From positions 1-64,000 of IMG/VR virus record IMGVR_UViG_3300021399_000130: 64,000 bases of DNA. One strand, 5' to 3'. The stretch is from a virus (Duplodnaviria > Caudoviricetes). The notes under the pieces were generated by a model, which was given only the letters and a program-made list of their open reading frames with translations, was not told the origin of the DNA and did not search any database. Made by a program: the position numbers and the translations under genes. This document shows positions 1 through 64,000 of this stretch, piece by piece; positions within the stretch are counted from its first letter, which is position 1; every line of letters begins with the position of its first letter.

Positions 1-1
1 G

Positions 2-448
2 TTAAGGAAAAATAGATGGATACTTCGCTTCCCGGCAGACCTTGGAATACAGGAATGGACCCTTGAATCTGCAAAAAGACCACAAATCAATCAACCCGCC
101 ACTGAAATCCAGTTCATTAACACCTCTACTTATGTAGTTGGTCGTTATACTTGGGGTGAAATAAACGTGGTATTCCGTGACCCTATCGGACCTTCAACTT
201 CGCAGGCTATCATGGAATGGGTTCGCCTTACTTCTGAGTCAGTCACTGGGCGTCAGGGTTATGCTATTGGTTATAAGAGAGACCTTGAGCTTGAAATGCT
301 TGACCCTACCGGAGCCGTTGCGCAGAAATGGATTCTTAAAAACTGTTTCCTTACAGATGTAGATTTCGGAGACCTCTCATACGGTGATGATGGACTCGCA
401 ACGATTTCTGCAACTATCCGTCCGGACTATTGCATACTCGCTTACTAA
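2..448 (+). CDS. Tail tube protein (T4 gp19-like), 5' truncated by window edge
   Basis: Frame is open from base 2: LRKNRWILRF...SAKRP...YVVGRYTWGEINVVFRDPI...W.LKNCF.TDVDFGDLSY...ISATIRPD, a typical contractile-tail tube pattern. Confidence 0.85.
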   Translation, partial: LRKNRWILRFPADLGIQEWTLESAKRPQINQPATEIQFINTSTYVVGRYTWGEINVVFRDPIGPSTSQAIMEWVRLTSESVTGRQGYAIGYKRDLELEMLDPTGAVAQKWILKNCFLTDVDFGDLSYGDDGLATISATIRPDYCILAY

Positions 449-465
449 TCAACCTTTTATAAAAT

Positions 466-500
466 AAAAAGAGCACTCTCATCAGGGTGCTCTTAATTTT
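466..500. terminator. Bidirectional intrinsic terminator
   Basis: AAGAGCAC/GTGCTCTT stem flanked by A and T runs between convergent genes. Confidence 0.75.
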
Positions 501-1138
501 TAATCTATTATTGTCCAAACTTCTAGTAATTTATTAAAGTCGGCATATTTTATCACAGTATAACCGTTGTTCCCAAACTCAGTTCCCCAAGAATTACGGA
601 TAATAAAACCTTCGTCATTATATCCTACTATCGAAATAGCATGATAGCCATAAAAGCCATCGCCAGGCTGTTTATTCCAAAACTCAGGATTTCCATTATA
701 TACAGGAAGCGCACCAATACAAGGTCCATTCATTAGAAGTGCATTTTTTAAATCTATGAAGTTTCTAACCAAGGCATATTCAGAGATTTTTAGTCTTCCG
801 GAGCGAGAAGAAACACCATTATGGCGAAGATAATGTAAGGCTTCTTTAAAAGTCATTCCATCGCCTTGATTTGTCCTAGAATTATAAATTTCATAATAAT
901 CGATTTTGTTATCTTTTTTGCTTCCAGTGTTAAGGTTTTCTTTCCAATTAAGGTAAGCTGATATGGAACATGGGACACAAATAGATTCTGCACCCTGGTT
1001 TAAAACACCCGGAAGAAATCTTCTATAAGAATAAGTTCTTGGAAGTTGCTGGTTTGGCATTCCGCCCGTACCAAATATATGCTCTGAACCATCAATAACA
1101 GAAGGTTCAAAACCGAATTTTGTTTCTTCATTAAACAT
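500..1138 (-). CDS. Papain-like (C1 family) cysteine peptidase
   Basis: NQG..SICVPCS (Gln/Cys), HAISIVGY (His), IRNSWG (Asn) motifs. Confidence 0.85.
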   Translation of the reverse strand: MFNEETKFGFEPSVIDGSEHIFGTGGMPNQQLPRTYSYRRFLPGVLNQGAESICVPCSISAYLNWKENLNTGSKKDNKIDYYEIYNSRTNQGDGMTFKEALHYLRHNGVSSRSGRLKISEYALVRNFIDLKNALLMNGPCIGALPVYNGNPEFWNKQPGDGFYGYHAISIVGYNDEGFIIRNSWGTEFGNNGYTVIKYADFNKLLEVWTIID

Positions 1139-1140
1139 AA

Positions 1141-1515
1141 TTATTCAACAGTAACTTTTCTTTTTACAACGATAAACATCTCACCTCTCTGGGTTACAAT
1201 GTAAATCATCTCATTATATTCATTAAGTTCCTTTATAAACATATACCTGTCAATGTTCTGTTTTGTTTCATAGTCGGAATATGTTCTCTTAATCCATCCG
1301 TTAAAATTGGACGGCAATGCATCGGCGACACACATTGAATCAACCTGATAAGCATTATATTCATGCGTTACCTGTTTCATCATTTGTGGCGTATCAAATG
1401 TTATTTCCGTGTTTTCTTTATCTTTCCCTTGTCGAATCTTATTCAGAAGACCGCAAGATACAAAAGAAAACGAGATAAAAAAGAAAACAAGCAGTTTAAA
1501 AATTCTGTTTTTCAT
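1141..1515 (-). CDS. Predicted lipoprotein
   Basis: Basic N-terminus, hydrophobic stretch, lipobox FVS-C (Cys21). Confidence 0.7.
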   Translation of the reverse strand: MKNRIFKLLVFFFISFSFVSCGLLNKIRQGKDKENTEITFDTPQMMKQVTHEYNAYQVDSMCVADALPSNFNGWIKRTYSDYETKQNIDRYMFIKELNEYNEMIYIVTQRGEMFIVVKRKVTVE

Positions 1516-1532
1516 ACTCTATTCTATTTTAC

Positions 1533-1541
1533 TATAAATAG
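1533..1541 (-). promoter_or_regulatory. Putative late promoter CTATTTATA
   Basis: Recurrent motif upstream of structural-type genes (17 copies listed in findings). Confidence 0.7.
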
Positions 1542-1561
1542 TTTAAAACAAGCCGTTATAT

Positions 1562-1593
1562 AAAAAATAGGAGCCGTTTCGGGTTCCTATTTC
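1562..1593. terminator. Intrinsic terminator downstream of sheath
   Basis: ATAGGAGCC/GGTTCCTAT stem with A-run (U-tract on minus strand). Confidence 0.7.
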
Positions 1594-1613
1594 TGTTTAA
1601 ACATTTCTGCTTT

Positions 1614-4367
1614 TTAGAGTGATTCATCAAATTGTACGCTCTCCGGATATACAACGAAGCTAATGCTGATGTATTCCAATGCCGGAGTAGGCTTGATGAG
1701 AATCTTTGCAGGAAGGATGTGCTGGTCGCGTGTCTCCTCCGTTGATTCGGTAACAACACGGTAATCATAGATACCTCTGTTAGCCTTTACATCCTGTAGA
1801 ATCGGCTCAACAACTGAACGGAACTGTTTTTCAAGCGTTACGTCGTACTGTTCAAAAATGAGCTGTCTTGCAGCCTGTGAGACGAGCTTCTTAACACGAA
1901 TCATAAGTCTTGAAACATTGATTCGGTTACGAGGAGTCTCCTGGTGATAGAGGGTCTTGTTACCCCAAACCTTTACACCATCAACGGCAAAGGACTTGAT
2001 AGGGTTAATCATATTCTCATAAAGAGTATCCTCATCAAGAAGGGTTGTCTTGTAGTAAGCCCTTGCACATTCGACTTCACCACGGGTAAGACCTGCAGGT
2101 GAGAACCAAGGGAATGAGACGTTGTCTGTTGCTGCCATATCCCTTACTACGTCCTTTGTTGCAGGAAGGTCGATGTACCTCTTATTGTCGCCATCCCAGT
2201 ACTTAACCCAAGGATAGTATGTACAAGCGTAAGGACTATCGATTTCGCTTTCTTCAAGGAAACTAGCTACGTCATCAGGACTGTATGATATCATATCGTG
2301 GTCATACTGAGGTGCTGCCATAATATAGAGGGCGTCACCACCACGTCCGTCTTCACTATCTTCAATGATGTCAAGAGCATCTTCACTAAGAAGAGCCTGG
2401 TCATACCAGTTGATACCAGGTGTTGCGAAGAGATTGATATCAACATCCTCAGGGTTTGCAAACTGCATATAACCGGCAAGATATGCATAGTAGTCAGTTG
2501 TGATTGCAATGTTAGGGAGTTTAAGGCTTACCATAGGGTCAAGCTCAAGTGCCTCGTCACCGCCAATAGGACGGAAGATTTCGGTTTCAGCATAACCACT
2601 ACCAACTCTTTGCAGACTGTACTTATTACCGCGATAATTATCAGTGTTAGTTCTGTGGTCCCTATTAATATCCCAACCATCGAATCCACCATAAGGATAA
2701 ACAGTGAATTTACGAAGATTTATGTCCTTGTAAAGGCACTGGTCCATATAGTCGGTAGGAATGATACGAGGAATCCTAGGATACTTATTCATCTGTATTG
2801 GGTCGACAGAAGTGAAAGTGAAACCAGTTTCTCCATCAACCTGAGGAGTTGCCGCTGACTGTGTTGCAAAGATTGCGTCAAGATGAAAACCATTGGTAAT
2901 CCTCGAAGGGTCGGCGTCACCAATACCATCTGCATATGCCTTGACACCCTTGTAGTTAAGTATGTCATAGTCAAGCACATCATCATTAAGACCGAAATAC
3001 TGCCTCTTTGGTTTAATGGTATTGTCATAGACGGTATTGTAGTTCATTGTTAAACCGCAAGTAGTACCGTATTTAGGTACAGGATAACCAAGGAAACCAC
3101 AAGGCACACAATCATCGATACCTTCTTCATTACTGAATTCAAGGGCAATATACTTAGACTTGTTCGGATATGAACCGTCTATTGTACCAATTTTGAGACC
3201 GACGAAGTTTGATTCACCCTCAACCATTGAACAGTTAGAGAATTTTTCAAGGACCATCTGCGAGTTATCTGTATCGTAGAAATCACGGACAACAAGGTCA
3301 AAGAGACCTTCGACAGGACGAATTCTCTGGATTGAAATCTTCACCTGATAGTTGGCAGCATTACCATCGCTGATTGTATAAACCTTGAATAACTTCTTAA
3401 CATCAATAGTTTCAGTGCTTGCGGCCTTAACTTCAGAAACAATCCAAGGAGTTACAGCACAACGATATGTTGAAATGTAATCTTTATAATTTACATCACC
3501 ATCTGGATTTAATGTATAAGCCATTTTTACTGTTCCACTTGCCGTTGATGCACTTGCGGCTTTGTATGCTTTATCATAAAGAGCTTTATAAAGCGCCATA
3601 TCATAAACAGCCTCAATATATACTGGTGCTGAACCCATAAGAGGGTCCTCAGGGAATATCTTGTAAATGTAATCCGGGGCACTTGGGTCCATTGAAATAT
3701 TGTAAGTAACAGTTGAACCTGTATAACCGGTTTCAACAACACTTGGGTCGAAATATGAGACAGTTAAGGCAAATCTCCCCAAATCAACATTAATCGAATC
3801 ACCGGAATCATATGTTGCAACAGCTTCTGTATCTGCACTATAAGCAGAACTACTAATTGAGCAGTCTGCTCCATACGTATAACCAGTATAAGCCTTCAAA
3901 TCTATTTTAGTTACAATATCCTCCGGAGCCTCACTGCTCTCAACACATATACCAGACTGTGATGTGCTGCCAGAATATGTCTTTTTAGAACGAATAATTG
4001 CTACCGGAATCTGCTCGTCACCTTCACCTGCGGTTATAATCCAAGCCTTACCGGCCCAATAGCCAGAAAGTCCAAGAACACGCACAACTTCAAGCTGTTT
4101 TGATTCGGCAAGATATGCCTTTGCTACATATGGAAGTTCATATTTAGGGTAATTCGTCCCCTTGAACTTTATAGGGGAAGTTCCGCCGAAGTAGTCAGTG
4201 AAATCATCCCAGCTCGCAATAGAAATAGGCTGGAATGCGGGACCTTTAAGAGTCTCACCAGCTACGCCGAGGGTTGTGATACCCAAACTTTTAGTGGAAT
4301 AAGTTACGTCCCTTACCTCAGTATAAACACCGGGAGAAACATGACCACCTCTTGCATCGCTTATCAT
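1614..4367 (-). CDS. Tail sheath protein (gp18-like)
   Basis: N-terminal HVSPGVYTE, GETLKGPAFQP; C-terminal WFSPAGLTRG, INPI, WGNKTL, RINVSRL, IKPTPALEYI. Confidence 0.95.
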   Translation of the reverse strand: MISDARGGHVSPGVYTEVRDVTYSTKSLGITTLGVAGETLKGPAFQPISIASWDDFTDYFGGTSPIKFKGTNYPKYELPYVAKAYLAESKQLEVVRVLGLSGYWAGKAWIITAGEGDEQIPVAIIRSKKTYSGSTSQSGICVESSEAPEDIVTKIDLKAYTGYTYGADCSISSSAYSADTEAVATYDSGDSINVDLGRFALTVSYFDPSVVETGYTGSTVTYNISMDPSAPDYIYKIFPEDPLMGSAPVYIEAVYDMALYKALYDKAYKAASASTASGTVKMAYTLNPDGDVNYKDYISTYRCAVTPWIVSEVKAASTETIDVKKLFKVYTISDGNAANYQVKISIQRIRPVEGLFDLVVRDFYDTDNSQMVLEKFSNCSMVEGESNFVGLKIGTIDGSYPNKSKYIALEFSNEEGIDDCVPCGFLGYPVPKYGTTCGLTMNYNTVYDNTIKPKRQYFGLNDDVLDYDILNYKGVKAYADGIGDADPSRITNGFHLDAIFATQSAATPQVDGETGFTFTSVDPIQMNKYPRIPRIIPTDYMDQCLYKDINLRKFTVYPYGGFDGWDINRDHRTNTDNYRGNKYSLQRVGSGYAETEIFRPIGGDEALELDPMVSLKLPNIAITTDYYAYLAGYMQFANPEDVDINLFATPGINWYDQALLSEDALDIIEDSEDGRGGDALYIMAAPQYDHDMISYSPDDVASFLEESEIDSPYACTYYPWVKYWDGDNKRYIDLPATKDVVRDMAATDNVSFPWFSPAGLTRGEVECARAYYKTTLLDEDTLYENMINPIKSFAVDGVKVWGNKTLYHQETPRNRINVSRLMIRVKKLVSQAARQLIFEQYDVTLEKQFRSVVEPILQDVKANRGIYDYRVVTESTEETRDQHILPAKILIKPTPALEYISISFVVYPESVQFDESL

Positions 4368-4398
4368 CTTAAACTAATCTTTTAACTTATTATTTTTC

Positions 4399-4407
4399 TA
4401 TAAATAG
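4399..4407 (-). promoter_or_regulatory. Putative late promoter CTATTTATA (sheath)
   Basis: Motif 32 nt upstream of sheath start. Confidence 0.7.
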
Positions 4408-4442
4408 TGTTAAATACCCGAAAAACAAGCATTAACTTAATT

Positions 4443-5657
4443 TTATTCTTTAACTATTATTTCTTCCGTATATTGTTCGTCTGCCGGGTCGTAATCAGAA
4501 ACTATTTCATCCTTTGTAAAACCATTCAAGGTTATCTGTGCCGGCCTACTGTTCCTCTTTTTAATCACCTTGCATATTTTTATCTGGTCGCCATTATGGA
4601 ATTCAAAGTCTTCCGGAATATTTCCGTCAAAAGACTCACAAACTACATCCCCATTCACCTTGATTTTGAAGTATTTAGCATTCTGTGAAAAAGATTGTTC
4701 TCCTTTTACTGTAAAATCCATATCCATATTGAAGACAAGATTCATATCGCAAGGGTCTATTATTGCCTTTAACGAAACGTCCCTATAATAGTATGGTTTA
4801 TCATCTATGCAATCATTGGTTTCCGTCATAATTGTTTGTATTTCAGCTGGTTTTAAAACCCCACCTACTTCAATGTCTGCATAACTCCCTTCCCCTTCAA
4901 TATCAAATCCAATAAAGTCAAGTCTTGGAACTTCATGCACAATAAAACTATCTTCCGTTATGATATAAGCCCTGACCGTAATTGTATATGACTGAGAGTA
5001 ATATTGTCTATTATCAAGGCTGTATTCACTATCGTCACTGATATCATCAAGTTTCATAGATACATAGTGACCATTCGGTCTTATATAACAGTCTATTGCC
5101 TTGAACCGGTCATTCACCATTTCATTGAACTTATTGAGAAGTTCATATTTGTTTGTAAAGATGCTCACTTTATAAATCAAATCGACGGCATATGGCTGCT
5201 TCATACGATATTCTATGTAGTATTCCCGATTGTTTTTATCTGTTGCAACAAGCCTTTTCATTAACCAGGTATGCTCTCCTGGAATATTCTTGCTTTCCCC
5301 GTTGATTGTCCCGGATTTTGGGTTGTTTTCCCTGGATATCGCCTTAAAATTGAGAATTGGGTTTTTATTTTCATCGGTAAAGGTCCAGGATTGCATATAT
5401 TCACTGAACCTTTCATTTGAAAAAAGTGTCATGGTTGGCAAATTTTTACCTTCGTATGCTATTTCAAGACCGTTTTCCACCCATTTCTTAAATTCCTTGT
5501 CAATATCTTCATAGGTTAAAGTCTTTGGAAATGGGGTACCGTCCTTAAGCTCTTCGAGGTCAAGGTTTTTCCTTAATTCAATTGGGTCGGGCTGATTGTC
5601 GTTTCCTAAAAAATTTTTAAAGTTCCTGCTTCCCATTATTTTATCCGTTGAATTCAA
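4443..5657 (-). CDS. Tail completion / sheath terminator protein (gp15-like)
   Basis: Lies between neck gene and sheath; PYAVDLIYKVSIFT and QSYTITVRAY strand pattern. Confidence 0.55.
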   Translation of the reverse strand: MNSTDKIMGSRNFKNFLGNDNQPDPIELRKNLDLEELKDGTPFPKTLTYEDIDKEFKKWVENGLEIAYEGKNLPTMTLFSNERFSEYMQSWTFTDENKNPILNFKAISRENNPKSGTINGESKNIPGEHTWLMKRLVATDKNNREYYIEYRMKQPYAVDLIYKVSIFTNKYELLNKFNEMVNDRFKAIDCYIRPNGHYVSMKLDDISDDSEYSLDNRQYYSQSYTITVRAYIITEDSFIVHEVPRLDFIGFDIEGEGSYADIEVGGVLKPAEIQTIMTETNDCIDDKPYYYRDVSLKAIIDPCDMNLVFNMDMDFTVKGEQSFSQNAKYFKIKVNGDVVCESFDGNIPEDFEFHNGDQIKICKVIKKRNSRPAQITLNGFTKDEIVSDYDPADEQYTEEIIVKE

Positions 5658-6186
5658 TGTTATCTGCTGGGGCCGCCTCTATGGTGCGATAATAAGGTTC
5701 AACCCCGTATATGGTATTCTTGTTGGACGTCATACCAACCCTTCCGTCGTTCGTAACAGTGAAGAATTCCATCTTCTGCGGCGTAATCTGTACCCCAATG
5801 TAATCACCTCTCTTTATGTCTATATCTAATTCGTCAAAGGTTTTCAATAACACGCTAAAAATAAGCTTACCAGGCCTGGCGTACATACCCTTCATCTTGT
5901 TCTTTTCGTATGATTGAAGTTCCGCATCCTGGATTTCATAGACACATGGTACTTCAACCGGCGGGAGATAACGTATAGCGTCTTTATCGGCTTCCTTATA
6001 GATGTCATTGACCTTTGTTTTTGATAAATCGACCTGGTACAATATAACTGTCTGATTTGCATCCTGCTCCATATACTCCATAGCAAACTCCATCTCGAGA
6101 TTTATATCATCCCTACCAAAGAATTTATGATTCCGCTTAATCGGGGTTTTTCTCTTCAGTGTCGTATTATTAAACTGTAATTCCAT
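5641..6186 (-). CDS. Neck / head-closure protein (gp14-like)
   Basis: YQVD...DIYKE, YLPPVEV, IKRGDYIG...FFTV pattern; late motif at 6215-6224. Confidence 0.55.
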   Translation of the reverse strand: MELQFNNTTLKRKTPIKRNHKFFGRDDINLEMEFAMEYMEQDANQTVILYQVDLSKTKVNDIYKEADKDAIRYLPPVEVPCVYEIQDAELQSYEKNKMKGMYARPGKLIFSVLLKTFDELDIDIKRGDYIGVQITPQKMEFFTVTNDGRVGMTSNKNTIYGVEPYYRTIEAAPADNIEFNG

Positions 6187-6272
6187 CTCAAATAAAGCCT
6201 AATATTGTTATATAGATAAATATCTGTTTTCTTTAATAAAACATACAAAATGTATCCCTACTCAAAAAATAG

Positions 6273-6326
6273 ATTAATTAAAATATATAATATAATATTA
6301 TTAATATAATATATATAATATATTAA
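6273..6326. other. 54-nt pure A/T tract in divergent intergenic region
   Basis: No G or C between 6273 and 6326; contains palindrome ATAATATTAT. Confidence 0.8.
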
Positions 6327-6365
6327 GAATTATGATAGATAAGTAATAAATATGTTATTTAAAAC

Positions 6366-6394
6366 TTGTAAAATAGAGATTTTTTTAGTATTAT
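6366..6394 (+). promoter_or_regulatory. Sigma70-like promoter of SNF2 helicase
   Basis: TTGTAA-N17-TATTAT. Confidence 0.55.
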
Positions 6395-6417
6395 ACTAAA
6401 TGTAGATATATTATTTA

Positions 6418-8442
6418 ATGACTTATTCTAGCGCGAAGGCAAAAAACGAAGCAATTGAAATTTTAAAGGGTTATTCAGGTTCGAACCCGTATTATCTTAT
6501 GCTTAAAAGAGATGTTATCCTCAAAGGTGACGTCAAGCAACTTAATGCCTTCAATGTAGAATATATCATTGAAAATCAAACATTTACCCCAAAGAAGATT
6601 GAAAAGTTAATAAAGATAGCTGATTGGTATGGTTTAAAGAAACAACAAGATTGGGGTACGGATTTTATTCCGCAAAAACTGCGGGTTATCAGTCTTTTGG
6701 GCGAAACGAGCACAACTTATCACTGCTATGTTCAATATAGAAAGAGCATCGACCCTGTTATGGCTTTTCTTCCAAAAAAAGCGGTCTTAACTAACTTTAC
6801 TTTACCTGATTGGCACGATTATTCTGTTGATTTTGAACGTTATGATAAACTTTCAATGTCAAAGGACCCGAACAGACGTCTTAAACTCCACCAAAAAGAC
6901 GGAGTTAAATTTCTGCTTTCAAGGAAAAAATGCATTTTAGCCGACGATATGGGCTACGGAAAAACGTGTGAGCTTGCCGTTGCCGCTATTGAAGGCAATT
7001 TTGACGCCGTACTGATAATATGTCCGGCTTCAATTAAGACCAATTGGAAAAAAGAGCTTATGTGGTACGTTCCGGAAAGGGATGTTACCATAATCGAATC
7101 ATATCTTGACAAAAATAAGGGAGAACTGGAAAAATATCTCGGTTATAAGGAAGGAAAGTCCGGTTTAAGCGTCTCAGAGCTCCAGAATGAGGCCAAAGAA
7201 GCTGGAAAATGGGGTGAAAACCGTTTCGTTATAGTAAATTATGACATTGTCAATGAATTCTATCAAATACCAGCAACCAGAAGCAAGGAAAACATTGAGA
7301 TTGCCTTTAAAAACAGTCCAATGTTGCAATATATAGCCAATAAGAAGGCCCTGGTAATCGTTGATGAGGCACACAGACTGTCAAATACGACTTCTGACAG
7401 ATATAAAATCATAAGGGACCTCATCAAGAGAGGTAATCCGGACAGCGTATATCTTGCAACCGGTACTCCAATTACGAACAATCCTCAAAACTACTTCAAC
7501 TTATTGCAACTTATCGGTGACTCCGTTGCTGATGATAGGGAATATTATATGAAGCGTTACTGTGCGGCAATTGAAATCCCCCGTGACGGAAAGGAAAGGG
7601 CAAAACGTGACGCAATCAGCAAAAAATTCATTGCAAACAGAGGGAAGGCGAATTGGTATGAACTTACGGACGAAGAGAAGAGTGAATTGAACGAAATTGT
7701 CAAGAAGAGTGTAAGGATGATTACAATTCCAAACGGAGAAAGTAACCTAGAGGAATTAAAAGACCGCACGTCACACATTTACCTAAGGCGAGTTAAGGAA
7801 GACTTGTTAGATTTGCCGAACAAAACTGTACATGAGCTATTCTATGACCTTGATATGGGTCAAATAATGGAATATAACCGACTTTGGGAAGAATACGAGG
7901 CGGCACAACTGGAAGCAGACCCGACAAAAGAACTGAACAAAGAACTTTTGGAAGGTGCGATATATCGTAAGTATCTTTCCAACCAAATGGTACCAAATAC
8001 GATTAAGCTCACCGATTCGTTCATTGAAAAAGGGGAGAAGGTCGTAATCGCATGCTGTTATGATGAGGAATTATATACTTTGAAAGAGTATTATGGCGAC
8101 AAATGTGTCATATATAATGGAAAGATATCAGCAAAGGACAAGGATAAGAATATCGAGAAATTCACCAATGACCCAAACATTATGGTATTTATCGGTAATA
8201 TCCAGGCTGCCGGCGTTGGAATCACCCTTCTGGCGTCACATACATTGATTTTCAACAACATAAGTTTCGTTCCTGGGGATAACCTACAAATGCAAGACCG
8301 AATTTATCGTATCGGGCAGACAAAGGACGTGGATATCTACTACCAGATTTTCAAGGACACACAATATGAGAAAATGTGGAATATTGTTCTTCGTAAGTCA
8401 CTCGTTATAAACCAGATAGTAAAGAAGGAGGACGAAAAATGA
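6418..8442 (+). CDS. SNF2-family (SWI2/SNF2) helicase/translocase
   Basis: LADDMGYGKT (Walker A), VDEAH, ATGTPITNNP, GVGITL, QMQDRIYRIGQ. Confidence 0.92.
   Translation: MTYSSAKAKNEAIEILKGYSGSNPYYLMLKRDVILKGDVKQLNAFNVEYIIENQTFTPKKIEKLIKIADWYGLKKQQDWGTDFIPQKLRVISLLGETSTTYHCYVQYRKSIDPVMAFLPKKAVLTNFTLPDWHDYSVDFERYDKLSMSKDPNRRLKLHQKDGVKFLLSRKKCILADDMGYGKTCELAVAAIEGNFDAVLIICPASIKTNWKKELMWYVPERDVTIIESYLDKNKGELEKYLGYKEGKSGLSVSELQNEAKEAGKWGENRFVIVNYDIVNEFYQIPATRSKENIEIAFKNSPMLQYIANKKALVIVDEAHRLSNTTSDRYKIIRDLIKRGNPDSVYLATGTPITNNPQNYFNLLQLIGDSVADDREYYMKRYCAAIEIPRDGKERAKRDAISKKFIANRGKANWYELTDEEKSELNEIVKKSVRMITIPNGESNLEELKDRTSHIYLRRVKEDLLDLPNKTVHELFYDLDMGQIMEYNRLWEEYEAAQLEADPTKELNKELLEGAIYRKYLSNQMVPNTIKLTDSFIEKGEKVVIACCYDEELYTLKEYYGDKCVIYNGKISAKDKDKNIEKFTNDPNIMVFIGNIQAAGVGITLLASHTLIFNNISFVPGDNLQMQDRIYRIGQTKDVDIYYQIFKDTQYEKMWNIVLRKSLVINQIVKKEDEK
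8421..8442 (+). repeat. 22-bp direct repeat, copy 1
   Basis: AAAGAAGGAGGACGAAAAATGA, identical at 8708-8729. Confidence 0.95.
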
Positions 8443-8729
8443 CAGAGAAGATTATAATTTTCAACAAGAAATACAGTGTGAGGTCATTAAAAAGGATAAA
8501 GAATGGGTGGAAAGATAATGTTATTGAATTTTTAACAGAAGACCTTGACTATATATGTGATTGTTCGCTTGTGAAGTTTTTCGTTTGTTATAGATGGAGG
8601 TTCAAGAACAAAGATGACGGTAAAATTGTTGATGTGTATCTCGACTATTATCCAGATACGAAAGAATATGAATTCGTAGATGGGCAGGACAGCATTTACT
8701 ATATTAAAAAGAAGGAGGACGAAAAATGA
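8439..8729 (+). CDS. Hypothetical protein flanked by 22-bp direct repeats
   Basis: 96-aa ORF with ATGA overlaps at both ends. Confidence 0.65.
   Translation: MTEKIIIFNKKYSVRSLKRIKNGWKDNVIEFLTEDLDYICDCSLVKFFVCYRWRFKNKDDGKIVDVYLDYYPDTKEYEFVDGQDSIYYIKKKEDEK
8708..8729 (+). repeat. 22-bp direct repeat, copy 2
   Basis: Identical to 8421-8442. Confidence 0.95.
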
Positions 8730-9508
8730 GTATAGAAAGCAGTATAAACTTAATGGAAAGAATGGGAATGCTTCCTCCTGATAAAAAATTAAGAAGAAAT
8801 ATTTTTGAGCATCATGAAAATATTGATGAAATAATAGAAGAAGGCATATTCAGGTCTTACGGCGCAGAAAAAATACTTGAAGTCTTAAAACATCATTATA
8901 TTATACATCGTGATAATCAGCTGCCAAAAACGGATTCAGAAATTACTATAGAGTTTGGCGCATATAAAGATACTCCAATGACATATGGTACGGAAGAAGC
9001 CAGTGTTATAACAATCATTGTAAAAAGAGGAACGGAAGAAGAAAAACTGAAGCGTTTTTTTAACACCTGCGGATGGCCAGTAGCAGAAGAGTATAACTAT
9101 GAAACAGATAAAGCATTAGTAGTTATAACATTTGAAAAAAGAAGACAGGAAGATGAATTGCCTGTACCAAAATATTTGTACCATCTAACACCGGAAAACA
9201 AGGTTAATAAGATTTTAAAAAATGGATTAGTACCAAAAGCACAAAACAAATTGGGGGAACATCCAGATAGAATATATTTTTTCTTACAAAAAGATTTAAC
9301 ATTGAATTATAAATTTTATGCTGATGATTTTTGGGCGAGCGGACACAAAAATGAGACACGGGACGTCAAATACTCATTACTTAAGATAGATACTAAAAAA
9401 TGCCGGAATGATTTTAAAATATATGGTGACCCGAATATGATTAGAGGAGTATGGACTTTTAACAATGTGCCGCCAGAAGCAATAACAATAGAAGAAGAGG
9501 GAATTTAA
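8726..9508 (+). CDS. ADP-ribosyltransferase-fold protein (Tpt1/KptA/DUF952-like C-terminal domain)
   Basis: YLYHLT...ILKNGLVPK...RIYFF...LLKIDT...NVPPEAI. Confidence 0.65.
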   Translation: MSIESSINLMERMGMLPPDKKLRRNIFEHHENIDEIIEEGIFRSYGAEKILEVLKHHYIIHRDNQLPKTDSEITIEFGAYKDTPMTYGTEEASVITIIVKRGTEEEKLKRFFNTCGWPVAEEYNYETDKALVVITFEKRRQEDELPVPKYLYHLTPENKVNKILKNGLVPKAQNKLGEHPDRIYFFLQKDLTLNYKFYADDFWASGHKNETRDVKYSLLKIDTKKCRNDFKIYGDPNMIRGVWTFNNVPPEAITIEEEGI

Positions 9509-9510
9509 AT

Positions 9511-9966
9511 ATGGAAAGAAGAAATTTTTTAAAACGTTTATTCGGCGCTGGTTTCGGTATCGCTGCAATGGCTACTGTACCGGCAATCGCAAAAACAGAA
9601 GAAACATTTACGCTCGATGACATTGCGTTCCGTTGTAAAGGAAATAAGCATATGTGGTACCTCAAGAAAGGTAGTTGGCTCGATAATGAGTTGAATGAAA
9701 TTTTAGGAAAAAGAGTTGTCGATAGGAAGTATTTCAGTTATTATGACCCGAGGCGCGACATACGGATTCCAGTTAAGGAAAAATATACACGTGAGGACTT
9801 TATGGGTATAATCCTATGGGCGAAGGCACAGTATGATTTCAAATATTACTGCAATGGAACGGCAGATGGCGGAGTTGAAACCGGGCTATGCAGGCTCGTT
9901 TTTAACAATAGGGAAAACTGTTTTCAAACGGAAGTTTATTCGGCTAGAAATCCAAAATACGATTAA
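9511..9966 (+). CDS. Hypothetical protein with twin-arginine (Tat) signal peptide
   Basis: MERRNFLK + hydrophobic helix + AIA cleavage site. Confidence 0.6.
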   Translation: MERRNFLKRLFGAGFGIAAMATVPAIAKTEETFTLDDIAFRCKGNKHMWYLKKGSWLDNELNEILGKRVVDRKYFSYYDPRRDIRIPVKEKYTREDFMGIILWAKAQYDFKYYCNGTADGGVETGLCRLVFNNRENCFQTEVYSARNPKYD

Positions 9967-9969
9967 AAT

Positions 9970-10458
9970 ATGAACGACGAATTTTTAGGTTTTGTAGCTG
10001 AAATAGGAAGGACTACGGACAGAAAATATCTTTACCGATTTGACTTCACGTATGACCCGGACAGCCTTTGGGGGGAATTTTTTAATATTCCGCCGGCATG
10101 CATTGTACCAGACCTTGCCCCGGACCCGAACTGCCTTTCAAGGAGTGCCAAGATTGTGTCTCCGGTAAAACTTATGACAGCAAAGGAAAACGCCTGCTTC
10201 TCAATGCAAGATTGTATAGACGGCATCATTCCACTATGTTTCAGCGAGATAGACGATGACGCCATCTACTTCAATGACAAGCCGTTAAAGTTTAGATTCG
10301 GGGAAAAACTTGAAACAGTTGAAATGAAACTTGAAAAAACAGGCCTGGTCAATTTGGGCTTTGAAGAAATTAAACGAAACGATGAAAACCTCGTAAATGA
10401 CCTGATTAACAACCTTAATAATAATAGTGATGATGATTTAGACCCAGATGAGTTCTGA
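9970..10458 (+). CDS. Hypothetical protein, paralog of next gene
   Basis: Aligns by eye with 10448-10852. Confidence 0.7.
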   Translation: MNDEFLGFVAEIGRTTDRKYLYRFDFTYDPDSLWGEFFNIPPACIVPDLAPDPNCLSRSAKIVSPVKLMTAKENACFSMQDCIDGIIPLCFSEIDDDAIYFNDKPLKFRFGEKLETVEMKLEKTGLVNLGFEEIKRNDENLVNDLINNLNNNSDDDLDPDEF

Positions 10459-10852
10459 TAAATCGGTCCTGGTATTTGTTAAACCAATATGTAAAAACAC
10501 GGACCAGACATATGAATATGACTTATTCTTCAGTGACACCCCAGATATTGTGTGGGGTGTTGATTGGGAAGTCAATACGCCTGGACTAGTTTCTTCCGAC
10601 GAGATAACCCCAGACGAAACCACTTATAATAAAGTTGTGAGGATTAAGACCCCGTTTCCGCTAAAGACCGTACAGGAAACATATTGCTACTCAATGGAAT
10701 ATGCGATTGCAAGGATTATCGCACTTTCCTGGATTGACATTGAAAATATGGAAGAATACCCCGAAAAGGGAAGAATGGTTCTCTACTTCGGGGATACTTT
10801 TGAACATGTACAAGGGGTTTTGAGTGAGTTTGGAATATTTATAAAGGATTAA
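10448..10852 (+). CDS. Hypothetical protein, paralog of previous gene
   Basis: Shared TD..Y.Y...F...PD..WG, C.SM...I..II.L, FG...E.V...L blocks. Confidence 0.7.
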   Translation: MSSDKSVLVFVKPICKNTDQTYEYDLFFSDTPDIVWGVDWEVNTPGLVSSDEITPDETTYNKVVRIKTPFPLKTVQETYCYSMEYAIARIIALSWIDIENMEEYPEKGRMVLYFGDTFEHVQGVLSEFGIFIKD

Positions 10853-10863
10853 AAGTAAAAACA

Positions 10864-11175
10864 ATGGAAGACGATAGAACAATTATATATGAATTTCTTA
10901 GTCAATTTGAGGACTTTACGCAGTCAGACCGTGAAAGTGGGTATAAAAATGTATATAGACCTTCCTGGCACATTGAACCTTTCCAATTTTGGTTTAATCC
11001 TCCATTTGATGAAACCGGGAAGAGCGAACCTACGTTAAGCGGAATCATCTATTTAACCGAGGATGGCAGAATAATAGTTCAAAATGCAAGGAATAGCCTT
11101 TTTTATAATCTTGATGAATGTCTTGGTGAATCAATTAGAAGTTTTGCACTCTCTATAATGAATCGTAACCAGTAA
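10864..11175 (+). CDS. Hypothetical protein
   Basis: 103-aa ORF continuing the operon. Confidence 0.55.
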   Translation: MEDDRTIIYEFLSQFEDFTQSDRESGYKNVYRPSWHIEPFQFWFNPPFDETGKSEPTLSGIIYLTEDGRIIVQNARNSLFYNLDECLGESIRSFALSIMNRNQ

Positions 11176-13633
11176 AAATCTCGCTGATTATTTGTTCAAA
11201 CAAAGTTTTGTTCTCGTTAAGGGCTGTTGGATTGTTCTGGCCTTCTACCGCAATATTGTTATCATGTAAGAACCTAATTAATTTGTCCTTTCCTTCCTTA
11301 TTCCAAGAAAATACAAATTCCTCACCACCAGCCAGTTCAATTGTGTATTCTTTTTCATCCTCAGTCGCATGTTGCGGAATGATATAAGATAATACCCATC
11401 CGTTTTTTTTACTGGAGTTTCTGATTACATTGCGTTTAGTTATGTCGCGACCCATATCTTGTGCGGTCTTGACCTCATCAAGGAATCTTCGTGGTGAGCC
11501 AAGATAAGGTATCACTCCACCAACTTCTGGAGCATTAAAAATCTCTTCATCATCCGCCCCGTGTCTTATGATGGACTGAAAATATGCTAGCAGTTGGTTG
11601 TTGTCATCAAATTTCACCCTTTCCCTTTTTCCATCAACAGTTTTCCATTTGTTAACTGTTGGAACATAACTGGCCTCTGACAACCGACTTTTAATTTTAG
11701 TCAATGAATTTCCAGAATCCAAACCGGTGGAAGAAATTCTCTTGGCAAATTCCTTATAGGCTCCGATTATTATCTCCCTAATTTTATGCATTCTATGTGC
11801 ACTTGCATCTTCCGGACCGCTATAAAACTTTGTTCCACCAACAGTTTTTTGAATAAAGCCACACTCGGTCAAGATATATTCCCTCATTTCTGTAAACAAA
11901 GGAAATGCACTATAATCGTCGTATGTTACGGTTATCGGCCTATAATGTTGTTCACCTTGATATTCAAAACAGTAGGTGTTGCTTTCTGTACGGCCAAGAA
12001 TATCAATTGACTGGCCTTGAAGGTCACTATCCGTCTTCTTCTTCCTATTGTACTCGTATTGCCATTCAACCGAAGGGTCTGAATTATTTATCAAGAAATA
12101 GTATATCTCGCCCTGTGTTTTGTCTTTAAACTCGTTCTTGAAGTTTAAAATACGCCAGAAAGGTACGATTTCTTCTGTTGTCTCGATTGCCCTCTTTTTA
12201 CCGTCATAAATATTTTTAAGCGGAACCAAGGCCTTTGGAATGATATCCTTATTCATGTTTTTGTTCCATATATTTATTGCTGTCATTCCATCAGTAAGAA
12301 GAAAGTCAATGGACATATTGTATGTCTCGGCTATTTTACCATACTTTTTGTAGTTGTCATTTAACAAGCCAGACAGAGCTCTCGCTGCATAAAATATTTT
12401 CTCCGCCACGCAACCGTTATTAATATCAATAGCAATTTGCGGCTTAATTAGTTCCTGTAATGCGATATTACCTTTTCCTCCAACCCACTTTTTAATTCCT
12501 TCAGTAATTTGAGTATCCGTAATGTCAGTTAAAATCGGGTCAAAAAGGGCTGTTTCAGGTAATGAAAAACATTGCGACAATTTCAAAAGGAATTGTCCAC
12601 TCAATATATTTCCGTATGTGTTCTCATAAACGTCTAAATAAGCCCAAGAGCGAGAAATAGCATACTCATCACCACCAAAACCGTCGGTAGATAAGATATT
12701 TTCAAACCCATCATTCGTTTTGTTAATATTAGTTTTAACAATATCATAAATGTTCGGTTTTTCACCCAATAAATATTTTGTGTATTCTTTTACCTCCTTA
12801 GTTCGTATGTTATTTAAATATCGTGGTCCTCGGTTAGCCGACCTGTCACAGTAATTAAAATAATAAAACAAAAGAAAAAAATAGAATGGGTCTGTTTCAG
12901 TACCTGGAGCGTATTGATTTATAACAAAATCGCGGATTTCCTTTCCGTATTTATTTTGTAGCGTTTCAGCCACACTTTTTGAAAGCTCGTAAATAGTTTT
13001 AACATAATTGATTACCTCTTCTCTTTTTTGGAAATCAGGTACCTGAATATTACTACCGCCAAGTTCTTCAAACACATTCCTAAGTTGTTCAACGTTATTT
13101 AAAGACGTTGGCCTATCAATGTTATTCTGTACATCTTCTGGCTGAACCAGGTTGTCGTTTGCCTGTTTCTTATTCTTTTTTTTCATGTATGCTTCCCTTT
13201 GCTTGCCGTCAATTGTACCTTTTCTCTGTTTGATACTATCTCTAAATTTGAAATAGTTTCCGTTATTGTCAAACTTTCCGGCCTTCATCTTCCTAAAGTT
13301 TCCCGGCGTCCTTAAGGCATCTAAAAAAGTATCATCCCCAAAATAACTTCTAATAGGACTTACGTCCGGGCCAACAGTGTTTTTAATATCTTCTATTTGC
13401 TCAGGTGTTAAACTTGCCAACAGCCTATTAGCAGCTGGCGAACTTATATTTTTTATTCCATTTTTTTCCAACCAAGATTTTAATCCCATGAGCTCATTAA
13501 AATGAATATCTTGGCGGGTAGGGTCTTGGTCAAAAAATCCAGGCCAATCCCATTCTCCTTGGCGGTCTTCACTTATCAACCCCTTCAGGTCCGACAAGCC
13601 AAACAAATTATTTCTAACTTCCGTAATCTTCAT
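11153..13633 (-). CDS. Large late protein with PD-(D/E)xK (VSR/DUF559-like) nuclease motif
   Basis: SIDILG...CFEYQGEQHY; late motif at 13668-13677; LISE/LNE motifs at the termini. Confidence 0.55.
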   Translation of the reverse strand: MKITEVRNNLFGLSDLKGLISEDRQGEWDWPGFFDQDPTRQDIHFNELMGLKSWLEKNGIKNISSPAANRLLASLTPEQIEDIKNTVGPDVSPIRSYFGDDTFLDALRTPGNFRKMKAGKFDNNGNYFKFRDSIKQRKGTIDGKQREAYMKKKNKKQANDNLVQPEDVQNNIDRPTSLNNVEQLRNVFEELGGSNIQVPDFQKREEVINYVKTIYELSKSVAETLQNKYGKEIRDFVINQYAPGTETDPFYFFLLFYYFNYCDRSANRGPRYLNNIRTKEVKEYTKYLLGEKPNIYDIVKTNINKTNDGFENILSTDGFGGDEYAISRSWAYLDVYENTYGNILSGQFLLKLSQCFSLPETALFDPILTDITDTQITEGIKKWVGGKGNIALQELIKPQIAIDINNGCVAEKIFYAARALSGLLNDNYKKYGKIAETYNMSIDFLLTDGMTAINIWNKNMNKDIIPKALVPLKNIYDGKKRAIETTEEIVPFWRILNFKNEFKDKTQGEIYYFLINNSDPSVEWQYEYNRKKKTDSDLQGQSIDILGRTESNTYCFEYQGEQHYRPITVTYDDYSAFPLFTEMREYILTECGFIQKTVGGTKFYSGPEDASAHRMHKIREIIIGAYKEFAKRISSTGLDSGNSLTKIKSRLSEASYVPTVNKWKTVDGKRERVKFDDNNQLLAYFQSIIRHGADDEEIFNAPEVGGVIPYLGSPRRFLDEVKTAQDMGRDITKRNVIRNSSKKNGWVLSYIIPQHATEDEKEYTIELAGGEEFVFSWNKEGKDKLIRFLHDNNIAVEGQNNPTALNENKTLFEQIISEIFTGYDSL

Positions 13634-13701
13634 AATTCACAATATGCCATTAGAGACACTTATTTCTCATAAATATCTTTTAAGGCACAAAAAGAGTCAA
13701 T

Positions 13702-13730
13702 TTGTTTTCCAGAGATTTTTTATGTACTAT
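13702..13730 (+). promoter_or_regulatory. Sigma70-like promoter of DNA polymerase
   Basis: TTGTTT-N17-TACTAT; spacer shares AGAGATTTTTT with the helicase promoter. Confidence 0.5.
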
Positions 13731-13767
13731 AGGGTGAAAGAAAAGGTCAAAGGATATGACCAGTTAA

Positions 13768-16700
13768 ATGTTAAAAGATATGGAAGAATTTAAAAGACAG
13801 GAAATTACGATGGAGGCCGTGAAAACCTTTATGGAAGGACACGACCCGGAAGAGAGAATTGTTGATATTACAGTCAGTTACAGGGACCCCTTTGTCAAGG
13901 TCTATTACAGGGACGAGGACGATAATAAGTGTGTTTCTGAGCGTCCGTTTTATCCTTTTGTGTGGGCTAAGAAAGAGGTCTGTGTAAAAATGAAGAAGTA
14001 CATCATGGATAACGAAATCTGTGGTGGCAGTATGGCGAATATGATGGGCAAGTACGGCATATTCGTCAAGGAGCTTTCAACAAAGAATAACGAGGGGCAA
14101 AGCGTTGAAGCAATGGAAAATGGTTATATGTACCTTTTCTATGCTACAAGGGCGATGTCTTATAGTGATTTCCTTAAGTTCTTCAAGGAAGCCGGTTATC
14201 CAATATACAAGGACAGGAACAAGAACGGGCAGGAGGAACTCGCAAAGAACAAGACCAAATATTACCTTACCGCTACGCCAGAGGAACAATATTTGATTTC
14301 CACTGGTAAAAGGTATTTCAAGGGATACAATGACTACGACGAGACGCTGCGTATGATTTTTGACCTTGAAACCACCGGTCTTAATACGAAGACTGACAGG
14401 ATTGAACAGATTGGTGTCAGGTTTAATAGACCGGTCAAGTATAATGGAAAGCCATATAATTTCGAAAGGGTATTTGCTGTCGAAGGCGAGACCGAGGAAG
14501 AGAGGAATGCCAATGAACTTGAAGCAATTAAAAAGTTCCTGTTGTGCATCGCCCTATTCAAGCCGGACATCATAACGGCTCATAATGGAGAAAACTTCGA
14601 CTGGAATATACTTATCGGGGCTTGCGAAAGGCTCGGTACTTCTATGTATGAACTCTCCAAGGAGTATTTTAACGGGGAACCTATCTACAAGAGTCAGAAG
14701 GAGAATGTTTTGAAACTTGGCGGCGAGGTTGAAAAATACAGCCCTACCGTTGTTCCGCACACTATAATTACCGATAGTCTGCATGCGGTAAGACGTGCCC
14801 AGGCTATTGACTCCAGTATGAAAAAGGCCGACCTGAAATATGCGACCAAGTACGCAAAACTCGTTAAGAAGAACCGTGTCTATGTTCCGGGTGACAAGAT
14901 TTCTACGGTTTGGAACGACAACGAGGCACATTACGCATTTAATGACGAAGATGGTAAGTGGTACGAAATTACGGAAAAGAAACCTTTAAAGGAAGGATAT
15001 GAAGCTGTTACCGGCAGATATGTAGTTGAAAGGTATCTCTTGGACGACCTTTGGGAGTGCGACAAGGTGGAGTTGAAATATAATGCCACGAACTTCCTTA
15101 TCTGTAAAATCCTACCACTGCCTTACCAGAAATGTACTACAATGGGTACGGCGGGTCAGTGGAAGGCTCTGCTTATGGCGTGGAGCTACGAAAACGGACT
15201 TGCAATACCAGACGCACCGAATACTGGAAAATTTACCGGAGGCCTTTCACGTCTCCTTAAGGTTGGATATGTTGATAACGTAATCAAGCTTGACTATAAC
15301 TCGCTGTATCCGTCCATTATCCTTACTTGGGGTATCGAGGATGAAAAGGACCTTATGGGAACGATGCTTAAGTTCCTTGAATATGTGCTTACAACACGAG
15401 AAGTATCCAAGGGGCTGAAAAAGAAAGCCGGTAATGTTGTCGAAAAGTATGAGAAGAAGCTCGCAAAGGGTCAGGAACTCACACCGGAAGAACTTACCGA
15501 ATACCAGACAGCACAGAAGGACTATTCATTCAACGACGGAAAGCAGCTGCAACAGAAGGTCCTTGGTAACTCGTTCTTCGGTTCCTATGGTTCTAATATC
15601 GGCTCACTATTCCCTTGGAAATCAATCGTGTGTGCTGAGAGGACTACTTGTACCGGTCGTCAGTCGCTTCGTCTTATGATTAGCCACTTCGCAAACCTTG
15701 GTTATGAACCGATTGTGGGAGATACCGATGGTTTTAACTTTAAACTTCCAGACACATTCCGCTATACCGAAGAGAACCCTTATATAAGCCCCGGTCTTTC
15801 ACGTGAAACAAAGAAAGGAAAATCTTATACTGGTTTTGAAGCGGACGTTGCAGAGTTTAATGACTTATTTATGTCCGACAAACATTATGCTCAAAATGCA
15901 GTAAATAAGATGGGGCTCGGCATTGATGAAATCGTTTCTTCGACCATTAACTTCTCCAGGAAGAACTATGCGGACCACTTCCCGGATAAACCATACCCGG
16001 AAGACGTGAAGATGGTCGGTAATACTATCAAGTCAAAGAAAATGCCGGAGTACATCGAAAAGTTCCTCGACAAGGGAATTCGCCTCCTACTGAAGAATGA
16101 TGGGCAAGGTTTCCTTAACGAATACTATGACTATGTAGATAAGATTTACAGCTACCGCATTCCACTAAAGGAAATCGCATCACGCGGCAAGGTAAAGAAG
16201 ACACTGAACGAGTATGTTGAAGATTGCAAGACCATTACGAAAGCCGGAAGACCGAAGTCAAGGCAGGCGTGGATGGAGCTGGCACTTAAAGACAATCTCA
16301 GTGTAAATCTTGGGGAGACGCTGTTCTATATCAACACCGGTAAGTCCAAGTCGCAGAGTGACGTTAAAAAAGTAACGCACTACTATGAAGTTGGCGGGCT
16401 CTTCGGTGACAAGATGGATATGAGGGTGGCACTTGAAAAGGAATGGAAGGCCGCACCAAAGACAAAGACTATCGTTGATGGAGTACAACTATCTCTAAAT
16501 GAGTATGTTAAAGAGTATCACCCGGAGATTACAATCGAAGACGAGATACTTTTGAATGCGATGCTCCTCCCCAGGGATATGGTTGATGCCGAAAAGGATA
16601 TATTCTGCAAGGACGTTCCCGGAATGGAATACAATGTTCCAAAGTATATCAGTCAATTCAATAACCGTATAAAACCGCTACTTGTCTGTTTCCCCAAGGA

Positions 16701-17199
16701 GATACGTGACAAGATATTGATTTCAAACCCTTCAGACCGCCCTTACTTTACGGAAGAACAGTCAAGACTTTCAAGTGGTGAGCCCAACAATGAGGGGGAC
16801 CAGGATACCTTTGAGCAGCTTATGACAATGGAAGACAAGGAAATCAAGTTCTGGAAAGCCCACCCGGAATTTAAGATACCGTTCCTTGAAGAGTGTGGAA
16901 TGAACTGGAACGAGATTGTCAAGGACTACGATGAGAGAATGGCCAGGGAGAAACAGCTCGGTATTGACCACGTCAGGGAAGAAGTCGAAAAAGCCATCGA
17001 CAAAATGACCGGAGAAGACTTCGATGCCTTTGAAGATGACGGAGAAGTGCCGGCCTCTTTGAAGAAACTGGTTGATTTTGACCCGGTTACAAGCAACTTC
17101 GTCGATAAGACATATCCTGACATTGTTATTATGACGATTTATGACCTGCTTGATGCACGATATGCTAAACAAAATGAAAATGAAAATGGAGAGGATTAA
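13768..17199 (+). CDS. polB: Family B DNA polymerase with 3'-5' exonuclease
   Basis: FDLETTG (ExoI), HNGENFDW (ExoII), DYNSLYPSII, K..GNSFFG, VGDTDG. Confidence 0.95.
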   Translation: MLKDMEEFKRQEITMEAVKTFMEGHDPEERIVDITVSYRDPFVKVYYRDEDDNKCVSERPFYPFVWAKKEVCVKMKKYIMDNEICGGSMANMMGKYGIFVKELSTKNNEGQSVEAMENGYMYLFYATRAMSYSDFLKFFKEAGYPIYKDRNKNGQEELAKNKTKYYLTATPEEQYLISTGKRYFKGYNDYDETLRMIFDLETTGLNTKTDRIEQIGVRFNRPVKYNGKPYNFERVFAVEGETEEERNANELEAIKKFLLCIALFKPDIITAHNGENFDWNILIGACERLGTSMYELSKEYFNGEPIYKSQKENVLKLGGEVEKYSPTVVPHTIITDSLHAVRRAQAIDSSMKKADLKYATKYAKLVKKNRVYVPGDKISTVWNDNEAHYAFNDEDGKWYEITEKKPLKEGYEAVTGRYVVERYLLDDLWECDKVELKYNATNFLICKILPLPYQKCTTMGTAGQWKALLMAWSYENGLAIPDAPNTGKFTGGLSRLLKVGYVDNVIKLDYNSLYPSIILTWGIEDEKDLMGTMLKFLEYVLTTREVSKGLKKKAGNVVEKYEKKLAKGQELTPEELTEYQTAQKDYSFNDGKQLQQKVLGNSFFGSYGSNIGSLFPWKSIVCAERTTCTGRQSLRLMISHFANLGYEPIVGDTDGFNFKLPDTFRYTEENPYISPGLSRETKKGKSYTGFEADVAEFNDLFMSDKHYAQNAVNKMGLGIDEIVSSTINFSRKNYADHFPDKPYPEDVKMVGNTIKSKKMPEYIEKFLDKGIRLLLKNDGQGFLNEYYDYVDKIYSYRIPLKEIASRGKVKKTLNEYVEDCKTITKAGRPKSRQAWMELALKDNLSVNLGETLFYINTGKSKSQSDVKKVTHYYEVGGLFGDKMDMRVALEKEWKAAPKTKTIVDGVQLSLNEYVKEYHPEITIEDEILLNAMLLPRDMVDAEKDIFCKDVPGMEYNVPKYISQFNNRIKPLLVCFPKEIRDKILISNPSDRPYFTEEQSRLSSGEPNNEGDQDTFEQLMTMEDKEIKFWKAHPEFKIPFLEECGMNWNEIVKDYDERMAREKQLGIDHVREEVEKAIDKMTGEDFDAFEDDGEVPASLKKLVDFDPVTSNFVDKTYPDIVIMTIYDLLDARYAKQNENENGED

Positions 17200-17216
17200 A
17201 CTTCCTCTCCATTTTT
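17183..17216. terminator. Bidirectional terminator
   Basis: AAAATGGAGAGG/CCTCTCCATTTT stem between convergent genes. Confidence 0.8.
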
Positions 17217-17876
17217 GCGTTTATTATTATAAATAAACTTATTACATGCCTCCTCATCTATCTTTCTGTTTATTTCTCGTTTCAGGTAATCGATATACTC
17301 TTCATCGCTGAGATTGCTTACATCATATGAACAAGTAGTAAAGTTATTCCTCCACCAGGGTTTGTCACCGATTTCTGTCGGTATCTCAGTCGTTCCAGTT
17401 TGCCAGGTTATCCATGGTGTCGTTGTTCCGGTATAAGGATTTGCCGGTGCATACGGAAGGGTGATACTCTTTTCAAGTTCAAGCTGTGCTATTTTAGCTT
17501 TTGCCTCATCTAAATCCCGCCTCGCATCACATAGTTCTTGCTCTGTTTGGCTAATAGCCTTTTTAAGGGTTATAATCTCATACTGGAGTTTCTTTATCAT
17601 TTCCTCGTCATCGGTAAGTTCATCGGCGTGGTCCCTTATTACTTCCGCAACCTTTCTTCTCAGCCCCTCCTTGAACTTTTTAATGGCTGTTTCAAGCTTA
17701 TGTTCATCTTCCCTATTACCGGTCTTATAGAAGATACTTTCATTCGTTACGGTCGTGTCTATTCTTTCAATATAGACTTTCCCGGACAGACATACCTTAT
17801 TTCCAGTCTGTTCAATTGTGTAGGTGTAATTTTCCATCACCTGGTCCAATACGTCATAAATCGTTCTGTTTTTCAT
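17196..17876 (-). CDS. Hypothetical coiled-coil protein
   Basis: 226-aa ORF with central heptads. Confidence 0.65.
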   Translation of the reverse strand: MKNRTIYDVLDQVMENYTYTIEQTGNKVCLSGKVYIERIDTTVTNESIFYKTGNREDEHKLETAIKKFKEGLRRKVAEVIRDHADELTDDEEMIKKLQYEIITLKKAISQTEQELCDARRDLDEAKAKIAQLELEKSITLPYAPANPYTGTTTPWITWQTGTTEIPTEIGDKPWWRNNFTTCSYDVSNLSDEEYIDYLKREINRKIDEEACNKFIYNNKRKNGEEV

Positions 17877-17899
17877 AATGCATTACTTTTATAATAAAT

Positions 17900-17931
17900 T
17901 AAACCTTGATGGTTAATAATCAAGGTTTTTT
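17900..17931. terminator. Intrinsic terminator
   Basis: AAACCTTGAT/ATCAAGGTTT stem with T-run. Confidence 0.75.
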
Positions 17932-19615
17932 ACACATCATACAGTTTATTATTCCCATATACTTTTGCATGGACTATCCGTATCTTCATTGTCTTCCTCT
18001 TATCTGGTACAGGGTCCCTCTTTATCACTGGGGCAGGTTGCGGTCTGGGTTGAGGTTTTTTAACCGGTTCTGGCAATGTGGGCACGGTGGTTGCCTTATT
18101 TGGGGTCTTGACCACTTCTGGCTTTGGTTTGACAGATGCCGCCACGATGGTTTCTACTGGTCCGTACTTACTTGTATCAAGACCAATCTTATCATATGTT
18201 TCCGCCTTTCTGGTCTTCATTTTCGGGTCCTGGATAGCAACATTCGTGATTGCGAACGAGCCGGTCAAGGACTTGTCATTCAATGGAGTATCCGGTGGCA
18301 GCAGGCCTTTTTCGTGCAGTTCAATTATCCGTTTCATCGCCTTTCTGTTCAAAACATAACAAGAACAGAAGATAAAGAACACCTCTGAAGCGTTCATATC
18401 CCCATACAATGTATTCTCTGGCAATGTCTTAACGTGTTTCTTGTACTTTATTCCTTCAAGCGGGGCCGAACACACCATCTTGTCAAGCATAACTACGTCG
18501 GTATCAGGCATATTTGAAAGCATTGTGTTTATATATTCCAGGTCTTTGTGGAACCTTACGTCGTTCTCAAGTATGAGTATCCTTTCATAACCAAGTGCAT
18601 ATGCCTCCTTAGCGATTTCATAGTGCTTCATTGACACCCGCTTGATATATTCTCTGCTTGAAGATTTCAGTGCCGTGTTCATATTTAAACGCTTGTCCTT
18701 ATATACATTATCAAGCAATGGCGTAGGGTAATCATAGACCCAGGAGAAATAGTCCGCATTTTCATCTATACCGACACGTTTCAGTTCTTCCTTTAACTTA
18801 GGAAGCCTGTCTGCCGCTGGGAGGTAATGGAGGCAATAGATATGATTGAAAACGGAGTTAAAATTAACGCGGTTTGCAACTTTTTTTATTGGTTCATCGG
18901 TCCAAAACTGTTTATAATTTTCAAGCCATTCATTTACTGGTATGTGTTTCGGTTTTTTTATTTTTTCAGCTGCACTGACCCAGCTACCATTTCCATAATG
19001 TACGATATAGTCAGATACCTTTATTTCTCTATGTGGTGCTTTTTTCTTTTCGGTTAAAAGATATATTGCTGCTCCAGTATCATATCTATCACCTGTTGGA
19101 CCAACCCTTAGTCCGTGCATATAATTTTCATCAAAATAATGGATGCCGTTTTTTATGCATAATGGAGTGTTAATAAAACAAATAAATGGCAAAACTCTTT
19201 TAACATTGCTATTTGGTTGATAAATTACCTCTCCCTTATAACATACTATCTCGTCAAAAAGTGGCGTAAAATCTTTTTTAACCAAAACATCGCTATCAAA
19301 AAGAACAAACGGTTCCTTAATCATTTCCATACACTTTTCAACACTGTAGGCGTGTTTCGCACTCCCCCACTTGTTGGTTTTTCCGCCAGACTTGTCTTTA
19401 TTAGGATACTTTTTAAGCCATTCGTCAAAATTGATTATCTGGCCCTTTGTATTATCAAAAACAGTAACATTATTAAAATTATTTATAAATGGTCTGGTAT
19501 CACTATTATCGAAAATATAAATATTAGTCCCTGGTGTATGTTTATTTATGCTCTTAACCAAATGCTCGGTAAGAACAGGAGTATTAAAATGTATAATGCA
19601 AACATTCTTATTCAT
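17930..19615 (-). CDS. Two-domain glycosyltransferase (GT-A domain + GT25-like domain)
   Basis: FDNSD...LFDSDVLV in N-terminal half; NHIYCL...DRL...H...YERILILENDVRF in C-terminal half. Confidence 0.75.
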   Translation of the reverse strand: MNKNVCIIHFNTPVLTEHLVKSINKHTPGTNIYIFDNSDTRPFINNFNNVTVFDNTKGQIINFDEWLKKYPNKDKSGGKTNKWGSAKHAYSVEKCMEMIKEPFVLFDSDVLVKKDFTPLFDEIVCYKGEVIYQPNSNVKRVLPFICFINTPLCIKNGIHYFDENYMHGLRVGPTGDRYDTGAAIYLLTEKKKAPHREIKVSDYIVHYGNGSWVSAAEKIKKPKHIPVNEWLENYKQFWTDEPIKKVANRVNFNSVFNHIYCLHYLPAADRLPKLKEELKRVGIDENADYFSWVYDYPTPLLDNVYKDKRLNMNTALKSSSREYIKRVSMKHYEIAKEAYALGYERILILENDVRFHKDLEYINTMLSNMPDTDVVMLDKMVCSAPLEGIKYKKHVKTLPENTLYGDMNASEVFFIFCSCYVLNRKAMKRIIELHEKGLLPPDTPLNDKSLTGSFAITNVAIQDPKMKTRKAETYDKIGLDTSKYGPVETIVAASVKPKPEVVKTPNKATTVPTLPEPVKKPQPRPQPAPVIKRDPVPDKRKTMKIRIVHAKVYGNNKLYDV

Positions 19616-20102
19616 TTTTAAACAAGTTAGTCAAAAAATCTTTTTTTTCTTTGTATGGGAGATTAACCATATATAAAAAATCGTCTTTATGCTTTTCTTT
19701 ATATTCCTCTAAGGAACAAATTACTTTACACGGGACGCCAGCAGCAACGCTATTAGCTGGAATATTACGATTAACAACACTTCCAGCACCAATAATAGAA
19801 TTATCTCCAATTTCAACCCCAGGCAAAATCGTTGAACGACAACCTATGAAGCAATTATTACCTATTTTAATTTCCCCATATATTACAGTCTGTTTTTCTT
19901 TAGAACCTTGTGGTGCAAGATTTCTTAAAACCCTTGTGCCGGCATCGTGAGTAACAAATGCTACATCAAAAGAAACTGTTGTATTATCCCCAATTGTTAT
20001 CAAGTAAGGCTCCGAGCCGAAATTTGGTCCTGGTGAAATAAATTGACAATTTTTTCCTACTTTCATACCCCTTGTTATTGCATTCTGTACTTCTGCCCCC
20101 AT
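19608..20102 (-). CDS. Hexapeptide-repeat (LbH) O-acetyltransferase
   Basis: IKIGNNCFIG...ILPGVEIGDNSIIGAGSVV...AGVPCKVI. Confidence 0.9.
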   Translation of the reverse strand: MGAEVQNAITRGMKVGKNCQFISPGPNFGSEPYLITIGDNTTVSFDVAFVTHDAGTRVLRNLAPQGSKEKQTVIYGEIKIGNNCFIGCRSTILPGVEIGDNSIIGAGSVVNRNIPANSVAAGVPCKVICSLEEYKEKHKDDFLYMVNLPYKEKKDFLTNLFKNE

Positions 20103-20105
20103 ACT

Positions 20106-21158
20106 CTATTTCTTTTTATGTGCTTTTATCCAGTTAAATGTTTTTGAGTTACAGGTGGTCTTAATGAGTGGTTTAAACTTCGTAGAACCGCATTTCCACA
20201 ACGCATAGTTAAACGAAAGCTGGTCCCTGTGTGAATATTCTTTCAGTTCGGACCACCATTTTTCCATCAGGTTCTTCGAATACTGGTCGTTGTGCTTCCT
20301 CATCATTACGTTTGTCTGTACAAGACCATAATTTGTAGGAAACCCTTCTTCCTTGTACCTTTTCATTTGTTTCTCAGCCAACGCAACTTCATCACCCTTT
20401 ATCTTTTTTATCCTAACACAGGCATCTTTCTCGGCATATATGCATTTTCTTGCCGGGTGTTCGGGTACAAACACACTATACTTATCAAAATCAAGAGTTT
20501 TCAGGTATTCTTTTATGTCTCCCCGCACAACGACAGCGCCATCAACCCACACGCTGATATCATAATCCGCTAAATATCTATGAGCCAATATCTTAACACC
20601 CCTTTGCTGTTTTACCTTTGACAAACCGTTAAGTTCTTCCGGCATCGGTCTAAACTTCCACGTCTTACTCTTGAGTGTGGTGTCATCCGTGAAACATATA
20701 TAATCCACTCCTGGCGTAACAACTGTTGGCTCAATAATGTCGTCATATCCACCAGTTATGCAGGTATATACAACAATCCTGGGCTCACGCGGTTTTTCTG
20801 CTGCCTTCTTCCTTATATCAACCAATAAGACATCTATATCGGTCACCTTCTTCTCATATGCCTCACAGACCGCCCTCATCTCTTCTTTTGAAAAAGTGCC
20901 CGACCACCCGGATAAAATTGTAACCGTCACTTTATCATAATTGAAAAAAGTGCTCTGTTTCAATACTTTATATATTTCAATATCCCAGTCAAACTCTTCC
21001 CTGTCAATGATTTCGGTCTTTCCTTCCTTAACCACTTCATCATAAAGGTATTGTTTGAACGGACTATCAACAACATAGACCACTTCGGCACCATCAGCAT
21101 TAACCGATGCACCGTTTTTTAAGTCTTCCGTATTTACCAACAAATATTTCTTTTCCAT
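20106..21158 (-). CDS. DUF616 (TOD1/MUCI70-like) glycosyltransferase
   Basis: VYTCITGGYD, DYICFTD, SVWVDG, HP.RKCIY.E, RDQLSFNY. Confidence 0.8.
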   Translation of the reverse strand: MEKKYLLVNTEDLKNGASVNADGAEVVYVVDSPFKQYLYDEVVKEGKTEIIDREEFDWDIEIYKVLKQSTFFNYDKVTVTILSGWSGTFSKEEMRAVCEAYEKKVTDIDVLLVDIRKKAAEKPREPRIVVYTCITGGYDDIIEPTVVTPGVDYICFTDDTTLKSKTWKFRPMPEELNGLSKVKQQRGVKILAHRYLADYDISVWVDGAVVVRGDIKEYLKTLDFDKYSVFVPEHPARKCIYAEKDACVRIKKIKGDEVALAEKQMKRYKEEGFPTNYGLVQTNVMMRKHNDQYSKNLMEKWWSELKEYSHRDQLSFNYALWKCGSTKFKPLIKTTCNSKTFNWIKAHKKK

Positions 21159-21191
21159 ATCTCATAAAAAAAGGGAGATTTATCGTCTCCC

Positions 21192-21908
21192 CTATTTCTT
21201 ATCCTTTGTATTCCCCTGGTATTCAAGCTTGGCGGAGAAGATGTTTCCTTTATTATCCACGAGTTTTATCTTTCCGTTGCTCAAACCTATACCCTTAATG
21301 GTTGTCCCTTCATTTAGGAGGCCCTTCTGTGCTATTTCATTCAGTTTATTTTCTATGCACTCATTGACAATCGTCTTTATCAAGGCATAGTCAATTCCTC
21401 CGCCTCCTCCGGTATTCACGCTTGTCTGTGTCCTAACTGGGTTGCTTCGCCCGGGACTTTCAAGTTTTTCTTCAATCATCTTCGCCCCGGACAGCATCTT
21501 GTTAAGCCTTGCGTTGTTTGTTACCGCGTTGCCATTTCCAGCACTTTCAAGTTTCATCGTGTTCAGTGCCGTCGTGTCAATCGGGTTCTTTATCAGGTCT
21601 TCCTTGATGGCTGAAAGCATCCTGGAGTTCTTTACCCTCTCCGGATTGAAATCATTGCTTGAATAATCAGTCATCGCCCTGGCCTTTGCTGCGGTGTTTT
21701 CACTTAAATAACCGCCATTTGAAGGAACGTCTCCCGGTTCTTCATATGTATCCGCCAAGAAAAAACTATCGTCAAACTCTCCGTCGCTCCCGGGCATTAT
21801 TGTAGCCCCTTCGGTTATTTTTCCTTTTTTAACCGCGTCTGGCTGGCTCAGGGCCCTTGCATTTGGCGTTATGAGTTTTTTCAGTACATCTTCACTTAAA
21901 GCTGCCAT
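21192..21908 (-). CDS. Hypothetical late protein
   Basis: In the operon below the 23857 late motif; LSE/LNE motifs. Confidence 0.7.
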   Translation of the reverse strand: MAALSEDVLKKLITPNARALSQPDAVKKGKITEGATIMPGSDGEFDDSFFLADTYEEPGDVPSNGGYLSENTAAKARAMTDYSSNDFNPERVKNSRMLSAIKEDLIKNPIDTTALNTMKLESAGNGNAVTNNARLNKMLSGAKMIEEKLESPGRSNPVRTQTSVNTGGGGGIDYALIKTIVNECIENKLNEIAQKGLLNEGTTIKGIGLSNGKIKLVDNKGNIFSAKLEYQGNTKDKK

Positions 21909-22747
21909 TATATCTTTTCCTCTTCTTCTTCATCATTATAGAGATTGTTCATCCTGTCCGTTAGGTCATTGAATGAATTCGTGAGCGTATTTCCGGTTTC
22001 TGGTGTCAGGTCGTCTTTCATAACCGGTCCATCGTTACCATAAAGGTCCGGATTTCTGTCGTTCGGCTCGTTTGCTGCGTTCGGGTCAATATCTGTCTTT
22101 GTAACCGGAACGGCATCACGAACAGGCTGGGTCTCCTTTGAATTATAGTCTTGACCGGCGACTTTGTCAATGTTTTTATCCTGTCTTTGACCTATTTTGG
22201 GGTTTGAAGTCTGCAGAACATCACGCACCGCATCGTTTGCCGTGTAGTATTCCTGCTCGGTATTCTTGTCCGCCCCGCCGTTATCAACCTCTCCCTTCCT
22301 AACAGGGTGACCGGTAACTACTTTTTCAGGTTTCTCTGGTTCTTCAGGTTGCTTTTCCGGTTTGGCGTTACCTATCGGTGAAATCGCATAAAGTGTTTCA
22401 ATCTGTTCGTCACCCTTGTCATTGAACCCATTAAGTTCCTCAGGGTTGAACGTCCGTGAGTTGTCGTTGTCCCACCTCTTTATTCTGTCAAGCCTGAAAA
22501 ACTTCCAAGCCGGCACCTCACTGGAAGTAGAACCCTGGGGCTGGAATGCACGTACGACAGGATTTCCCGCCGTTGAAATGCCATAAGCAACCGGATAAAT
22601 AACCCTTTCACCATTACCGGCGCCGGAAGGTCCATTATAGACAATCCTTACCGGGTGCATATTATTTACCGCATTGTTTATCGCATCAACGGAGGCATCT
22701 TCCCTTAAAAGGAAAGCCTCGGCGAGTATTTCCCTTAATAAGCTCAT
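21908..22747 (-). CDS. WYL-like domain protein with acidic tail
   Basis: VRIVY...ERVIYPVAYG...VRAF...WKFFRLDRIK. Confidence 0.7.
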   Translation of the reverse strand: MSLLREILAEAFLLREDASVDAINNAVNNMHPVRIVYNGPSGAGNGERVIYPVAYGISTAGNPVVRAFQPQGSTSSEVPAWKFFRLDRIKRWDNDNSRTFNPEELNGFNDKGDEQIETLYAISPIGNAKPEKQPEEPEKPEKVVTGHPVRKGEVDNGGADKNTEQEYYTANDAVRDVLQTSNPKIGQRQDKNIDKVAGQDYNSKETQPVRDAVPVTKTDIDPNAANEPNDRNPDLYGNDGPVMKDDLTPETGNTLTNSFNDLTDRMNNLYNDEEEEEKI

Positions 22748-22748
22748 C

Positions 22749-23120
22749 TTAAACTATAATCTGTCCGTCAGCAACATTAAGTGAGGTATCTACAAGAGCG
22801 GGTCCATACTGGTTTTCCTCGTTGTAGATATTGATGGCCATAAGCCTGTTTCTACCACCGATATCATTACGACCTTCAATATCGTATTTTCCGCCGCCAC
22901 CATCTGTATTGAAGTTTGAATAATCTATCATAGACGTTGGCAGGTTGCAATTCGGCACTGAATGGGTATGTCCCCCGTTTCCTGTACCTTTACCAAGAGG
23001 GTCTCCATCACTGAGAGCATCCTTATGGGTCTCTGAGTACTGGTCGTTAATGTTGTAATCGTTTCTTGTCAAGGCACTTGCTCTTGCGGGAATGCCTCGT
23101 TTTTCCAAACAAGTCTGCAT
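22749..23120 (-). CDS. Small Gly/Asp-rich putative virion protein
   Basis: Late operon; RNDY, DALSDGD.LGKG. Confidence 0.6.
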   Translation of the reverse strand: MQTCLEKRGIPARASALTRNDYNINDQYSETHKDALSDGDPLGKGTGNGGHTHSVPNCNLPTSMIDYSNFNTDGGGGKYDIEGRNDIGGRNRLMAINIYNEENQYGPALVDTSLNVADGQIIV

Positions 23121-23147
23121 ATTTCTTTTTACATTATAATCTATTCA

Positions 23148-23831
23148 TTATGCGTAGGTTATAAATCCCGTTCCTACGTTCGGGTCTTTTGTCATCTTTC
23201 TTGAGTGGGCCTTTCCGTTTCCGCTGTTCTTTGTGCCGCCGGCTTTTTGGAATTGATTTTCAAAGCCCATATTTTTCCGGTTTGTCTTCCTTTGCTTTAT
23301 GGCCCCGGTTTCTCTGTCAAGCACCCTGCATATGCCAGCCAGTGCGGACTTTACCTTCTGTATCTGCGGTTTCGGTGCGTTTTGTTGAACAAGTTGGGAT
23401 AGAAGCTGTTTTAACTCCGTTTTCTTGGTTGTAAGATTTGTATATGAGTATGTCTTTTTCTGACCATCGTTATCCAAATCCAGCCCCCAGGTCCTGTCTT
23501 CTAATTCCCCGTTACTTTCCTGGAGTTTTTTTTTACCTTCAGTCAGTTCCTTTGCACGAAGTCCGGAACCCCAATGTCCCCAAAGTCCGTGTCCGCCGTT
23601 CCTAAACAATAATGCAAACAAAGTCTCAGGTGCAAGTTCGTGTGCATAATCATCGGTTGTGAGAGGGTCTGAGTATTTCTTCTCCCCATTATCATCAGTT
23701 ACCGCACCGCCAGTTTTTGTTGTGGTCAGTCCGTCTTCGGCATAATCACTGGAATTGTCAAGGTATGCGGTATTCGCCCCGCTTATCTCGTTAAACTGGT
23801 CTTCCCTCAATATTAAAGTTTTACGGCCCAT
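23148..23831 (-). CDS. Hypothetical late protein with ILRE leader
   Basis: Late motif at 23857-23865. Confidence 0.7.
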   Translation of the reverse strand: MGRKTLILREDQFNEISGANTAYLDNSSDYAEDGLTTTKTGGAVTDDNGEKKYSDPLTTDDYAHELAPETLFALLFRNGGHGLWGHWGSGLRAKELTEGKKKLQESNGELEDRTWGLDLDNDGQKKTYSYTNLTTKKTELKQLLSQLVQQNAPKPQIQKVKSALAGICRVLDRETGAIKQRKTNRKNMGFENQFQKAGGTKNSGNGKAHSRKMTKDPNVGTGFITYA

Positions 23832-23950
23832 ATATTCCTATAAAGTATTATTTTTACATAAATAGTCGGTAAAATAGATTTGTCTTTATTTTAGCCACTT
23901 GACTTTATTACATTTTATAGTGATATTGTATTAGAAATATATAGAAAAAT

Positions 23951-25201
23951 ATGGCAGAAGATAAAAAGAAAATACACGTATTAGTCTGTCCCTCAGATAG
24001 TTACGGCGTGGGGCTCTACAGGTCAAAACGTCCCCACGAGAAACTCCAGGAACTCTATGGTGATGAATTTGAAGTGGAAATAAATATGAACCCGAATTGG
24101 GCCGACTTCCAGTCATTTGAAAAATATGATATAATCCACTTTCATAAGGGCCTTTTCACTGACGAAGGACAAAACGTTTTCCATAACGCACTGAGATACT
24201 TCAAGGAGCACAATATCACTACGATTATGGATATTGACGATAACTGGGACGTCGGGCAATATCATCCACTCTATCTATCCAATAAGGCAATCAAGGCCCC
24301 CGAGAAGATTACAACGAACTTTACGCTTGTGGATTACGTTACAACCACCACCGAAATCTTTGCAAAGAAAATTAGGAAGTGGAACAAGAACGTATTGATA
24401 TTCCCTAATGCAATCGACCCTGACGAAGAGCAGTATCAGCCAATCAAGTATCCTTCAGAGAGAATTCGTTTCGGGTTCGTAATGGGCTCATCGCACGAAA
24501 GGGATATGGAACAGATTAAGGGTCTTGCCGAAAAGCTTTATAATGCCGGTCTCAAAGATAAAATCCAGCTTGTCCTTTGCGGATATGACCTCAGGGGCAC
24601 TATAACAATGGTAGATAAGAATGGAAAGCCTACCGGACAGAGACCAATCGAGCCAAAGGAGAGTGTCTGGTATCGTTATGAACAGAACCTCACGAAGGAC
24701 TATACACTTATTTCGCCAGATTATAGGGATTTTCTTCTGCAGTTTATTCCCAACTCACAATATCCCGGTGTAAGGGACGAATTTTACCGGAGGGAATGGA
24801 CCAAGGACGTTAATAGCTTTGCAACGCATTACAGAAACCTTGACGTACTCCTGGCTCCGCTTGACACAAACTCATTCAACGAGGTGAAATCAGAGCTCAA
24901 GTTTGCCGAGGCGGGATTTACAAAGACGGCAGTCATATGCAGTGAATACGGTCCATATACCATTGGGAGCAAGTCTCTATTTAAACCCGGAGGAGAAATT
25001 GACGAAACCGGTAACTGCGTACTCATAGACCCCACAAAGGCTCACAAGGCGTGGTTCAAGGCAATCAAGAAACTTGCGGAACAGCCAGAGCTCATAAAAC
25101 TCTTGCAGAACAATATGTATGAGCACGTTAAGGACATCTATGACATAAACAAGGTTACGGAAAGAAGAGCCAACTGGTATAAGGAAATCGTTAAGAAGTA
25201 A
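23951..25201 (+). CDS. GT4-like (GT-B) glycosyltransferase
   Basis: IMDIDDNW, PNAID, GSSHERD, DVLLAPL..N.FNEVKSELKFAEAG. Confidence 0.85.
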   Translation: MAEDKKKIHVLVCPSDSYGVGLYRSKRPHEKLQELYGDEFEVEINMNPNWADFQSFEKYDIIHFHKGLFTDEGQNVFHNALRYFKEHNITTIMDIDDNWDVGQYHPLYLSNKAIKAPEKITTNFTLVDYVTTTTEIFAKKIRKWNKNVLIFPNAIDPDEEQYQPIKYPSERIRFGFVMGSSHERDMEQIKGLAEKLYNAGLKDKIQLVLCGYDLRGTITMVDKNGKPTGQRPIEPKESVWYRYEQNLTKDYTLISPDYRDFLLQFIPNSQYPGVRDEFYRREWTKDVNSFATHYRNLDVLLAPLDTNSFNEVKSELKFAEAGFTKTAVICSEYGPYTIGSKSLFKPGGEIDETGNCVLIDPTKAHKAWFKAIKKLAEQPELIKLLQNNMYEHVKDIYDINKVTERRANWYKEIVKK

Positions 25202-25235
25202 TCTGTTTTTATTCAATATTATTAACTAAAGACAA

Positions 25236-25275
25236 TAAACCCCCGGCATTACCGAGGGTTTGTTTTTTTTTTTTA
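25236..25275. terminator. Bidirectional terminator
   Basis: AAACCCCCGG/CCGAGGGTTT imperfect stem plus long T-run. Confidence 0.75.
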
Positions 25276-25276
25276 G

Positions 25277-27100
25277 TTAAGCAACGACTGAAGCGTTAGA
25301 GTCATCTTGTACGGTCCAGTTTGCTGGAATACCACTTTCACCAGTTGTCCAAGATGACATATTTGGGTCTTTTACAAATGTTCCGGTTGAAGAAACGCCA
25401 TCTACCCAATAATCTGTACAATTACTTGCAGAAATATCTGTTGCAAGACATTTGATGTAATTTAAGTTTGTACAACCTTCGAACATACTTTGATAACAAC
25501 CATCTGCCAATGTAGTAGCAGGAAGTGCAGGAGCAGTGGTTAAACTCGTACAGCTAAGGAACATATCGCTATAACAATTATTTGCCAATGTAGTAGCAGG
25601 AAGTGCAGGAGCAGTGGTTAAACTTGTACAACTATTGAACATACTACCATAACATTTATCTGCTAATGTAGTAGCGGGAAGTTCTGGTGCTGAAGTTAGA
25701 CTTGTACAACCTTGAAACATACTGCTATAACACCAATCTGCCAATGTAGTAGCGGGAAGCTCAGGTGCAATAGTTAAGCTTGTACAACTATTGAACATAC
25801 TACCATAACAATTACCTGCTAATGTAGTAGCAGGAAGTTCTGGTGCAGTAGTTAAACTTGAACAACCGCCGAACATACTACTATAACAACTCTCTGTCAA
25901 TGTAGTAGCAGGAAGTACTGGTGCAGTAGTTAAACTTGAACAACCGCCGAACATACTACTATAACACTGTTTTGCTAATGTAGTTGCTGGAAGAATGAGA
26001 TTTTCAGCAGAAGTTAAACCTGTGCACATCGCAAATAAATATGCAAATGCCCCATTATTAGCATTGGTCATTTCAGTAATTTCCTTGTAATTAACACTGT
26101 CTATGAGCGACATAATATTTCCTTCAAGGGTAAAACCAGCGGTAGAACCGACAAACGCCCCTATAGATATTAACCTCCTGAAAGGTTTTCCATCTTCAAG
26201 GTTGTATGTAGCATTATCCCCCCTAAATCGAACCTTATCACCGGCAACAACATTAATCTTGGTTCCGCCTGACATTGTTTCAGGGTCTAATGGTGATGCT
26301 GTTATTTCAGTCCATTCTCCACTATTTTTCTTATATTCGATGGTTGCCGCGCTTTCCCCAACGCAACTCCAGCTTATATCTCCTCCAGATGTTATATTGA
26401 ATGTCAAATAAGACACGGCGGCGGACTGCCATACTGTTACACTGTCGCTGTCATTAAATCCGCCATATGTTGCAGTAAGCGTAAGCGTGCCCGCCGAATG
26501 TCTCTCGACAAGTTCGCTTTCTTCAACAACCAATGACCCGATAACCACAGCTTCATCAGTAACATCTACTTCGTTACCATTATCATAATAAGCGGTAACT
26601 GAATATGAGCAGTTATCCTTTGTTGCAGTACCACCTTCGGCTGGGATATCAACCTCCCATGTAAGGTCATCGATGGTTATTGCTGTGAGTGTGGGTACGA
26701 ATGCCTCCTGGAAAACTATGATGCTCTTGCTCGCCTCAAACTCATCGTATGTCGCGGTAAGTGTAAGTGTGCCCGCCGAATGCCTCTCTTCAATCTGGGA
26801 AGCTGCAATGACAAGCGACCCGGTAACTGTCGCCTCATCTGTAATGTCCTTTTCTGTATAATCGTCATAAATGGCAAGGACGGTATATTCACAGTCATTT
26901 TTATCCACTGTTTTTCCGCTTGCAGGGACATCATTCTTCATAGCTAATCCAACTATCTCTATATTAAGTAGTTGTGCCTTGTTGAACGCGACCTCCTTTG
27001 TCTCTTCTACATAAGACACCCAAGGCTCTACATATTCCCCACCAGTATATGCGGAAATAAATTCATCGTGTGTTTCAAAATCTCTTAAGTATATTGCCAT
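25277..27100 (-). CDS. LRR adhesin A: N-terminal domain, 2 Ig-like repeats, one cassette with 7 x 26-aa LRR
   Basis: Start reassigned to MAIYLRDF (27100) below late motif 27122-27130; TSLTTAPELPATTLAxxCYxxMFxxC repeats (BspA/DUF285-like). Confidence 0.85.
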   Translation of the reverse strand: MAIYLRDFETHDEFISAYTGGEYVEPWVSYVEETKEVAFNKAQLLNIEIVGLAMKNDVPASGKTVDKNDCEYTVLAIYDDYTEKDITDEATVTGSLVIAASQIEERHSAGTLTLTATYDEFEASKSIIVFQEAFVPTLTAITIDDLTWEVDIPAEGGTATKDNCSYSVTAYYDNGNEVDVTDEAVVIGSLVVEESELVERHSAGTLTLTATYGGFNDSDSVTVWQSAAVSYLTFNITSGGDISWSCVGESAATIEYKKNSGEWTEITASPLDPETMSGGTKINVVAGDKVRFRGDNATYNLEDGKPFRRLISIGAFVGSTAGFTLEGNIMSLIDSVNYKEITEMTNANNGAFAYLFAMCTGLTSAENLILPATTLAKQCYSSMFGGCSSLTTAPVLPATTLTESCYSSMFGGCSSLTTAPELPATTLAGNCYGSMFNSCTSLTIAPELPATTLADWCYSSMFQGCTSLTSAPELPATTLADKCYGSMFNSCTSLTTAPALPATTLANNCYSDMFLSCTSLTTAPALPATTLADGCYQSMFEGCTNLNYIKCLATDISASNCTDYWVDGVSSTGTFVKDPNMSSWTTGESGIPANWTVQDDSNASVVA

Positions 27101-27150
27101 AATCAATAATATTTTACTGAATATAAATAGTCTCGGTCCGGGATAAAAAT

Positions 27151-27194
27151 AAAAAACCGAAGCAAAATGAAAACACCTTGCTTCGGTCATTTTT
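27151..27194. terminator. Terminator between adhesins B and A
   Basis: ACCGAAGCAA/TTGCTTCGGT stem with A/T runs. Confidence 0.7.
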
Positions 27195-27213
27195 AAACAA
27201 CATTTTAGTAATA

Positions 27214-29280
27214 TTATATATTATCTTCTATGGTCCAGTTTTCCGGAATCCCCCTTGGACCACTTCCCCAATCATTCATATTTTTATTTTTAACAAACGT
27301 TCCACTGGATGAAACATTATAAGCCCAATTCTCTACGCAATACACACCAGAAATATTCGTTGCAAGGCATTTAATATAATTTAAATTTCTACAATCCTGA
27401 AACATCCACGCATAACAATAATCTACCAATGTACCAGCTGGAAGCTCTGGTGCCGATGTTAGACCGGTACAATTATGGAACATTGTACGATAACAACTTT
27501 CAGCCAGTGTAGTAGCTGGAAGCTCTGGTGCGGTAGTTAAACTTGTACAATACCTGAACATCTCACGATAACAATATGGTGTCAAGCTCATTGCCGGCAT
27601 ATTATTCGGTCCTGAAACAAGGTTTGAACACCACCCAAACATATATTCATAGCAATAATCTGTTAAACTTGTTGCGGGTAATATAAGTTTGGCAGCGGAA
27701 GTAATTCCCGTACAATAATAAAATAAACGGCTGAACGTGAAAGCACTTGACAGGACACTAATGTCGGAATATCCTGTACTATTGACAAGCGACATTATGT
27801 TTCCTTCAACCTCAAACAGTGCGTTGGAACTTCGAAAGCTTGTGTATTCATCGCTGCTGTGTGCATATTGTTCATTATCACCTCTAAACAAAATAATGTC
27901 GCCGGAACTAACCGTGATACTTGCACCATTTACACTCGAAGTAATATTTGTCCAGTTGCCGTTGTTTTTCTTGTACTGAATTGTTTTATTAATTGTACTA
28001 TTTGAACTATTCCAACTTATTGTACCACTAGACAGAACGTTAAATGTAAGACATTTCTCAATAACAGGTCCAAAATCTTCAACTGTCCAAGAATAAGGTA
28101 TTCCGTTGGTACCACTAGTCCAATCTGTCATTTTAACATTTTTAACGAATGTTCCGGTAGAAGCAACGCCATTTACCCAATAATTTGTACAATCGATTGC
28201 AGAAATATCTGTTGCAAGACATTTAATGTAATTTAAATTTGTACAGTTAGAGAACATATTATTATAACAACTCTCTGCCAATGTAGTAGCAGGAAGTTCA
28301 GGTGCTGTAGTTAAACTTGTACAACCTTGGAACATTTGATAATAACAATAATTTACCAATGTAGTAGCAGGAAGTTCTGGTGCTGAAGTTAAACTTGTAC
28401 AACCACCGAACATATACCGATAACAACTACTTGCCAATGTGGTAGCTGGAAGTGCTGGGGATTTAGTTAAGCTTGTACAACCCCGGAACATACCCCAATA
28501 ACAACTACTTGCTAATGTAGTGGCAGGAAGTATAAGATTTTCAGCAGACATTAAACCAGTGCATTGATTGAACAAATTATAAAAAGTATAACTCGACACC
28601 AATGTAGTTGCTGTAGAAAAGTTTTCACTATCTATAAGCGACATTATATTTCCATCAAGCTCAAACTTCGCTGTCGAACCACTGAAAAAATTATAATATA
28701 AAGTACTGGTTGCATAAGTTGCATTATTCCCTCTAAACTGAATAATATCACCTGTTGTTACATTGATTGGTAATCCAGCAGTTGTTGAAGTAATGGTTGT
28801 CCATTCGTTATCATTTTTTTTATACTCAACGGAGTTACCATATATACTACCCTGTGATTTCCAATAAATCGTACCAGAAGATATAATATTGAAAGTCAAA
28901 GGTTTTTTGTAATCCAGTTTAACTTTATAATAAAATACAATGGAGGTGTCCTCGGGTATATTTGCGATTATTTTTTCTTCTTTTGCAACATATCCGTCAA
29001 TATTCTTGGGGGTCACAACAATTTCCTGCTTTACCCCAGATATGTATTTAACCCTCATTGTTTTGCACTCGGCAAGTTGTTCTCCATTTGATTTCTCATA
29101 ATAGATTGTCAAGGTATGGAACTGTACCGTCTTGTCGTGCGGGTTAAAATACATTTTCTTAAGGTCGGCGGTCTTAACGATGCCAGGAACCATTGCCTCG
29201 ACATCATTACCTGTTCCTCCGGCATTTATTTCGTCGGCTTTAAATGACGCATCGTTAGGATATAAACGTAAATATCTCAT
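27214..29280 (-). CDS. LRR adhesin B: N-terminal domain, MucBP-like domain, two cassettes (4+4 LRR)
   Basis: MRYLRLY start; HTLTIYY...PKNIDGY MucBP-like domain; two cap-LRR-cap blocks. Confidence 0.85.
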   Translation of the reverse strand: MRYLRLYPNDASFKADEINAGGTGNDVEAMVPGIVKTADLKKMYFNPHDKTVQFHTLTIYYEKSNGEQLAECKTMRVKYISGVKQEIVVTPKNIDGYVAKEEKIIANIPEDTSIVFYYKVKLDYKKPLTFNIISSGTIYWKSQGSIYGNSVEYKKNDNEWTTITSTTAGLPINVTTGDIIQFRGNNATYATSTLYYNFFSGSTAKFELDGNIMSLIDSENFSTATTLVSSYTFYNLFNQCTGLMSAENLILPATTLASSCYWGMFRGCTSLTKSPALPATTLASSCYRYMFGGCTSLTSAPELPATTLVNYCYYQMFQGCTSLTTAPELPATTLAESCYNNMFSNCTNLNYIKCLATDISAIDCTNYWVNGVASTGTFVKNVKMTDWTSGTNGIPYSWTVEDFGPVIEKCLTFNVLSSGTISWNSSNSTINKTIQYKKNNGNWTNITSSVNGASITVSSGDIILFRGDNEQYAHSSDEYTSFRSSNALFEVEGNIMSLVNSTGYSDISVLSSAFTFSRLFYYCTGITSAAKLILPATSLTDYCYEYMFGWCSNLVSGPNNMPAMSLTPYCYREMFRYCTSLTTAPELPATTLAESCYRTMFHNCTGLTSAPELPAGTLVDYCYAWMFQDCRNLNYIKCLATNISGVYCVENWAYNVSSSGTFVKNKNMNDWGSGPRGIPENWTIEDNI

Positions 29281-29312
29281 ATACAATAAATTAGTTTCAG
29301 TTTATGTTTTTA

Positions 29313-30614
29313 TTAAGCATCTTGCACGGTCCAGTTTGTAGGAATACCATTATTTCCTCTTGTCCAAGATGACATATTTGGATTTTTAACGAATGTTCCG
29401 GTTGAAGAAACACCATCTACCCAATAATCTGTACAATTATATGCAGAAATATCTGTTGCAAGACATTTGATATATTTCAAACTTGTACAACCATAGAACA
29501 TAGTTTCATAACAGTCATCTGCCAATGTTGTTGCAGGTAATTCTGGTGCTGTGGTTAAACTTGTACAATTAGAGAACATACCCCTATAACAATCCCACGC
29601 TAATGTAGTAGCGGGTAATTTAGGTGCTGTTGTTAAACTTGTACAATCACTGAACATATAGTAATAACAATATCTTGCCAATGTAGTAGCAGGAAGTTCC
29701 GGTGCTGTGGTTAATGATGTACAACGAGAGAACATACCAATATAACAATTAGTTGCCAATGTAGTAGCAGGAAGTTCTGGTGCAGTGGTTAAACTTCTAC
29801 AACTATCGAACATACCACAATAACAACCCTGCGTCAATGCAGTAGCAGGAAGCACAAGGTTTTCTGCAGAAGTTAAACCGGTACAGTTATAGAACAAATT
29901 ATAAAAAGTATAACTTGATGCCAAAGTAGTCTCTCTAGCAAAGTTAGTACTGTCTATGAGTGACATAATATTACCTTCGGCTTCAAACTTTGCTGTTGAA
30001 CCATTGAAAAAATTATAATACGAAGTATCAGTAGCATAAGTTGCATTATCACCTCTAAATTGAACAACGTCACCGGCATTTACAGAAATACTTGGTGCAG
30101 AAGTTCCGGTTTTTGCCGTAATACTGGTCCAGGTTTTTCCGCTATCTTTGCTATATTCGATTGTTGTTGTATAAGCGGAATTCTGTGCTTTCCACACAAT
30201 TGTACCAGCAGAAATAATATTAAATGTCAAAGGCTTTCTGTAATCCAGTTTAACTTTATAATAAAATACAATGGAGGTGTCCTCGGGTATATTTGCGATT
30301 ATTTTTTCTTCCTCTGCAACATATCCATCAATTACCTTTGGATACAAAATTAATTCTTGCGCCACCCCAGATAGATATTTTATTTCAATGGTTTCACTGT
30401 CAGCCAATTCTGTATCATCATACATAGATACATATTTTACAGTTAGCGTATGCGTTAATTTAGTCTCGTCGTGGGGGTTAAAATATGTCTTGCCGAGGTC
30501 CCATGTGCCTGATACCCCCGGAATACTTGTCTTAGTGCTGTTTCCGTCACCGCCGGCCCCTTGTTCATATGCCTTGAAAGCAGCATCTGTCTCATAGAAA
30601 CGAATATTTCTCAT
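29313..30614 (-). CDS. LRR adhesin C: N-terminal domain, MucBP-like domain, one cassette (5 LRR)
   Basis: Late motif 30633-30641; same caps and repeats. Confidence 0.85.
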   Translation of the reverse strand: MRNIRFYETDAAFKAYEQGAGGDGNSTKTSIPGVSGTWDLGKTYFNPHDETKLTHTLTVKYVSMYDDTELADSETIEIKYLSGVAQELILYPKVIDGYVAEEEKIIANIPEDTSIVFYYKVKLDYRKPLTFNIISAGTIVWKAQNSAYTTTIEYSKDSGKTWTSITAKTGTSAPSISVNAGDVVQFRGDNATYATDTSYYNFFNGSTAKFEAEGNIMSLIDSTNFARETTLASSYTFYNLFYNCTGLTSAENLVLPATALTQGCYCGMFDSCRSLTTAPELPATTLATNCYIGMFSRCTSLTTAPELPATTLARYCYYYMFSDCTSLTTAPKLPATTLAWDCYRGMFSNCTSLTTAPELPATTLADDCYETMFYGCTSLKYIKCLATDISAYNCTDYWVDGVSSTGTFVKNPNMSSWTRGNNGIPTNWTVQDA

Positions 30615-30693
30615 TTTATCACAATATTTTTCTATAAATAGTTAAAGTTTGGCATACTTTTTGTATATTAGTAAGGAAAACACTAAAGATATT

Positions 30694-31002
30694 ATGAAAG
30701 ATTACATTTACCTGGTTCTCACCAAGGGCTCAGACGGAAGATTCAGTACAACAGCCCACAAGACGTTTGAAGATGCACAGAAAACGCTCGAAATGTACAT
30801 AGATGCCCAGAAAGACCTAGAGGCACTGGATGGAAACATATACATCGACAGGCATAAGCTTGAAAGACTCAGGTTGCCGGAATTCACTATGAAGGATGAC
30901 GACATACTGGAGCAGGTAACAATCCATACAATGCCGACCATAGCCGGAAAGACGGTAAAATGTGTTACAGACAGATACATTATCAGGGTGGCAATCAATT
31001 AA
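30694..31002 (+). CDS. Hypothetical protein
   Basis: ATG at 30694 downstream of promoter-like TTTTTGTATATT. Confidence 0.6.
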   Translation: MKDYIYLVLTKGSDGRFSTTAHKTFEDAQKTLEMYIDAQKDLEALDGNIYIDRHKLERLRLPEFTMKDDDILEQVTIHTMPTIAGKTVKCVTDRYIIRVAIN

Positions 31003-31013
31003 ATACAGACACA

Positions 31014-31700
31014 ATGAGAGAAACATTACAGGAAAAATACTCCAAACTTCGTCAGAGGGAAAAAGAAATGTACAAAGAAATCGCGATTAAACTTTTCCCT
31101 GGGGTGGAAGAACTTGTCGGTAAGAAATTATACAAGTCCTACTCTTGCCCGAGGTGCCCGAAAGAAGAACTGGAAGAATGGACGATTACCGGATTTGGGT
31201 CCGTTGGGAAAAACCGGCACGAACTTGCTGATTACCTTGGCGGTTACTCATTCCCGTATGGCAAAAAGGTTACAAAGGTGCTCGTTGGCGAAGCGGAGGA
31301 ATATATCAAAAAATATGAGAGTGCCCCGTTGGATATGTTTAACGTAATTTTACACGTTGAAAAATACACTACGTACTCAGACGGAACAACCGCAAAATCT
31401 ACAACAGCAGAAACATTTGACATCGAGACGGGTTTTACTGATAATGTTTCGTTGAATAAGGAGGATTTCAAGGAAAAGATTGAGAAGGACAAGGAAGAGT
31501 ACGAGAAATACTACGCACCGAGGGAAGGGTATGTTGCCTGCGAAAGGTGCGGAAAACAAGTGCCTGAGAATGAAGTAGTTAAATACAAACTGATTTATCA
31601 GGCGTGGGACAATTATCGCGGAAAATATGTCACCAGCAGGATTGGTACATTTTGTTCCGGTGAATGTGCAATGAATGAACAAATGGCTTTAGAAGGATAA
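31014..31700 (+). CDS. Hypothetical protein with Cys-rich (Zn/TRASH-like) motifs
   Basis: CPRC; CERCG...FCSGEC. Confidence 0.65.
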   Translation: MRETLQEKYSKLRQREKEMYKEIAIKLFPGVEELVGKKLYKSYSCPRCPKEELEEWTITGFGSVGKNRHELADYLGGYSFPYGKKVTKVLVGEAEEYIKKYESAPLDMFNVILHVEKYTTYSDGTTAKSTTAETFDIETGFTDNVSLNKEDFKEKIEKDKEEYEKYYAPREGYVACERCGKQVPENEVVKYKLIYQAWDNYRGKYVTSRIGTFCSGECAMNEQMALEG

Positions 31701-31703
31701 ATT

Positions 31704-32735
31704 ATGATTAAAAGCATTAAATTCCCCAAGGAGGGTGCTGGATATCTATATACGAAGCCGGAAAAGCCAGGTAAGGCACCGGACAAGAAGGATTTCAGCT
31801 ATAGGGGTTATAACACCAACACCCATGAACCGGAATTCAAGCAGGAAAAGTATGACCGGGACTACAAGGAGTGGGAGGCTGACAAGAAATTTTATGACGA
31901 AAACAAGGGTAAGTTCATAAATCCAGCCGCCCCGGTACTTATGGGGAAGACCTTTAACTTCGAACCAGGCAAACTGAACATCATATTCGGTCCAAACGGG
32001 TGCGGAAAAACCACAATCCTCAAAGCCATTGCAGGAACCGCCGGAATTGTGGGGGATGGTATGACACGCCCAGAAGACCCACTCGATGTTTTTGGCTGGG
32101 ACAATGACAAAGAAAGTATTGAAGCCGTAGCTAAACGCATCGAAGAGCTTAAGCAGAACAGCTGTGAAGTTGAATGGGACGGAAATGTCGTTTATTATGA
32201 CAACTTCGCCCACACATTTAACTTTGGCAACGGCTTCATTGGCGGACTTGAAGGGACCGCTCTAGGTAGTTTTTCAGACGAGCTTACTTTTAGAATTGCA
32301 GGAAGTAAGACCAATGCCGGTAGAAGGGCTATGTGGATGCTCGGGAATGTTCTTGAATATCAGAAAATTGGACTGACCATAAAGAAAATATTTGAACCTT
32401 TTTTGAAAAACAAGAGGCAGAACGATACGTGGTATAAGTCCTACAAGACTCAGGACGAGTATTTCCAGCAATTTGAGAATTACGACAAGGAAGTGCCGAT
32501 GACAATACTGTTTGATGAGCCGGAGGTTAATTTTGACATCACGACAGTATGGAATCTATATCACAACGCGTTCCCGACAATTTGTGAAAAAATGGGGACA
32601 CAGATTATAACAGTATCGCACTCTCCAATCGTAATGTGTGAGGAAATCATCAACAATGAGCGAATCAACCTTATTTCGCTTGATGAAAGTTACACGAAGT
32701 CCGTAAAGGGGTTGCTACAGACAATGCAATTTTAA
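31704..32735 (+). CDS. Stand-alone ABC-class ATPase (AAA_21-like)
   Basis: GPNGCGKTT; ILFDEPE; ITVSHSP. Confidence 0.8.
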   Translation: MIKSIKFPKEGAGYLYTKPEKPGKAPDKKDFSYRGYNTNTHEPEFKQEKYDRDYKEWEADKKFYDENKGKFINPAAPVLMGKTFNFEPGKLNIIFGPNGCGKTTILKAIAGTAGIVGDGMTRPEDPLDVFGWDNDKESIEAVAKRIEELKQNSCEVEWDGNVVYYDNFAHTFNFGNGFIGGLEGTALGSFSDELTFRIAGSKTNAGRRAMWMLGNVLEYQKIGLTIKKIFEPFLKNKRQNDTWYKSYKTQDEYFQQFENYDKEVPMTILFDEPEVNFDITTVWNLYHNAFPTICEKMGTQIITVSHSPIVMCEEIINNERINLISLDESYTKSVKGLLQTMQF

Positions 32736-32791
32736 TATTTGATATTTCGGTTATTTTTCGGTATATTACTGAAGAATAACCGATTTATATT

Positions 32792-33394
32792 ATGAGAATA
32801 GAACCAATGGAAGGACTGGAAGACGTCCTGCTTATACACCCCGACCTGCATGAGGATGAGCGGGGTTATTTCTATGAAGTATTCAACGAAAAGGAATTCA
32901 ACGAGAAAACGGGAGGCAAGTATGACTTTCACGCACTCCAGGAAAACGAAAGCAAGTCCTGCAAGGGTGTGTTCAGGGGGCTCCATTTTCAAAAACCACC
33001 TTATGAGCAAGCGAAACTTGTGAGAGTATTAAAAGGACACGTTGTTGATTTTGCTGTTGATATAAGAAAAGACAGCCCAACTTTCGGAAAATGTACATGT
33101 GCTAAACTTACCGGAGAAAACAAATTGCAATTTTTTATACCGAGGGGTTTTGCCCATGGATTTTATGTCTTTTCCGATGAAGCGATTTTTGAATATAAGT
33201 GCGACAACTACTACAACAAAGAAAGTGAAGGAGGAATTAGATGGGACGACAAAGATATTTTACTTCTTCCATATTACAATACGGTTGGAAAATTTACTCT
33301 GTCCATAAAAGATATGTTTGATGCCCTTCATTATTCCCCAATAATTCTCTCCGAAAAGGACAAGAACAGAATAACTACGCTAAAAGACTTATAA
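32792..33394 (+). CDS. rmlC: dTDP-4-dehydrorhamnose 3,5-epimerase
   Basis: DERGYF, NESKS..GVFRGLHFQ, QAKLVRV.KG, IPRGFAHGF, YKCDNYY; promoter TTGATA-N17-TATATT at 32739-32767. Confidence 0.95.
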   Translation: MRIEPMEGLEDVLLIHPDLHEDERGYFYEVFNEKEFNEKTGGKYDFHALQENESKSCKGVFRGLHFQKPPYEQAKLVRVLKGHVVDFAVDIRKDSPTFGKCTCAKLTGENKLQFFIPRGFAHGFYVFSDEAIFEYKCDNYYNKESEGGIRWDDKDILLLPYYNTVGKFTLSIKDMFDALHYSPIILSEKDKNRITTLKDL

Positions 33395-33395
33395 T

Positions 33396-33836
33396 ATGTT
33401 TTTACAAGAAAAAATAAGTGATAAACTAATCCAGGAAAGATACGAAGGTTCCCTGGTAAAAACAACCCCGAAAGAACTGATAGAATGTTATCCCGTCTTT
33501 AAGGATTTTTTCACACACATAAACCGCTGGAATAATAAAACCCTATGTCTTAAGTTTGCCAAAAATGGCGAACACGACATCAAGGACCGTTACAGAATAC
33601 TGATTTTTAGTGAAAAACACTCATACGCAATAGATGTTGTACAAGATGATAAGCACGAAAACCCATACATTGGCTGTGTAAGCAGTTGTGAATATAGGCT
33701 GCCGCTTGAAACCTGGAACAGAGGAAGCGACCTTACAGATGGGTATAATGGGGAGAAAACCATTATGTCAATACTTTTAGATATTGTTCAAACCGAGATG
33801 ATTGGGCTTGAAGTTGAAGGATATAATAAAAAATAG
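33396..33836 (+). CDS. Hypothetical phage protein
   Basis: 146-aa ORF; ETWNRGSDLTDG motif. Confidence 0.65.
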   Translation: MFLQEKISDKLIQERYEGSLVKTTPKELIECYPVFKDFFTHINRWNNKTLCLKFAKNGEHDIKDRYRILIFSEKHSYAIDVVQDDKHENPYIGCVSSCEYRLPLETWNRGSDLTDGYNGEKTIMSILLDIVQTEMIGLEVEGYNKK

Positions 33837-33847
33837 TTTATAAGCAT

Positions 33848-34768
33848 ATGAACATACTTGTAACAGGGGCAAACGGTCAGTTAGGTAGGTGTATCCGTGA
33901 CCGTGTAAAATTACTTAAAAACACCGACAATACATATATCTTTACCGACGTTGTTGAAGATGAAAACACCGAGTTTCTCGACATAATTGACGATGACGAT
34001 GTGAAAAAGTTCGTAAGGGACCGATTTATAAACGTAATAATCAACTGTGCGGCATATACTAACGTAGATAAAGCTGAGACCGATTATGAAACGGCGGAGG
34101 CTCTCAACGCAATCGCACCCAGGACGCTTGCAGAAGCCGCATTATCAGTTGGGGCTAAACTTATCCACATTTCTACGGACTATGTCTTTAATGGTCAGAG
34201 CTTCTTGCCATACACTGAAGACAGAATGACGCTCCCCGTATCAGTTTATGGGAAGACAAAGAGAATGGGTGAGGAATTTATCATAAAAAGCGGCTGTCAG
34301 TATCTTATTTTTAGAACCGCTTGGCTTTACAGTAAGTATGGCAATAACTTCGTAAAGACAATGCGGAGTCTTTTTGGGAAGAAAGACGAGATTAATGTTG
34401 TTAATGACCAAATTGGAACACCTACATATGCCGGCAACCTCGCTGAACTCATCGTCAATATCATAGAATGCAGGACACCGCTTGAAGGAAAGGATATAAT
34501 CCCGCTACTTGAAAACGGTATCTATCACTTTACGGACGAGGGTGTATGCAGCTGGTACGATTTTGCTAAGTATATTTACGAAATATGGTCAAGTAAGGTT
34601 CTTGGTCTCGCAAAAATAAATGGAGTTACAACAAAGGAATATGGTTCAAAGACAAAACGTCCATATTACTCCGTGTTGGATAAGACAAAATATAAGACCG
34701 ACTTCAAAGGCCTTTATATACCGAAACATTGGCACTATGGCGTACGACAGGTGTTAGACTTAGACTAA
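33848..34768 (+). CDS. rmlD: dTDP-4-dehydrorhamnose reductase
   Basis: ILVTGANGQLG, NCAAYTNVDKAE, HISTDYVF, YGKTK, DQIG.PTY. Confidence 0.95.
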   Translation: MNILVTGANGQLGRCIRDRVKLLKNTDNTYIFTDVVEDENTEFLDIIDDDDVKKFVRDRFINVIINCAAYTNVDKAETDYETAEALNAIAPRTLAEAALSVGAKLIHISTDYVFNGQSFLPYTEDRMTLPVSVYGKTKRMGEEFIIKSGCQYLIFRTAWLYSKYGNNFVKTMRSLFGKKDEINVVNDQIGTPTYAGNLAELIVNIIECRTPLEGKDIIPLLENGIYHFTDEGVCSWYDFAKYIYEIWSSKVLGLAKINGVTTKEYGSKTKRPYYSVLDKTKYKTDFKGLYIPKHWHYGVRQVLDLD

Positions 34769-34795
34769 GAATAAAGAAGGAAAAACGAATAAAAA

Positions 34796-35422
34796 ATGAG
34801 TAAGATTTATAATGAACAAATACCGGTAGGTAAAAAAATAAATGGTGTTACGGTAGTAAAACCTCAAACCGAACTTAAAGATATCTGTAATGAAGGTCAA
34901 ATTTTCGACGGACCTGAAAGTAACAAGAAGGATTTGACACTCGGGCAGCGAATCTTAAAGGAATATGCGGAAGATAAAGTTCGAACAGATATGAGGTATA
35001 AGATGCAGCACGCTTTTGTGACAGAAGATGAAGAAGATAAGATTGCGGAAAAATTATGGGAAACAAGGAATAAGGACTTAGATAACGAGCCAGACGCCGA
35101 TGACGTTGGTGACAAGCCCAAAAAATGCGACTATGAAGCCCAGACGGTTAAAAATGCAAAACCACGCTCTTTTAACAATATCTGTCAGGAAATTGCAAAG
35201 CTCCACGAAAAGAAGAATAATGACTATGGCAATGCTGCAGATGCTTCATATAGGGAATTCGGCATTGTGAGCTATGTAATCAGACTTAACGATAAAATGA
35301 ACCGGTTGAAAACGCTCACTAAACCAGGAGCAAAGCAGTTAATAAAGTGCGAGAGCATTGAAGATACCCTTATGGACCTTGCCGCCTACGCAATTATGGC
35401 AATCGAATCATTAAGAAACTAA
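34796..35422 (+). CDS. DUF1599 / nucleotide-modification-associated domain 1 (MazG-like) protein
   Basis: KKNNDYGNA...IRLNDKMNRL...ESIEDTLMDLAAYAIM. Confidence 0.8.
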   Translation: MSKIYNEQIPVGKKINGVTVVKPQTELKDICNEGQIFDGPESNKKDLTLGQRILKEYAEDKVRTDMRYKMQHAFVTEDEEDKIAEKLWETRNKDLDNEPDADDVGDKPKKCDYEAQTVKNAKPRSFNNICQEIAKLHEKKNNDYGNAADASYREFGIVSYVIRLNDKMNRLKTLTKPGAKQLIKCESIEDTLMDLAAYAIMAIESLRN

Positions 35423-35429
35423 AAAAAAT

Positions 35430-35460
35430 TAAAGACCACCATTATTTGGAGGTCTTTTTC
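35430..35460. terminator. Bidirectional terminator
   Basis: AAAGACC/GGTCTTT stem. Confidence 0.65.
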
Positions 35461-35819
35461 TTATGTTTTTCCATTACGATTCCCAGAACCTTGGCTTCAT
35501 CATATAACGAGTAATCTTTCTTACCCTTTCTCAGTTCCTTCATTGTCTCACACATTTCATCATAAATCTCGCCCGGGTTATACTTCCCCTTGAACGAATT
35601 ATCCTTTGTGAGCATCTCCGTAATCACATATACATCTATACAGAACTGCTCATTAAACGGCGGACCCTCCTTTCTTTTCTTTGCCTCCCACTTTTCCGCA
35701 AGCTCAAATCTTTCGCTAAGAACATCAAGTTTGTCATCCGGAAAATCTTTTTGAAGCATCCATCGCCCTCTGAACAATTCGACTTTATTTTCTATTTCTT
35801 TCTTTGTCTCTTTTGCCAT
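35442..35819 (-). CDS. Hypothetical protein
   Basis: 125-aa ORF. Confidence 0.6.
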   Translation of the reverse strand: MAKETKKEIENKVELFRGRWMLQKDFPDDKLDVLSERFELAEKWEAKKRKEGPPFNEQFCIDVYVITEMLTKDNSFKGKYNPGEIYDEMCETMKELRKGKKDYSLYDEAKVLGIVMEKHKKKTSK

Positions 35820-35856
35820 TTTTAAAAGTATTACGTAATATTATAAAGGAAAATTA

Positions 35857-35885
35857 TTGATTAAACAATGATTTTTTTGTATAAT
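35857..35885 (+). promoter_or_regulatory. Sigma70-like promoter
   Basis: TTGATT-N17-TATAAT with TG extension. Confidence 0.65.
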
Positions 35886-35902
35886 GTAGAAAAAGGAACG
35901 TT

Positions 35903-36418
35903 ATGGCAACAAAGAAGATTACATTGACAGACGAGCATATTCGCTTGATACAGAATATAAATTTTCACGCATTTGAATTCGGTGAGGAACTGCCAATAGA
36001 ACCCATTATCGAGGCAATGGAAGAGATTGATGTAATGCCGCCGGAAAGACGCAAGAAGTTTTCCAGGCTCCACAGCAAACTTTTCGACGTAAGAAACCGA
36101 ATCAACGAATACAATGACGAAGCATCACAGAATGGCTGGGGGATTAATCAGTGGAATATGTTCGGCGGCACCTTTGTTATGGAAGATGTGGCGCTCATTA
36201 CGGGGCATTACGGGGAAGAAATCGATGATGGGGCCTCTGGTAAGGTATATCCTAAGGAACTGGAAGACCATATGTGGGAACTATACCTATACATCACCAA
36301 CAATATGGAATACATTATGAGACTTGTTCTCTGGTCAATTTCAAACGGCGGACTAACAGCTGGAACGTACAAGACAACTGATAAGGGAATAAGCTGGACC
36401 AAAGTCGATGCTGAATAA
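35903..36418 (+). CDS. Hypothetical protein
   Basis: 171-aa ORF followed by terminator 36418-36455. Confidence 0.65.
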   Translation: MATKKITLTDEHIRLIQNINFHAFEFGEELPIEPIIEAMEEIDVMPPERRKKFSRLHSKLFDVRNRINEYNDEASQNGWGINQWNMFGGTFVMEDVALITGHYGEEIDDGASGKVYPKELEDHMWELYLYITNNMEYIMRLVLWSISNGGLTAGTYKTTDKGISWTKVDAE

Positions 36419-36454
36419 AAAACGGACTCACTTGATTGTGGGCCCGTTTCTTTT

Positions 36455-36748
36455 TTAATATTCTCCGGAATCAATTGCTGCGTCATCAATATCGAGCGGA
36501 GTTTCGTCCTTGAAATTAACAACCAATTCCTTTATACGCTTGTCAATATATTCCTTGACTTTATATTCTGGGATAAAAGTAACAATCTCATCATTATCGT
36601 TACGGATTGCGATGGTTTCAATGCCATCACCGTAGTTTATTGCAATCTCGCCATACTCAAGCTGCTCGCTGGTGGGGAGTTTTGGTGATACCCCATCCTC
36701 CCCACGTTGTTTGCTCTTTATATGAATCAGTTTCCAATTCTTAGCCAT
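36455..36748 (-). CDS. Small tail-fibre-associated protein
   Basis: KLPTSEQLEYGEIAINY resembles the L..GE.A.N motif of tail-fibre N-terminal modules; directly downstream of adhesin D. Confidence 0.5.
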   Translation of the reverse strand: MAKNWKLIHIKSKQRGEDGVSPKLPTSEQLEYGEIAINYGDGIETIAIRNDNDEIVTFIPEYKVKEYIDKRIKELVVNFKDETPLDIDDAAIDSGEY

Positions 36749-36764
36749 AATAGTTCGTTAGTTT

Positions 36765-39098
36765 TTAAACGTTATCTTGTATGGTCCAGTTTGTGGGAAT
36801 ACCATTTACACCAGTTGTCCAAGATGACATATTTGGGTTTTTAACGAATGTACCTGAAGAAGAAACATTACTTACCCAATAATTTGTACAATAACTTGCA
36901 GAAATATCCGTTGCAAGACATTTAATGTAATTTAAACTTGTACAGCCATAGAACATACCACTATAGCAACTACTTGCCAATGTAGTAGCAGGTAATTCTG
37001 GTGCGGTTGTTAAACTTGTACAATTCCAGAACATATTACCATAACAACTATTTGCTAATGTAGTAGCAGGTAATTCTGGTGCTTTGGTTAAACTTGAACA
37101 ACCATCGAACATATTATTATAACAATAATTTGTCAATGTAGTAGCAGGAAGTGCTGGCGCTGTTGTTAAACTTGTACAATTCCAGAACATTTGATAATAA
37201 CAATAACTCGCCAATGTAGTAGCAGGAAGTACCGAAGGTGTCGTTGTTAAACTTGTGCAACCATAGAACATATTACTATAACACTGATATACCAATGTAG
37301 TAGCAGGAAGTACAAGATTTTCAGCGGAAGTTAAACCAGCACATTGATAGAATAAACGATAAAAAGTATAATTTGATGCTAAAGTGGCTGCGGTAGCAAA
37401 GTTAGTACTATCTATAAGTGACATTGTGTTGCCTTCAACTTCAAACCTCGCTGTTGTGCCACTGAAAGTATTATACATTGAAGTACCAGTAGCGTAAGTT
37501 GCATTATCACCTCTAAATTGTACAACATCACCAGCATTTACTGAAATAGTTGGTGCTGAAGTTCCTGTGTTTGAGGCAATACTGGTCCATCCTCCATCAT
37601 TTTTCTTATATTGAACGGATATCGTATATTTAGTGCTATATGCTTTCCAATAAATCGTACCGGAAGAGATAATGTTGAAGGTCAAAGGTGTTTCAATAAG
37701 ATATTTTTCATTCACTGTCAATGTTGCAACATTTGTACCGTCTGTGAATGTTACCGTTCCCGTTCTATTTGTGTTCTGCGTATTTGCAGTAATGGTGATG
37801 GTTGTGTCGCCTGTACCTCCGGTGTATTGTGAAAGACCGTACCAATCATCATTTGTTGTCGCTGTCCAACTATTAAATGATGACGTAATTGTGATAGTTT
37901 TAGCGCTGGTAATTTCGCTTAAGGTAATGTTAGAGCGAGAAAGCTTGAAACCATAATCTTTAATGGACCATTTAGAAGGGATACCACTTGGTCCGCTTAC
38001 CCAGTTTGCCATATTTGCATCTTTAACGAATGTACCGGTAGAAGAAACATTATTTACCCAATAATTTGTACAATTACTTGCAGAAATATCTGTTGCAAGG
38101 CATTTAATGTAATTTAAACTTGTACAGCCATAGAACATACTTCTATAACAACCACTTACCAATGTAGTAGCAGGAAGTTCAGGTGCTATAGTTAAACTTG
38201 TACAATTATAGAACATACCTTGATAACAAAAATCTGCCAATGTAGTAGCAGGAAGTTCTGGGGTCGTGGTTAAACTTCTACAAGTATCGAACATACTCTC
38301 ATAACAACTATGTGCCAATGTTGTTGCAGGAAGTACAAGATTTACAGCAGAAGTTAAACCAGTACATTGATAGAACAAATAGCTAAAAGTATAACTTGAT
38401 ACCAATATAGTTGCAGTAGCGAAGTTTTCACTATCTATAAGTGACATTATATTTCCTTCAACTTTAAACTTTGCCGTTGTGCCACTGAAAGTGCTGTATC
38501 TTGAACCGCCGGAATTATAAGTTGTATTGTTTCCCCTAAACTGAACAACATCGCCAGCACTTACAGAAATACTTGGTGCTGAAGTTCCGGTATTTGAAGT
38601 AATAGTTATCCATTCTCCATCATTTTTCTTATATTCGATAGAATTAGTATAAGCCGGATTGTTCGTTTTCCAATTAATTGTACCGGCAGAAATAATATTG
38701 AACGTAAGTGGTTTTTTATAGTCCGGAATAGATTTATAGAAAAAAGTATATTCTGTATTATCATTTATTATAAGCTCTTCGCTATTATTTAGTGCTGTGT
38801 ATCCACTAATGCCTTTAGCAATGATGGTTTCCTTAACACTCTTTCCAACATAAGCATCAACAGCATATACATCGTCCGGTGCCAACGTTTTATTTGACCT
38901 ACTTTTATAATGTACTGTTACAGTGTAACTTGTAAGGTTTTCACTGTCATTATTGGCAAATCTATAATATGCCTTTTCCTGGTCGTTAGTCCAAGCAACG
39001 CCATCAACGACTGATACGACCTTTGTTCCATCCCCACCAACGCTAGTCTGGTCGGCAATAAAGTTACTATCCAGCTTGTAATACAAAAGATACTTCAT
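36765..39098 (-). CDS. LRR adhesin D: N-terminal domain, MucBP-like domain, cassette (3 LRR), BACON domain, cassette (5 LRR)
   Basis: Late motif 39117-39125; BACON-like SWTATTNDDWYGLS...G...ITIT..N...RTGTVTF. Confidence 0.85.
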   Translation of the reverse strand: MKYLLYYKLDSNFIADQTSVGGDGTKVVSVVDGVAWTNDQEKAYYRFANNDSENLTSYTVTVHYKSRSNKTLAPDDVYAVDAYVGKSVKETIIAKGISGYTALNNSEELIINDNTEYTFFYKSIPDYKKPLTFNIISAGTINWKTNNPAYTNSIEYKKNDGEWITITSNTGTSAPSISVSAGDVVQFRGNNTTYNSGGSRYSTFSGTTAKFKVEGNIMSLIDSENFATATILVSSYTFSYLFYQCTGLTSAVNLVLPATTLAHSCYESMFDTCRSLTTTPELPATTLADFCYQGMFYNCTSLTIAPELPATTLVSGCYRSMFYGCTSLNYIKCLATDISASNCTNYWVNNVSSTGTFVKDANMANWVSGPSGIPSKWSIKDYGFKLSRSNITLSEITSAKTITITSSFNSWTATTNDDWYGLSQYTGGTGDTTITITANTQNTNRTGTVTFTDGTNVATLTVNEKYLIETPLTFNIISSGTIYWKAYSTKYTISVQYKKNDGGWTSIASNTGTSAPTISVNAGDVVQFRGDNATYATGTSMYNTFSGTTARFEVEGNTMSLIDSTNFATAATLASNYTFYRLFYQCAGLTSAENLVLPATTLVYQCYSNMFYGCTSLTTTPSVLPATTLASYCYYQMFWNCTSLTTAPALPATTLTNYCYNNMFDGCSSLTKAPELPATTLANSCYGNMFWNCTSLTTAPELPATTLASSCYSGMFYGCTSLNYIKCLATDISASYCTNYWVSNVSSSGTFVKNPNMSSWTTGVNGIPTNWTIQDNV

Positions 39099-39214
39099 TT
39101 CAAAACGATATTTTCTTATAAATAGTCATTGCCTCTCATAAATCGGTTTTGTTCTTCCAATACTTTTTTGTATATTAATAAAGCAGATAAACGTTTAATT
39201 TAACATAGAGGAAT

Positions 39215-39814
39215 ATGAAAAACATTACACTTACAGAGGAAAACTTTAACAAACAGTGGGTTGCATTCTGGGGAAATATGCAGTCCGTAAATCTTGCTGA
39301 ACACTGGAATGAGGAAGAACTTAAAGAACAGCTCAAGGTTGCACCCGGTGCCCTTTCGGTCGAAACCGGTCTGGCATATCCTGGGGCCCTCATTTGCCAC
39401 ATTAATCTCTTTACTTCCATCGCGGAACGCATCGCAAAGATGGTATGTGGAACATTCCCCCAGATTACGAAGGAACAGCTTATTAAGGTGTGTCTTATCC
39501 AGCACCTTTCCAAGATTGAAATGTATGAGCCCAACGATAATCAATGGGAAATCGACAAGAGGGGTATGGTCTATAAGTTTGCAGATACCGAAGGCTGCCT
39601 TAAGTTCGGTGAAAGGAGCGCACTTAATGCACTTAATCTTGGCGTAAAGCTGTCTCCGGTTGAATTCGAGGCTATCTGTTCGCTTGACAAGGACGGTGAG
39701 GAAGCAAAGAACCGCAAGTATGTAGTAAATATTCTTACAACAATCGTACGCCAGGCAAATGAACTTGCATATGCCATTGAGCGTGAGCGTTTTAACAAAT
39801 TGAATGAGGAATAA
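39215..39814 (+). CDS. Degenerate HD-domain (YhaM-like) protein
   Basis: GALICH...LIKVCLIQHLSK in place of LLHDLGK. Confidence 0.55.
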   Translation: MKNITLTEENFNKQWVAFWGNMQSVNLAEHWNEEELKEQLKVAPGALSVETGLAYPGALICHINLFTSIAERIAKMVCGTFPQITKEQLIKVCLIQHLSKIEMYEPNDNQWEIDKRGMVYKFADTEGCLKFGERSALNALNLGVKLSPVEFEAICSLDKDGEEAKNRKYVVNILTTIVRQANELAYAIERERFNKLNEE

Positions 39815-40955
39815 TATGCAGGATATCAAACTGAATTATGATGATATAACGGTCGTGCCCGAGGCGGTAACTGATATATGTAGCCGTTCCGAGTGCGACC
39901 CTTATGACGAATACGGTTACCTGCCGATTTTTGCCAGTTGTATGTCGTCGGTAGTTTCTTTGGAAAACGCCCGTAGTTTCAATGATGCAAGAATCCGAGC
40001 CGTCATACCCAGAAGTTACTCACTTGTAAAAAGGTTCTCTTATCTAACAGAAGCCCATACGCCAAATTTCGTCGCCTTTTCTTTAAGCGAGGCAAGCAAA
40101 TACTTCCACAAAGACTCTGGTATATGCCCTCCGTCAGCTATTGAAAAGGGCTGGCCATTGAAAATATGCATAGACCTTGCAAATGGGCATATGAAATGCT
40201 TGCTTGACCTCGTAAAAAGGATTAAGGAGGATTATGGCGACAAAATCATCATAATGACGGGAAATATTGCAAACCCCGAGGCATATAAATATTACGAAAA
40301 AGCCGGCTGTGACTTTGTCCGCGTATCTATAGGCACCGGAAACGTATGCTCCACAAGCTCAAACACTGCAGTACATTTTCCCGTATTTTCCCTTCTCAAA
40401 GAAGTGTATGAGGAAAAGAAAAAAATCGGCGGGAAATGCAAGATTATTGCCGATGGCGGTATTCACGGGTTCAGGGATATACAGAAAGCCCTCATATATG
40501 CCGATTATGTTATGATTGGGAGCCTTTTTAATAAAGCAATAGAAAGTGCCGGAAAGACAACCTATGGCACATTTTATTGGAACGTCCGTGGCAAGAAGAT
40601 TGCAAGACCGCTCAAGACCCTGTTTTATTTCGGTCGCGAAGTGCCGAAGGAAAAGTACGGAGAAGTGATGTCCCTAATCAAGCAAGGAAAACTCACGGTA
40701 TGGAAAGAATTGTACGGTATGAGTTCGAAAATCGCACAAAATATTATAAATCAAGCAAATAGCATTGAAACAAAGAAACTTAAGACCTCAGAGGGGTTGC
40801 TGAAATACCAGAAAGTTGAATACGATATTGAAGGGTGGGCAGAGAATGAGACAGATTATCTTCGTTCGGCTATGAGTTATACGAATTCCAGATATCTTGA
40901 TGAGTACAAGGAAAGCCGGTGGGTGCAGATATCAAAAATCGTTTATAATAACTGA
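39804..40955 (+). CDS. GMP reductase / IMP dehydrogenase-family enzyme
   Basis: LNYDDITVVP, IDLANGH, MTGNIA, RVSIGTGNVCST (catalytic Cys), IIADGGI, YGMSS, SEG, LRSAMSY. Confidence 0.85.
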   Translation: MRNNMQDIKLNYDDITVVPEAVTDICSRSECDPYDEYGYLPIFASCMSSVVSLENARSFNDARIRAVIPRSYSLVKRFSYLTEAHTPNFVAFSLSEASKYFHKDSGICPPSAIEKGWPLKICIDLANGHMKCLLDLVKRIKEDYGDKIIIMTGNIANPEAYKYYEKAGCDFVRVSIGTGNVCSTSSNTAVHFPVFSLLKEVYEEKKKIGGKCKIIADGGIHGFRDIQKALIYADYVMIGSLFNKAIESAGKTTYGTFYWNVRGKKIARPLKTLFYFGREVPKEKYGEVMSLIKQGKLTVWKELYGMSSKIAQNIINQANSIETKKLKTSEGLLKYQKVEYDIEGWAENETDYLRSAMSYTNSRYLDEYKESRWVQISKIVYNN

Positions 40956-40959
40956 TATT

Positions 40960-41325
40960 ATGAAACAGATAGGAACAGATTTCCATGGATGGCCGATATG
41001 TGCAATGAACCTGGGGGAAATATTGAAACGTCTCGGGTTTGTTGAAGATGATAAGACGATATCATTAGAAAAGAACGAAAAGACTGAAAAACTGTTGGAG
41101 AGTTATCCCTGTCTTTTGATTGATGACGGAATGGGTTATGGGGTAAATCCGGAATACGTAACAGAGGTAGATACGGAGATATATGACCAGAAAATTAAGA
41201 CAATTGAGGAAAAGGTCGTTTCATTGCCCCCGTTTCCGCAAGTTGATACGATAATAAACGAAGAAGAAATATCGGTTTTCAATATTTTCAGGGACGTTCC
41301 AGAAAATGATGTAGAAGACGAATAA
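40960..41325 (+). CDS. Hypothetical protein
   Basis: MKQIG start; terminator 41324-41350. Confidence 0.6.
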   Translation: MKQIGTDFHGWPICAMNLGEILKRLGFVEDDKTISLEKNEKTEKLLESYPCLLIDDGMGYGVNPEYVTEVDTEIYDQKIKTIEEKVVSLPPFPQVDTIINEEEISVFNIFRDVPENDVEDE

Positions 41326-41354
41326 AGGTCACACTAGTGTGACCTTTTTCTGTT

Positions 41355-41948
41355 TTAATATCTTTTAATCAATTCTTCGTACTTGGCATCCCTCTCGTCC
41401 AGCCACATCTTCAACCACCTGGTTAGTCTCCTTCTCGAGTTAGGGCGTGTTTGTACTTCTTCCTTTTTCTTTTCCAACAGTTTTGTCCAAACACCATCTT
41501 CGTCTTGGTAGTGGCGACCGAGGTTTCCAAAAACATCATCCTGGAAACGAACTTTCCCGGCCAGTTTTTCTTTTCTACCAATGAGTTTAGGGGTGGTTGC
41601 TGGTCTTCCGTATTTCTTTTCAATACGTTCATCATATTCCATATCCGCTAAACTAGTCTCTCTACTGGTTTTCTTTGACTTTTGTGTTCCTGCGTCACCC
41701 TGGAAAAATCTACTTACGGTACCGGTGATGGTGTCTTTTCCCATTGCAATGTCGCTGGTCTTCTTTACAATATCTTGCCCAACGAGGCTAGGTGCGATAA
41801 GACCTTTTGCACCGAGTTTTGCCGTATTCCACGCTGCGTTCTTAATACCTTGCCAAAAACCTTCATTGATTACATTAGAAACCTCTTCCATCACTATTTT
41901 ATTAATGATGGAGTGGAGTTCGCTTTCTTTTAAGATGTATTTTGTCAT
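41355..41948 (-). CDS. Putative internal head/ejected protein with ILKESEL leader
   Basis: Late operon; leader followed by amphipathic helices. Confidence 0.6.
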   Translation of the reverse strand: MTKYILKESELHSIINKIVMEEVSNVINEGFWQGIKNAAWNTAKLGAKGLIAPSLVGQDIVKKTSDIAMGKDTITGTVSRFFQGDAGTQKSKKTSRETSLADMEYDERIEKKYGRPATTPKLIGRKEKLAGKVRFQDDVFGNLGRHYQDEDGVWTKLLEKKKEEVQTRPNSRRRLTRWLKMWLDERDAKYEELIKRY

Positions 41949-41950
41949 AA

Positions 41951-42397
41951 TTATTTTCTGGCTCCAAGACCGAGGAATCCCCCGTTATCTACCCCAATAG
42001 GGTCCCATTTCTTATCTACGAGTTGTCCAAGTCCATAGCCACCCATAGTAGAAGCTGCCTTAACTATGATTGAACCAATAGGTCCTTTAGGCTCGATACC
42101 AATCTTTGCAAGAAGCTTCTCCAACACTGGTGCTAAAAAATGTCCAAGGATGGCACCCACAATACCTTCAGCACTTATCCCCTGGCGTCCCTGTTGTTGT
42201 TTGTTGCTCTGGCCGCCAATTCCAAGTAAATTATTGAGCCAATCCATAACTCCTTCGTCCATCATACTTTCTTCCAGGGCTTCGTTTATGCTTTCTTTTA
42301 AAAGGCTGTTTTCCCTATTTTCGTTCATAAGAGCCTTCCTAACCTCAGATTCTATATATTCACGCATCTGTGCTTCATTTAAAACTTTCTGTGCCAT
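41951..42397 (-). CDS. Putative internal head/ejected protein, Gly-rich hydrophobic helices
   Basis: Late motif 42417-42426; VLNE/LKE/INE leader. Confidence 0.6.
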   Translation of the reverse strand: MAQKVLNEAQMREYIESEVRKALMNENRENSLLKESINEALEESMMDEGVMDWLNNLLGIGGQSNKQQQGRQGISAEGIVGAILGHFLAPVLEKLLAKIGIEPKGPIGSIIVKAASTMGGYGLGQLVDKKWDPIGVDNGGFLGLGARK

Positions 42398-42494
42398 TTC
42401 TTTAAACTAGTTTTCATATAAATATCTTATAAAACACAAAATTTGACTTTTATGCACTTATGGATTACTTTTTAATAAGAAAGTATAAACGATT

Positions 42495-42743
42495 ATGGAA
42501 ATAAAAAACATGAATTTTATGGAACTTGTTGCTGCAGAACAAGCCTCAAATGCCGTACGTAAAAATTATGAAGACAAGGTGGCAATGAACAGATATAATT
42601 TTAATACCACGGAAACAGTTCGAGATATAGAAAACAGAGAGTTATCACAAAAGCTTTCAATGGTGAATGCGGTGAGGATTAAATTACTGGCCGAAATGGA
42701 AAATAAACTCTTAGCACTTGAAGATAATGAACAACTTTTTTAA
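42495..42743 (+). CDS. Hypothetical protein
   Basis: Promoter TTGACT-N17-TACTTT at 42443-42471. Confidence 0.6.
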   Translation: MEIKNMNFMELVAAEQASNAVRKNYEDKVAMNRYNFNTTETVRDIENRELSQKLSMVNAVRIKLLAEMENKLLALEDNEQLF

Positions 42744-43722
42744 AAAAATTAAACTAAATGTTACACTCTTTTTCCATGGACTGATGCAGGGATTAAGGAG
42801 TGCTGATTCTGCAATGCTGTCGCAAGTAAGCGGTGAAGACAGTGATGACCAGGAAATTTCTCACAAACTCGAGATAAACAACGTATATAGCGACCTTCTA
42901 CGGGAGCAAAAGACGCAAGAAGCCCTGGAACTTATCGACAAGTCTTACAGAGTAGCAAGGGAGGCTGATAAATATGAGGTTACGCTGCTCGGAGACCTTA
43001 GTGATGACTCAGTTGGTTCTGATAAGGAACTTTCTGCAATCGCTGTGAAAAAAGTGGCAATGAAATATGATAAACACCCGGAAGTTTTCAATGAGAGAGG
43101 TTATCATGTTACTCTTATACAAGATAATAAGATGATACAAAAGGGGTCAAATTTTAATATAACCGCTGCCGCCCTAATAGAGGCCATAAATACAAATGGC
43201 GGTGATTTTGAACCACTTTTAGACCTTCAATATGATGGATTTACCCCCCGCTTTACTCTTCAAAACTTTGTTAAAAAGATGGTCGTTAGGGAGACGAAAG
43301 CTGGAAAGACAAAATTAGACCTTTACATATCCGCAGAAGCCGGGCAATTTACGAAAACAGATGCAATACTAATAGCTGAACTCCACAGAATAAAGGATGC
43401 TAACCTTGAAAAAACAGATTTTTTAGACATTTCATCAGTCAGCTTCACAACAGATAAGGCATTTGGGGCGGACGATTACATTACTTACTTCTTTACAAAC
43501 TTAAAATTCAAAAAGATATCAATTTTTGATAATAATTTTGTCTTAACTTTTGATGCCGGCAAATTGCAGACCGTCGATATTGTTGAAAAGCATAAGACTG
43601 ACTCATTGACCAAAAAATACGAAGAACTTGCCCCCAAAAAGAATGAAATCTCCATTGAAGACTATGGGGCAATAGAAAGAAGGCAAGAAAAACTTAAACA
43701 AAGGGCGTTGAAAGACGAATAA
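42727..43722 (+). CDS. Hypothetical protein
   Basis: Long ORF in operon. Confidence 0.7.
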   Translation: MNNFFKKIKLNVTLFFHGLMQGLRSADSAMLSQVSGEDSDDQEISHKLEINNVYSDLLREQKTQEALELIDKSYRVAREADKYEVTLLGDLSDDSVGSDKELSAIAVKKVAMKYDKHPEVFNERGYHVTLIQDNKMIQKGSNFNITAAALIEAINTNGGDFEPLLDLQYDGFTPRFTLQNFVKKMVVRETKAGKTKLDLYISAEAGQFTKTDAILIAELHRIKDANLEKTDFLDISSVSFTTDKAFGADDYITYFFTNLKFKKISIFDNNFVLTFDAGKLQTVDIVEKHKTDSLTKKYEELAPKKNEISIEDYGAIERRQEKLKQRALKDE

Positions 43723-43775
43723 TGCTTGACAATGTTATGGCTGGCATTTATATTTTTAAAGAAATTAAAAAAGAA

Positions 43776-44378
43776 ATGAAAATTGCAATAGACCTTAATG
43801 ATGTTGTGAGGGATTTTACATATAACTTTCTAATGTATTATGTAAAGGGCTACAATCATCAGTTTGAACCGGAGGAATTCAATGAAACAACAAACGATAT
43901 GGAACTCGCACTGCCTTTTAAAACAACCAGGGCGTACGAAAAGTTTGTTTATGAGGATTACCCGTTCGAATTATTTGGAAAATGCCCGACCTGCACAAAA
44001 AAACTGACTGAACAATTAAACGAATGGACGGAACAAACTCTGAAAGAGATTGATACGGACGAGCCCATAGAAGCTATGTTTGTTTCAACAATGGAATACG
44101 GGGCGTCAATTGGGAATACATACTTCTTCCTTTCTAAACTCGGTACAAAAATTAGAGAAGCGTATTTACCAGCCGATTCAAGCACCATCTGGGATAAGTG
44201 TGACGTACTGATAACAGCAAACCCTTCACTACTTAATTCTAAACCAGAAGGTAAAATTACGATTAAAGTTAATAAGGAGTATAATAAGGAATGCCCGGCT
44301 GATTTTTCCTATGAAACGCTTAGCATGTTCCTTACTGACGAGAATATAATTGAAAAACTACTTGAAAATGTTAAATAA
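43776..44378 (+). CDS. HAD-superfamily 5'(3')-deoxyribonucleotidase-like protein (degenerate motif I)
   Basis: MKIAIDLNDVVRDF (DxD changed to DxN); CDVLITANP. Confidence 0.65.
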   Translation: MKIAIDLNDVVRDFTYNFLMYYVKGYNHQFEPEEFNETTNDMELALPFKTTRAYEKFVYEDYPFELFGKCPTCTKKLTEQLNEWTEQTLKEIDTDEPIEAMFVSTMEYGASIGNTYFFLSKLGTKIREAYLPADSSTIWDKCDVLITANPSLLNSKPEGKITIKVNKEYNKECPADFSYETLSMFLTDENIIEKLLENVK

Positions 44379-44730
44379 CAAATACGCACTAACCTTTGAC
44401 GGAAAATATTACAAGCTCAACATTGCACGAATCAACAAGTTTTGTCTGGTATCTAGCGGTAAGAATAGCAGTGAAGGTGAAATTACCGAGGCCTACGAGT
44501 ATGATGAAAATGGTGAATTCCGCTTAACCTCAAAGATAAACAGGGAAATCACTTCAACAGGGAACAGCCAGGAAGATATGATTGTCTATGATTTTGTAAA
44601 GAGCCTGGTTGCAAAAATACTCGACAGCAATGTAGATACTATAGATACAGAAAAACAAGTTGATTTCGGCTTCGCTATGGCTTTTAATACGTTGCTTGCC
44701 GAAGGAATGATTGAAGAAATAACAGAATAA
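44368..44730 (+). CDS. Hypothetical protein
   Basis: ORF in operon. Confidence 0.65.
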   Translation: MLNNKYALTFDGKYYKLNIARINKFCLVSSGKNSSEGEITEAYEYDENGEFRLTSKINREITSTGNSQEDMIVYDFVKSLVAKILDSNVDTIDTEKQVDFGFAMAFNTLLAEGMIEEITE

Positions 44731-44742
44731 CAATAATATACA

Positions 44743-45873
44743 ATGGCAGAATTGAATAAAGAAGAAATGATAAGAGTAGTTGAAGAAAACATTAAGAAAT
44801 CGGAAAACAAGTCCTTCAACGTATTCTTTTTCGTAATTGACACAAAGGGAAATCCGTCAGGCTCCCTTGAATATATTTATCGCACAGCCCTGACATTAAA
44901 GAAACTCGGCTATAACGTGGCTATGCTGCACCAGGAAGAGGAATTTGTCGGTGTTGGAGACTGGCTCGGAGAAGAAGCCGCCAATCTCCCTCATCATAAT
45001 ATCGAAAAGGAAAATGTGGAAATTTCTGCCAGCGATTTTCTTTTCATTCCAGAAATCCTGTCGTCAGTAATGTCCCAGACTAAGACGCTCCCATGCAAGA
45101 GGGTTATCATAATGCAGAACCATAACTTCTTCGCCGACTTTATGCCCGTAGGAGTTACTCCGTTTGACGTAAATATTAACGAGATGGTAGTAACGACAAA
45201 CGCCCTTAAAGACATTGTTGATGAATATTTCCCTGGTATTAAGACACATATTGTACGTCCTATGATTGACCCGGTTTTCCGCAACAATGACACACCAAAG
45301 AAGCTCATCATCAATGTAGTTTCAAGGAACCAGGACGATATCAGCAGGATTGTTAAACCTTTCTATTGGAAATACCCTGTTTATAAGTGGGTTTCATTCC
45401 GTGACCTTCGTGGCGTTACTCAGGAAGTCTTTGCTGATGCACTCAGGGAAGGGGCAATTACGATTTGGATGGATGAGATAAGCGATTTCGGGTATTCAGC
45501 ACTTGAGGCCGCAAAGTCAGGCTCTATCGTAATAGCAAAGGTCCCCGCAACCCCTACAGACTGGACATATGTACATGAGGTGACCGAAGGCGGAGAAAGT
45601 AATGGTCTTAATCCAGCATTTATCTGGTTTGATGATATACGCCGTGTTCCGGATATGGTTGCCAGTGTCGTTAGAACTTGGACACTTGATAGGGTACCGC
45701 AGGAGCTTTACGATAATCTTGCAAAGGCCGCTGACGACTACACATATGACGCACACAGGAAAGACGTGGAGAAGGAATATGTTACGGGCCTATTTGCCAA
45801 GCGTCTCTCCGATTTCAAGGAGGTTCTTGCCCAGATTAAGAATAATAAATTGACACCTAATGATTTAAAGTAA
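44743..45873 (+). CDS. GT-B (GT4-like) glycosyltransferase-like protein
   Basis: DFLFIPE, IIMQN, ITIWMDEISDFGYSALEAAKSG. Confidence 0.7.
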   Translation: MAELNKEEMIRVVEENIKKSENKSFNVFFFVIDTKGNPSGSLEYIYRTALTLKKLGYNVAMLHQEEEFVGVGDWLGEEAANLPHHNIEKENVEISASDFLFIPEILSSVMSQTKTLPCKRVIIMQNHNFFADFMPVGVTPFDVNINEMVVTTNALKDIVDEYFPGIKTHIVRPMIDPVFRNNDTPKKLIINVVSRNQDDISRIVKPFYWKYPVYKWVSFRDLRGVTQEVFADALREGAITIWMDEISDFGYSALEAAKSGSIVIAKVPATPTDWTYVHEVTEGGESNGLNPAFIWFDDIRRVPDMVASVVRTWTLDRVPQELYDNLAKAADDYTYDAHRKDVEKEYVTGLFAKRLSDFKEVLAQIKNNKLTPNDLK

Positions 45874-45874
45874 T

Positions 45875-46648
45875 ATGGCACAGATAACAACAATTGTACC
45901 CGTTCATAATTTTGACGATGATGTTAAAACTCTCCTTGAAACAGCGGTGAAGAGTTTCGACGAGACCAGCAAGAACGTAGAATCTAAGCTTATGTTCGTT
46001 GGTCCGAAGGAAGTCCTTGACCAGGTAAAGGCTCTCAATCTTCACGAGGCTGAATATGTTGAGAATGAGAATGCTTGGTTCTCTGCACAGATTAACGCTG
46101 CGGTAAAGAATGTGACGACCGATTATTTTGCAATCCTAGAATACGATGATGAATTCTCACCAATCTGGTTCGACAATGTGATAAAATATATTAACACCGG
46201 TGATGATATTTCGATTTATCTTCCACTTACTGAGGTATTTGATTACCAGCATAAGGAAGAAGGCCCCATCGGTTATGTGAATGAGGCTGTGTGGGCAAGT
46301 TCATTCTCTGAGAAACTTGGCTACTTCGACAATGAATGTCTCCAGGACTATCTTATCTTCAACACAACCGGGGGCGTATTTAAAACAAAGGATTTCATTG
46401 AGGTTGGCGGCTTGAAGGAGAGTATGAAACTTTCTTTCTGGTATGAGTTCCTTCTCCGTGCAATCAATAAGAAGAAGAACGTTTTCGTTATCCCTAAGGT
46501 TGGTTACTTCCACCTTGTTAATAGGAATGGCTCTCTCGCTACAGACTACGCACAGAACATGAGCGACCGTGAAAGTGAATTCTGGGTGGAACTCGCAAGG
46601 AAGGAATACCTTTATAAGACAGATAGAAAGAAGACCTACGAAGAATAA
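45875..46648 (+). CDS. GT2-like glycosyltransferase
   Basis: ITTIVPVHN, QINAAV..VTTDYFAILEYDD. Confidence 0.8.
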   Translation: MAQITTIVPVHNFDDDVKTLLETAVKSFDETSKNVESKLMFVGPKEVLDQVKALNLHEAEYVENENAWFSAQINAAVKNVTTDYFAILEYDDEFSPIWFDNVIKYINTGDDISIYLPLTEVFDYQHKEEGPIGYVNEAVWASSFSEKLGYFDNECLQDYLIFNTTGGVFKTKDFIEVGGLKESMKLSFWYEFLLRAINKKKNVFVIPKVGYFHLVNRNGSLATDYAQNMSDRESEFWVELARKEYLYKTDRKKTYEE

Positions 46649-46654
46649 TGGCAC

Positions 46655-46686
46655 AGATAGGGGGTCAGGAAAAGGCCCCCTCATCT
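46655..46686 (+). promoter_or_regulatory. GC-rich hairpin upstream of sigma-like gene (terminator or leader structure)
   Basis: AGAT-AGGGGGTC-AGGAAAA-GGCCCCCT-C-ATCT. Confidence 0.55.
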
Positions 46687-46778
46687 TTATATATGTGAGG
46701 AAAGTGCATTGTTATTTTGCAGGTTAAACAAGGAAAGAAGATGTAAATGTGTCGCAAAAATTGACGATTTTTACGACG

Positions 46779-47696
46779 ATGGCAAAAAGAGGAAGAAAGC
46801 CAAAGGAAAGAAAAGGCTATTTTTATGAAAAAGAGGAGCAGGCGATAGTTGATTATACCTCATCGACTGACCCGGAAGAAAAAAACAAGATATTCAACAC
46901 AGTTTTAATGCCGGCCCTGACAAAGATGATAGAGTCAATCATAAGGAGATATAAATTATTTGTCCCGGAAGAAGAATTCCAACAAACTTTTAATGACACT
47001 ATCTCTTATTTGCTGACAAAGATAAACAACTTCAAGCCAGAAATGTGGGTTTATGAAGAAATGACTGAAAACCCGCCAGAGCCACCGGTAGATTTAACGA
47101 GGACCGGTTTTATCGAATTAAAAAAAACGATAAATGAAAATTCCCCGAAATACGTGCGTGTGTTTAAAGATTCCGTGGAAGATGCTTATTTAAATAACTA
47201 TACGCCGCTATATACTTTCTACAAGCTCGTGTTCAGGCGATATAAGGCATATTCATACTGCGGTACTGTTTGTAAAAACTATTTGATTTACAAGAACATA
47301 CAATATACGAAGAACAAGCAGAGGAATCTTCCATATGATGAAATGCTTGAAGATTTTTCAAGGGACCCGAAATATATTTCACAAGAAGAGACCGAACACT
47401 CAATGGTTGAACGTCTAATCAAAGGAATGTCGAGTGAAATCAAAACAATGATAACCGAAAAAGAAAAGAATTCACTTACTGAAAATGAAGTGAAAGTTGG
47501 CGTCGCTCTTACTGAACTTCTTGACCGTTGGGAAGACTTACTTAATGTCGATGGAAGTAATAAATTACAAAAAAGTTCAGTTCTTTATTTCTTAAGGGAA
47601 GAAACAATGATGTCGACAAAGGAAGTCCGAGATAATATGCGAGCCTTCAAAAAAGCATATTACATTTTGAAAAAAGGAATGTTAGAAGATGAATAG
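46779..47696 (+). CDS. Phage sigma-factor-like protein (probable late sigma, gp55-like)
   Basis: YF.EKEEQAI, KMIESIIRRY, DTISYL..KI..FKP, KAYSY.GTVCKNYLI. Confidence 0.6.
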   Translation: MAKRGRKPKERKGYFYEKEEQAIVDYTSSTDPEEKNKIFNTVLMPALTKMIESIIRRYKLFVPEEEFQQTFNDTISYLLTKINNFKPEMWVYEEMTENPPEPPVDLTRTGFIELKKTINENSPKYVRVFKDSVEDAYLNNYTPLYTFYKLVFRRYKAYSYCGTVCKNYLIYKNIQYTKNKQRNLPYDEMLEDFSRDPKYISQEETEHSMVERLIKGMSSEIKTMITEKEKNSLTENEVKVGVALTELLDRWEDLLNVDGSNKLQKSSVLYFLREETMMSTKEVRDNMRAFKKAYYILKKGMLEDE

Positions 47697-47739
47697 GTAA
47701 AAATAATGACACAACTATTTATGACAAGCGTTTAATATT

Positions 47740-48132
47740 ATGGAGAAAAAAGTAAAAATAAGGCTTAATTCCACTGAAAAGGTTGAAGAACTTTTACAGG
47801 AAATATATGACCAAGCATGCAGACAATTGATAGGTGTTCAAAACGAAATCAACAAGCTTGTCACAAGTACAAATCTGGCTGAAGCTTCAATTGATTCAAA
47901 GGCAAAATATGCAAAGGCTATGCATGATTACCATGGAGATTTGAACAGAGCTTTATCTACAAAGGTTGAGCTTGTTAAATTCATGGGTGAAATAATTAAA
48001 CATAACGGAGATATTGAAGACACATTGAACGACCAGCAATTTGCAAAGGCAACGAAACTTGACCTCAATCAGTTACGTGCCGAAATAATCGGAGGCGATG
48101 ATGACACCGACTCCTATGACCTTAAAAACTAA
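47740..48132 (+). CDS. Helical late protein (possibly terminase small subunit)
   Basis: Late motif 47715-47722; all-helical, 130 aa. Confidence 0.35.
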   Translation: MEKKVKIRLNSTEKVEELLQEIYDQACRQLIGVQNEINKLVTSTNLAEASIDSKAKYAKAMHDYHGDLNRALSTKVELVKFMGEIIKHNGDIEDTLNDQQFAKATKLDLNQLRAEIIGGDDDTDSYDLKN

Positions 48133-48134
48133 AA

Positions 48135-50234
48135 ATGTCCGGAAATAAAGCATCATCAAACCAACTATTAGGTAAAATTTCTGCGTACAGCACGATTGTA
48201 CAGCAAAATCTCGGAAAATACCTAAATAAGTTTTCGCCATATGCCAAGGAATACGAATCGACGCTTGATTTAATCATTGATATCCTTCGTACTCTTGGAT
48301 ATAGCGAGGAACGGCTTGTTGCTGAATTGCTTGAAGTTGTCACTGGAGATGCTAATATAGCAGCTGTAATAGAAGGTGGATATCATGGTGCAATAAATTC
48401 TATCGAAGCAAGCTTGTCCTTGATTGAATCACAACAAAACAACGACAGCTTCATCTATAAGCTTGAAGATGCTGTAAAAGTTACGATAAATACTATTCTG
48501 ACAAGCTTTTTAAGTTGTTCCATTTCACCGTTTATTCCGCAAGCCAGCCTGGATACTTATTACAAAGAACATGGCGTATCAGGTTCAAAACCAATCAATA
48601 TTCCTACACATATATTGGACTTCAGTAATACACTACATGTGTCCCCAGTAAGCGAAAGTGGAAAATACTTTTATGATACTTCATCTTTTATAAACTACTA
48701 TAAAAGAGATAGCGGCACTACCGTGCAAGAAGATACAACGGTAGCCAACATAAGAGAGAAAACCGCTGAAAAATATACCATATACCAATATCAAAAACTC
48801 TCGGACAACGAATTTGAATCGCTTAGCGACGAACAAAAAAAACTATTTAAAAAATTCGTAAGTGTGTCATCCATCAAAGTAAAGCAAGATGAAACACCAC
48901 CGGCAGAATATGTCTATACCGTTCGTTCTAAATATACAGCTGAAAGCCTTTATAAAACTAACGACATGAATGCCTTTATTTGGTATGTTGCAAATCGTGG
49001 AGACAACACAGAAAGTGGTGAAGACATGTATGAATACAATAAGATGGTCTGGGACTCAAGAAGATTAAATCTGAGGGACAGTGATACCGCAAGGAATTCA
49101 GCAGAAGACTGGGACAACTGGCTTAAATCAAGAAAAGAATATACTGAAGACCTTTATCTCGAAAAGGATAGTAAAAAAATTGAAACACTCTACCCAATCC
49201 TTCAAATGGAACCTAGTGAAAGTTGGGGAGACATCGAGCACCTTGTGGTTACATTTCCGGCACAGCGATATGTAACAAAGAAAAAGCTTTTAGGGAGACA
49301 ATATGACTTAACCAAAACAATATACAAATTCAATGCTGATTATCTTCAGAACATTAAAATTTTTAATTGGAAGTCAATCATAATGAATTTGCTCTATGAG
49401 CTTAATGGAATATCACCTATCCCGGATGTTAAATTTAATCTTTCGTTGAGTGATGAAATAATTGATGCAAGACTTTCTACATTGATTTTGGATACGATTA
49501 CTGCTGACGATAAGGAAGTTGATGACAGTTACTACTTCTTTTCAAATGAGGATTATTCTGAAGCACTTAAGAAGATGGAGTTACAAAAGTACGGAGCAAA
49601 ACCATACCAAACAGTATCCTCAGCAGCAATACAAAATCCGTCAGGCACTCCACTTGAAACAATGGATTCCGTAGCAACAGCCGCCACACTTAATGAAATA
49701 AAATCAACCATAACGAGAGGCGTCTATTCTGTTGCCGGAACATCAGGAAGTACCGGGGTAACAAAAACCACACTATCAGCAGACTTGGCTATTGAATCAA
49801 ATTTCCTTAATCAATTATTGTTTGCAATAGTTAGGCCATTCGTAAGGGCACTTCTTTCCCCTCAGATAATGCTCCTATTCTGTATAAATCTCGATGTAAT
49901 GGGGCTGATAGACATGAATAATCTCGGAAAACGTGATATGGATGCGGTTTCAGATTTCATATTCAGAAAATTAGCCGGCATCATTAAAAAACTCATAATA
50001 CAGATAAAAGATGCAATAGTTCTTTATCTGATTGAAATTGTAAAGAAGGCAATCACTAAATTAGTTGATGAGATTGTTATTTTAATGCTTCTTGAACAAC
50101 TGAACGACTATATCAGATTACTGAACCAAATTATGGAATGTATAAGGTTGTTCGGAATCGGTAAGACGCTCAACGGCATAGACGACGTTAATTATGCTGA
50201 TATAATACCCGAAGCAAAGGGACCAAAACCTTAA
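48135..50234 (+). CDS. Putative baseplate/tail structural protein
   Basis: 699 aa, in late operon upstream of spike. Confidence 0.5.
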   Translation: MSGNKASSNQLLGKISAYSTIVQQNLGKYLNKFSPYAKEYESTLDLIIDILRTLGYSEERLVAELLEVVTGDANIAAVIEGGYHGAINSIEASLSLIESQQNNDSFIYKLEDAVKVTINTILTSFLSCSISPFIPQASLDTYYKEHGVSGSKPINIPTHILDFSNTLHVSPVSESGKYFYDTSSFINYYKRDSGTTVQEDTTVANIREKTAEKYTIYQYQKLSDNEFESLSDEQKKLFKKFVSVSSIKVKQDETPPAEYVYTVRSKYTAESLYKTNDMNAFIWYVANRGDNTESGEDMYEYNKMVWDSRRLNLRDSDTARNSAEDWDNWLKSRKEYTEDLYLEKDSKKIETLYPILQMEPSESWGDIEHLVVTFPAQRYVTKKKLLGRQYDLTKTIYKFNADYLQNIKIFNWKSIIMNLLYELNGISPIPDVKFNLSLSDEIIDARLSTLILDTITADDKEVDDSYYFFSNEDYSEALKKMELQKYGAKPYQTVSSAAIQNPSGTPLETMDSVATAATLNEIKSTITRGVYSVAGTSGSTGVTKTTLSADLAIESNFLNQLLFAIVRPFVRALLSPQIMLLFCINLDVMGLIDMNNLGKRDMDAVSDFIFRKLAGIIKKLIIQIKDAIVLYLIEIVKKAITKLVDEIVILMLLEQLNDYIRLLNQIMECIRLFGIGKTLNGIDDVNYADIIPEAKGPKP

Positions 50235-50237
50235 ACC

Positions 50238-50651
50238 ATGGCACTTGAAAACAAGAAACAAACAATAAGAACCGTTATTGACACTACCAATTCGGCACTT
50301 GACGTAATTAGAAAACCAGTCCTCAAGCTGGCGGCGATTTTGATTTATGCGACAGCAACAAGACGCCCAGGTCTGTCTAAAATAACAATTACATCCAATA
50401 TTATTTCAGACAATGCACCGCTAGGTATAAATACTGGGCAGATGCCGGACGGAACTGAAAATGTTGTCAATCAATTTGTTGCAAACGTTGTCGAAAAAGT
50501 TGTCGATTCTTTAAAGGATGATGCACTTGTCGAGTGTGTTATCCCTATTGGTTCTGTAATAGTGAATGCTACTGGAGCAAACGCTGGTGGTCCGATTGAA
50601 GCTGTTGGAACAAATATTAATAACGCAAAAGGATACGGAATAATCAGGTAA
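50238..50651 (+). CDS. Small structural protein, paralog of next gene
   Basis: RRPGLS and NAGGP shared with 50651-51022. Confidence 0.65.
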   Translation: MALENKKQTIRTVIDTTNSALDVIRKPVLKLAAILIYATATRRPGLSKITITSNIISDNAPLGINTGQMPDGTENVVNQFVANVVEKVVDSLKDDALVECVIPIGSVIVNATGANAGGPIEAVGTNINNAKGYGIIR

Positions 50652-51022
50652 TGAACATAGCATCTTTAATAAGTATAGTTTCCGGGACTTTAGATAAAGT
50701 AAGGATTACATTAACCCAGATACCAGCCATTTTACTTTTATGTACTAGTTCAAGGAGACCAGGACTTTCAAGTGTGATAATGTCAGCTAAAATATATGCC
50801 GACATGACTTACGCACAAAACGAATATAACGATGTTGTCGAAGCTTTTGTTTTTAATCTAGTGAATAGGATTAAATTGGCAATACAGGATGATGGAGTTT
50901 GTTTTGTAGCCATCCCGCCAGGAGAATTAAAATTTCAACTGACCGGAGGTAATGCGGGAGGCCCATTTGTACTTGACGGAAAAAACATGAATTATGTATT
51001 TACCTGGACTTTAATGAGATAA
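50651..51022 (+). CDS. Small structural protein, paralog of previous gene
   Basis: RRPGLS, QDD, GNAGGP. Confidence 0.65.
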   Translation: MNIASLISIVSGTLDKVRITLTQIPAILLLCTSSRRPGLSSVIMSAKIYADMTYAQNEYNDVVEAFVFNLVNRIKLAIQDDGVCFVAIPPGELKFQLTGGNAGGPFVLDGKNMNYVFTWTLMR

Positions 51023-51024
51023 AT

Positions 51025-51219
51025 TTGATTTTTACTATGATACCCAAAGATTGTAAAAATATGAGTAATAATGAGCTTAAATTATATAAGCTCGCACTTG
51101 AAAATGAGTACGAGGCAATAAAATCGAAAATTGCCTCTCTAGAAGAACAACTCGATGAATTGGACCGTGAATATATCAAAGCGGAAAATGAGGAAAAAAT
51201 AAGAAGGACAAGTTTTTAA
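51025..51219 (+). CDS. Small coiled-coil protein
   Basis: Heptad pattern; start uncertain. Confidence 0.55.
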   Translation: MIFTMIPKDCKNMSNNELKLYKLALENEYEAIKSKIASLEEQLDELDREYIKAENEEKIRRTSF

Positions 51220-51222
51220 ATA

Positions 51223-52113
51223 ATGGCAGACGGTGCGGTATTACGTTTCGGAAAAGTCACGAACATAGACGATGTACATGATGGGGGAAGAATACAGGTT
51301 CGTACAAATTATGATGCCCCGGTTGAGAAAGATGAGGATTTATTATATTGTACTCCACTACTTCCAAAGATGCTCCTTATATGCCCAAAAGTCGGGGAAC
51401 TCGTAGTAGTCGTATCCATGAGTCCAGGAGACCACGGATATAATAATTTTTATATTGGTCCGGTTATCTCTCAGGAAGATAAGCTCTTTTATGAAGATGC
51501 CGACGCGGCTTTACGAATCACAGAACAAGGTTATATTGGATGGGGACCGAACCCTCGTTACAAAAAAGGTGTTAAACCGACACTTTATCCAGCACTTGAT
51601 GACGTCTCGATTGAAGGCAGAAAAGATACCGGAATACAACTTAAGAATGAGGAGGTGCGTATAAAAGCCGGCGTTAAAGTTGTAGATATCAACGGTCCAA
51701 AAAATAATACGACGTCACCGGCATTCATTTCACTTAAATATTATCCTAAAAACGACTATGAGCAAGATGGCTTTAAAAGTACTGCTACTATTGTTGCCGA
51801 TAAAATTAATCTCATCGGCACAAACACGAACGACGCCAATACGAAGGATATATCGGTAACCGAAAGCAAGGATAATTCTGAGGACCAAAAAGATAATTTC
51901 ATTTCCGATGCAGCAATGAAGGAACTCATCAACAAAGCACATAGAGTTCCATTCGGTGACACTCTCATAGAATTCCTGGATATACTAAGGACGGCATTCG
52001 CCAAGCATGTTCATCCGTTTCCGACAATGGCGCCATGTAATGATGAAAATATGAAAGCCGTTGCAACCTATGACCTAGAAGGAACACTAAGTGACAATGT
52101 AAGAATAAACTAA
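51223..52113 (+). CDS. Baseplate central spike (gp5/gpV/VgrG-like OB fold with HxH apex)
   Basis: GKV..IDD...GRIQVR, PKVGE.V.V, YIG; C-terminal KHVHPF. Confidence 0.75.
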   Translation: MADGAVLRFGKVTNIDDVHDGGRIQVRTNYDAPVEKDEDLLYCTPLLPKMLLICPKVGELVVVVSMSPGDHGYNNFYIGPVISQEDKLFYEDADAALRITEQGYIGWGPNPRYKKGVKPTLYPALDDVSIEGRKDTGIQLKNEEVRIKAGVKVVDINGPKNNTTSPAFISLKYYPKNDYEQDGFKSTATIVADKINLIGTNTNDANTKDISVTESKDNSEDQKDNFISDAAMKELINKAHRVPFGDTLIEFLDILRTAFAKHVHPFPTMAPCNDENMKAVATYDLEGTLSDNVRIN

Positions 52114-52115
52114 CA

Positions 52116-52147
52116 ATAAATCCTCCCTTTAAAGGAGGATTTTTTTA
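52116..52147. terminator. Bidirectional terminator
   Basis: AAATCCTCC/GGAGGATTT stem. Confidence 0.8.
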
Positions 52148-53683
52148 TTGGTACCTGTTTGTTACGTTGCTAACTACACGGAATCTGAGAACTTTTTTAT
52201 AATATCTTGTCTCTCGCCCCCTCATAGTCCTTATATCAACATAATAGTCGTTTGGAATAAGGTCTTCTGTGTTGATAATGAAGAAGTTATTTAGAAATGC
52301 CCTTTCAACTGGCTGATATTCAAACACATCAAGTTCCCTGTTAGCATCCTTAACATAAAGTCTCCATTCCGCATTATCCAGGAGTTCCTTCCTATTCGTG
52401 GTGTATTCCTTCCTGAAATCAACGACAACTTCACGGATTTCACCCCTTTCAAGGTTTTCAGCGTCGTTTATGCCACTCACCTGGGGAACAGTCCTATCGG
52501 GACCGGCGGATTTACTTCCAATCGACAAGAAGTTTTCCCTGGGACTTACAACGAATTCCTGTTCAACATCAGCGATAGGCTGTCCGTCAAGTGAAAGATT
52601 TGACCACACATCATAATGGATTGTTTCAACTTCGAATTCATTGGGGTCGGGGGTCACTTCAACATAATAAAATCCCTTGCCGCCCTTTTTAACATCGTAT
52701 TCAGTCCCGTCAATGGTACATTTAACCCCCTCGTCAAGCGAAACCGGAGTACCTTCAATACCAGAATATAGATAAAGTCTGTTTTTCCTTCCGAGACAGA
52801 AATTCGCCCTGTCGTCAGCTATCGGGTCACAGTATTTACATTCTACAAACGGGTGGAAAAACGTATTTGTAAGGTCAGTGAAAAAAGACACATATTGCTG
52901 TGTATTCATCTTTACTCTTTCGAGATGAGGTGCATATGCCAACATCAGTCCATAATTATTGCCACTTTCAAGACAATCAAGCACGTATTTTGTAACATCT
53001 ATTTCGAGATTTTCAGCCCCGAAATCAAAGTGTTGCGTACCGATGACGATGCTTTCTTCACCATCAAGGTACTTTTGATACTCTTCAGTCAATTCTTCGT
53101 GGCTATAAACACCACCTTCAATGTCAATCCTTACACGCACTTCTGTATCGCCGGACATTACATACTGATAAAAGTAAGACGGGTGATTGTTGTCGATTTC
53201 TATTCTTCCGTTTTCATCCGGAATCATTTTGTCATTATCAACTTTCCAGCACCTGGCCCTCTGTGCGTAATACCAGTTCGATGCCATATCCTTGTATGCA
53301 CGGCTATGATTACCATTAACCCAGAAATCTGAAGCGTAATCAAAGCCCTTTCCCGCATCAAAATCCTGCGGAAGTTTATATAAAACAAGGTCAAAAGATT
53401 CAGCCCTTTCAACCGGCTCAGATGCTCTATGGTGGATTTCCTTGTCATACGGAAGCCCATCGACAGAGGCACAATTGGTCATTTTGAGGGTGCAGGAAAG
53501 TTTTGACGTATCGCTGAACGTACCATCAGCAATAAGTCCCCCTATTTCATTAACATCGAAATGTATGAGACCCCTGGATAGTTCTTTCCCATAATTTATC
53601 TCAAGAATTGGATTAAGTCCGGTATTCCATAATGAACCCCTGGTAATCGTATTTGTTTTATCTAAAAATATATGTCTGACCAT
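52145..53683 (-). CDS. Putative baseplate/structural protein
   Basis: Late motif 53703-53711; NTGLNPILE, SRGLIHFD, beta-rich C-terminus. Confidence 0.55.
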   Translation of the reverse strand: MVRHIFLDKTNTITRGSLWNTGLNPILEINYGKELSRGLIHFDVNEIGGLIADGTFSDTSKLSCTLKMTNCASVDGLPYDKEIHHRASEPVERAESFDLVLYKLPQDFDAGKGFDYASDFWVNGNHSRAYKDMASNWYYAQRARCWKVDNDKMIPDENGRIEIDNNHPSYFYQYVMSGDTEVRVRIDIEGGVYSHEELTEEYQKYLDGEESIVIGTQHFDFGAENLEIDVTKYVLDCLESGNNYGLMLAYAPHLERVKMNTQQYVSFFTDLTNTFFHPFVECKYCDPIADDRANFCLGRKNRLYLYSGIEGTPVSLDEGVKCTIDGTEYDVKKGGKGFYYVEVTPDPNEFEVETIHYDVWSNLSLDGQPIADVEQEFVVSPRENFLSIGSKSAGPDRTVPQVSGINDAENLERGEIREVVVDFRKEYTTNRKELLDNAEWRLYVKDANRELDVFEYQPVERAFLNNFFIINTEDLIPNDYYVDIRTMRGRETRYYKKVLRFRVVSNVTNRYQ

Positions 53684-53779
53684 CTTATAAACGTTCTACT
53701 ACCATAAATAGTTTGACGCCAGTAAATATATTTTTTTCTTTTTCCTTTCGTTTTACATAGATTTAGCTATTTATATAGT

Positions 53780-53871
53780 GAGAGCGGCGATTGCCCAAAT
53801 CACGTAATGCGTGGTCATAAGGTTAGCCGCAGGGGGACCTAGGCGCATATGGCCCCCTTTCTCTGCGTCTA
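53780..53871 (+). ncRNA. Candidate structured small RNA (two stem-loops, possible pseudoknot)
   Basis: GC-rich non-coding island just after CTATTTAT (53767-53774), with multiple complementary blocks. Confidence 0.5.
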
Positions 53872-53914
53872 TTGACTTCCGGACAAAATACCTTATATTT
53901 AGTTGTAGATTTTA

Positions 53915-54367
53915 TTGTTTATGACTAAAAATATCTGTAGTGAAGTATCATTGGAAAATCCATATTTCAAATTAAAAATCGGTACGATAAATAAAAAAAA
54001 TCCCACGACGTTCTATGTCGAGGGTGGGACATTCATCACTCCAGTAGAAGCAGAGGATGACGATATTTCATATAAAGAGAAAATGGCCAACGTTTATAAG
54101 GCAATGAGCCAGGGTATAATAAGGATTACAAACGAGGCTAAGAATATACAAAAAACATTCATAGCCAATATTGACGTGGCGGACGAGCGTATGAAAACCG
54201 GTAAGAAAACATATTTCACTTTCCAATATTATCTCCACCAAAACGGGGAGCCGGCACCATTTTCAAAAATAACGGAAGACGGCGAGAAATACACAAAGAT
54301 TGTTCTTGACAAGATTGAATATAGTCTCAAAGAAAACGGATTTGCAATAAGTAAAACAAAAAAATAG
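53915..54367 (+). CDS. Hypothetical protein
   Basis: Promoter TTGACT-N16-TATATT at 53872-53899. Confidence 0.65.
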   Translation: MFMTKNICSEVSLENPYFKLKIGTINKKNPTTFYVEGGTFITPVEAEDDDISYKEKMANVYKAMSQGIIRITNEAKNIQKTFIANIDVADERMKTGKKTYFTFQYYLHQNGEPAPFSKITEDGEKYTKIVLDKIEYSLKENGFAISKTKK

Positions 54368-54407
54368 AAATTCTGTAGATATTTATTGCAATAATAAACA
54401 AAACATT

Positions 54408-54989
54408 ATGGACCTGATAAACTTAACTGCTTCCGAACTTTGTGAGGTTATAGAAAGTTCGGTGAAAAATATTTTGTCTGAGGTTGCATATAAAAAAAGA
54501 AAATATCAGACAACGCTCGTTATGTATAGTTGGTACGGCGGATACATACACGAAAATATGAGGAATAATGACGGTATGGATAACCTTATAAGGCAATATA
54601 ACAACATAAAAAAGAGATACGAAAAAAACGGGTGCAAGATATTCAAGATATCGTTTCACGGACATAAATTTCTTACAATTGTAGATACCGACAAAAGGAT
54701 AATATCTTTTGTGACGATACTTCAAAACGAAGAAAGCAAAGATTTGGTAATAAGACGAGAAGATATTCCAGAACTGTCGGAACTTTTGATTTACTATAAA
54801 ATCAACCCACACCTTTTTGGTCTGAGAAAACCGAAACAAGAACATACTCCAGTCAAGGTTGGAAATCCGTTAACTCCTGAAGAAACTAAAGAGTTTAGGC
54901 ACGGGCAAATGTTTACAAACTGGGACATGATGGACCGCACGCCTAAAAAATGGAGAAAAGTCAGGGACAACTGGGAATATACCGGATAA
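54408..54989 (+). CDS. Hypothetical late protein with LTASEL leader
   Basis: GATATTTAT at 54378-54386. Confidence 0.65.
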   Translation: MDLINLTASELCEVIESSVKNILSEVAYKKRKYQTTLVMYSWYGGYIHENMRNNDGMDNLIRQYNNIKKRYEKNGCKIFKISFHGHKFLTIVDTDKRIISFVTILQNEESKDLVIRREDIPELSELLIYYKINPHLFGLRKPKQEHTPVKVGNPLTPEETKEFRHGQMFTNWDMMDRTPKKWRKVRDNWEYTG

Positions 54990-55103
54990 TATAGACTTTT
55001 TCACGGAAATGTTATTCGGTCTTTTTTTATAAGTCGTCTATTTATCTATGAATAATAAGTAACGTATTATTACAATAATTTTTTATAGAAAAACGAAGAA
55101 GTT

Positions 55104-55493
55104 ATGCAGGAATTTTTTATCAGAGTTGGTTCAAATTACCCGGCTTTAAGAATGGAGCTCATTGAAGATGGGCGTTATGATTTTCATAAGACCAAGATAA
55201 ATAATGCCCTGCAAGACTCAGATGTTGTCTTTTCAATGAAGGATATTGAGACCGGGATTTTAAAGGTCTCAAAGGCGAAAGCGGTCATTAAAAATGCCGA
55301 CACAGAAGGATGTGAAGACAAGTATGTTGTGGAATATGACTGGCAACCAAGAGACACGGCCAAACCTGGTATTTACGAGGGGTGGTTTGACATTGTTTTC
55401 AAAGGTGATGTGGTTGAAGACGGAGTTGATTATCCATCGGCCGGAAAATTGAGGGTCCCGGTTACAGAAGACCTGCTCATTTACGTAAGATAA
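55104..55493 (+). CDS. BppU-like beta-sandwich structural protein
   Basis: Late motif 55038-55045; VVFSMKD..TG, Y.W...DT..PG.YEGWF. Confidence 0.55.
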   Translation: MQEFFIRVGSNYPALRMELIEDGRYDFHKTKINNALQDSDVVFSMKDIETGILKVSKAKAVIKNADTEGCEDKYVVEYDWQPRDTAKPGIYEGWFDIVFKGDVVEDGVDYPSAGKLRVPVTEDLLIYVR

Positions 55494-55496
55494 CAT

Positions 55497-55529
55497 AAAA
55501 CCCAGACCTTATGGCCTGGGTTAATTTTT
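55497..55529. terminator. Bidirectional terminator
   Basis: AACCCAG/CTGGGTT stem. Confidence 0.7.
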
Positions 55530-56301
55530 ATGACGCCAGAATTGGATATTTTGATATAATTCTGTTCCTTATGCTCTTCACTTTGTTTTCATATGATTTG
55601 TCGGAAGCGTACCGTTTGTTCAAACCATTTACGAAGGAACCTGGTTTTAAAAGGTCATCAACAGACCTATCTCTAAGGTAATTATTCTTCATCAAATTTA
55701 TATACGGTAAGATACACGCATCCTGCGAGCCATATGTTACTACATTTTTCCCATTATCATACGAGCCAACTGAAAAGACACTATTCGTCCTTCTCGCCCT
55801 TTGGGTCAGACCGAAACAGCTTTCAAGGTGGGCCTGTGCGATTAACAGCGGAAGGTCAAAACCGGTCTGGTTACATGCCTCAATCATTGCCTCTGGACTT
55901 ATTTGTATCGTCTCCGGGTTGTAATTTTGATTTTTGGCCGCCATTTCCATATAAGATTTCAGAGCTTCCACTTTTTCTTTGAAATTTGGGTCGGTCGCAT
56001 CTTCTTTCATCTTATCAGTGACTTGTGTTTCTTTATTCTTTAGGTTCTTCCAAAGCGATTTAATCTTATCAAGTAAGCCACTCTGGTCGGTATTTTCAAC
56101 AGCTGGATTATTTTGTCCGAGTCTGTCAAGTATCATGGGAACAGCAGAAAAAGTTATTGTCCCAGCAAGAAGAGCAATAACTATTTTTTTAACAATACTA
56201 TTCGTATTATTCAATCCGAGAAGCGAAGAAATCAAACCCTCTTCGACAACCTCTTCCTGAACAATTTGCTTCAATTGCCCTTCTGTAAGAATTACTTTCA
56301 T
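55528..56301 (-). CDS. Peptidoglycan hydrolase (GH73 glucosaminidase-like) with LTE leader and TM helix
   Basis: IAQAHLESCFG, NSVFSVG, RYASDKSY..KV. Confidence 0.75.
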   Translation of the reverse strand: MKVILTEGQLKQIVQEEVVEEGLISSLLGLNNTNSIVKKIVIALLAGTITFSAVPMILDRLGQNNPAVENTDQSGLLDKIKSLWKNLKNKETQVTDKMKEDATDPNFKEKVEALKSYMEMAAKNQNYNPETIQISPEAMIEACNQTGFDLPLLIAQAHLESCFGLTQRARRTNSVFSVGSYDNGKNVVTYGSQDACILPYINLMKNNYLRDRSVDDLLKPGSFVNGLNKRYASDKSYENKVKSIRNRIISKYPILAS

Positions 56302-57404
56302 TACTCAAATAATTTACTCATTTCTACAAAGTTACAGATATCTGGTCCGATTGTTTCCGGATTATAAGTCTTTGCGGATACCTGCTCGTGAATCTTCTTT
56401 AATGTGGTGAGTTCCTCTTCGTGTTTTCCATCGTCATATTTTTTGATAGCCTCGTCAAGGGAATCAACGCACTCGGTCTTTTTCTTAATGAATACGGTTT
56501 CCTCGTCGCCGCTCCTTGCAATCTGATTGGTTAGCATGTCCTTTTCTTCCTCGTCAGTGTATTCTTCCTTACTGTACTTTGAAACAAGGTCTTCAATGGT
56601 CTTGTCGAGGTCTGTTTCCTTTTTGAAACTGTCGGCGATGTTTCCGTTCTTTTCAACGGCCTCGCGGATAACCTTAATGGCCTCACTATACTTTACAATG
56701 TTCTTCTGACCGACTTTATTTTCAGCAATGAATTCAATCGCGCCGTCAAGTCTGTCATTCTCAGTACCAAGATATTTTCCGGCACCTTCACCAACGACGA
56801 CATATCCTTCTGCAACGATTCCGGCAAGTTTTTTCATGCCTTCGTTTAGTTCATTTTCATTTACATTCCAGTTTGTTTCGCAAAGCGTTCCGACAAAATA
56901 ATCAAAATCTATGCCTGAATGGGCCTTGCGGATATTCTCATAGAGTTTATGGAGGGCAGAAAGGGATTTATTCTCTTTTATAGTAGATGCATACTTGTTC
57001 ATGACAGCTTTTCCTTCGGTCGTTTTGAAAAGTTTCGGTGAGAGGTTTTCAAAGCTCTCCTTAAGGTAGCCGAAAGTTTTTCCGCCGAGTTCTCTTGCCT
57101 CTGATATAAGGTTAAGGACCCTGCGTCTGGTTTCAAACTTTTCATTTATGCCTTTTTGCAGTTTATCCAAGTCCTCAATCGTATTTGTTGAATGTAGAGC
57201 CTCATACAGATTTTGCTCTTCATCATTCAGTTCGTCTAAAAGCTCAATAACGTCGTCGCAAGCCGTTTCATAAGCATTGCACTGAATTTCTTTTATTATT
57301 TTAACATTTTGGTTGAGCGTATATTCATTTTTCCCAACCCTTTTAGAAGCATTATTTTTAAGGTTTTCTACCTCTTGTATGATTTTTTCATTAATACTTT
57401 TCAT
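56301..57404 (-). CDS. Putative prohead core/scaffold-type late protein
   Basis: Start MKSINE at 57404 under late motif 57420-57428; helical and acidic; next to portal. Confidence 0.5.
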   Translation of the reverse strand: MKSINEKIIQEVENLKNNASKRVGKNEYTLNQNVKIIKEIQCNAYETACDDVIELLDELNDEEQNLYEALHSTNTIEDLDKLQKGINEKFETRRRVLNLISEARELGGKTFGYLKESFENLSPKLFKTTEGKAVMNKYASTIKENKSLSALHKLYENIRKAHSGIDFDYFVGTLCETNWNVNENELNEGMKKLAGIVAEGYVVVGEGAGKYLGTENDRLDGAIEFIAENKVGQKNIVKYSEAIKVIREAVEKNGNIADSFKKETDLDKTIEDLVSKYSKEEYTDEEEKDMLTNQIARSGDEETVFIKKKTECVDSLDEAIKKYDDGKHEEELTTLKKIHEQVSAKTYNPETIGPDICNFVEMSKLFE

Positions 57405-57441
57405 TTCTCTATTTTTACTGATAAATAGTCGGTCAAGGCCG

Positions 57442-59529
57442 TTATTCTTCGTCATCTAACAAATCTTCATCGGAAACTGTCTCACCGGAAAGGTTTTCAT
57501 CGTCCTCTTCTTCATCTCCGTCTTCGAGTCCCTTAAGTACCTCGTCACGGTCACCGATAAGTTTTTCTACCTTTTCGAGAAGTGAATTTAATTTTTCTCC
57601 TTCCTTTTCACTTTCCTCAATTATTCCGTAGGCTTCATCGCCGGATTCATCCTCTTTTTCTTTCTGTTTTTCGGTCAGCATATCAAGGTATTGGTCAATC
57701 ACGGATTTAACCATTTTTCTTCTTTCTTGGAGTGGCTGTCCGGTCGATGCTGCTGGTGCCGATGCCATGTCGGTTGAACCGGTTGCCGTGCTTCCTTCCA
57801 TAGCGTCAGGTGTTCCGTCAAGGTCCATATCACCTCCAAGTACGCCACCAAGGTCACCTCCGCCTAAGGCTCCGCCGAGGCCACCACCACCTCCCATGCC
57901 GCCCATGCCCTGGTCTTGCTGGGGCTGCATTTGCTGAGGATTGTTCATTGCCTCATAATCTCCATAAATCCTATCAACAGTATCGAATAGTCCGGTCTTC
58001 TTGATTATCATAGGAGTCATCTGCAGTTCAGCCGCCATAGCCTTTTCAAGACGGATTTCACCTAGAATGTCCTTGATTTCGTTATCACTGAGTTTCAAAA
58101 TGTTAGTCTGTACCCAATGGAGGGAAACCATAGGCATACCGATTCCAGGGTCAGCGAGTGCTTGAGATGCGGTTTGTATTCTCTTCCCAAGTGCATCAAG
58201 TTCAAGTGATTCAATCTGTGCCGTAGGGATATTCATTGAAAGCGAGAAGTTTGTAAGCTCTTCCTTAAAACCAAGAAGGTACAGATGAACCATTGCCACC
58301 TTATTAAGTTCAGCGAGCACAAACTGCTGAATACCCATAATCATACGGGCAAAACGTATATCTGCAAGTGATAAGTTCTGTCCTTTACCCTGTGCGTCCT
58401 GGAAATTAATGAACTGCTTCGGAACACGGATTGCGGCAAATATCTTGTTCTGCATGTAGTTTATATCGTCCATTGAAGTGTCGTTGTGGGCCGCCTGCAA
58501 TGTTTCGATAGGGGTAGGTGCAGAAGGGTCACGTACAGGGATAAAGTAATCGCTGGAGACATCAAGGAAGTTTTTTCTAAGGTCGACTTGTCCTGTCATA
58601 GGGTCGATGATTGGTGTTCTCTTGAAGTTGTTGGCGATTTCATTGACGAATGCCGGAACGTCCTTATCGTTAATTCCACCGACATAGATTTTAAACACGC
58701 GTCTTTCAATACTCTTGTCCAAACGATAGATGAGCATTGCATCTTCCATCATTGACCACATTCTCCATGCACGCCTTGCCTTATGGAGTAGTGATACACC
58801 GTACGGGAGGAAGAAAGAGTCGTTAAGGAGGCGGAAATGGGCCACCTGCCACTCACTGTAAGACGTAGCCTGATTCATTCCTGCATGTACGAATCTCACC
58901 TCGTCCGGTTTAAGGTCTTCTCCGGCACTGACAAGCTGGCCACCACCGTAATATCCACTAAGACCGCCTTCATAACGGTCAGTTTCATAAACGGAAAGCT
59001 GTCTCCATCCTTTGATACCATCTTTGGTTACGTTGAGAAGCATATAGTGATTACCGTATTTTACCATCCCACGGGTAATCATACGGAGGGCTGTCGCCAC
59101 TTGAAGTCTGTTATAGAAAAGGTCTTCCAGGATGCTCTTTATCCTTTTTGACTTTGACGAGACCTTAAGGATTTGGTTGTCGCTTGAAAGATTGCATACC
59201 TCGTCCGCAATAATGTCCAGGGCGGTACCGATTTCTGGCACCCCGTCCATAAGGTCACAATCGCGGTACATAAGCTTGACGGCAGTATAGCTCGCGAGGC
59301 TTTCCATATTGTTTTCAATCGCCGCCCTCTGCCACTGATAAGCAAGATATTTTTCCTGCTTGTATTGATTCAGCTTCCTTTCGTATTCAGCCTTGTCGTT
59401 TGTAGCGAAAAGTATTTCATTACCCGGAAGTGTATTGGATAAGAAATCGTTGTTACCCACGGCTTCCGGTTTTGAAATACCCATAATACTTGAAAGGTTC
59501 TGAAAAATAGTCTTTCCGTTATTTGGCAT
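57442..59529 (-). CDS. Portal protein (T4 gp20-like)
   Basis: PEIGTALDIIADE, HFRLL.D..FLPYG.SLL, MEDAMLIYRL..S.ERRVFKI.VG, DYFIPVR, A.RVPK. Confidence 0.93.
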   Translation of the reverse strand: MPNNGKTIFQNLSSIMGISKPEAVGNNDFLSNTLPGNEILFATNDKAEYERKLNQYKQEKYLAYQWQRAAIENNMESLASYTAVKLMYRDCDLMDGVPEIGTALDIIADEVCNLSSDNQILKVSSKSKRIKSILEDLFYNRLQVATALRMITRGMVKYGNHYMLLNVTKDGIKGWRQLSVYETDRYEGGLSGYYGGGQLVSAGEDLKPDEVRFVHAGMNQATSYSEWQVAHFRLLNDSFFLPYGVSLLHKARRAWRMWSMMEDAMLIYRLDKSIERRVFKIYVGGINDKDVPAFVNEIANNFKRTPIIDPMTGQVDLRKNFLDVSSDYFIPVRDPSAPTPIETLQAAHNDTSMDDINYMQNKIFAAIRVPKQFINFQDAQGKGQNLSLADIRFARMIMGIQQFVLAELNKVAMVHLYLLGFKEELTNFSLSMNIPTAQIESLELDALGKRIQTASQALADPGIGMPMVSLHWVQTNILKLSDNEIKDILGEIRLEKAMAAELQMTPMIIKKTGLFDTVDRIYGDYEAMNNPQQMQPQQDQGMGGMGGGGGLGGALGGGDLGGVLGGDMDLDGTPDAMEGSTATGSTDMASAPAASTGQPLQERRKMVKSVIDQYLDMLTEKQKEKEDESGDEAYGIIEESEKEGEKLNSLLEKVEKLIGDRDEVLKGLEDGDEEEDDENLSGETVSDEDLLDDEE

Positions 59530-59643
59530 ATTGTTTCTGTCTAATATATTATTCCGTTAAAATATAGCGTTTTCCTATGATAAAGGAAAGATTACGCCTT
59601 ATAGTATAAATAGTTTAAGGAATGAATAAATAAAAGGAAGCCG

Positions 59644-59874
59644 TTAAAGCTCCCTTTTCTTTTCTCCACCCCAGGTTTCTTCCTTATAGCACTCGAAACA
59701 TCCGCCAATCAAACCGTGCAATAATTGATATGGGGTTGTATAGAATATCCCGTGTTTCTGGCACCTTACTGGAAAAGTTGTTTCATACACCAGATTATGC
59801 TCCGTAACGCCAGAACAATCATACTTGCCACCATAAAGTTTTTCTGCGGCACTGATAAACTCTACCCTGGTCAT
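59644..59874 (-). CDS. Single Zn-ribbon domain of the homing-endonuclease-associated type
   Basis: KYDCS.V...C.KHG.F..TP..LL.G..GC.EC. Confidence 0.7.
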   Translation of the reverse strand: MTRVEFISAAEKLYGGKYDCSGVTEHNLVYETTFPVRCQKHGIFYTTPYQLLHGLIGGCFECYKEETWGGEKKREL

Positions 59875-59876
59875 AG

Positions 59877-61019
59877 TTAAATCACATATATACCAAGTGG
59901 AACATTCTGCTGTATCTTCATCATGCTCTCGGTTATTTTTGCCTGTTCTTCAAGGTAAGCTGACGGACGCATTCTCTGGAGTCTTTCGTCAAGGGCCTTC
60001 ATTGCGGCGTCCCTTTCCTTCTCGGCCTGCTGGATAAGCATCTGGTAATCCATCTGCATTTCTGCTTGTGGAATGCTTACCTTACCGCTATATTTACCAC
60101 GAATGAGCCCCAGGGTGTTCTTTGCCTTTGCTACGAGGAGCTGACGGATTGTGGTCTTTGTTGGTCCGTTGAACATCGAATAATCCATGCTTGAAAGAGG
60201 CACCTGTTCCGGAGTGATGATTACATTACCGGCATTAGCCTTAAGACATTCCTCTTCTCCGCCGTTACTGGTGTCGTAATATGTATACCAGACAGTACAG
60301 CCGATAAGTCCGAGGTCGTTTCCGTGGGGACCTGCATAACCGAAATTAAGTCTGCTTCCCGGGGTTGAAATAAGGTGTATGAGATGCGTTCCTTCGGGGC
60401 CTGCAGTAACCTTATATACTAAATCGCTGTGTAACAGTCTCTTCTTGTACTGAAGGTCTGTCGCCAGGTATGCAACGTCAGCGGCCGGAGCGGTATAGAA
60501 GCCACCCATAGGACCATACATACCACCATATGCACCTACACCAAGCTGACCGAGGCCGCCACCGACACCGAAATCGAGACCGCCATAGTTAGCGAACAAT
60601 GCCGCATAGGTAGGGGGAGGGGATACATACATAACTTTGTTTATCGTTCTCCCGGAAGGAACCATATAGACCTGCTTACCTTTTTCAATGGTAATGAAGT
60701 CCTTCTTAAGCTCCCATGGACCCTCTTGTTGCAGACCAACCTCCTTTGAGAACCAGTTTGAAAAGTCCTTTGACATATCCAGAGTCCTGAGAGACAATGC
60801 ATATGTCATATCGAGATTCGTTACATTCTTTCCGTATAATGTAGCCCACTGTACTTCCGTAAGCCAGTTCTGTACCCTTTCCGCATAATCATCGACACAG
60901 TTTGAAAAAAGGTCACAAAGTATGTCATCTGTCAATTCTACTGAACGAACTGGCGCACCAAGCTCAGACTTAACCTTCCTGAATAAATTTTTCATTTCTT
61001 CTGTAAGTGCTACTGCCAT
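59877..61019 (-). CDS. Neck/head-completion protein (gp13-like)
   Basis: ELGAPVRSVELT.D, LG.IRGKYSG...P; late motif 61049-61057. Confidence 0.75.
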   Translation of the reverse strand: MAVALTEEMKNLFRKVKSELGAPVRSVELTDDILCDLFSNCVDDYAERVQNWLTEVQWATLYGKNVTNLDMTYALSLRTLDMSKDFSNWFSKEVGLQQEGPWELKKDFITIEKGKQVYMVPSGRTINKVMYVSPPPTYAALFANYGGLDFGVGGGLGQLGVGAYGGMYGPMGGFYTAPAADVAYLATDLQYKKRLLHSDLVYKVTAGPEGTHLIHLISTPGSRLNFGYAGPHGNDLGLIGCTVWYTYYDTSNGGEEECLKANAGNVIITPEQVPLSSMDYSMFNGPTKTTIRQLLVAKAKNTLGLIRGKYSGKVSIPQAEMQMDYQMLIQQAEKERDAAMKALDERLQRMRPSAYLEEQAKITESMMKIQQNVPLGIYVI

Positions 61020-61128
61020 ATATAGATTGATTTAAAGTCTTATTTTTGTATAAATAGTTTGTTTATTCCTTTTGAAGTTCTCAATCTTTTTTGTATTTTT
61101 TCATTGAACATTAAAAATAATAAGAATT

Positions 61129-61314
61129 ATGGGTTCTAATGCTTTTTTGTATAAAGGTGACCGTGGCATAATGTATTGCATATGCCCGAAGTGTGGCGAA
61201 ACCGTGCTTGTATATCCGGAGGACGTTTCCGGTACGACAATGAACGGCGCAACGGAATATTTCGTACGTTGTGATGATTGCGGAAACTGGTTTAACACAT
61301 CAGTTGATTATTAG
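61129..61314 (+). CDS. Small Zn-ribbon protein
   Basis: CPKCG...CDDCG. Confidence 0.65.
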   Translation: MGSNAFLYKGDRGIMYCICPKCGETVLVYPEDVSGTTMNGATEYFVRCDDCGNWFNTSVDY

Positions 61315-61316
61315 TT

Positions 61317-61332
61317 TGGCACGGTTTTTGCA
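61317..61332 (+). promoter_or_regulatory. Sigma54 (-24/-12) promoter
   Basis: TGGCACG-GTTT-TTGCA, exact consensus and GG-N10-GC spacing. Confidence 0.7.
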
Positions 61333-61377
61333 AGATACTTTCAGTAACAAAAATAAACGGCTTAGGATATAGAAGAT

Positions 61378-61641
61378 ATGAAAAGATTAGTTTGTAAGGA
61401 GAACCCGAAGATTTACATCGTTGCACCTGACGAGAACATCTGTGAGGTTGGCGGAAACTGTTGGCAGGTAACCGGTCCGCAGCCAATAACTTATGCAAAG
61501 TGCTTCTGGGACCTGGAGGATATGCCTGACCACGAAAAGAAAATCAAGGAACTGGAGAAGATGGTTAGTGACGCTGGGTGGCAGTATGAGTATGACCACG
61601 CTGACGACTGGAGGAGACCCACTGAAATGGGGCAGTTATAA
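61378..61641 (+). CDS. Hypothetical protein
   Basis: 87-aa ORF downstream of the sigma54 site. Confidence 0.6.
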   Translation: MKRLVCKENPKIYIVAPDENICEVGGNCWQVTGPQPITYAKCFWDLEDMPDHEKKIKELEKMVSDAGWQYEYDHADDWRRPTEMGQL

Positions 61642-61662
61642 ATAACATTAAATCAACAAGTT

Positions 61663-61935
61663 ATGACTACCGACAAACAAAAGAGGGCCATCGCGTTCTG
61701 CAACGAACAGTGTGACGAAAAGTTCACAGGAGACATCGATAATTTCGCCGAGGTATCAAAATATCTATCAACCCATCTCGCACAGGCAAAGGAACGTGGA
61801 AACAGACCCAGGTATAGCGTTACAACGCAAAGATTGCTGGATTATTCCCGTGAGGCGTTTGATGTGTTTGACCACGAATATGATAATGACGGAACCGATT
61901 GGGATTATATCGAGTCCGGATTAAGACCTTTTTAA
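61663..61935 (+). CDS. Hypothetical protein
   Basis: T.KQ..AI motif, 90 aa. Confidence 0.6.
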   Translation: MTTDKQKRAIAFCNEQCDEKFTGDIDNFAEVSKYLSTHLAQAKERGNRPRYSVTTQRLLDYSREAFDVFDHEYDNDGTDWDYIESGLRPF

Positions 61936-61939
61936 AACT

Positions 61940-62680
61940 ATGTTCAGGCAAAGAAAATATATCGCGCTTCCCGTCGGTTGGAAGGAGAAATACGGCACAG
62001 ACAAAGAGAGTGATGTGCCGAATTATGTTAAGAAAAACACAAGGGGTGCTTATTTCAGTTGCTATGATATCGTTCCATGCATGTTCAAAAACAAGGAGGA
62101 GGCGGACCAGTTTGACAAGGAGCACCTCAAGCACTACCTTATAAGACAAAAGTTTGCTGACTGGTGGATGTCGACTGAACCGGAAATGATTGAGATTGAC
62201 CCGGATACGCTTGAGGAAGTGAAGCGGGAATATATCTTATGTGCGGCAGTTTGGTATAAGGACGGCACTGAGGCACCCAGAGGACTTATCGCACAGAACA
62301 TTGATACTGGGGTTGTTATAGGTCAATGGCGGCACGGGAACTGCATAAACGTCAGGTCGACTAATCCAGTATGGAACGCTAAGAAACTGACCGAAAGGAA
62401 GCAGGAGGCCCCGATGATAACAAAGTACGAGGACACTCTGGAATATTATGATTATGTTGATGGTTTCCTTACAAGCGAGGGAAACTTCGTTGATAGGTGG
62501 CAGGGAATGAAACTTGCATATGAGGCCGGGCAGGTTAATGAAAAGCGGGCGTTTAGAAGCGAGGAAAGGATTGAGGAAGACGCGATTAGCGATAGGGAGC
62601 TCATGGAAGGCGAACCCCAGCACAGAAGCGGAAAAATGTGTGGGAGATATAATATGATGTATAGTGAGGATTTATATTAG
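61940..62680 (+). CDS. Hypothetical phage protein
   Basis: ILCAAVWY...GFLTSEG.FVDR...AGQ. Confidence 0.7.
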   Translation: MFRQRKYIALPVGWKEKYGTDKESDVPNYVKKNTRGAYFSCYDIVPCMFKNKEEADQFDKEHLKHYLIRQKFADWWMSTEPEMIEIDPDTLEEVKREYILCAAVWYKDGTEAPRGLIAQNIDTGVVIGQWRHGNCINVRSTNPVWNAKKLTERKQEAPMITKYEDTLEYYDYVDGFLTSEGNFVDRWQGMKLAYEAGQVNEKRAFRSEERIEEDAISDRELMEGEPQHRSGKMCGRYNMMYSEDLY

Positions 62681-62682
62681 TT

Positions 62683-63555
62683 ATGAAATATATTACACTA
62701 AGCGAACTTTCTAAAACAATAAGGGAAAACCTATGGAAAATTCCAAGAGATATTGATTTTATAATAACTATTCCAAGAAGTGGTACTATTGCTGGGGCTA
62801 TCATAAGTGAATTTTTAAATGTTCCGATGATAGAAATTGACGCATTTATAAACGGTGTTAAACCAACGGGGGGGGGGCGTATAAGGCATTATAATAATAT
62901 CCATAAAGAGAACACAAACAAAATTCTGGTTGTTGATGATACAGTATATAACGGTACTTCAAAACGCATAGCCGAAGATAAGTTAAAATATTTTACAGAT
63001 TATACATTTGTTTTCATGGCTGTCTATCAAGAGGGACCAAACAGAAACGCTGTTGATTTTTTCTTAGAAGATGTAAGTATGTATACAAATAACTTTACTC
63101 AATTAGTTTTATATGAGTGGAATATTTTCCATCACAATGAAGACATAATGGAAAGTTGTTTATATGACATGGATGGGGTACTTTGTTTAAATCCACCAGA
63201 TGAAAGGAATGAGGAAGAATATTTAACATTCATACGTAATGCCCCACCTCTTTTTATTCCAACGGTAAAAATAGGTGGAATTGCTACATATCGTTTAAAT
63301 AAAAATAGTAAAATTACAGAAGAATGGCTTAATGAACATAATGTAAAGTACGGCACACTTTTTACTTTTAATGCAAATTCGTGGGAAGAAAGAAACGCAA
63401 CTGGTGTGGGTCCGGCAGAATATAAGGCGTTTATTTATTCATCCTCTGAAAAATTCCAGCTTTTTGTAGAAAGTGACAAACAACAAGCCGAAATAATACA
63501 TAAAATATCAAAAAAACCAGTATTATGCATTGAAAACAATAGATTATATGCGTAA
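62683..63555 (+). CDS. Phosphoribosyltransferase + HAD phosphatase fusion
   Basis: IPRSG, LVVDDTVYNG (PRPP loop); LYDMDGVL (HAD motif I), FVESD. Confidence 0.8.
   Translation: MKYITLSELSKTIRENLWKIPRDIDFIITIPRSGTIAGAIISEFLNVPMIEIDAFINGVKPTGGGRIRHYNNIHKENTNKILVVDDTVYNGTSKRIAEDKLKYFTDYTFVFMAVYQEGPNRNAVDFFLEDVSMYTNNFTQLVLYEWNIFHHNEDIMESCLYDMDGVLCLNPPDERNEEEYLTFIRNAPPLFIPTVKIGGIATYRLNKNSKITEEWLNEHNVKYGTLFTFNANSWEERNATGVGPAEYKAFIYSSSEKFQLFVESDKQQAEIIHKISKKPVLCIENNRLYA
62868..62877 (+). repeat. G10 homopolymer inside CDS
   Basis: ACG GGG GGG GGG CGT in an AT-rich gene. Confidence 0.9.
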
Positions 63556-63721
63556 GGTAAAAAGAAAAAGGAAGGAATGTCCGTTAGAATGCGAATGGTC
63601 TCATACTGGCTATTGCCCGGCGTACTATCTACAGAACGACAATGGAGTATTAAAAATGCGACCAAAGAAAAATGCACCTTGTTATAATGAAATTAAAGGG
63701 GATAAATTTATTAATATATGA
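63548..63721 (+). CDS. Small Cys-containing hypothetical protein
   Basis: CP..CEW...YC. Confidence 0.5.
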   Translation: MRKVKRKRKECPLECEWSHTGYCPAYYLQNDNGVLKMRPKKNAPCYNEIKGDKFINI

Positions 63722-63882
63722 TTGATTGGGAACAAGTTAGAGTTGATGCAGCAATCAGCGCGATGCAAGGAGTATTGGAAAGTGGGAAACTTGGAATGGT
63801 ACTTGAAGCCACCCCGGAAGTAGTTGCAAAACAATCAGTTAGATTAGCTGATGCGTTGATTAAAGAACTTAAAGGGGAATGA
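63718..63882 (+). CDS. Small DWEQ...ADALI protein (54 aa, missing from ORF track)
   Basis: MIDWEQVRVDAAISAMQG...VRLADALIKELKGE; pattern I recall from Bacteroidales phages. Confidence 0.7.
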   Translation: MIDWEQVRVDAAISAMQGVLESGKLGMVLEATPEVVAKQSVRLADALIKELKGE

Positions 63883-63885
63883 TAT

Positions 63886-64000
63886 ATGGGAAAAACAAAG
63901 CATAACAAGATTGCATTGAGGGTTCCCAGTGATTGCGTTACGGCCAAGGAAAGAAAGGATTACCAGGACAATGAGAAGCCGAAAAACAAACCCGGCAAAC
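63886..64000 (+). CDS. Hypothetical protein, 3' truncated
   Basis: MGKTKHNK..., open to window end. Confidence 0.45.
   Translation, partial: MGKTKHNKIALRVPSDCVTAKERKDYQDNEKPKNKPGK

Follow-up and report, generated by a model that had tools for sequence, protein, structure and literature searches.

Surface proteins of the BspA/TpLRR class (e.g., Tannerella forsythia BspA and PDB entries 4fs7, 4h09, 4fd0, 4fdw, and 6mlx) are LRR solenoids whose units of 23–25 residues follow the consensus LxxLxLxxxLxxIgxxAFxx(C/N)xx (PMC2946307). Bacteroidota and spirochaetes of the rumen and gut have members of the family as cell-surface lipoproteins and in fimbrial fusions. PARCEL/DUF285 repeats (TIGR02167, PF03382) form another group of LRR-like solenoids in surface proteins, with a 26-residue period. 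The VLRs of lampreys and hagfish are capped LRR arrays with a variable unit number and diversity at fixed positions, and DNA is copied between their homologous LRR segments. Among phages, mosaic tail-fibre/receptor-binding-protein loci combine a conserved N-terminal part with a distal part that diverges fast between close relatives, their paralogues swap segments, and DGRs (e.g., Bordetella phage BPP-1 Mtd) vary a few NNY-type codons on the fixed scaffold of a binding protein.

Here we analysed a window of 64,000 nt (positions 1 to 64,000 of the 90.6-kb record IMGVR_UViG_3300021399_000130) from a rumen jumbo myovirus of roughly 350 kb, of which the record represents about 25%. Four genes in the window (A–D) carry cap-LRR-cap cassettes that the initial annotation had interpreted as a VLR-like receptor system. 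Our analysis places the cassette in the BspA/TpLRR class (Pfam LRR_5), as a 26-residue variant. It shares with that class the solenoid fold (Z 12–14), the two-in, two-out alternation ending in Cys (xxIGxxAFxxC and xxCYxxMFxxC, respectively), and a gut and rumen habitat. It differs in its longer unit with frozen TTAPE and PATTL segments, in distinctive and conserved caps, in Pfam scores at or below cut-off, and in that proteins A–D have neither signal peptides nor a lipobox. Our preferred reading is that A–D are BspA/TpLRR paralogues, varied by ordinary processes, that most likely act as virion-displayed adhesins or host-recognition proteins.

Gene organization and expression signals

Translations and motif parsing resolved six cassettes in four minus-strand genes, with 7, 4, 4, 5, 3, and 5 units (Table 1), in agreement with the 3–7 repeats per cassette annotated initially. 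The start of gene A was fixed at the ATG at 27100 by the start of its orthologue in the relative L011 and by the promoter and terminator signals; a longer ORF to 27190 was rejected, as it would cross a terminator-like hairpin and a promoter motif.

Table 1 Features of the LRR genes and their surroundings (window coordinates).
Feature	Position	Strand	Size or protein position	Details
Terminator-like hairpin	25237-25261			after gene A; second such hairpin
Gene A	25277..27100	-	607 aa	N-terminal peptide, two DUF3869-type repeats (probably Ig-like), one cassette
A cassette	25310-26410		aa 231-597	7 units at 25472-26017
Promoter-like motif ACTATTTATA	27122..27131	-		22 nt before ATG of A
Terminator-like hairpin	27155..27188	-		after gene B; 15 pairs and T run
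Gene B	27214..29280	-	688 aa	N-terminal peptide, MucBP-like domain, two cassettes
B cassette 2	27229-28053			4 units; more diverged
B cassette 1	28081-28902			4 units
B MucBP-like domain	28906-29133
B polymorphic conversion patch	28981..29053	-	73 nt, aa 76-100
Gene C	29313..30614	-	433 aa
C cassette	29325-30233			5 units at 29487-29876
C MucBP-like beta-grasp	30240-30467		aa 50-125
C N-terminus			aa 1-49	conserved disordered peptide
Motif ACTATTTATA	30633-30642			before C
Gene D	36765..39098	-	777 aa	N-terminal peptide, MucBP-like domain, cassette, BACON, cassette
D cassette 2	36780-37688			5 units
D BACON domain	37710-37871		aa 410-463
D cassette 1	37962-38711			3 units
D MucBP-like domain	38724-38951
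Motif ACTATTTATA	39117-39126			before D

The motif upstream of A, C, and D also precedes the tail sheath, portal, and adaptor genes, and it occurs seven times in the window (0.36 expected). CTATTTAT has 18 occurrences in the 90.6-kb record, and an ORF starts no more than 130 nt downstream (mostly 16–32 nt) in 17 of them. Expression of the LRR genes therefore looks late, as initially proposed. Gene B lacks such a motif and begins 32 nt after C, so the two genes probably share a transcript.

The repeat unit

Tandem Repeats Finder returned a unit of 26 aa (78 nt), present 28 times in total. Each unit has six variable (x) positions in the segment xxCYxxMFxxC. The claimed uniqueness of the x combinations was borne out in all 28 units, and so was their skewed composition (rich in S, G, N, Y, D, Q, R, and W). 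A plus-strand scaffold string does recur in all four genes as had been noted: the 17-mer AATGTAGTAGCAGGAAG occurs 13 times (0 expected). The scaffold had further been described as near-invariant at synonymous sites. This stood for the core codons, which are fixed well beyond genomic usage (TAT in 28/28, TGT in 26–27/28, TTC in 25/28, and ACA in 25/28 units), but not for the scaffold overall, where pS was 0.36 and dS about 0.49 among 20 canonical units. DNA identity between units ranged from 54 to 91%.

Fold and family of the cassettes

The AlphaFold2 model of the gene C protein (pLDDT 87.5) had its best PDB matches among BspA-type LRR surface proteins of gut bacteria. The top match was 4fs7 (BACOVA_04585; Z 14.2, 209 aligned residues, rmsd 3.2), followed by 4h09 (Z 13.6), 4fd0 (Z 12.3), 4fdw (Z 12.0), and PcpA (11.3). 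A profile built from 32 homologues matched 4fs7 at E 3.8e-6 and the TpLRR structure 6mlx at E 0.048. The model and these matches support the annotated LRR solenoids with capped cassettes. Against Pfam LRR_5 (PF13306; cut-off 27.7 bits), A and C scored below the cut-off (20.2 and 22.4 bits), B had no match, and D reached 31.7 bits once neighbouring matches in frame were summed; PF13306 is already annotated on many close homologues of the cassette. Membership in PARCEL/DUF285 was considered and rejected: TIGR02167 scored 17–28.6 bits (cut-off 30) over profile positions 1–10 only, and the structure and profile matches favour LRR_5. One homologue of the cassette carries both PF03382 and PF13306.

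The variable segment aligned column for column to the TpLRR consensus, and the three extra residues of the 26-residue unit fall in and after the conserved segment. This alignment relocates the x residues, which had been assigned to the concave beta-strand face. They fall on those positions of the TpLRR variable segment that are canonically non-conserved, whereas TTAPE, aligned to the beta-strand segment, is nearly invariant in these units. Every unit combines a fixed frame with six exposed positions. Since the x positions lie within a 10-residue arc of every coil, we infer from solenoid geometry that they stack as one continuous variable stripe along the solenoid.

Homologues are numerous (22,560 clusters at 50% identity with E≤1e-3; 11,002 with E≤1e-30). 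Among species-representative genomes, 460 loci were found in Prevotella, Bacteroidales, Treponema, and others. Homologues in rumen isolates (Treponema sp. C6A8 and Prevotella sp. khp7, the latter with three genes in tandem) are surface lipoproteins. Atlas neighbours of the family include fusions to Mfa-like fimbrillin, Big_2, or BACON. Judged by these sequence relatives, the cassette is not a phage invention and belongs to a huge family common to bacteria and phages.

Selection and recombination

The claimed hypervariability at six positions per unit was evident in substitution rates: among units, dN/dS was about 1.8 at x codons and 0.15 at scaffold codons. In comparison with a 91%-identical relative, x codons had 15 nonsynonymous and 4 synonymous changes, whereas scaffold codons had 6 and 27, respectively.

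Recombination between paralogues has also left traces. Positions 28908..28980 (minus strand) in B match 30239-30311 in C exactly over 73 nt, within otherwise diverged N-terminal domains; this tract is, on the sequence evidence, a footprint of recent ectopic gene conversion. In two ENA assemblies of this phage, the polymorphic patch of B has the sequence of C (22 nt differences), which marks a C-to-B conversion. The patch is the only difference from those assemblies over about 34 kb, falls outside the LRR units, and all 28 units are identical between the independent assemblies. Differences from the relative L012 are clustered (p about 1e-7), with two units that best match non-orthologous units. 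These observations agree with the homology-guided copying proposed initially. Changes in unit number and unit replacements were found between relatives: a syntenic relative differs in repeat numbers (9, 5, and 8 units in L011), and 2 of 12 units are replaced in the 91%-identical relative. In the comparison with L011, C11 bears a B-like N-terminal domain.

Relative to L011, flanking genes share 68–98% protein identity (10 of 13 above 80%) and LRR genes 47–70%, while the N-termini are conserved (90% in D, which is 47% identical overall, and 93% in A). Turnover is not fast everywhere, given that the LRR protein of one relative is letter-identical on nine contigs. Complete related jumbo phages (353–393 kb) have about 3–10 such LRR genes each, and the portals of three of these complete relatives are 49–59% identical to that of the source phage.

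Under our preferred reading, diversity would come from three sources: point substitution with diversifying selection at x codons, ectopic gene conversion from unit to unit and from paralogue to paralogue, and unequal crossing-over that alters unit number. Variation of the repertoire would then play out across the population and not inside one infection.

Possible role of the LRR proteins

The phage joins LRR cassettes to other adhesion-type modules, namely a MucBP-like beta-grasp, DUF3869-type repeats, and BACON. BACON in gene D scored 26.8 bits (cut-off 25) and DUF3869 26.5 bits. By sequence, MucBP (PF06458) in gene D reached only E 2.2 (9.5 bits, spanning profile positions 1–60 of 63); by structure, the top 15 Foldseek matches of the N-domain model were all MucBP-containing entries (e.g., 3i57, E 2.4e-4; 4mt5, E 4.6e-4; 3nz3, E 7e-4). 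One relative has a fusion of the cassette with CHB_HEX_C and a GH2 glycosidase. The N-terminal module (residues 1–127) was found in only 17 close relatives, always alongside LRRs, and so is not a recognised fibre anchor.

The conserved N-terminal parts, fast-diverging distal parts, segment swaps, and apparent late expression resemble mosaic tail-fibre loci. However, the phage proteins have an LRR solenoid and not a trimeric fibre or beta-helix, and their genes sit in an island of glycosyltransferase and dTDP-rhamnose genes, away from any block that can be recognised as tail fibre or baseplate. Most phage receptor-binding proteins are trimers, while LRR solenoids generally occur as monomers. 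The promoter-like motif shared with the sheath, portal, and adaptor genes gives indirect support to a virion location, which we infer: the proteins may be fibre tips or decoration proteins whose targets are glycans or proteins that vary on the host surface, or the matrix of the host habitat, and would serve as adsorption or host-range determinants.

A less probable reading, to which we nevertheless give some weight, is that A–D are non-virion binders, i.e., late accessory genes acquired from bacterial hosts whose products act in the infected cell or after lysis, where they might trap host proteins, interfere with a defence, or coat cells and debris and make them aggregate. The lack of signal peptides, the accessory sugar-metabolism island in place of a tail module, and the cassettes in bacterial genomes are all consistent with it. 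LRRs also bind proteins generally, and effector LRRs such as SspH1 and IpaH match at Z 9–10. It fits less well with the MucBP-like, BACON, DUF3869, and (in the relative) CHB_HEX_C and GH2 modules, which are extracellular, glycan-associated types, with the promoter-like motif common to sheath, portal, and adaptor genes, and with the retention of multiple copies across the jumbo-phage clade.

Is there a diversification programme?

A further reading, which we regard as unlikely, is that several LRR paralogues are displayed on the particle and that conversion in their genes outpaces point mutation, as the single patch that distinguishes assemblies over about 34 kb would suggest. The paralogues would then provide a reverse transcriptase-free, combinatorial renewal of receptor specificity at the population level, an analogue of DGRs based on recombination and common to a whole clade of rumen jumbo phages.

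A programmed VLR-like system that would build receptors by copying 78-nt modules out of donor cassettes in the course of the phage life cycle is very improbable. The capped arrays with unique x combinations, the recent and real gene conversion, and the two replaced units would be expected of it, but A–D are four complete ORFs with their own signals and no incomplete germline gene. Outside the four genes, the 90.6-kb record contains neither silent nor partial 78-nt units, and a search for APOBEC-type deaminases (PF08210) was negative in that record and in four complete genomes of related jumbo phages. The variation was seen between genomes, and the identity of independent assemblies (28 units included, one patch excepted) and of the protein on nine contigs also speaks against a programme. 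The caps are unrelated to those of VLRs (no Pfam LRRNT or LRRCT match at E≤0.01), the positions that vary belong to the variable segment and not to the concave strand, and VLR structures are distant matches (2o6r, Foldseek E 0.27). Furthermore, ordinary bacterial lipoprotein genes have the same architecture.

Targeted hypermutation of x codons (DGR-like or deaminase-like) is more improbable still: x codons do follow an NNT pattern (72% end in T; second base A or G in 93%), with Ser encoded by AGT in 29/35 cases (19% genome-wide) and an AGT share of 68% in 568 viral units compared with 24% in 653 bacterial units, but this pattern fits fast single-step turnover among AAT, AGT, GGT, GAT, and TAT in an AT-rich genome, the claimed absence of a reverse transcriptase (PF00078) held in the record, four complete relatives, and one partial relative, no DGR-like template repeat (extra unit copy) occurs in the record, substitutions between close relatives hit all four bases without an adenine-specific pattern (e.g., TGT>AAT, TCT>TAT, CGG>TGG), and x changes come in tracts alongside synonymous scaffold changes.

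Implications for rumen jumbo phages

For now, the locus is a clear but unexceptional case of a multigene binding family that evolves fast and whose paralogues exchange DNA by ordinary recombination and not by an antibody-like assembly programme. If the proteins are on the particle, an LRR solenoid in place of a trimeric fibre would be a host- or matrix-binding device of a widespread rumen jumbo-phage clade, built on the same module that is common to surface lipoproteins and fimbrial proteins of its likely Prevotella-type hosts. This would explain how these phages track variable surfaces without a retroelement, and it would offer a natural scaffold that behaves well and has six positions per coil open to design.

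Repeat organization and fold of the LRR genes

The four minus-strand paralogous LRR genes (A–D) translated cleanly and, when parsed on the CYxxMFxxC core, yielded the six cassettes (N-cap, LRR units, C-cap) and 28 units of 26 aa that had been reported in the initial annotation, with 7, 4, 4, 5, 3, and 5 units per cassette. Tandem Repeats Finder placed 78-nt arrays at every cassette site. The six variable residues of each unit (x positions of xxCYxxMFxxC; unit positions 16, 17, 20, 21, 24, and 25) formed a unique combination in 28/28 units, as claimed, and the 17-mer singled out in that annotation recurred in 13 copies across all four genes (none expected). The same annotation described the scaffold (remaining unit residues) as near-invariant even at synonymous sites. 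This was true of a core set of scaffold codons, which is fixed far beyond genomic codon usage, but not overall, as pS reached 0.36 among 20 canonical units and DNA identity between units was 54–91%. Automatic gene calls gave gene A a 637-aa ORF (25277–27190). Because the first 30 codons of this ORF overlap the terminator of B and the promoter-like motif of A, the true start is probably 27100, as originally proposed; the orthologue in the syntenic relative L011 begins at the ATG corresponding to this position.

Our results indicated that A–D are phage-borne LRR adhesin-type proteins of the BspA/TpLRR class. In an AlphaFold2 model of C (mean pLDDT 87.5; 32 homologues as input), residues 128–433 form an LRR solenoid, for which the closest solved structures were gut-bacterial surface LRR proteins of the BspA type (4fs7, Z 14.2; 4h09, Z 13.6; 4fd0, Z 12.3; 4fdw, Z 12.0; PcpA, Z 11.3), whereas eukaryotic and effector LRRs ranked lower (Z 8–10). 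The family sequence profile matched 4fs7 at E 3.8e-6 and TpLRR of Treponema pallidum (6mlx) at E 0.048, although a single-protein phmmer search against PDB gave no match. With regard to Pfam LRR_5, A and C scored below the cut-off, and D exceeded it once adjacent matches were summed.

The alignment from this profile search places xxCYxxMFxxC over xxIGxxSFxxC, so the x positions correspond to the non-conserved positions of the variable segment in the TpLRR consensus, LxxLxLxxxLxxIgxxAFxx(C/N)xx (PMC2946307). The initial placement of the variable residues on the concave strand finds no support in the alignment: TTAPE, aligned to the conserved beta-strand segment, hardly varies in these units. 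Judging from the geometry, the x positions, occupying a 10-residue arc of every coil, should form one continuous variable stripe.

Outside the cassettes, the N-terminal domain of B, C, and D (aa 50–125) is MucBP-like: when it was modelled alone, the top 15 Foldseek matches all contained MucBP (best match 3i57, E 2.4e-4), and the match by sequence was not significant. Residues 1–49 are predicted to be disordered yet carry a conserved Y..D..F......GG.G motif. An ESM Atlas feature search with the N-terminal 127 aa returned no usable match. We rejected a role of this module as a general fibre anchor, considering that it is confined to the LRR proteins of 17 close relatives and occurs in no other kind of protein. 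A BACON domain separates the two cassettes of D, and gene A encodes two DUF3869-type repeats. No signal peptide was seen on inspection of the A, B, C, and D sequences.

Phage identity, genomic setting, and expression signals

CheckV estimated the completeness of the 90.6-kb IMG/VR record, whose first 64 kb make up the window, at 25%, which would put the full genome at roughly 350 kb. Together with the family-B DNA polymerase, SNF2 helicase, T4-type portal, tail sheath, and head-tail adaptor encoded in the window, this size identifies the phage as a jumbo myovirus. Sample names and homologue sources point to a rumen origin. Megablast found no match to the locus among deposited phages, and our literature search found no paper describing BspA-type LRR genes of phages.

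Genes A–D sit inside a sugar-metabolism island, and the orthologous island of L011 has an additional hexapeptide transferase. A TnpB/IS605-type gene (OrfB_IS605, Cas12f1-like TNB) is inserted beside the orthologue of gene D in that relative (L011 1793–2977).

The promoter-like motif ACTATTTATA was found in 7 copies in the window (0.36 expected) and precedes genes A, C, and D as well as those of the tail sheath, portal, and adaptor. Its shorter core, CTATTTAT, has 18 copies in the 90.6-kb record, with an ORF start ≤130 nt downstream in 17/18, mostly at 16–32 nt. We consider ACTATTTATA/CTATTTAT a candidate late promoter of the phage clade on the basis of these sequence patterns. Gene B has no motif of its own and starts 32 nt after C. 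As the motif is common to the sheath, portal, and adaptor genes, A–D would belong to the late, structural class.

Features of the LRR locus and promoter-like motif copies in the window
Feature	Position	Strand	Details
Gene A	25277–27100	minus	
Gene B	27214–29280	minus	
Gene C	29313–30614	minus	
Gene D	36765–39098	minus	
Sugar-metabolism island flanking LRR genes	17196–25201 and 31704–35422		GT25-like, TOD1/MUCI70-like, and other glycosyltransferases; RmlC, RmlD, ABC-type ATPase, DUF1599
ACTATTTATA copy	1533–1542	minus	
ACTATTTATA copy	4399–4408	minus	
ACTATTTATA copy	27122–27131	minus	before A
ACTATTTATA copy	30633–30642	minus	before C
ACTATTTATA copy	39117–39126	minus	before D
ACTATTTATA copy	59605–59614	minus	
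ACTATTTATA copy	61049–61058	minus	
Terminator-like hairpin	27155–27188		15 bp, after B; gene A is also followed by a hairpin

Distribution of the cassette family

The cassette occurs far beyond this phage. A word-indexed search with the cassette returned at least 8,000 matches, and an exhaustive phmmer search against 1.84 billion cluster representatives returned 22,560 at E ≤ 1e-3 and 11,002 at E ≤ 1e-30, with some giant proteins carrying up to about 20 matching stretches. Species-representative prokaryote genomes contained 460 cassette loci, mostly in rumen/gut Prevotella, other Bacteroidales, and Treponema. The homologues in cultured isolates are lipoproteins, including a 1,923-aa protein with 12 units in Treponema sp. 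C6A8. Prevotella sp. khp7 carries three tandem Big_2-plus-cassette lipoprotein genes (sequence L062, 2913–7336), each with a lipobox signal and differing x residues, an arrangement that parallels the phage array on the bacterial side. ESM Atlas neighbours from Bacteroidota and tailed viruses joined the cassette to Mfa-like fimbrillin, Big_2, or BACON.

A profile search of viral contigs detected 186 stretches that encode the cassette, whereas a scan with a single protein gave no match. Four complete phages of 353–393 kb have about 3–10 cassette genes apiece, and the portals of three of them are 49–59% identical to that of the window phage. In one of the four, the related 363-kb phage G001, a 2,035-aa protein (sequence L174, 4255–10362) combines cassettes with CHB_HEX_C carbohydrate-binding modules and a GH2 glycoside hydrolase domain and is possibly a glycan-degrading adhesin. 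Bacterial units (n = 653) and viral units (n = 568) have the same residue make-up at their variable positions (G, S, N, Y, D, E).

Selection and recombination among paralogues

Between units, dN/dS was ~1.8 at x codons vs. 0.15 at scaffold codons. In the comparison with L012, a 91%-identical relative, nonsynonymous and synonymous changes numbered 15 and 4 at x codons, 6 and 27 at scaffold codons, and 55 and 73 in the remaining gene parts. Against the syntenic relative L011, the LRR proteins were 47–70% identical (their N-termini 90–93%), and the flanking proteins 68–98% (10/13 above 80%).

A tract of 73 nt is identical in B and C, although the domains that contain it have otherwise diverged. 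Over ~34 kb, two ENA assemblies of this phage equal the window save for 22 substitutions within 28981–29053, where their gene B carries C sequence; this polymorphic conversion tract directly adjoins the shared one. The patch is unlikely to have been created during assembly: two assemblers yielded the C-like form, the assembly of L012 confirms the B-like form, and the left junction offers an assembler no long stretch of B/C identity at which to switch. The ENA assembly with NODE_ contigs breaks in the B/C shared tract (L179 ends, at its position 20107, 289 nt into B, and L181 starts inside C), a break that would be expected for a C-identical tract of ~146 nt in gene B of that sample.

Differences from L012 are also clustered, with 25 within 96 nt in C (p ~1e-7) and 11 within 33 nt in B, and both affected units match non-orthologous units best (e.g., 0.91 for the L012 gene B unit B12.4 vs. 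D.6 and B.3). The three L011 orthologues contain 9, 5, and 8 units; one of them contains just one cassette in place of the two cassettes and BACON domain of D, and the orthologue C11 has a B-like N-terminal domain.

How the repertoire may diversify

Codon usage at the x positions resembles the signature of a DGR-type retroelement: T is the third base in 72% of x codons, A or G the second base in 93%, and serine is encoded by AGT in 29/35 cases (vs. 19% genome-wide). Nonetheless, single-step turnover among AAT, AGT, GGT, GAT, and TAT codons fits better, given that no reverse transcriptase was found in the 90.6-kb record or the four complete relatives and no template copy of a unit in the record, and that substitutions between close relatives fall on all four bases rather than showing adenine specificity. 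We therefore rejected the DGR reading. The programmed shuffling of 78-nt modules proposed initially, by analogy with lamprey VLRs, was also rejected as a programme, considering that A–D are all intact, that the 90.6-kb record holds no silent units outside them, that neither the record nor the four complete relatives encodes an APOBEC-like deaminase, and that 28/28 units are identical between independent assemblies; the LRR protein of one relative is likewise identical on 9 contigs.

Instead, A–D, which are probably displayed on the virion, diversify by selection at six positions per coil and by ordinary recombination in the form of ectopic gene conversion and unequal crossing-over.

Follow-up and report, generated by a model that had tools for sequence, protein, structure and literature searches.

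The divergent spacer between two uncharacterized phage genes encodes a structured RNA element of 83 nt on the plus strand (positions 53781-53863), matched by covariance model R1 at 92.6 bits (E ~1e-20). With moderate confidence, this element is read as an independent late small RNA of a T4-like jumbo phage, whose sequence layout suggests a self-contained transcription unit. The proposal of a novel late small RNA, originally made by a sequence-only reading of this DNA, stands in its main part: the element is non-coding, structured, on the plus strand and placed behind a motif that also leads structural genes. The H-type pseudoknot and the loop-loop contact that formed part of the same proposal find no support beyond the near relatives.

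The window analyzed here (64,000 nt) covers the opening 64 kb of an IMG/VR virus record of 90,591 bp, whose completeness is put at 25%. Its genes include a T4 gp20-type portal, a family-B DNA polymerase, a tail sheath and BACON/LRR adhesin-like genes. The nearest cultured counterparts of the portal belong to Flavobacterium phages (31% identity). A Bacteroidota host is hinted at by the BACON domain, by one contig of a metagenome-assembled genome (MAG) described below, and by this nearest cultured portal. The phage collection gave no match to a nucleotide query or, by tblastn, to the 512-aa protein encoded next to the element, so the phage has no cultured close relative in that collection. The tetranucleotide GATC occurs once in the 90.6-kb contig against ~241 occurrences expected under a Markov model, while CATG is found at 0.36 of expectation and GCGC, CGCG and GGCC at ~0.6; judged from these counts, the depletion looks like strong avoidance of a GATC-specific host restriction system.

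The spacer itself is 240 nt long and is flanked by the 512-aa gene (52145-53683, minus strand) and a 147-aa gene (p147; 53924-54367, plus strand), both of them without a match in Pfam or PHROG. Searching the PDB sequences with a profile built from the 512-aa protein family retrieved nothing. Within the spacer, the RNA island (53781-53863) stands out with 58% G+C against ~40% in its surroundings.

The element is preceded on the plus strand by the late-type promoter motif CTATTTATA (53767-53775), which is invariant in all RNA-bearing relatives. The shorter form CTATTTAT (53767-53774), from which the proposal of late expression had started, was confirmed in the sequence. It occurs 13 times in the window against 4.6 expected, a number that none of 100 shuffles reached, and 18 times in the contig, where most copies precede an ATG on their own strand by 20-75 nt. 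Among the genes that the motif precedes are those of the tail sheath and the portal as well as an adaptor-like one, and because of this association CTATTTATA is probably a late promoter. The portal gene's own copy (59530-59613, minus strand) lies ~75 nt upstream of the ATG, giving a longer leader than that of most late genes. A divergent copy at 53704-53711 (minus strand) serves the 512-aa gene.

The copy at 53767 is the exception, as the next ATG is ~150 nt away and has its own TTGACT-16-TATATT site. The distance from motif to RNA start is fixed throughout the near clade, and transcription would begin ~6-8 nt downstream of the motif, near 53781. A sigma70-like TTTACA-16-TATAGT site that overlaps the late motif at 53752-53779 (plus strand) lacks conservation among relatives and is probably a chance occurrence.

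Homologous copies were found in related phage contigs, 28 in all, 26 of them distinct, and the protein identity of the neighbouring gene falls to ~43-45% among them. The R1 scores of the copies range from 58 to 95 bits, apart from one divergent copy that reaches 38 bits. A 17-mer scan of IMG/VR returned only three close relatives besides chance matches; in these three contigs, whose neighbouring proteins are ~80% identical, the island is kept better than the remaining spacer and compensatory changes are already visible. The 512-aa protein has 964 homologs, and its profile recovered 50 IMG/VR loci. In 10 of the more distant loci (43-53% protein identity) the RNA is again flanked by CTATTTAT and by the TTGACT promoter that belongs to the 147-aa homolog. 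Of 30 stretches that a pattern scan picked out of JGI metagenomes, 22 were true copies and 8 were chance. A scan of 185,579 species genomes gave a single true copy, whose contig had been placed in the bin of an uncultured Bacteroidales MAG. The RNA is present once per genome in the 90.6-kb contig and in four relatives, including a 344.6-kb record estimated to be 93% complete.

Comparative evidence carries the secondary structure. Folded as a single sequence, the plus strand reaches -38.1 kcal/mol with z = -1.57, which is not significant (13 of 200 shuffles fold as well), and the minus strand is weak (z = -0.99). Covariation, the check proposed with the original reading, was scored on the 26 distinct sequences in an alignment fitted to R1: in this model-fitted alignment standard pairs fill 92.8% of the pair cells, 15 of the 21 pairs change on both sides, and the covariation score of 0.433 exceeds that of shuffles (0.211; 0 of 500 reach it) and that obtained when partners are slid by 1-3 columns (0.09-0.135). 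RNAalifold independently recovers the same four helices. Judged from these comparisons, the helices P1, P2 and P3 are real and selected, and not the product of chance pairing; all three correspond to hairpins that the sequence-only reading had drawn and that are now seen to be kept by compensatory changes.

The 5' domain (53784-53830, plus strand), supported by covariation and by RNAalifold, is a rod of three stacked helices. P1 pairs 53784-88 with 53826-30, and four of its five pairs change on both sides, as in the variants GCGGC/GCCGC, CUGGC/GCCAU and GCAAC/GUUGC; its support is under-counted because the model misaligns GCAAC/GUUGC. P2 pairs 53799-804 with 53810-15, with changes on both sides in five of six pairs. 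The segments originally proposed to pair, GCGGC with GCCGC and ATCACG with CGTGGT, are found in the window at exactly these P1 and P2 positions. Between them, P1b joins GCC (53793-95) to GGU (53821-23); two of its pairs are invariant and one varies one-sidedly, and since its pairs hardly vary the helix is uninformative either way. The internal loops CAA (53796-98) and CAUAA (53816-20; CAYAA across relatives) are near-invariant, as is the UA preceding the 3' strand of P1. Because of this near-invariance, the loops probably form a binding site for a protein or a ligand.

The pattern of variation also identifies the functional strand. A G-U wobble in P1b is kept in 24 of the 26 distinct sequences and a U-G in P2 in 25, which fixes the plus strand as the functional one and argues against a DNA cruciform. 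One- and two-base insertions and deletions between relatives rule out a coding frame. These observations bear on the idea that the element acts as DNA, as a protein-binding palindrome, a cruciform, an origin or a packaging signal. Its high G+C content within an AT-rich divergent promoter region, and the core of the P3 loop, a palindrome of the restriction-site type (GCGC, TGTACA, GTATAC or GTGCAC), are features that a DNA element might display. However, the conserved G-U and U-G pairs would become C-A mismatches on the other strand or in a cruciform, helix sequence changes freely while pairing is kept, and the promoter motif and the U-run frame the element on one strand only. We therefore give a role at the DNA level very little chance of being correct.

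Searches against known RNA families returned no family assignment, in agreement with the earlier failure to recognize the element by eye. No family of Rfam 15 (4227 models) matched the whole window at gathering scores; at E-values up to 10, the region 53600-54000 gave only a chance lncRNA match of 14.7 bits. Rfam searches of eight relatives gave no match on the RNA element, and ARAGORN found no tRNA or tmRNA gene in the 64-kb window.

The 3' part of the element, P3 with its U-tract (53831-53864, plus strand), resembles an intrinsic terminator. The stem pairs 53832-39 with 53851-57 through seven pairs and a bulge, and six of the seven pairs change on both sides; it corresponds to the originally noted segments AGGGGG-A-CC (53831-39) and GG-CCCCCT (53851-58), which are present as described. 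The loop (53840-50) has 11 nt and the tail reads UUUCUCU (53858-64). The window's U-tract is thus short and interrupted, with 5 T in 8, and a terminator scanner with a loop limit of 8 nt did not flag this hairpin. Among relatives the stem is followed by 4-8 U, and every copy ends in a hairpin and a U-run; most of the distant ones have P3 loops of 7-8 nt and long U-runs. P3 has the GC-rich stem with a U-tract immediately after it that defines an intrinsic terminator, a role missed by the sequence-only reading. From this arrangement we infer that transcription terminates at P3 and that the RNA ends at ~53860-53866.

In one clade (L033:1295-1340(-), L039, L074, L098 and L105:1965-2035), P3 has an A-run upstream as well as a U-run downstream, and R1 scores the P3 hairpin on the opposite strand too. 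The P3 of this clade is possibly a bidirectional terminator, which does not apply to the window's own copy.

The remaining proposed pairings fared less well than the hairpins. The 8-bp H-type pseudoknot would have joined TAGGCGCA (53840-47) in the P3 loop to TGCGTCTA (53864-71), both of which are present in the sequence. If P3 is a terminator, the second strand lies at or past the likely 3' end of the RNA. Among 13 near relatives 71% of the cells of this helix pair, a figure to be read with the fact that both strands are alternating purine-pyrimidine runs, which inflate chance pairing; the helix is absent from L085 and L087, and the distant clades have no equivalent. The alternative contact between the P2 and P3 loops is not supported either, since by eye, in the alignments, the P3 loop changes while the P2 loop stays the same, without compensation. 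As for the closing helix, GAGA (53780-83) and UCUC (TCTC in the DNA, 53860-63) are both present, and 94% of cells pair, with changes that are only one-sided, from G-C to G-U, and that speak neither for nor against the helix; beyond the near relatives it is not supported.

The distribution of the element across loci suggests how it behaves in evolution. Six loci (L023, L026, L037, L038, L040 and L043) have neither the RNA nor a second late motif and keep the TTGACT promoter. Because relatives without the RNA keep that promoter and lack the second late motif, promoter, RNA and terminator are, by this comparison, gained or lost as one module. In six other loci a different hairpin occupies the place of the RNA. 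In L051 and L066 (1384-1466(-) in both), what precedes the promoter of the 147-aa gene is a GC-rich hairpin, GCGUCAGUGC-UACG-GCACUGGCGC. L024, L025, L030 and L031 have a UUUUCUGGCCAGAAAA hairpin leader behind the late motif, and the product of the gene that follows it carries a P-loop-like GVFGVGKT motif. Judging from these replacements, the slot behind the late motif appears to exchange RNA modules.

The downstream neighbour is constant. A 147-aa homolog directly follows the RNA in every locus that extends far enough, and the module is always upstream of this gene's promoter and on the same strand. The upstream neighbour varies: L081 has another gene there, and in L075 and L074 genes have been inserted. 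In L029, L045 and L069 the 147-aa gene is inverted relative to the 512-aa gene. The 147-aa family carries the motif KIGTxDKKNP, and AlphaFold2 predicts an alpha/beta fold (pLDDT 93, pTM 0.86); comparison of this model with the PDB gave only weak, non-specific matches (YbjN/AmyR-like, TM ~0.4), and the protein had no atlas match.

The sequence-only reading had assigned the next gene a sigma70-like promoter of its own, and this site was found as TTGACT-16-TATATT at 53872-53899 (plus strand), a host-type promoter-like sequence outside the RNA. This early-type site is kept by all relatives, also by the ones without the RNA. Between the end of the U-tract and TTGACT there are ~8 nt in the window and 5-20 nt in relatives.

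The main rival reading is that the element acts in cis, as a leader or gate whose 5' domain would sense a protein or small ligand and set the P3 terminator, and so control late expression of the 147-aa gene, in the manner of a riboswitch or of a lambda PR'-tR' unit that an antiterminator releases. An aptamer-like conserved domain with a terminator directly after it is what such a gate would look like, the module keeps its place before the same gene and on the same strand while the upstream neighbour changes, and the same genome has other units of late motif, folded RNA and terminator placed before genes. However, by eye across clades, no conserved antiterminator pairs with either strand of P3, and a conserved independent promoter lies between the terminator and the reading frame and serves the gene alone in the relatives without the RNA.

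A candidate switch element was found in the distant clades only. Their copies carry an extra 5' leader of 35-45 nt with conserved AGAUUGGGAAAUAUGUU / AGAUUGGGAA (L027:1384-1418(-), L033:1376-1418(-), L035, L036, L042, L053, L068, L075 and L094), of which AGAUUGGGAA is partly complementary to CCCAAAUCU in the core and could act as such an element. The changes in this complementarity are one-sided or disruptive; in L036 and L042, GGG has become GAG with no compensation. In the window clade the leader is missing entirely. Taken together, these observations make a cis-acting gate rather unlikely. Two other interpretations of the leader were discarded: a scan of IMG/VR for AGAUUGGGAA as a general late leader gave mostly coding or chance matches, the true ones all being copies of this RNA, and the AUG of a mini-ORF in the distant-clade leader is not conserved.

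A further possibility is that the module insulates or occludes, in that late transcription ending at the -35 element would shut the early-type promoter and the RNA would be a by-product. The short distance between U-tract and TTGACT, and the constant placement of the module at this promoter, are in line with such a role. A by-product would not, however, be expected to retain a 50-nt domain with 9 covarying pairs, invariant loops and conserved wobbles, and this reading is distinctly improbable.

The independent small RNA is favoured over these readings because the module is gained or lost as a unit, because a promoter intervenes before the next gene and because inspection by eye showed no conserved antiterminator. 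As we picture it, a phage-modified RNA polymerase would start at the CTATTTATA late motif and transcribe ~83 nt. The first 50 nt would fold into the P1/P1b/P2 rod with its two near-invariant internal loops, as the covariation indicates, and transcription would stop at P3 with its U-tract, a few bases short of the next gene's -35 element. Late timing, like the start and end of the RNA, follows in this scheme from the motif and the hairpin. The released RNA would then act in trans late in infection, with the invariant internal loops and the exposed, self-complementary apical loop of P3 (through a possible loop-loop contact) as its likely working surfaces. As a side effect, the terminator would bar late transcription from the early-type downstream gene. 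In the 90.6-kb contig, sequences complementary to the P3 loop, to CACAAGGUUAG or to CCCAAAUC are no more frequent than expected by chance, and this search pointed to no trans target there.

The apex of the P3 loop shows a second kind of covariation. Its core in the window is the self-complementary GCGC (53843-53846, plus strand), and relatives have UGCGCA, UGUACA, GUAUAC, GUGCAC, GUGCGCAC or UAUGCGCAUA at this place. Divided into three symmetric pairs, the hexamer is complementary in 87% of cells; at its centre 16 sequences have CG, 9 have UA and 1 has UG, so that this position is always paired. The symmetric covariation score of 0.456 compares with 0.252 for shuffles, none of 500 reaching it, and in the minimum-free-energy folds of several relatives a 6-nt palindrome sits in a loop of 7-9 nt. 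Taken singly, the P3-loop palindromes are not improbable. Read from the alignment without a tree, there would have been at least three to four independent switches from CG to UA against one intermediate.

This pattern possibly reflects selection for self-complementarity, and through it a kissing dimer. It could also be mimicked by two-step CpG deamination or by a palindrome selected at the DNA level; comparison with genome palindrome usage gave no link to the P3-loop palindromes, GCGC being mildly depleted at 0.56 of expectation. In a more elaborate form, the element would be an RNA that is expressed late and associates with itself: kissing dimers or higher oligomers would arise through the palindromic apex, the 5' rod would bind a late phage protein, and the product would be a scaffold or sequestering particle. 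The loop would serve as a lineage-specific address that diversifies between lineages, so that co-infecting relatives avoid cross-pairing. This elaborate form is improbable as a whole. If true, it would place such a particle in virion assembly or late gene control, and we know of no RNA with a scaffold or sequestering role in T4-like phages. In either form, RNA-RNA association through the palindromic terminator loop is a simple hypothesis that can be falsified.

Several known systems share features with the element. Similar in anatomy are the lambdoid late-promoter RNAs, 6S RNA at PR' and StxS, in which a late promoter yields a short RNA with an intrinsic terminator (tR') immediately downstream; StxS of Stx phages, a short transcript of the lambdoid late promoter ending at tR', is a functional trans-acting small RNA (PMC7547250). 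The likeness stops at anatomy, as there is no similarity of sequence or structure between these RNAs and the one described here, the downstream gene here has its own promoter-like site, and the present phage is T4-like with no evident lysogeny. Transcriptional riboswitches and attenuators are built in the same order: a conserved folded domain, with invariant nucleotides in its internal loops, leads directly into a terminator hairpin and U-run. Unlike them, the element has no Rfam riboswitch match and, by eye, no conserved antiterminator, and the TTGACT-16-TATATT promoter stands between its U-tract and the ATG.

Loop-loop association has precedents in the HIV-1 dimerization initiation site (DIS), where GCGCGC or GUGCAC in a 9-nt loop mediates kissing-loop dimerization, and in the phi29 pRNA, which forms rings through loop-loop contacts. 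Like the DIS, the hairpins compared here have an apical core of 4-10 nt that changes between lineages and remains self-complementary, but the window's core is only GCGC in an 11-nt loop and its hairpin doubles as a terminator. The phage has a T4 gp20-type portal and not a phi29-type packaging motor, and the RNA differs from a phi29-type packaging RNA in having a single self-complementary loop and, by eye, no covariation between the P2 and P3 loops. ROOL and GOLLD are homo-oligomeric phage-associated RNAs (PMC12286853), and the present RNA is far smaller than either.

Parallels in architecture lie in the same contig, beyond the window. At least two further units, at contig positions 64,900-65,030 and ~70,170-70,300, consist of CTATTTAT, a structured RNA of ~100 nt, a GC hairpin, a U-run and a gene; TTTGAC follows the first of them. 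Their sequences are unrelated to the element, of which R1 finds a single copy in the contig. Together with the present element, such units suggest that making short, terminated late transcripts is routine in this phage lineage. To our knowledge, very few structured non-coding RNAs have been described in T4-like or jumbo phages, and we know of none from large uncultivated phages that apparently infect gut or rumen Bacteroidota. With a covariation-backed fold, a promoter-to-terminator unit, 26 distinct variants and contrasts of presence and absence, the element brings most of what direct testing requires, and short terminated late transcripts of this kind bear on how late transcription is organized outside the E. 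coli models.
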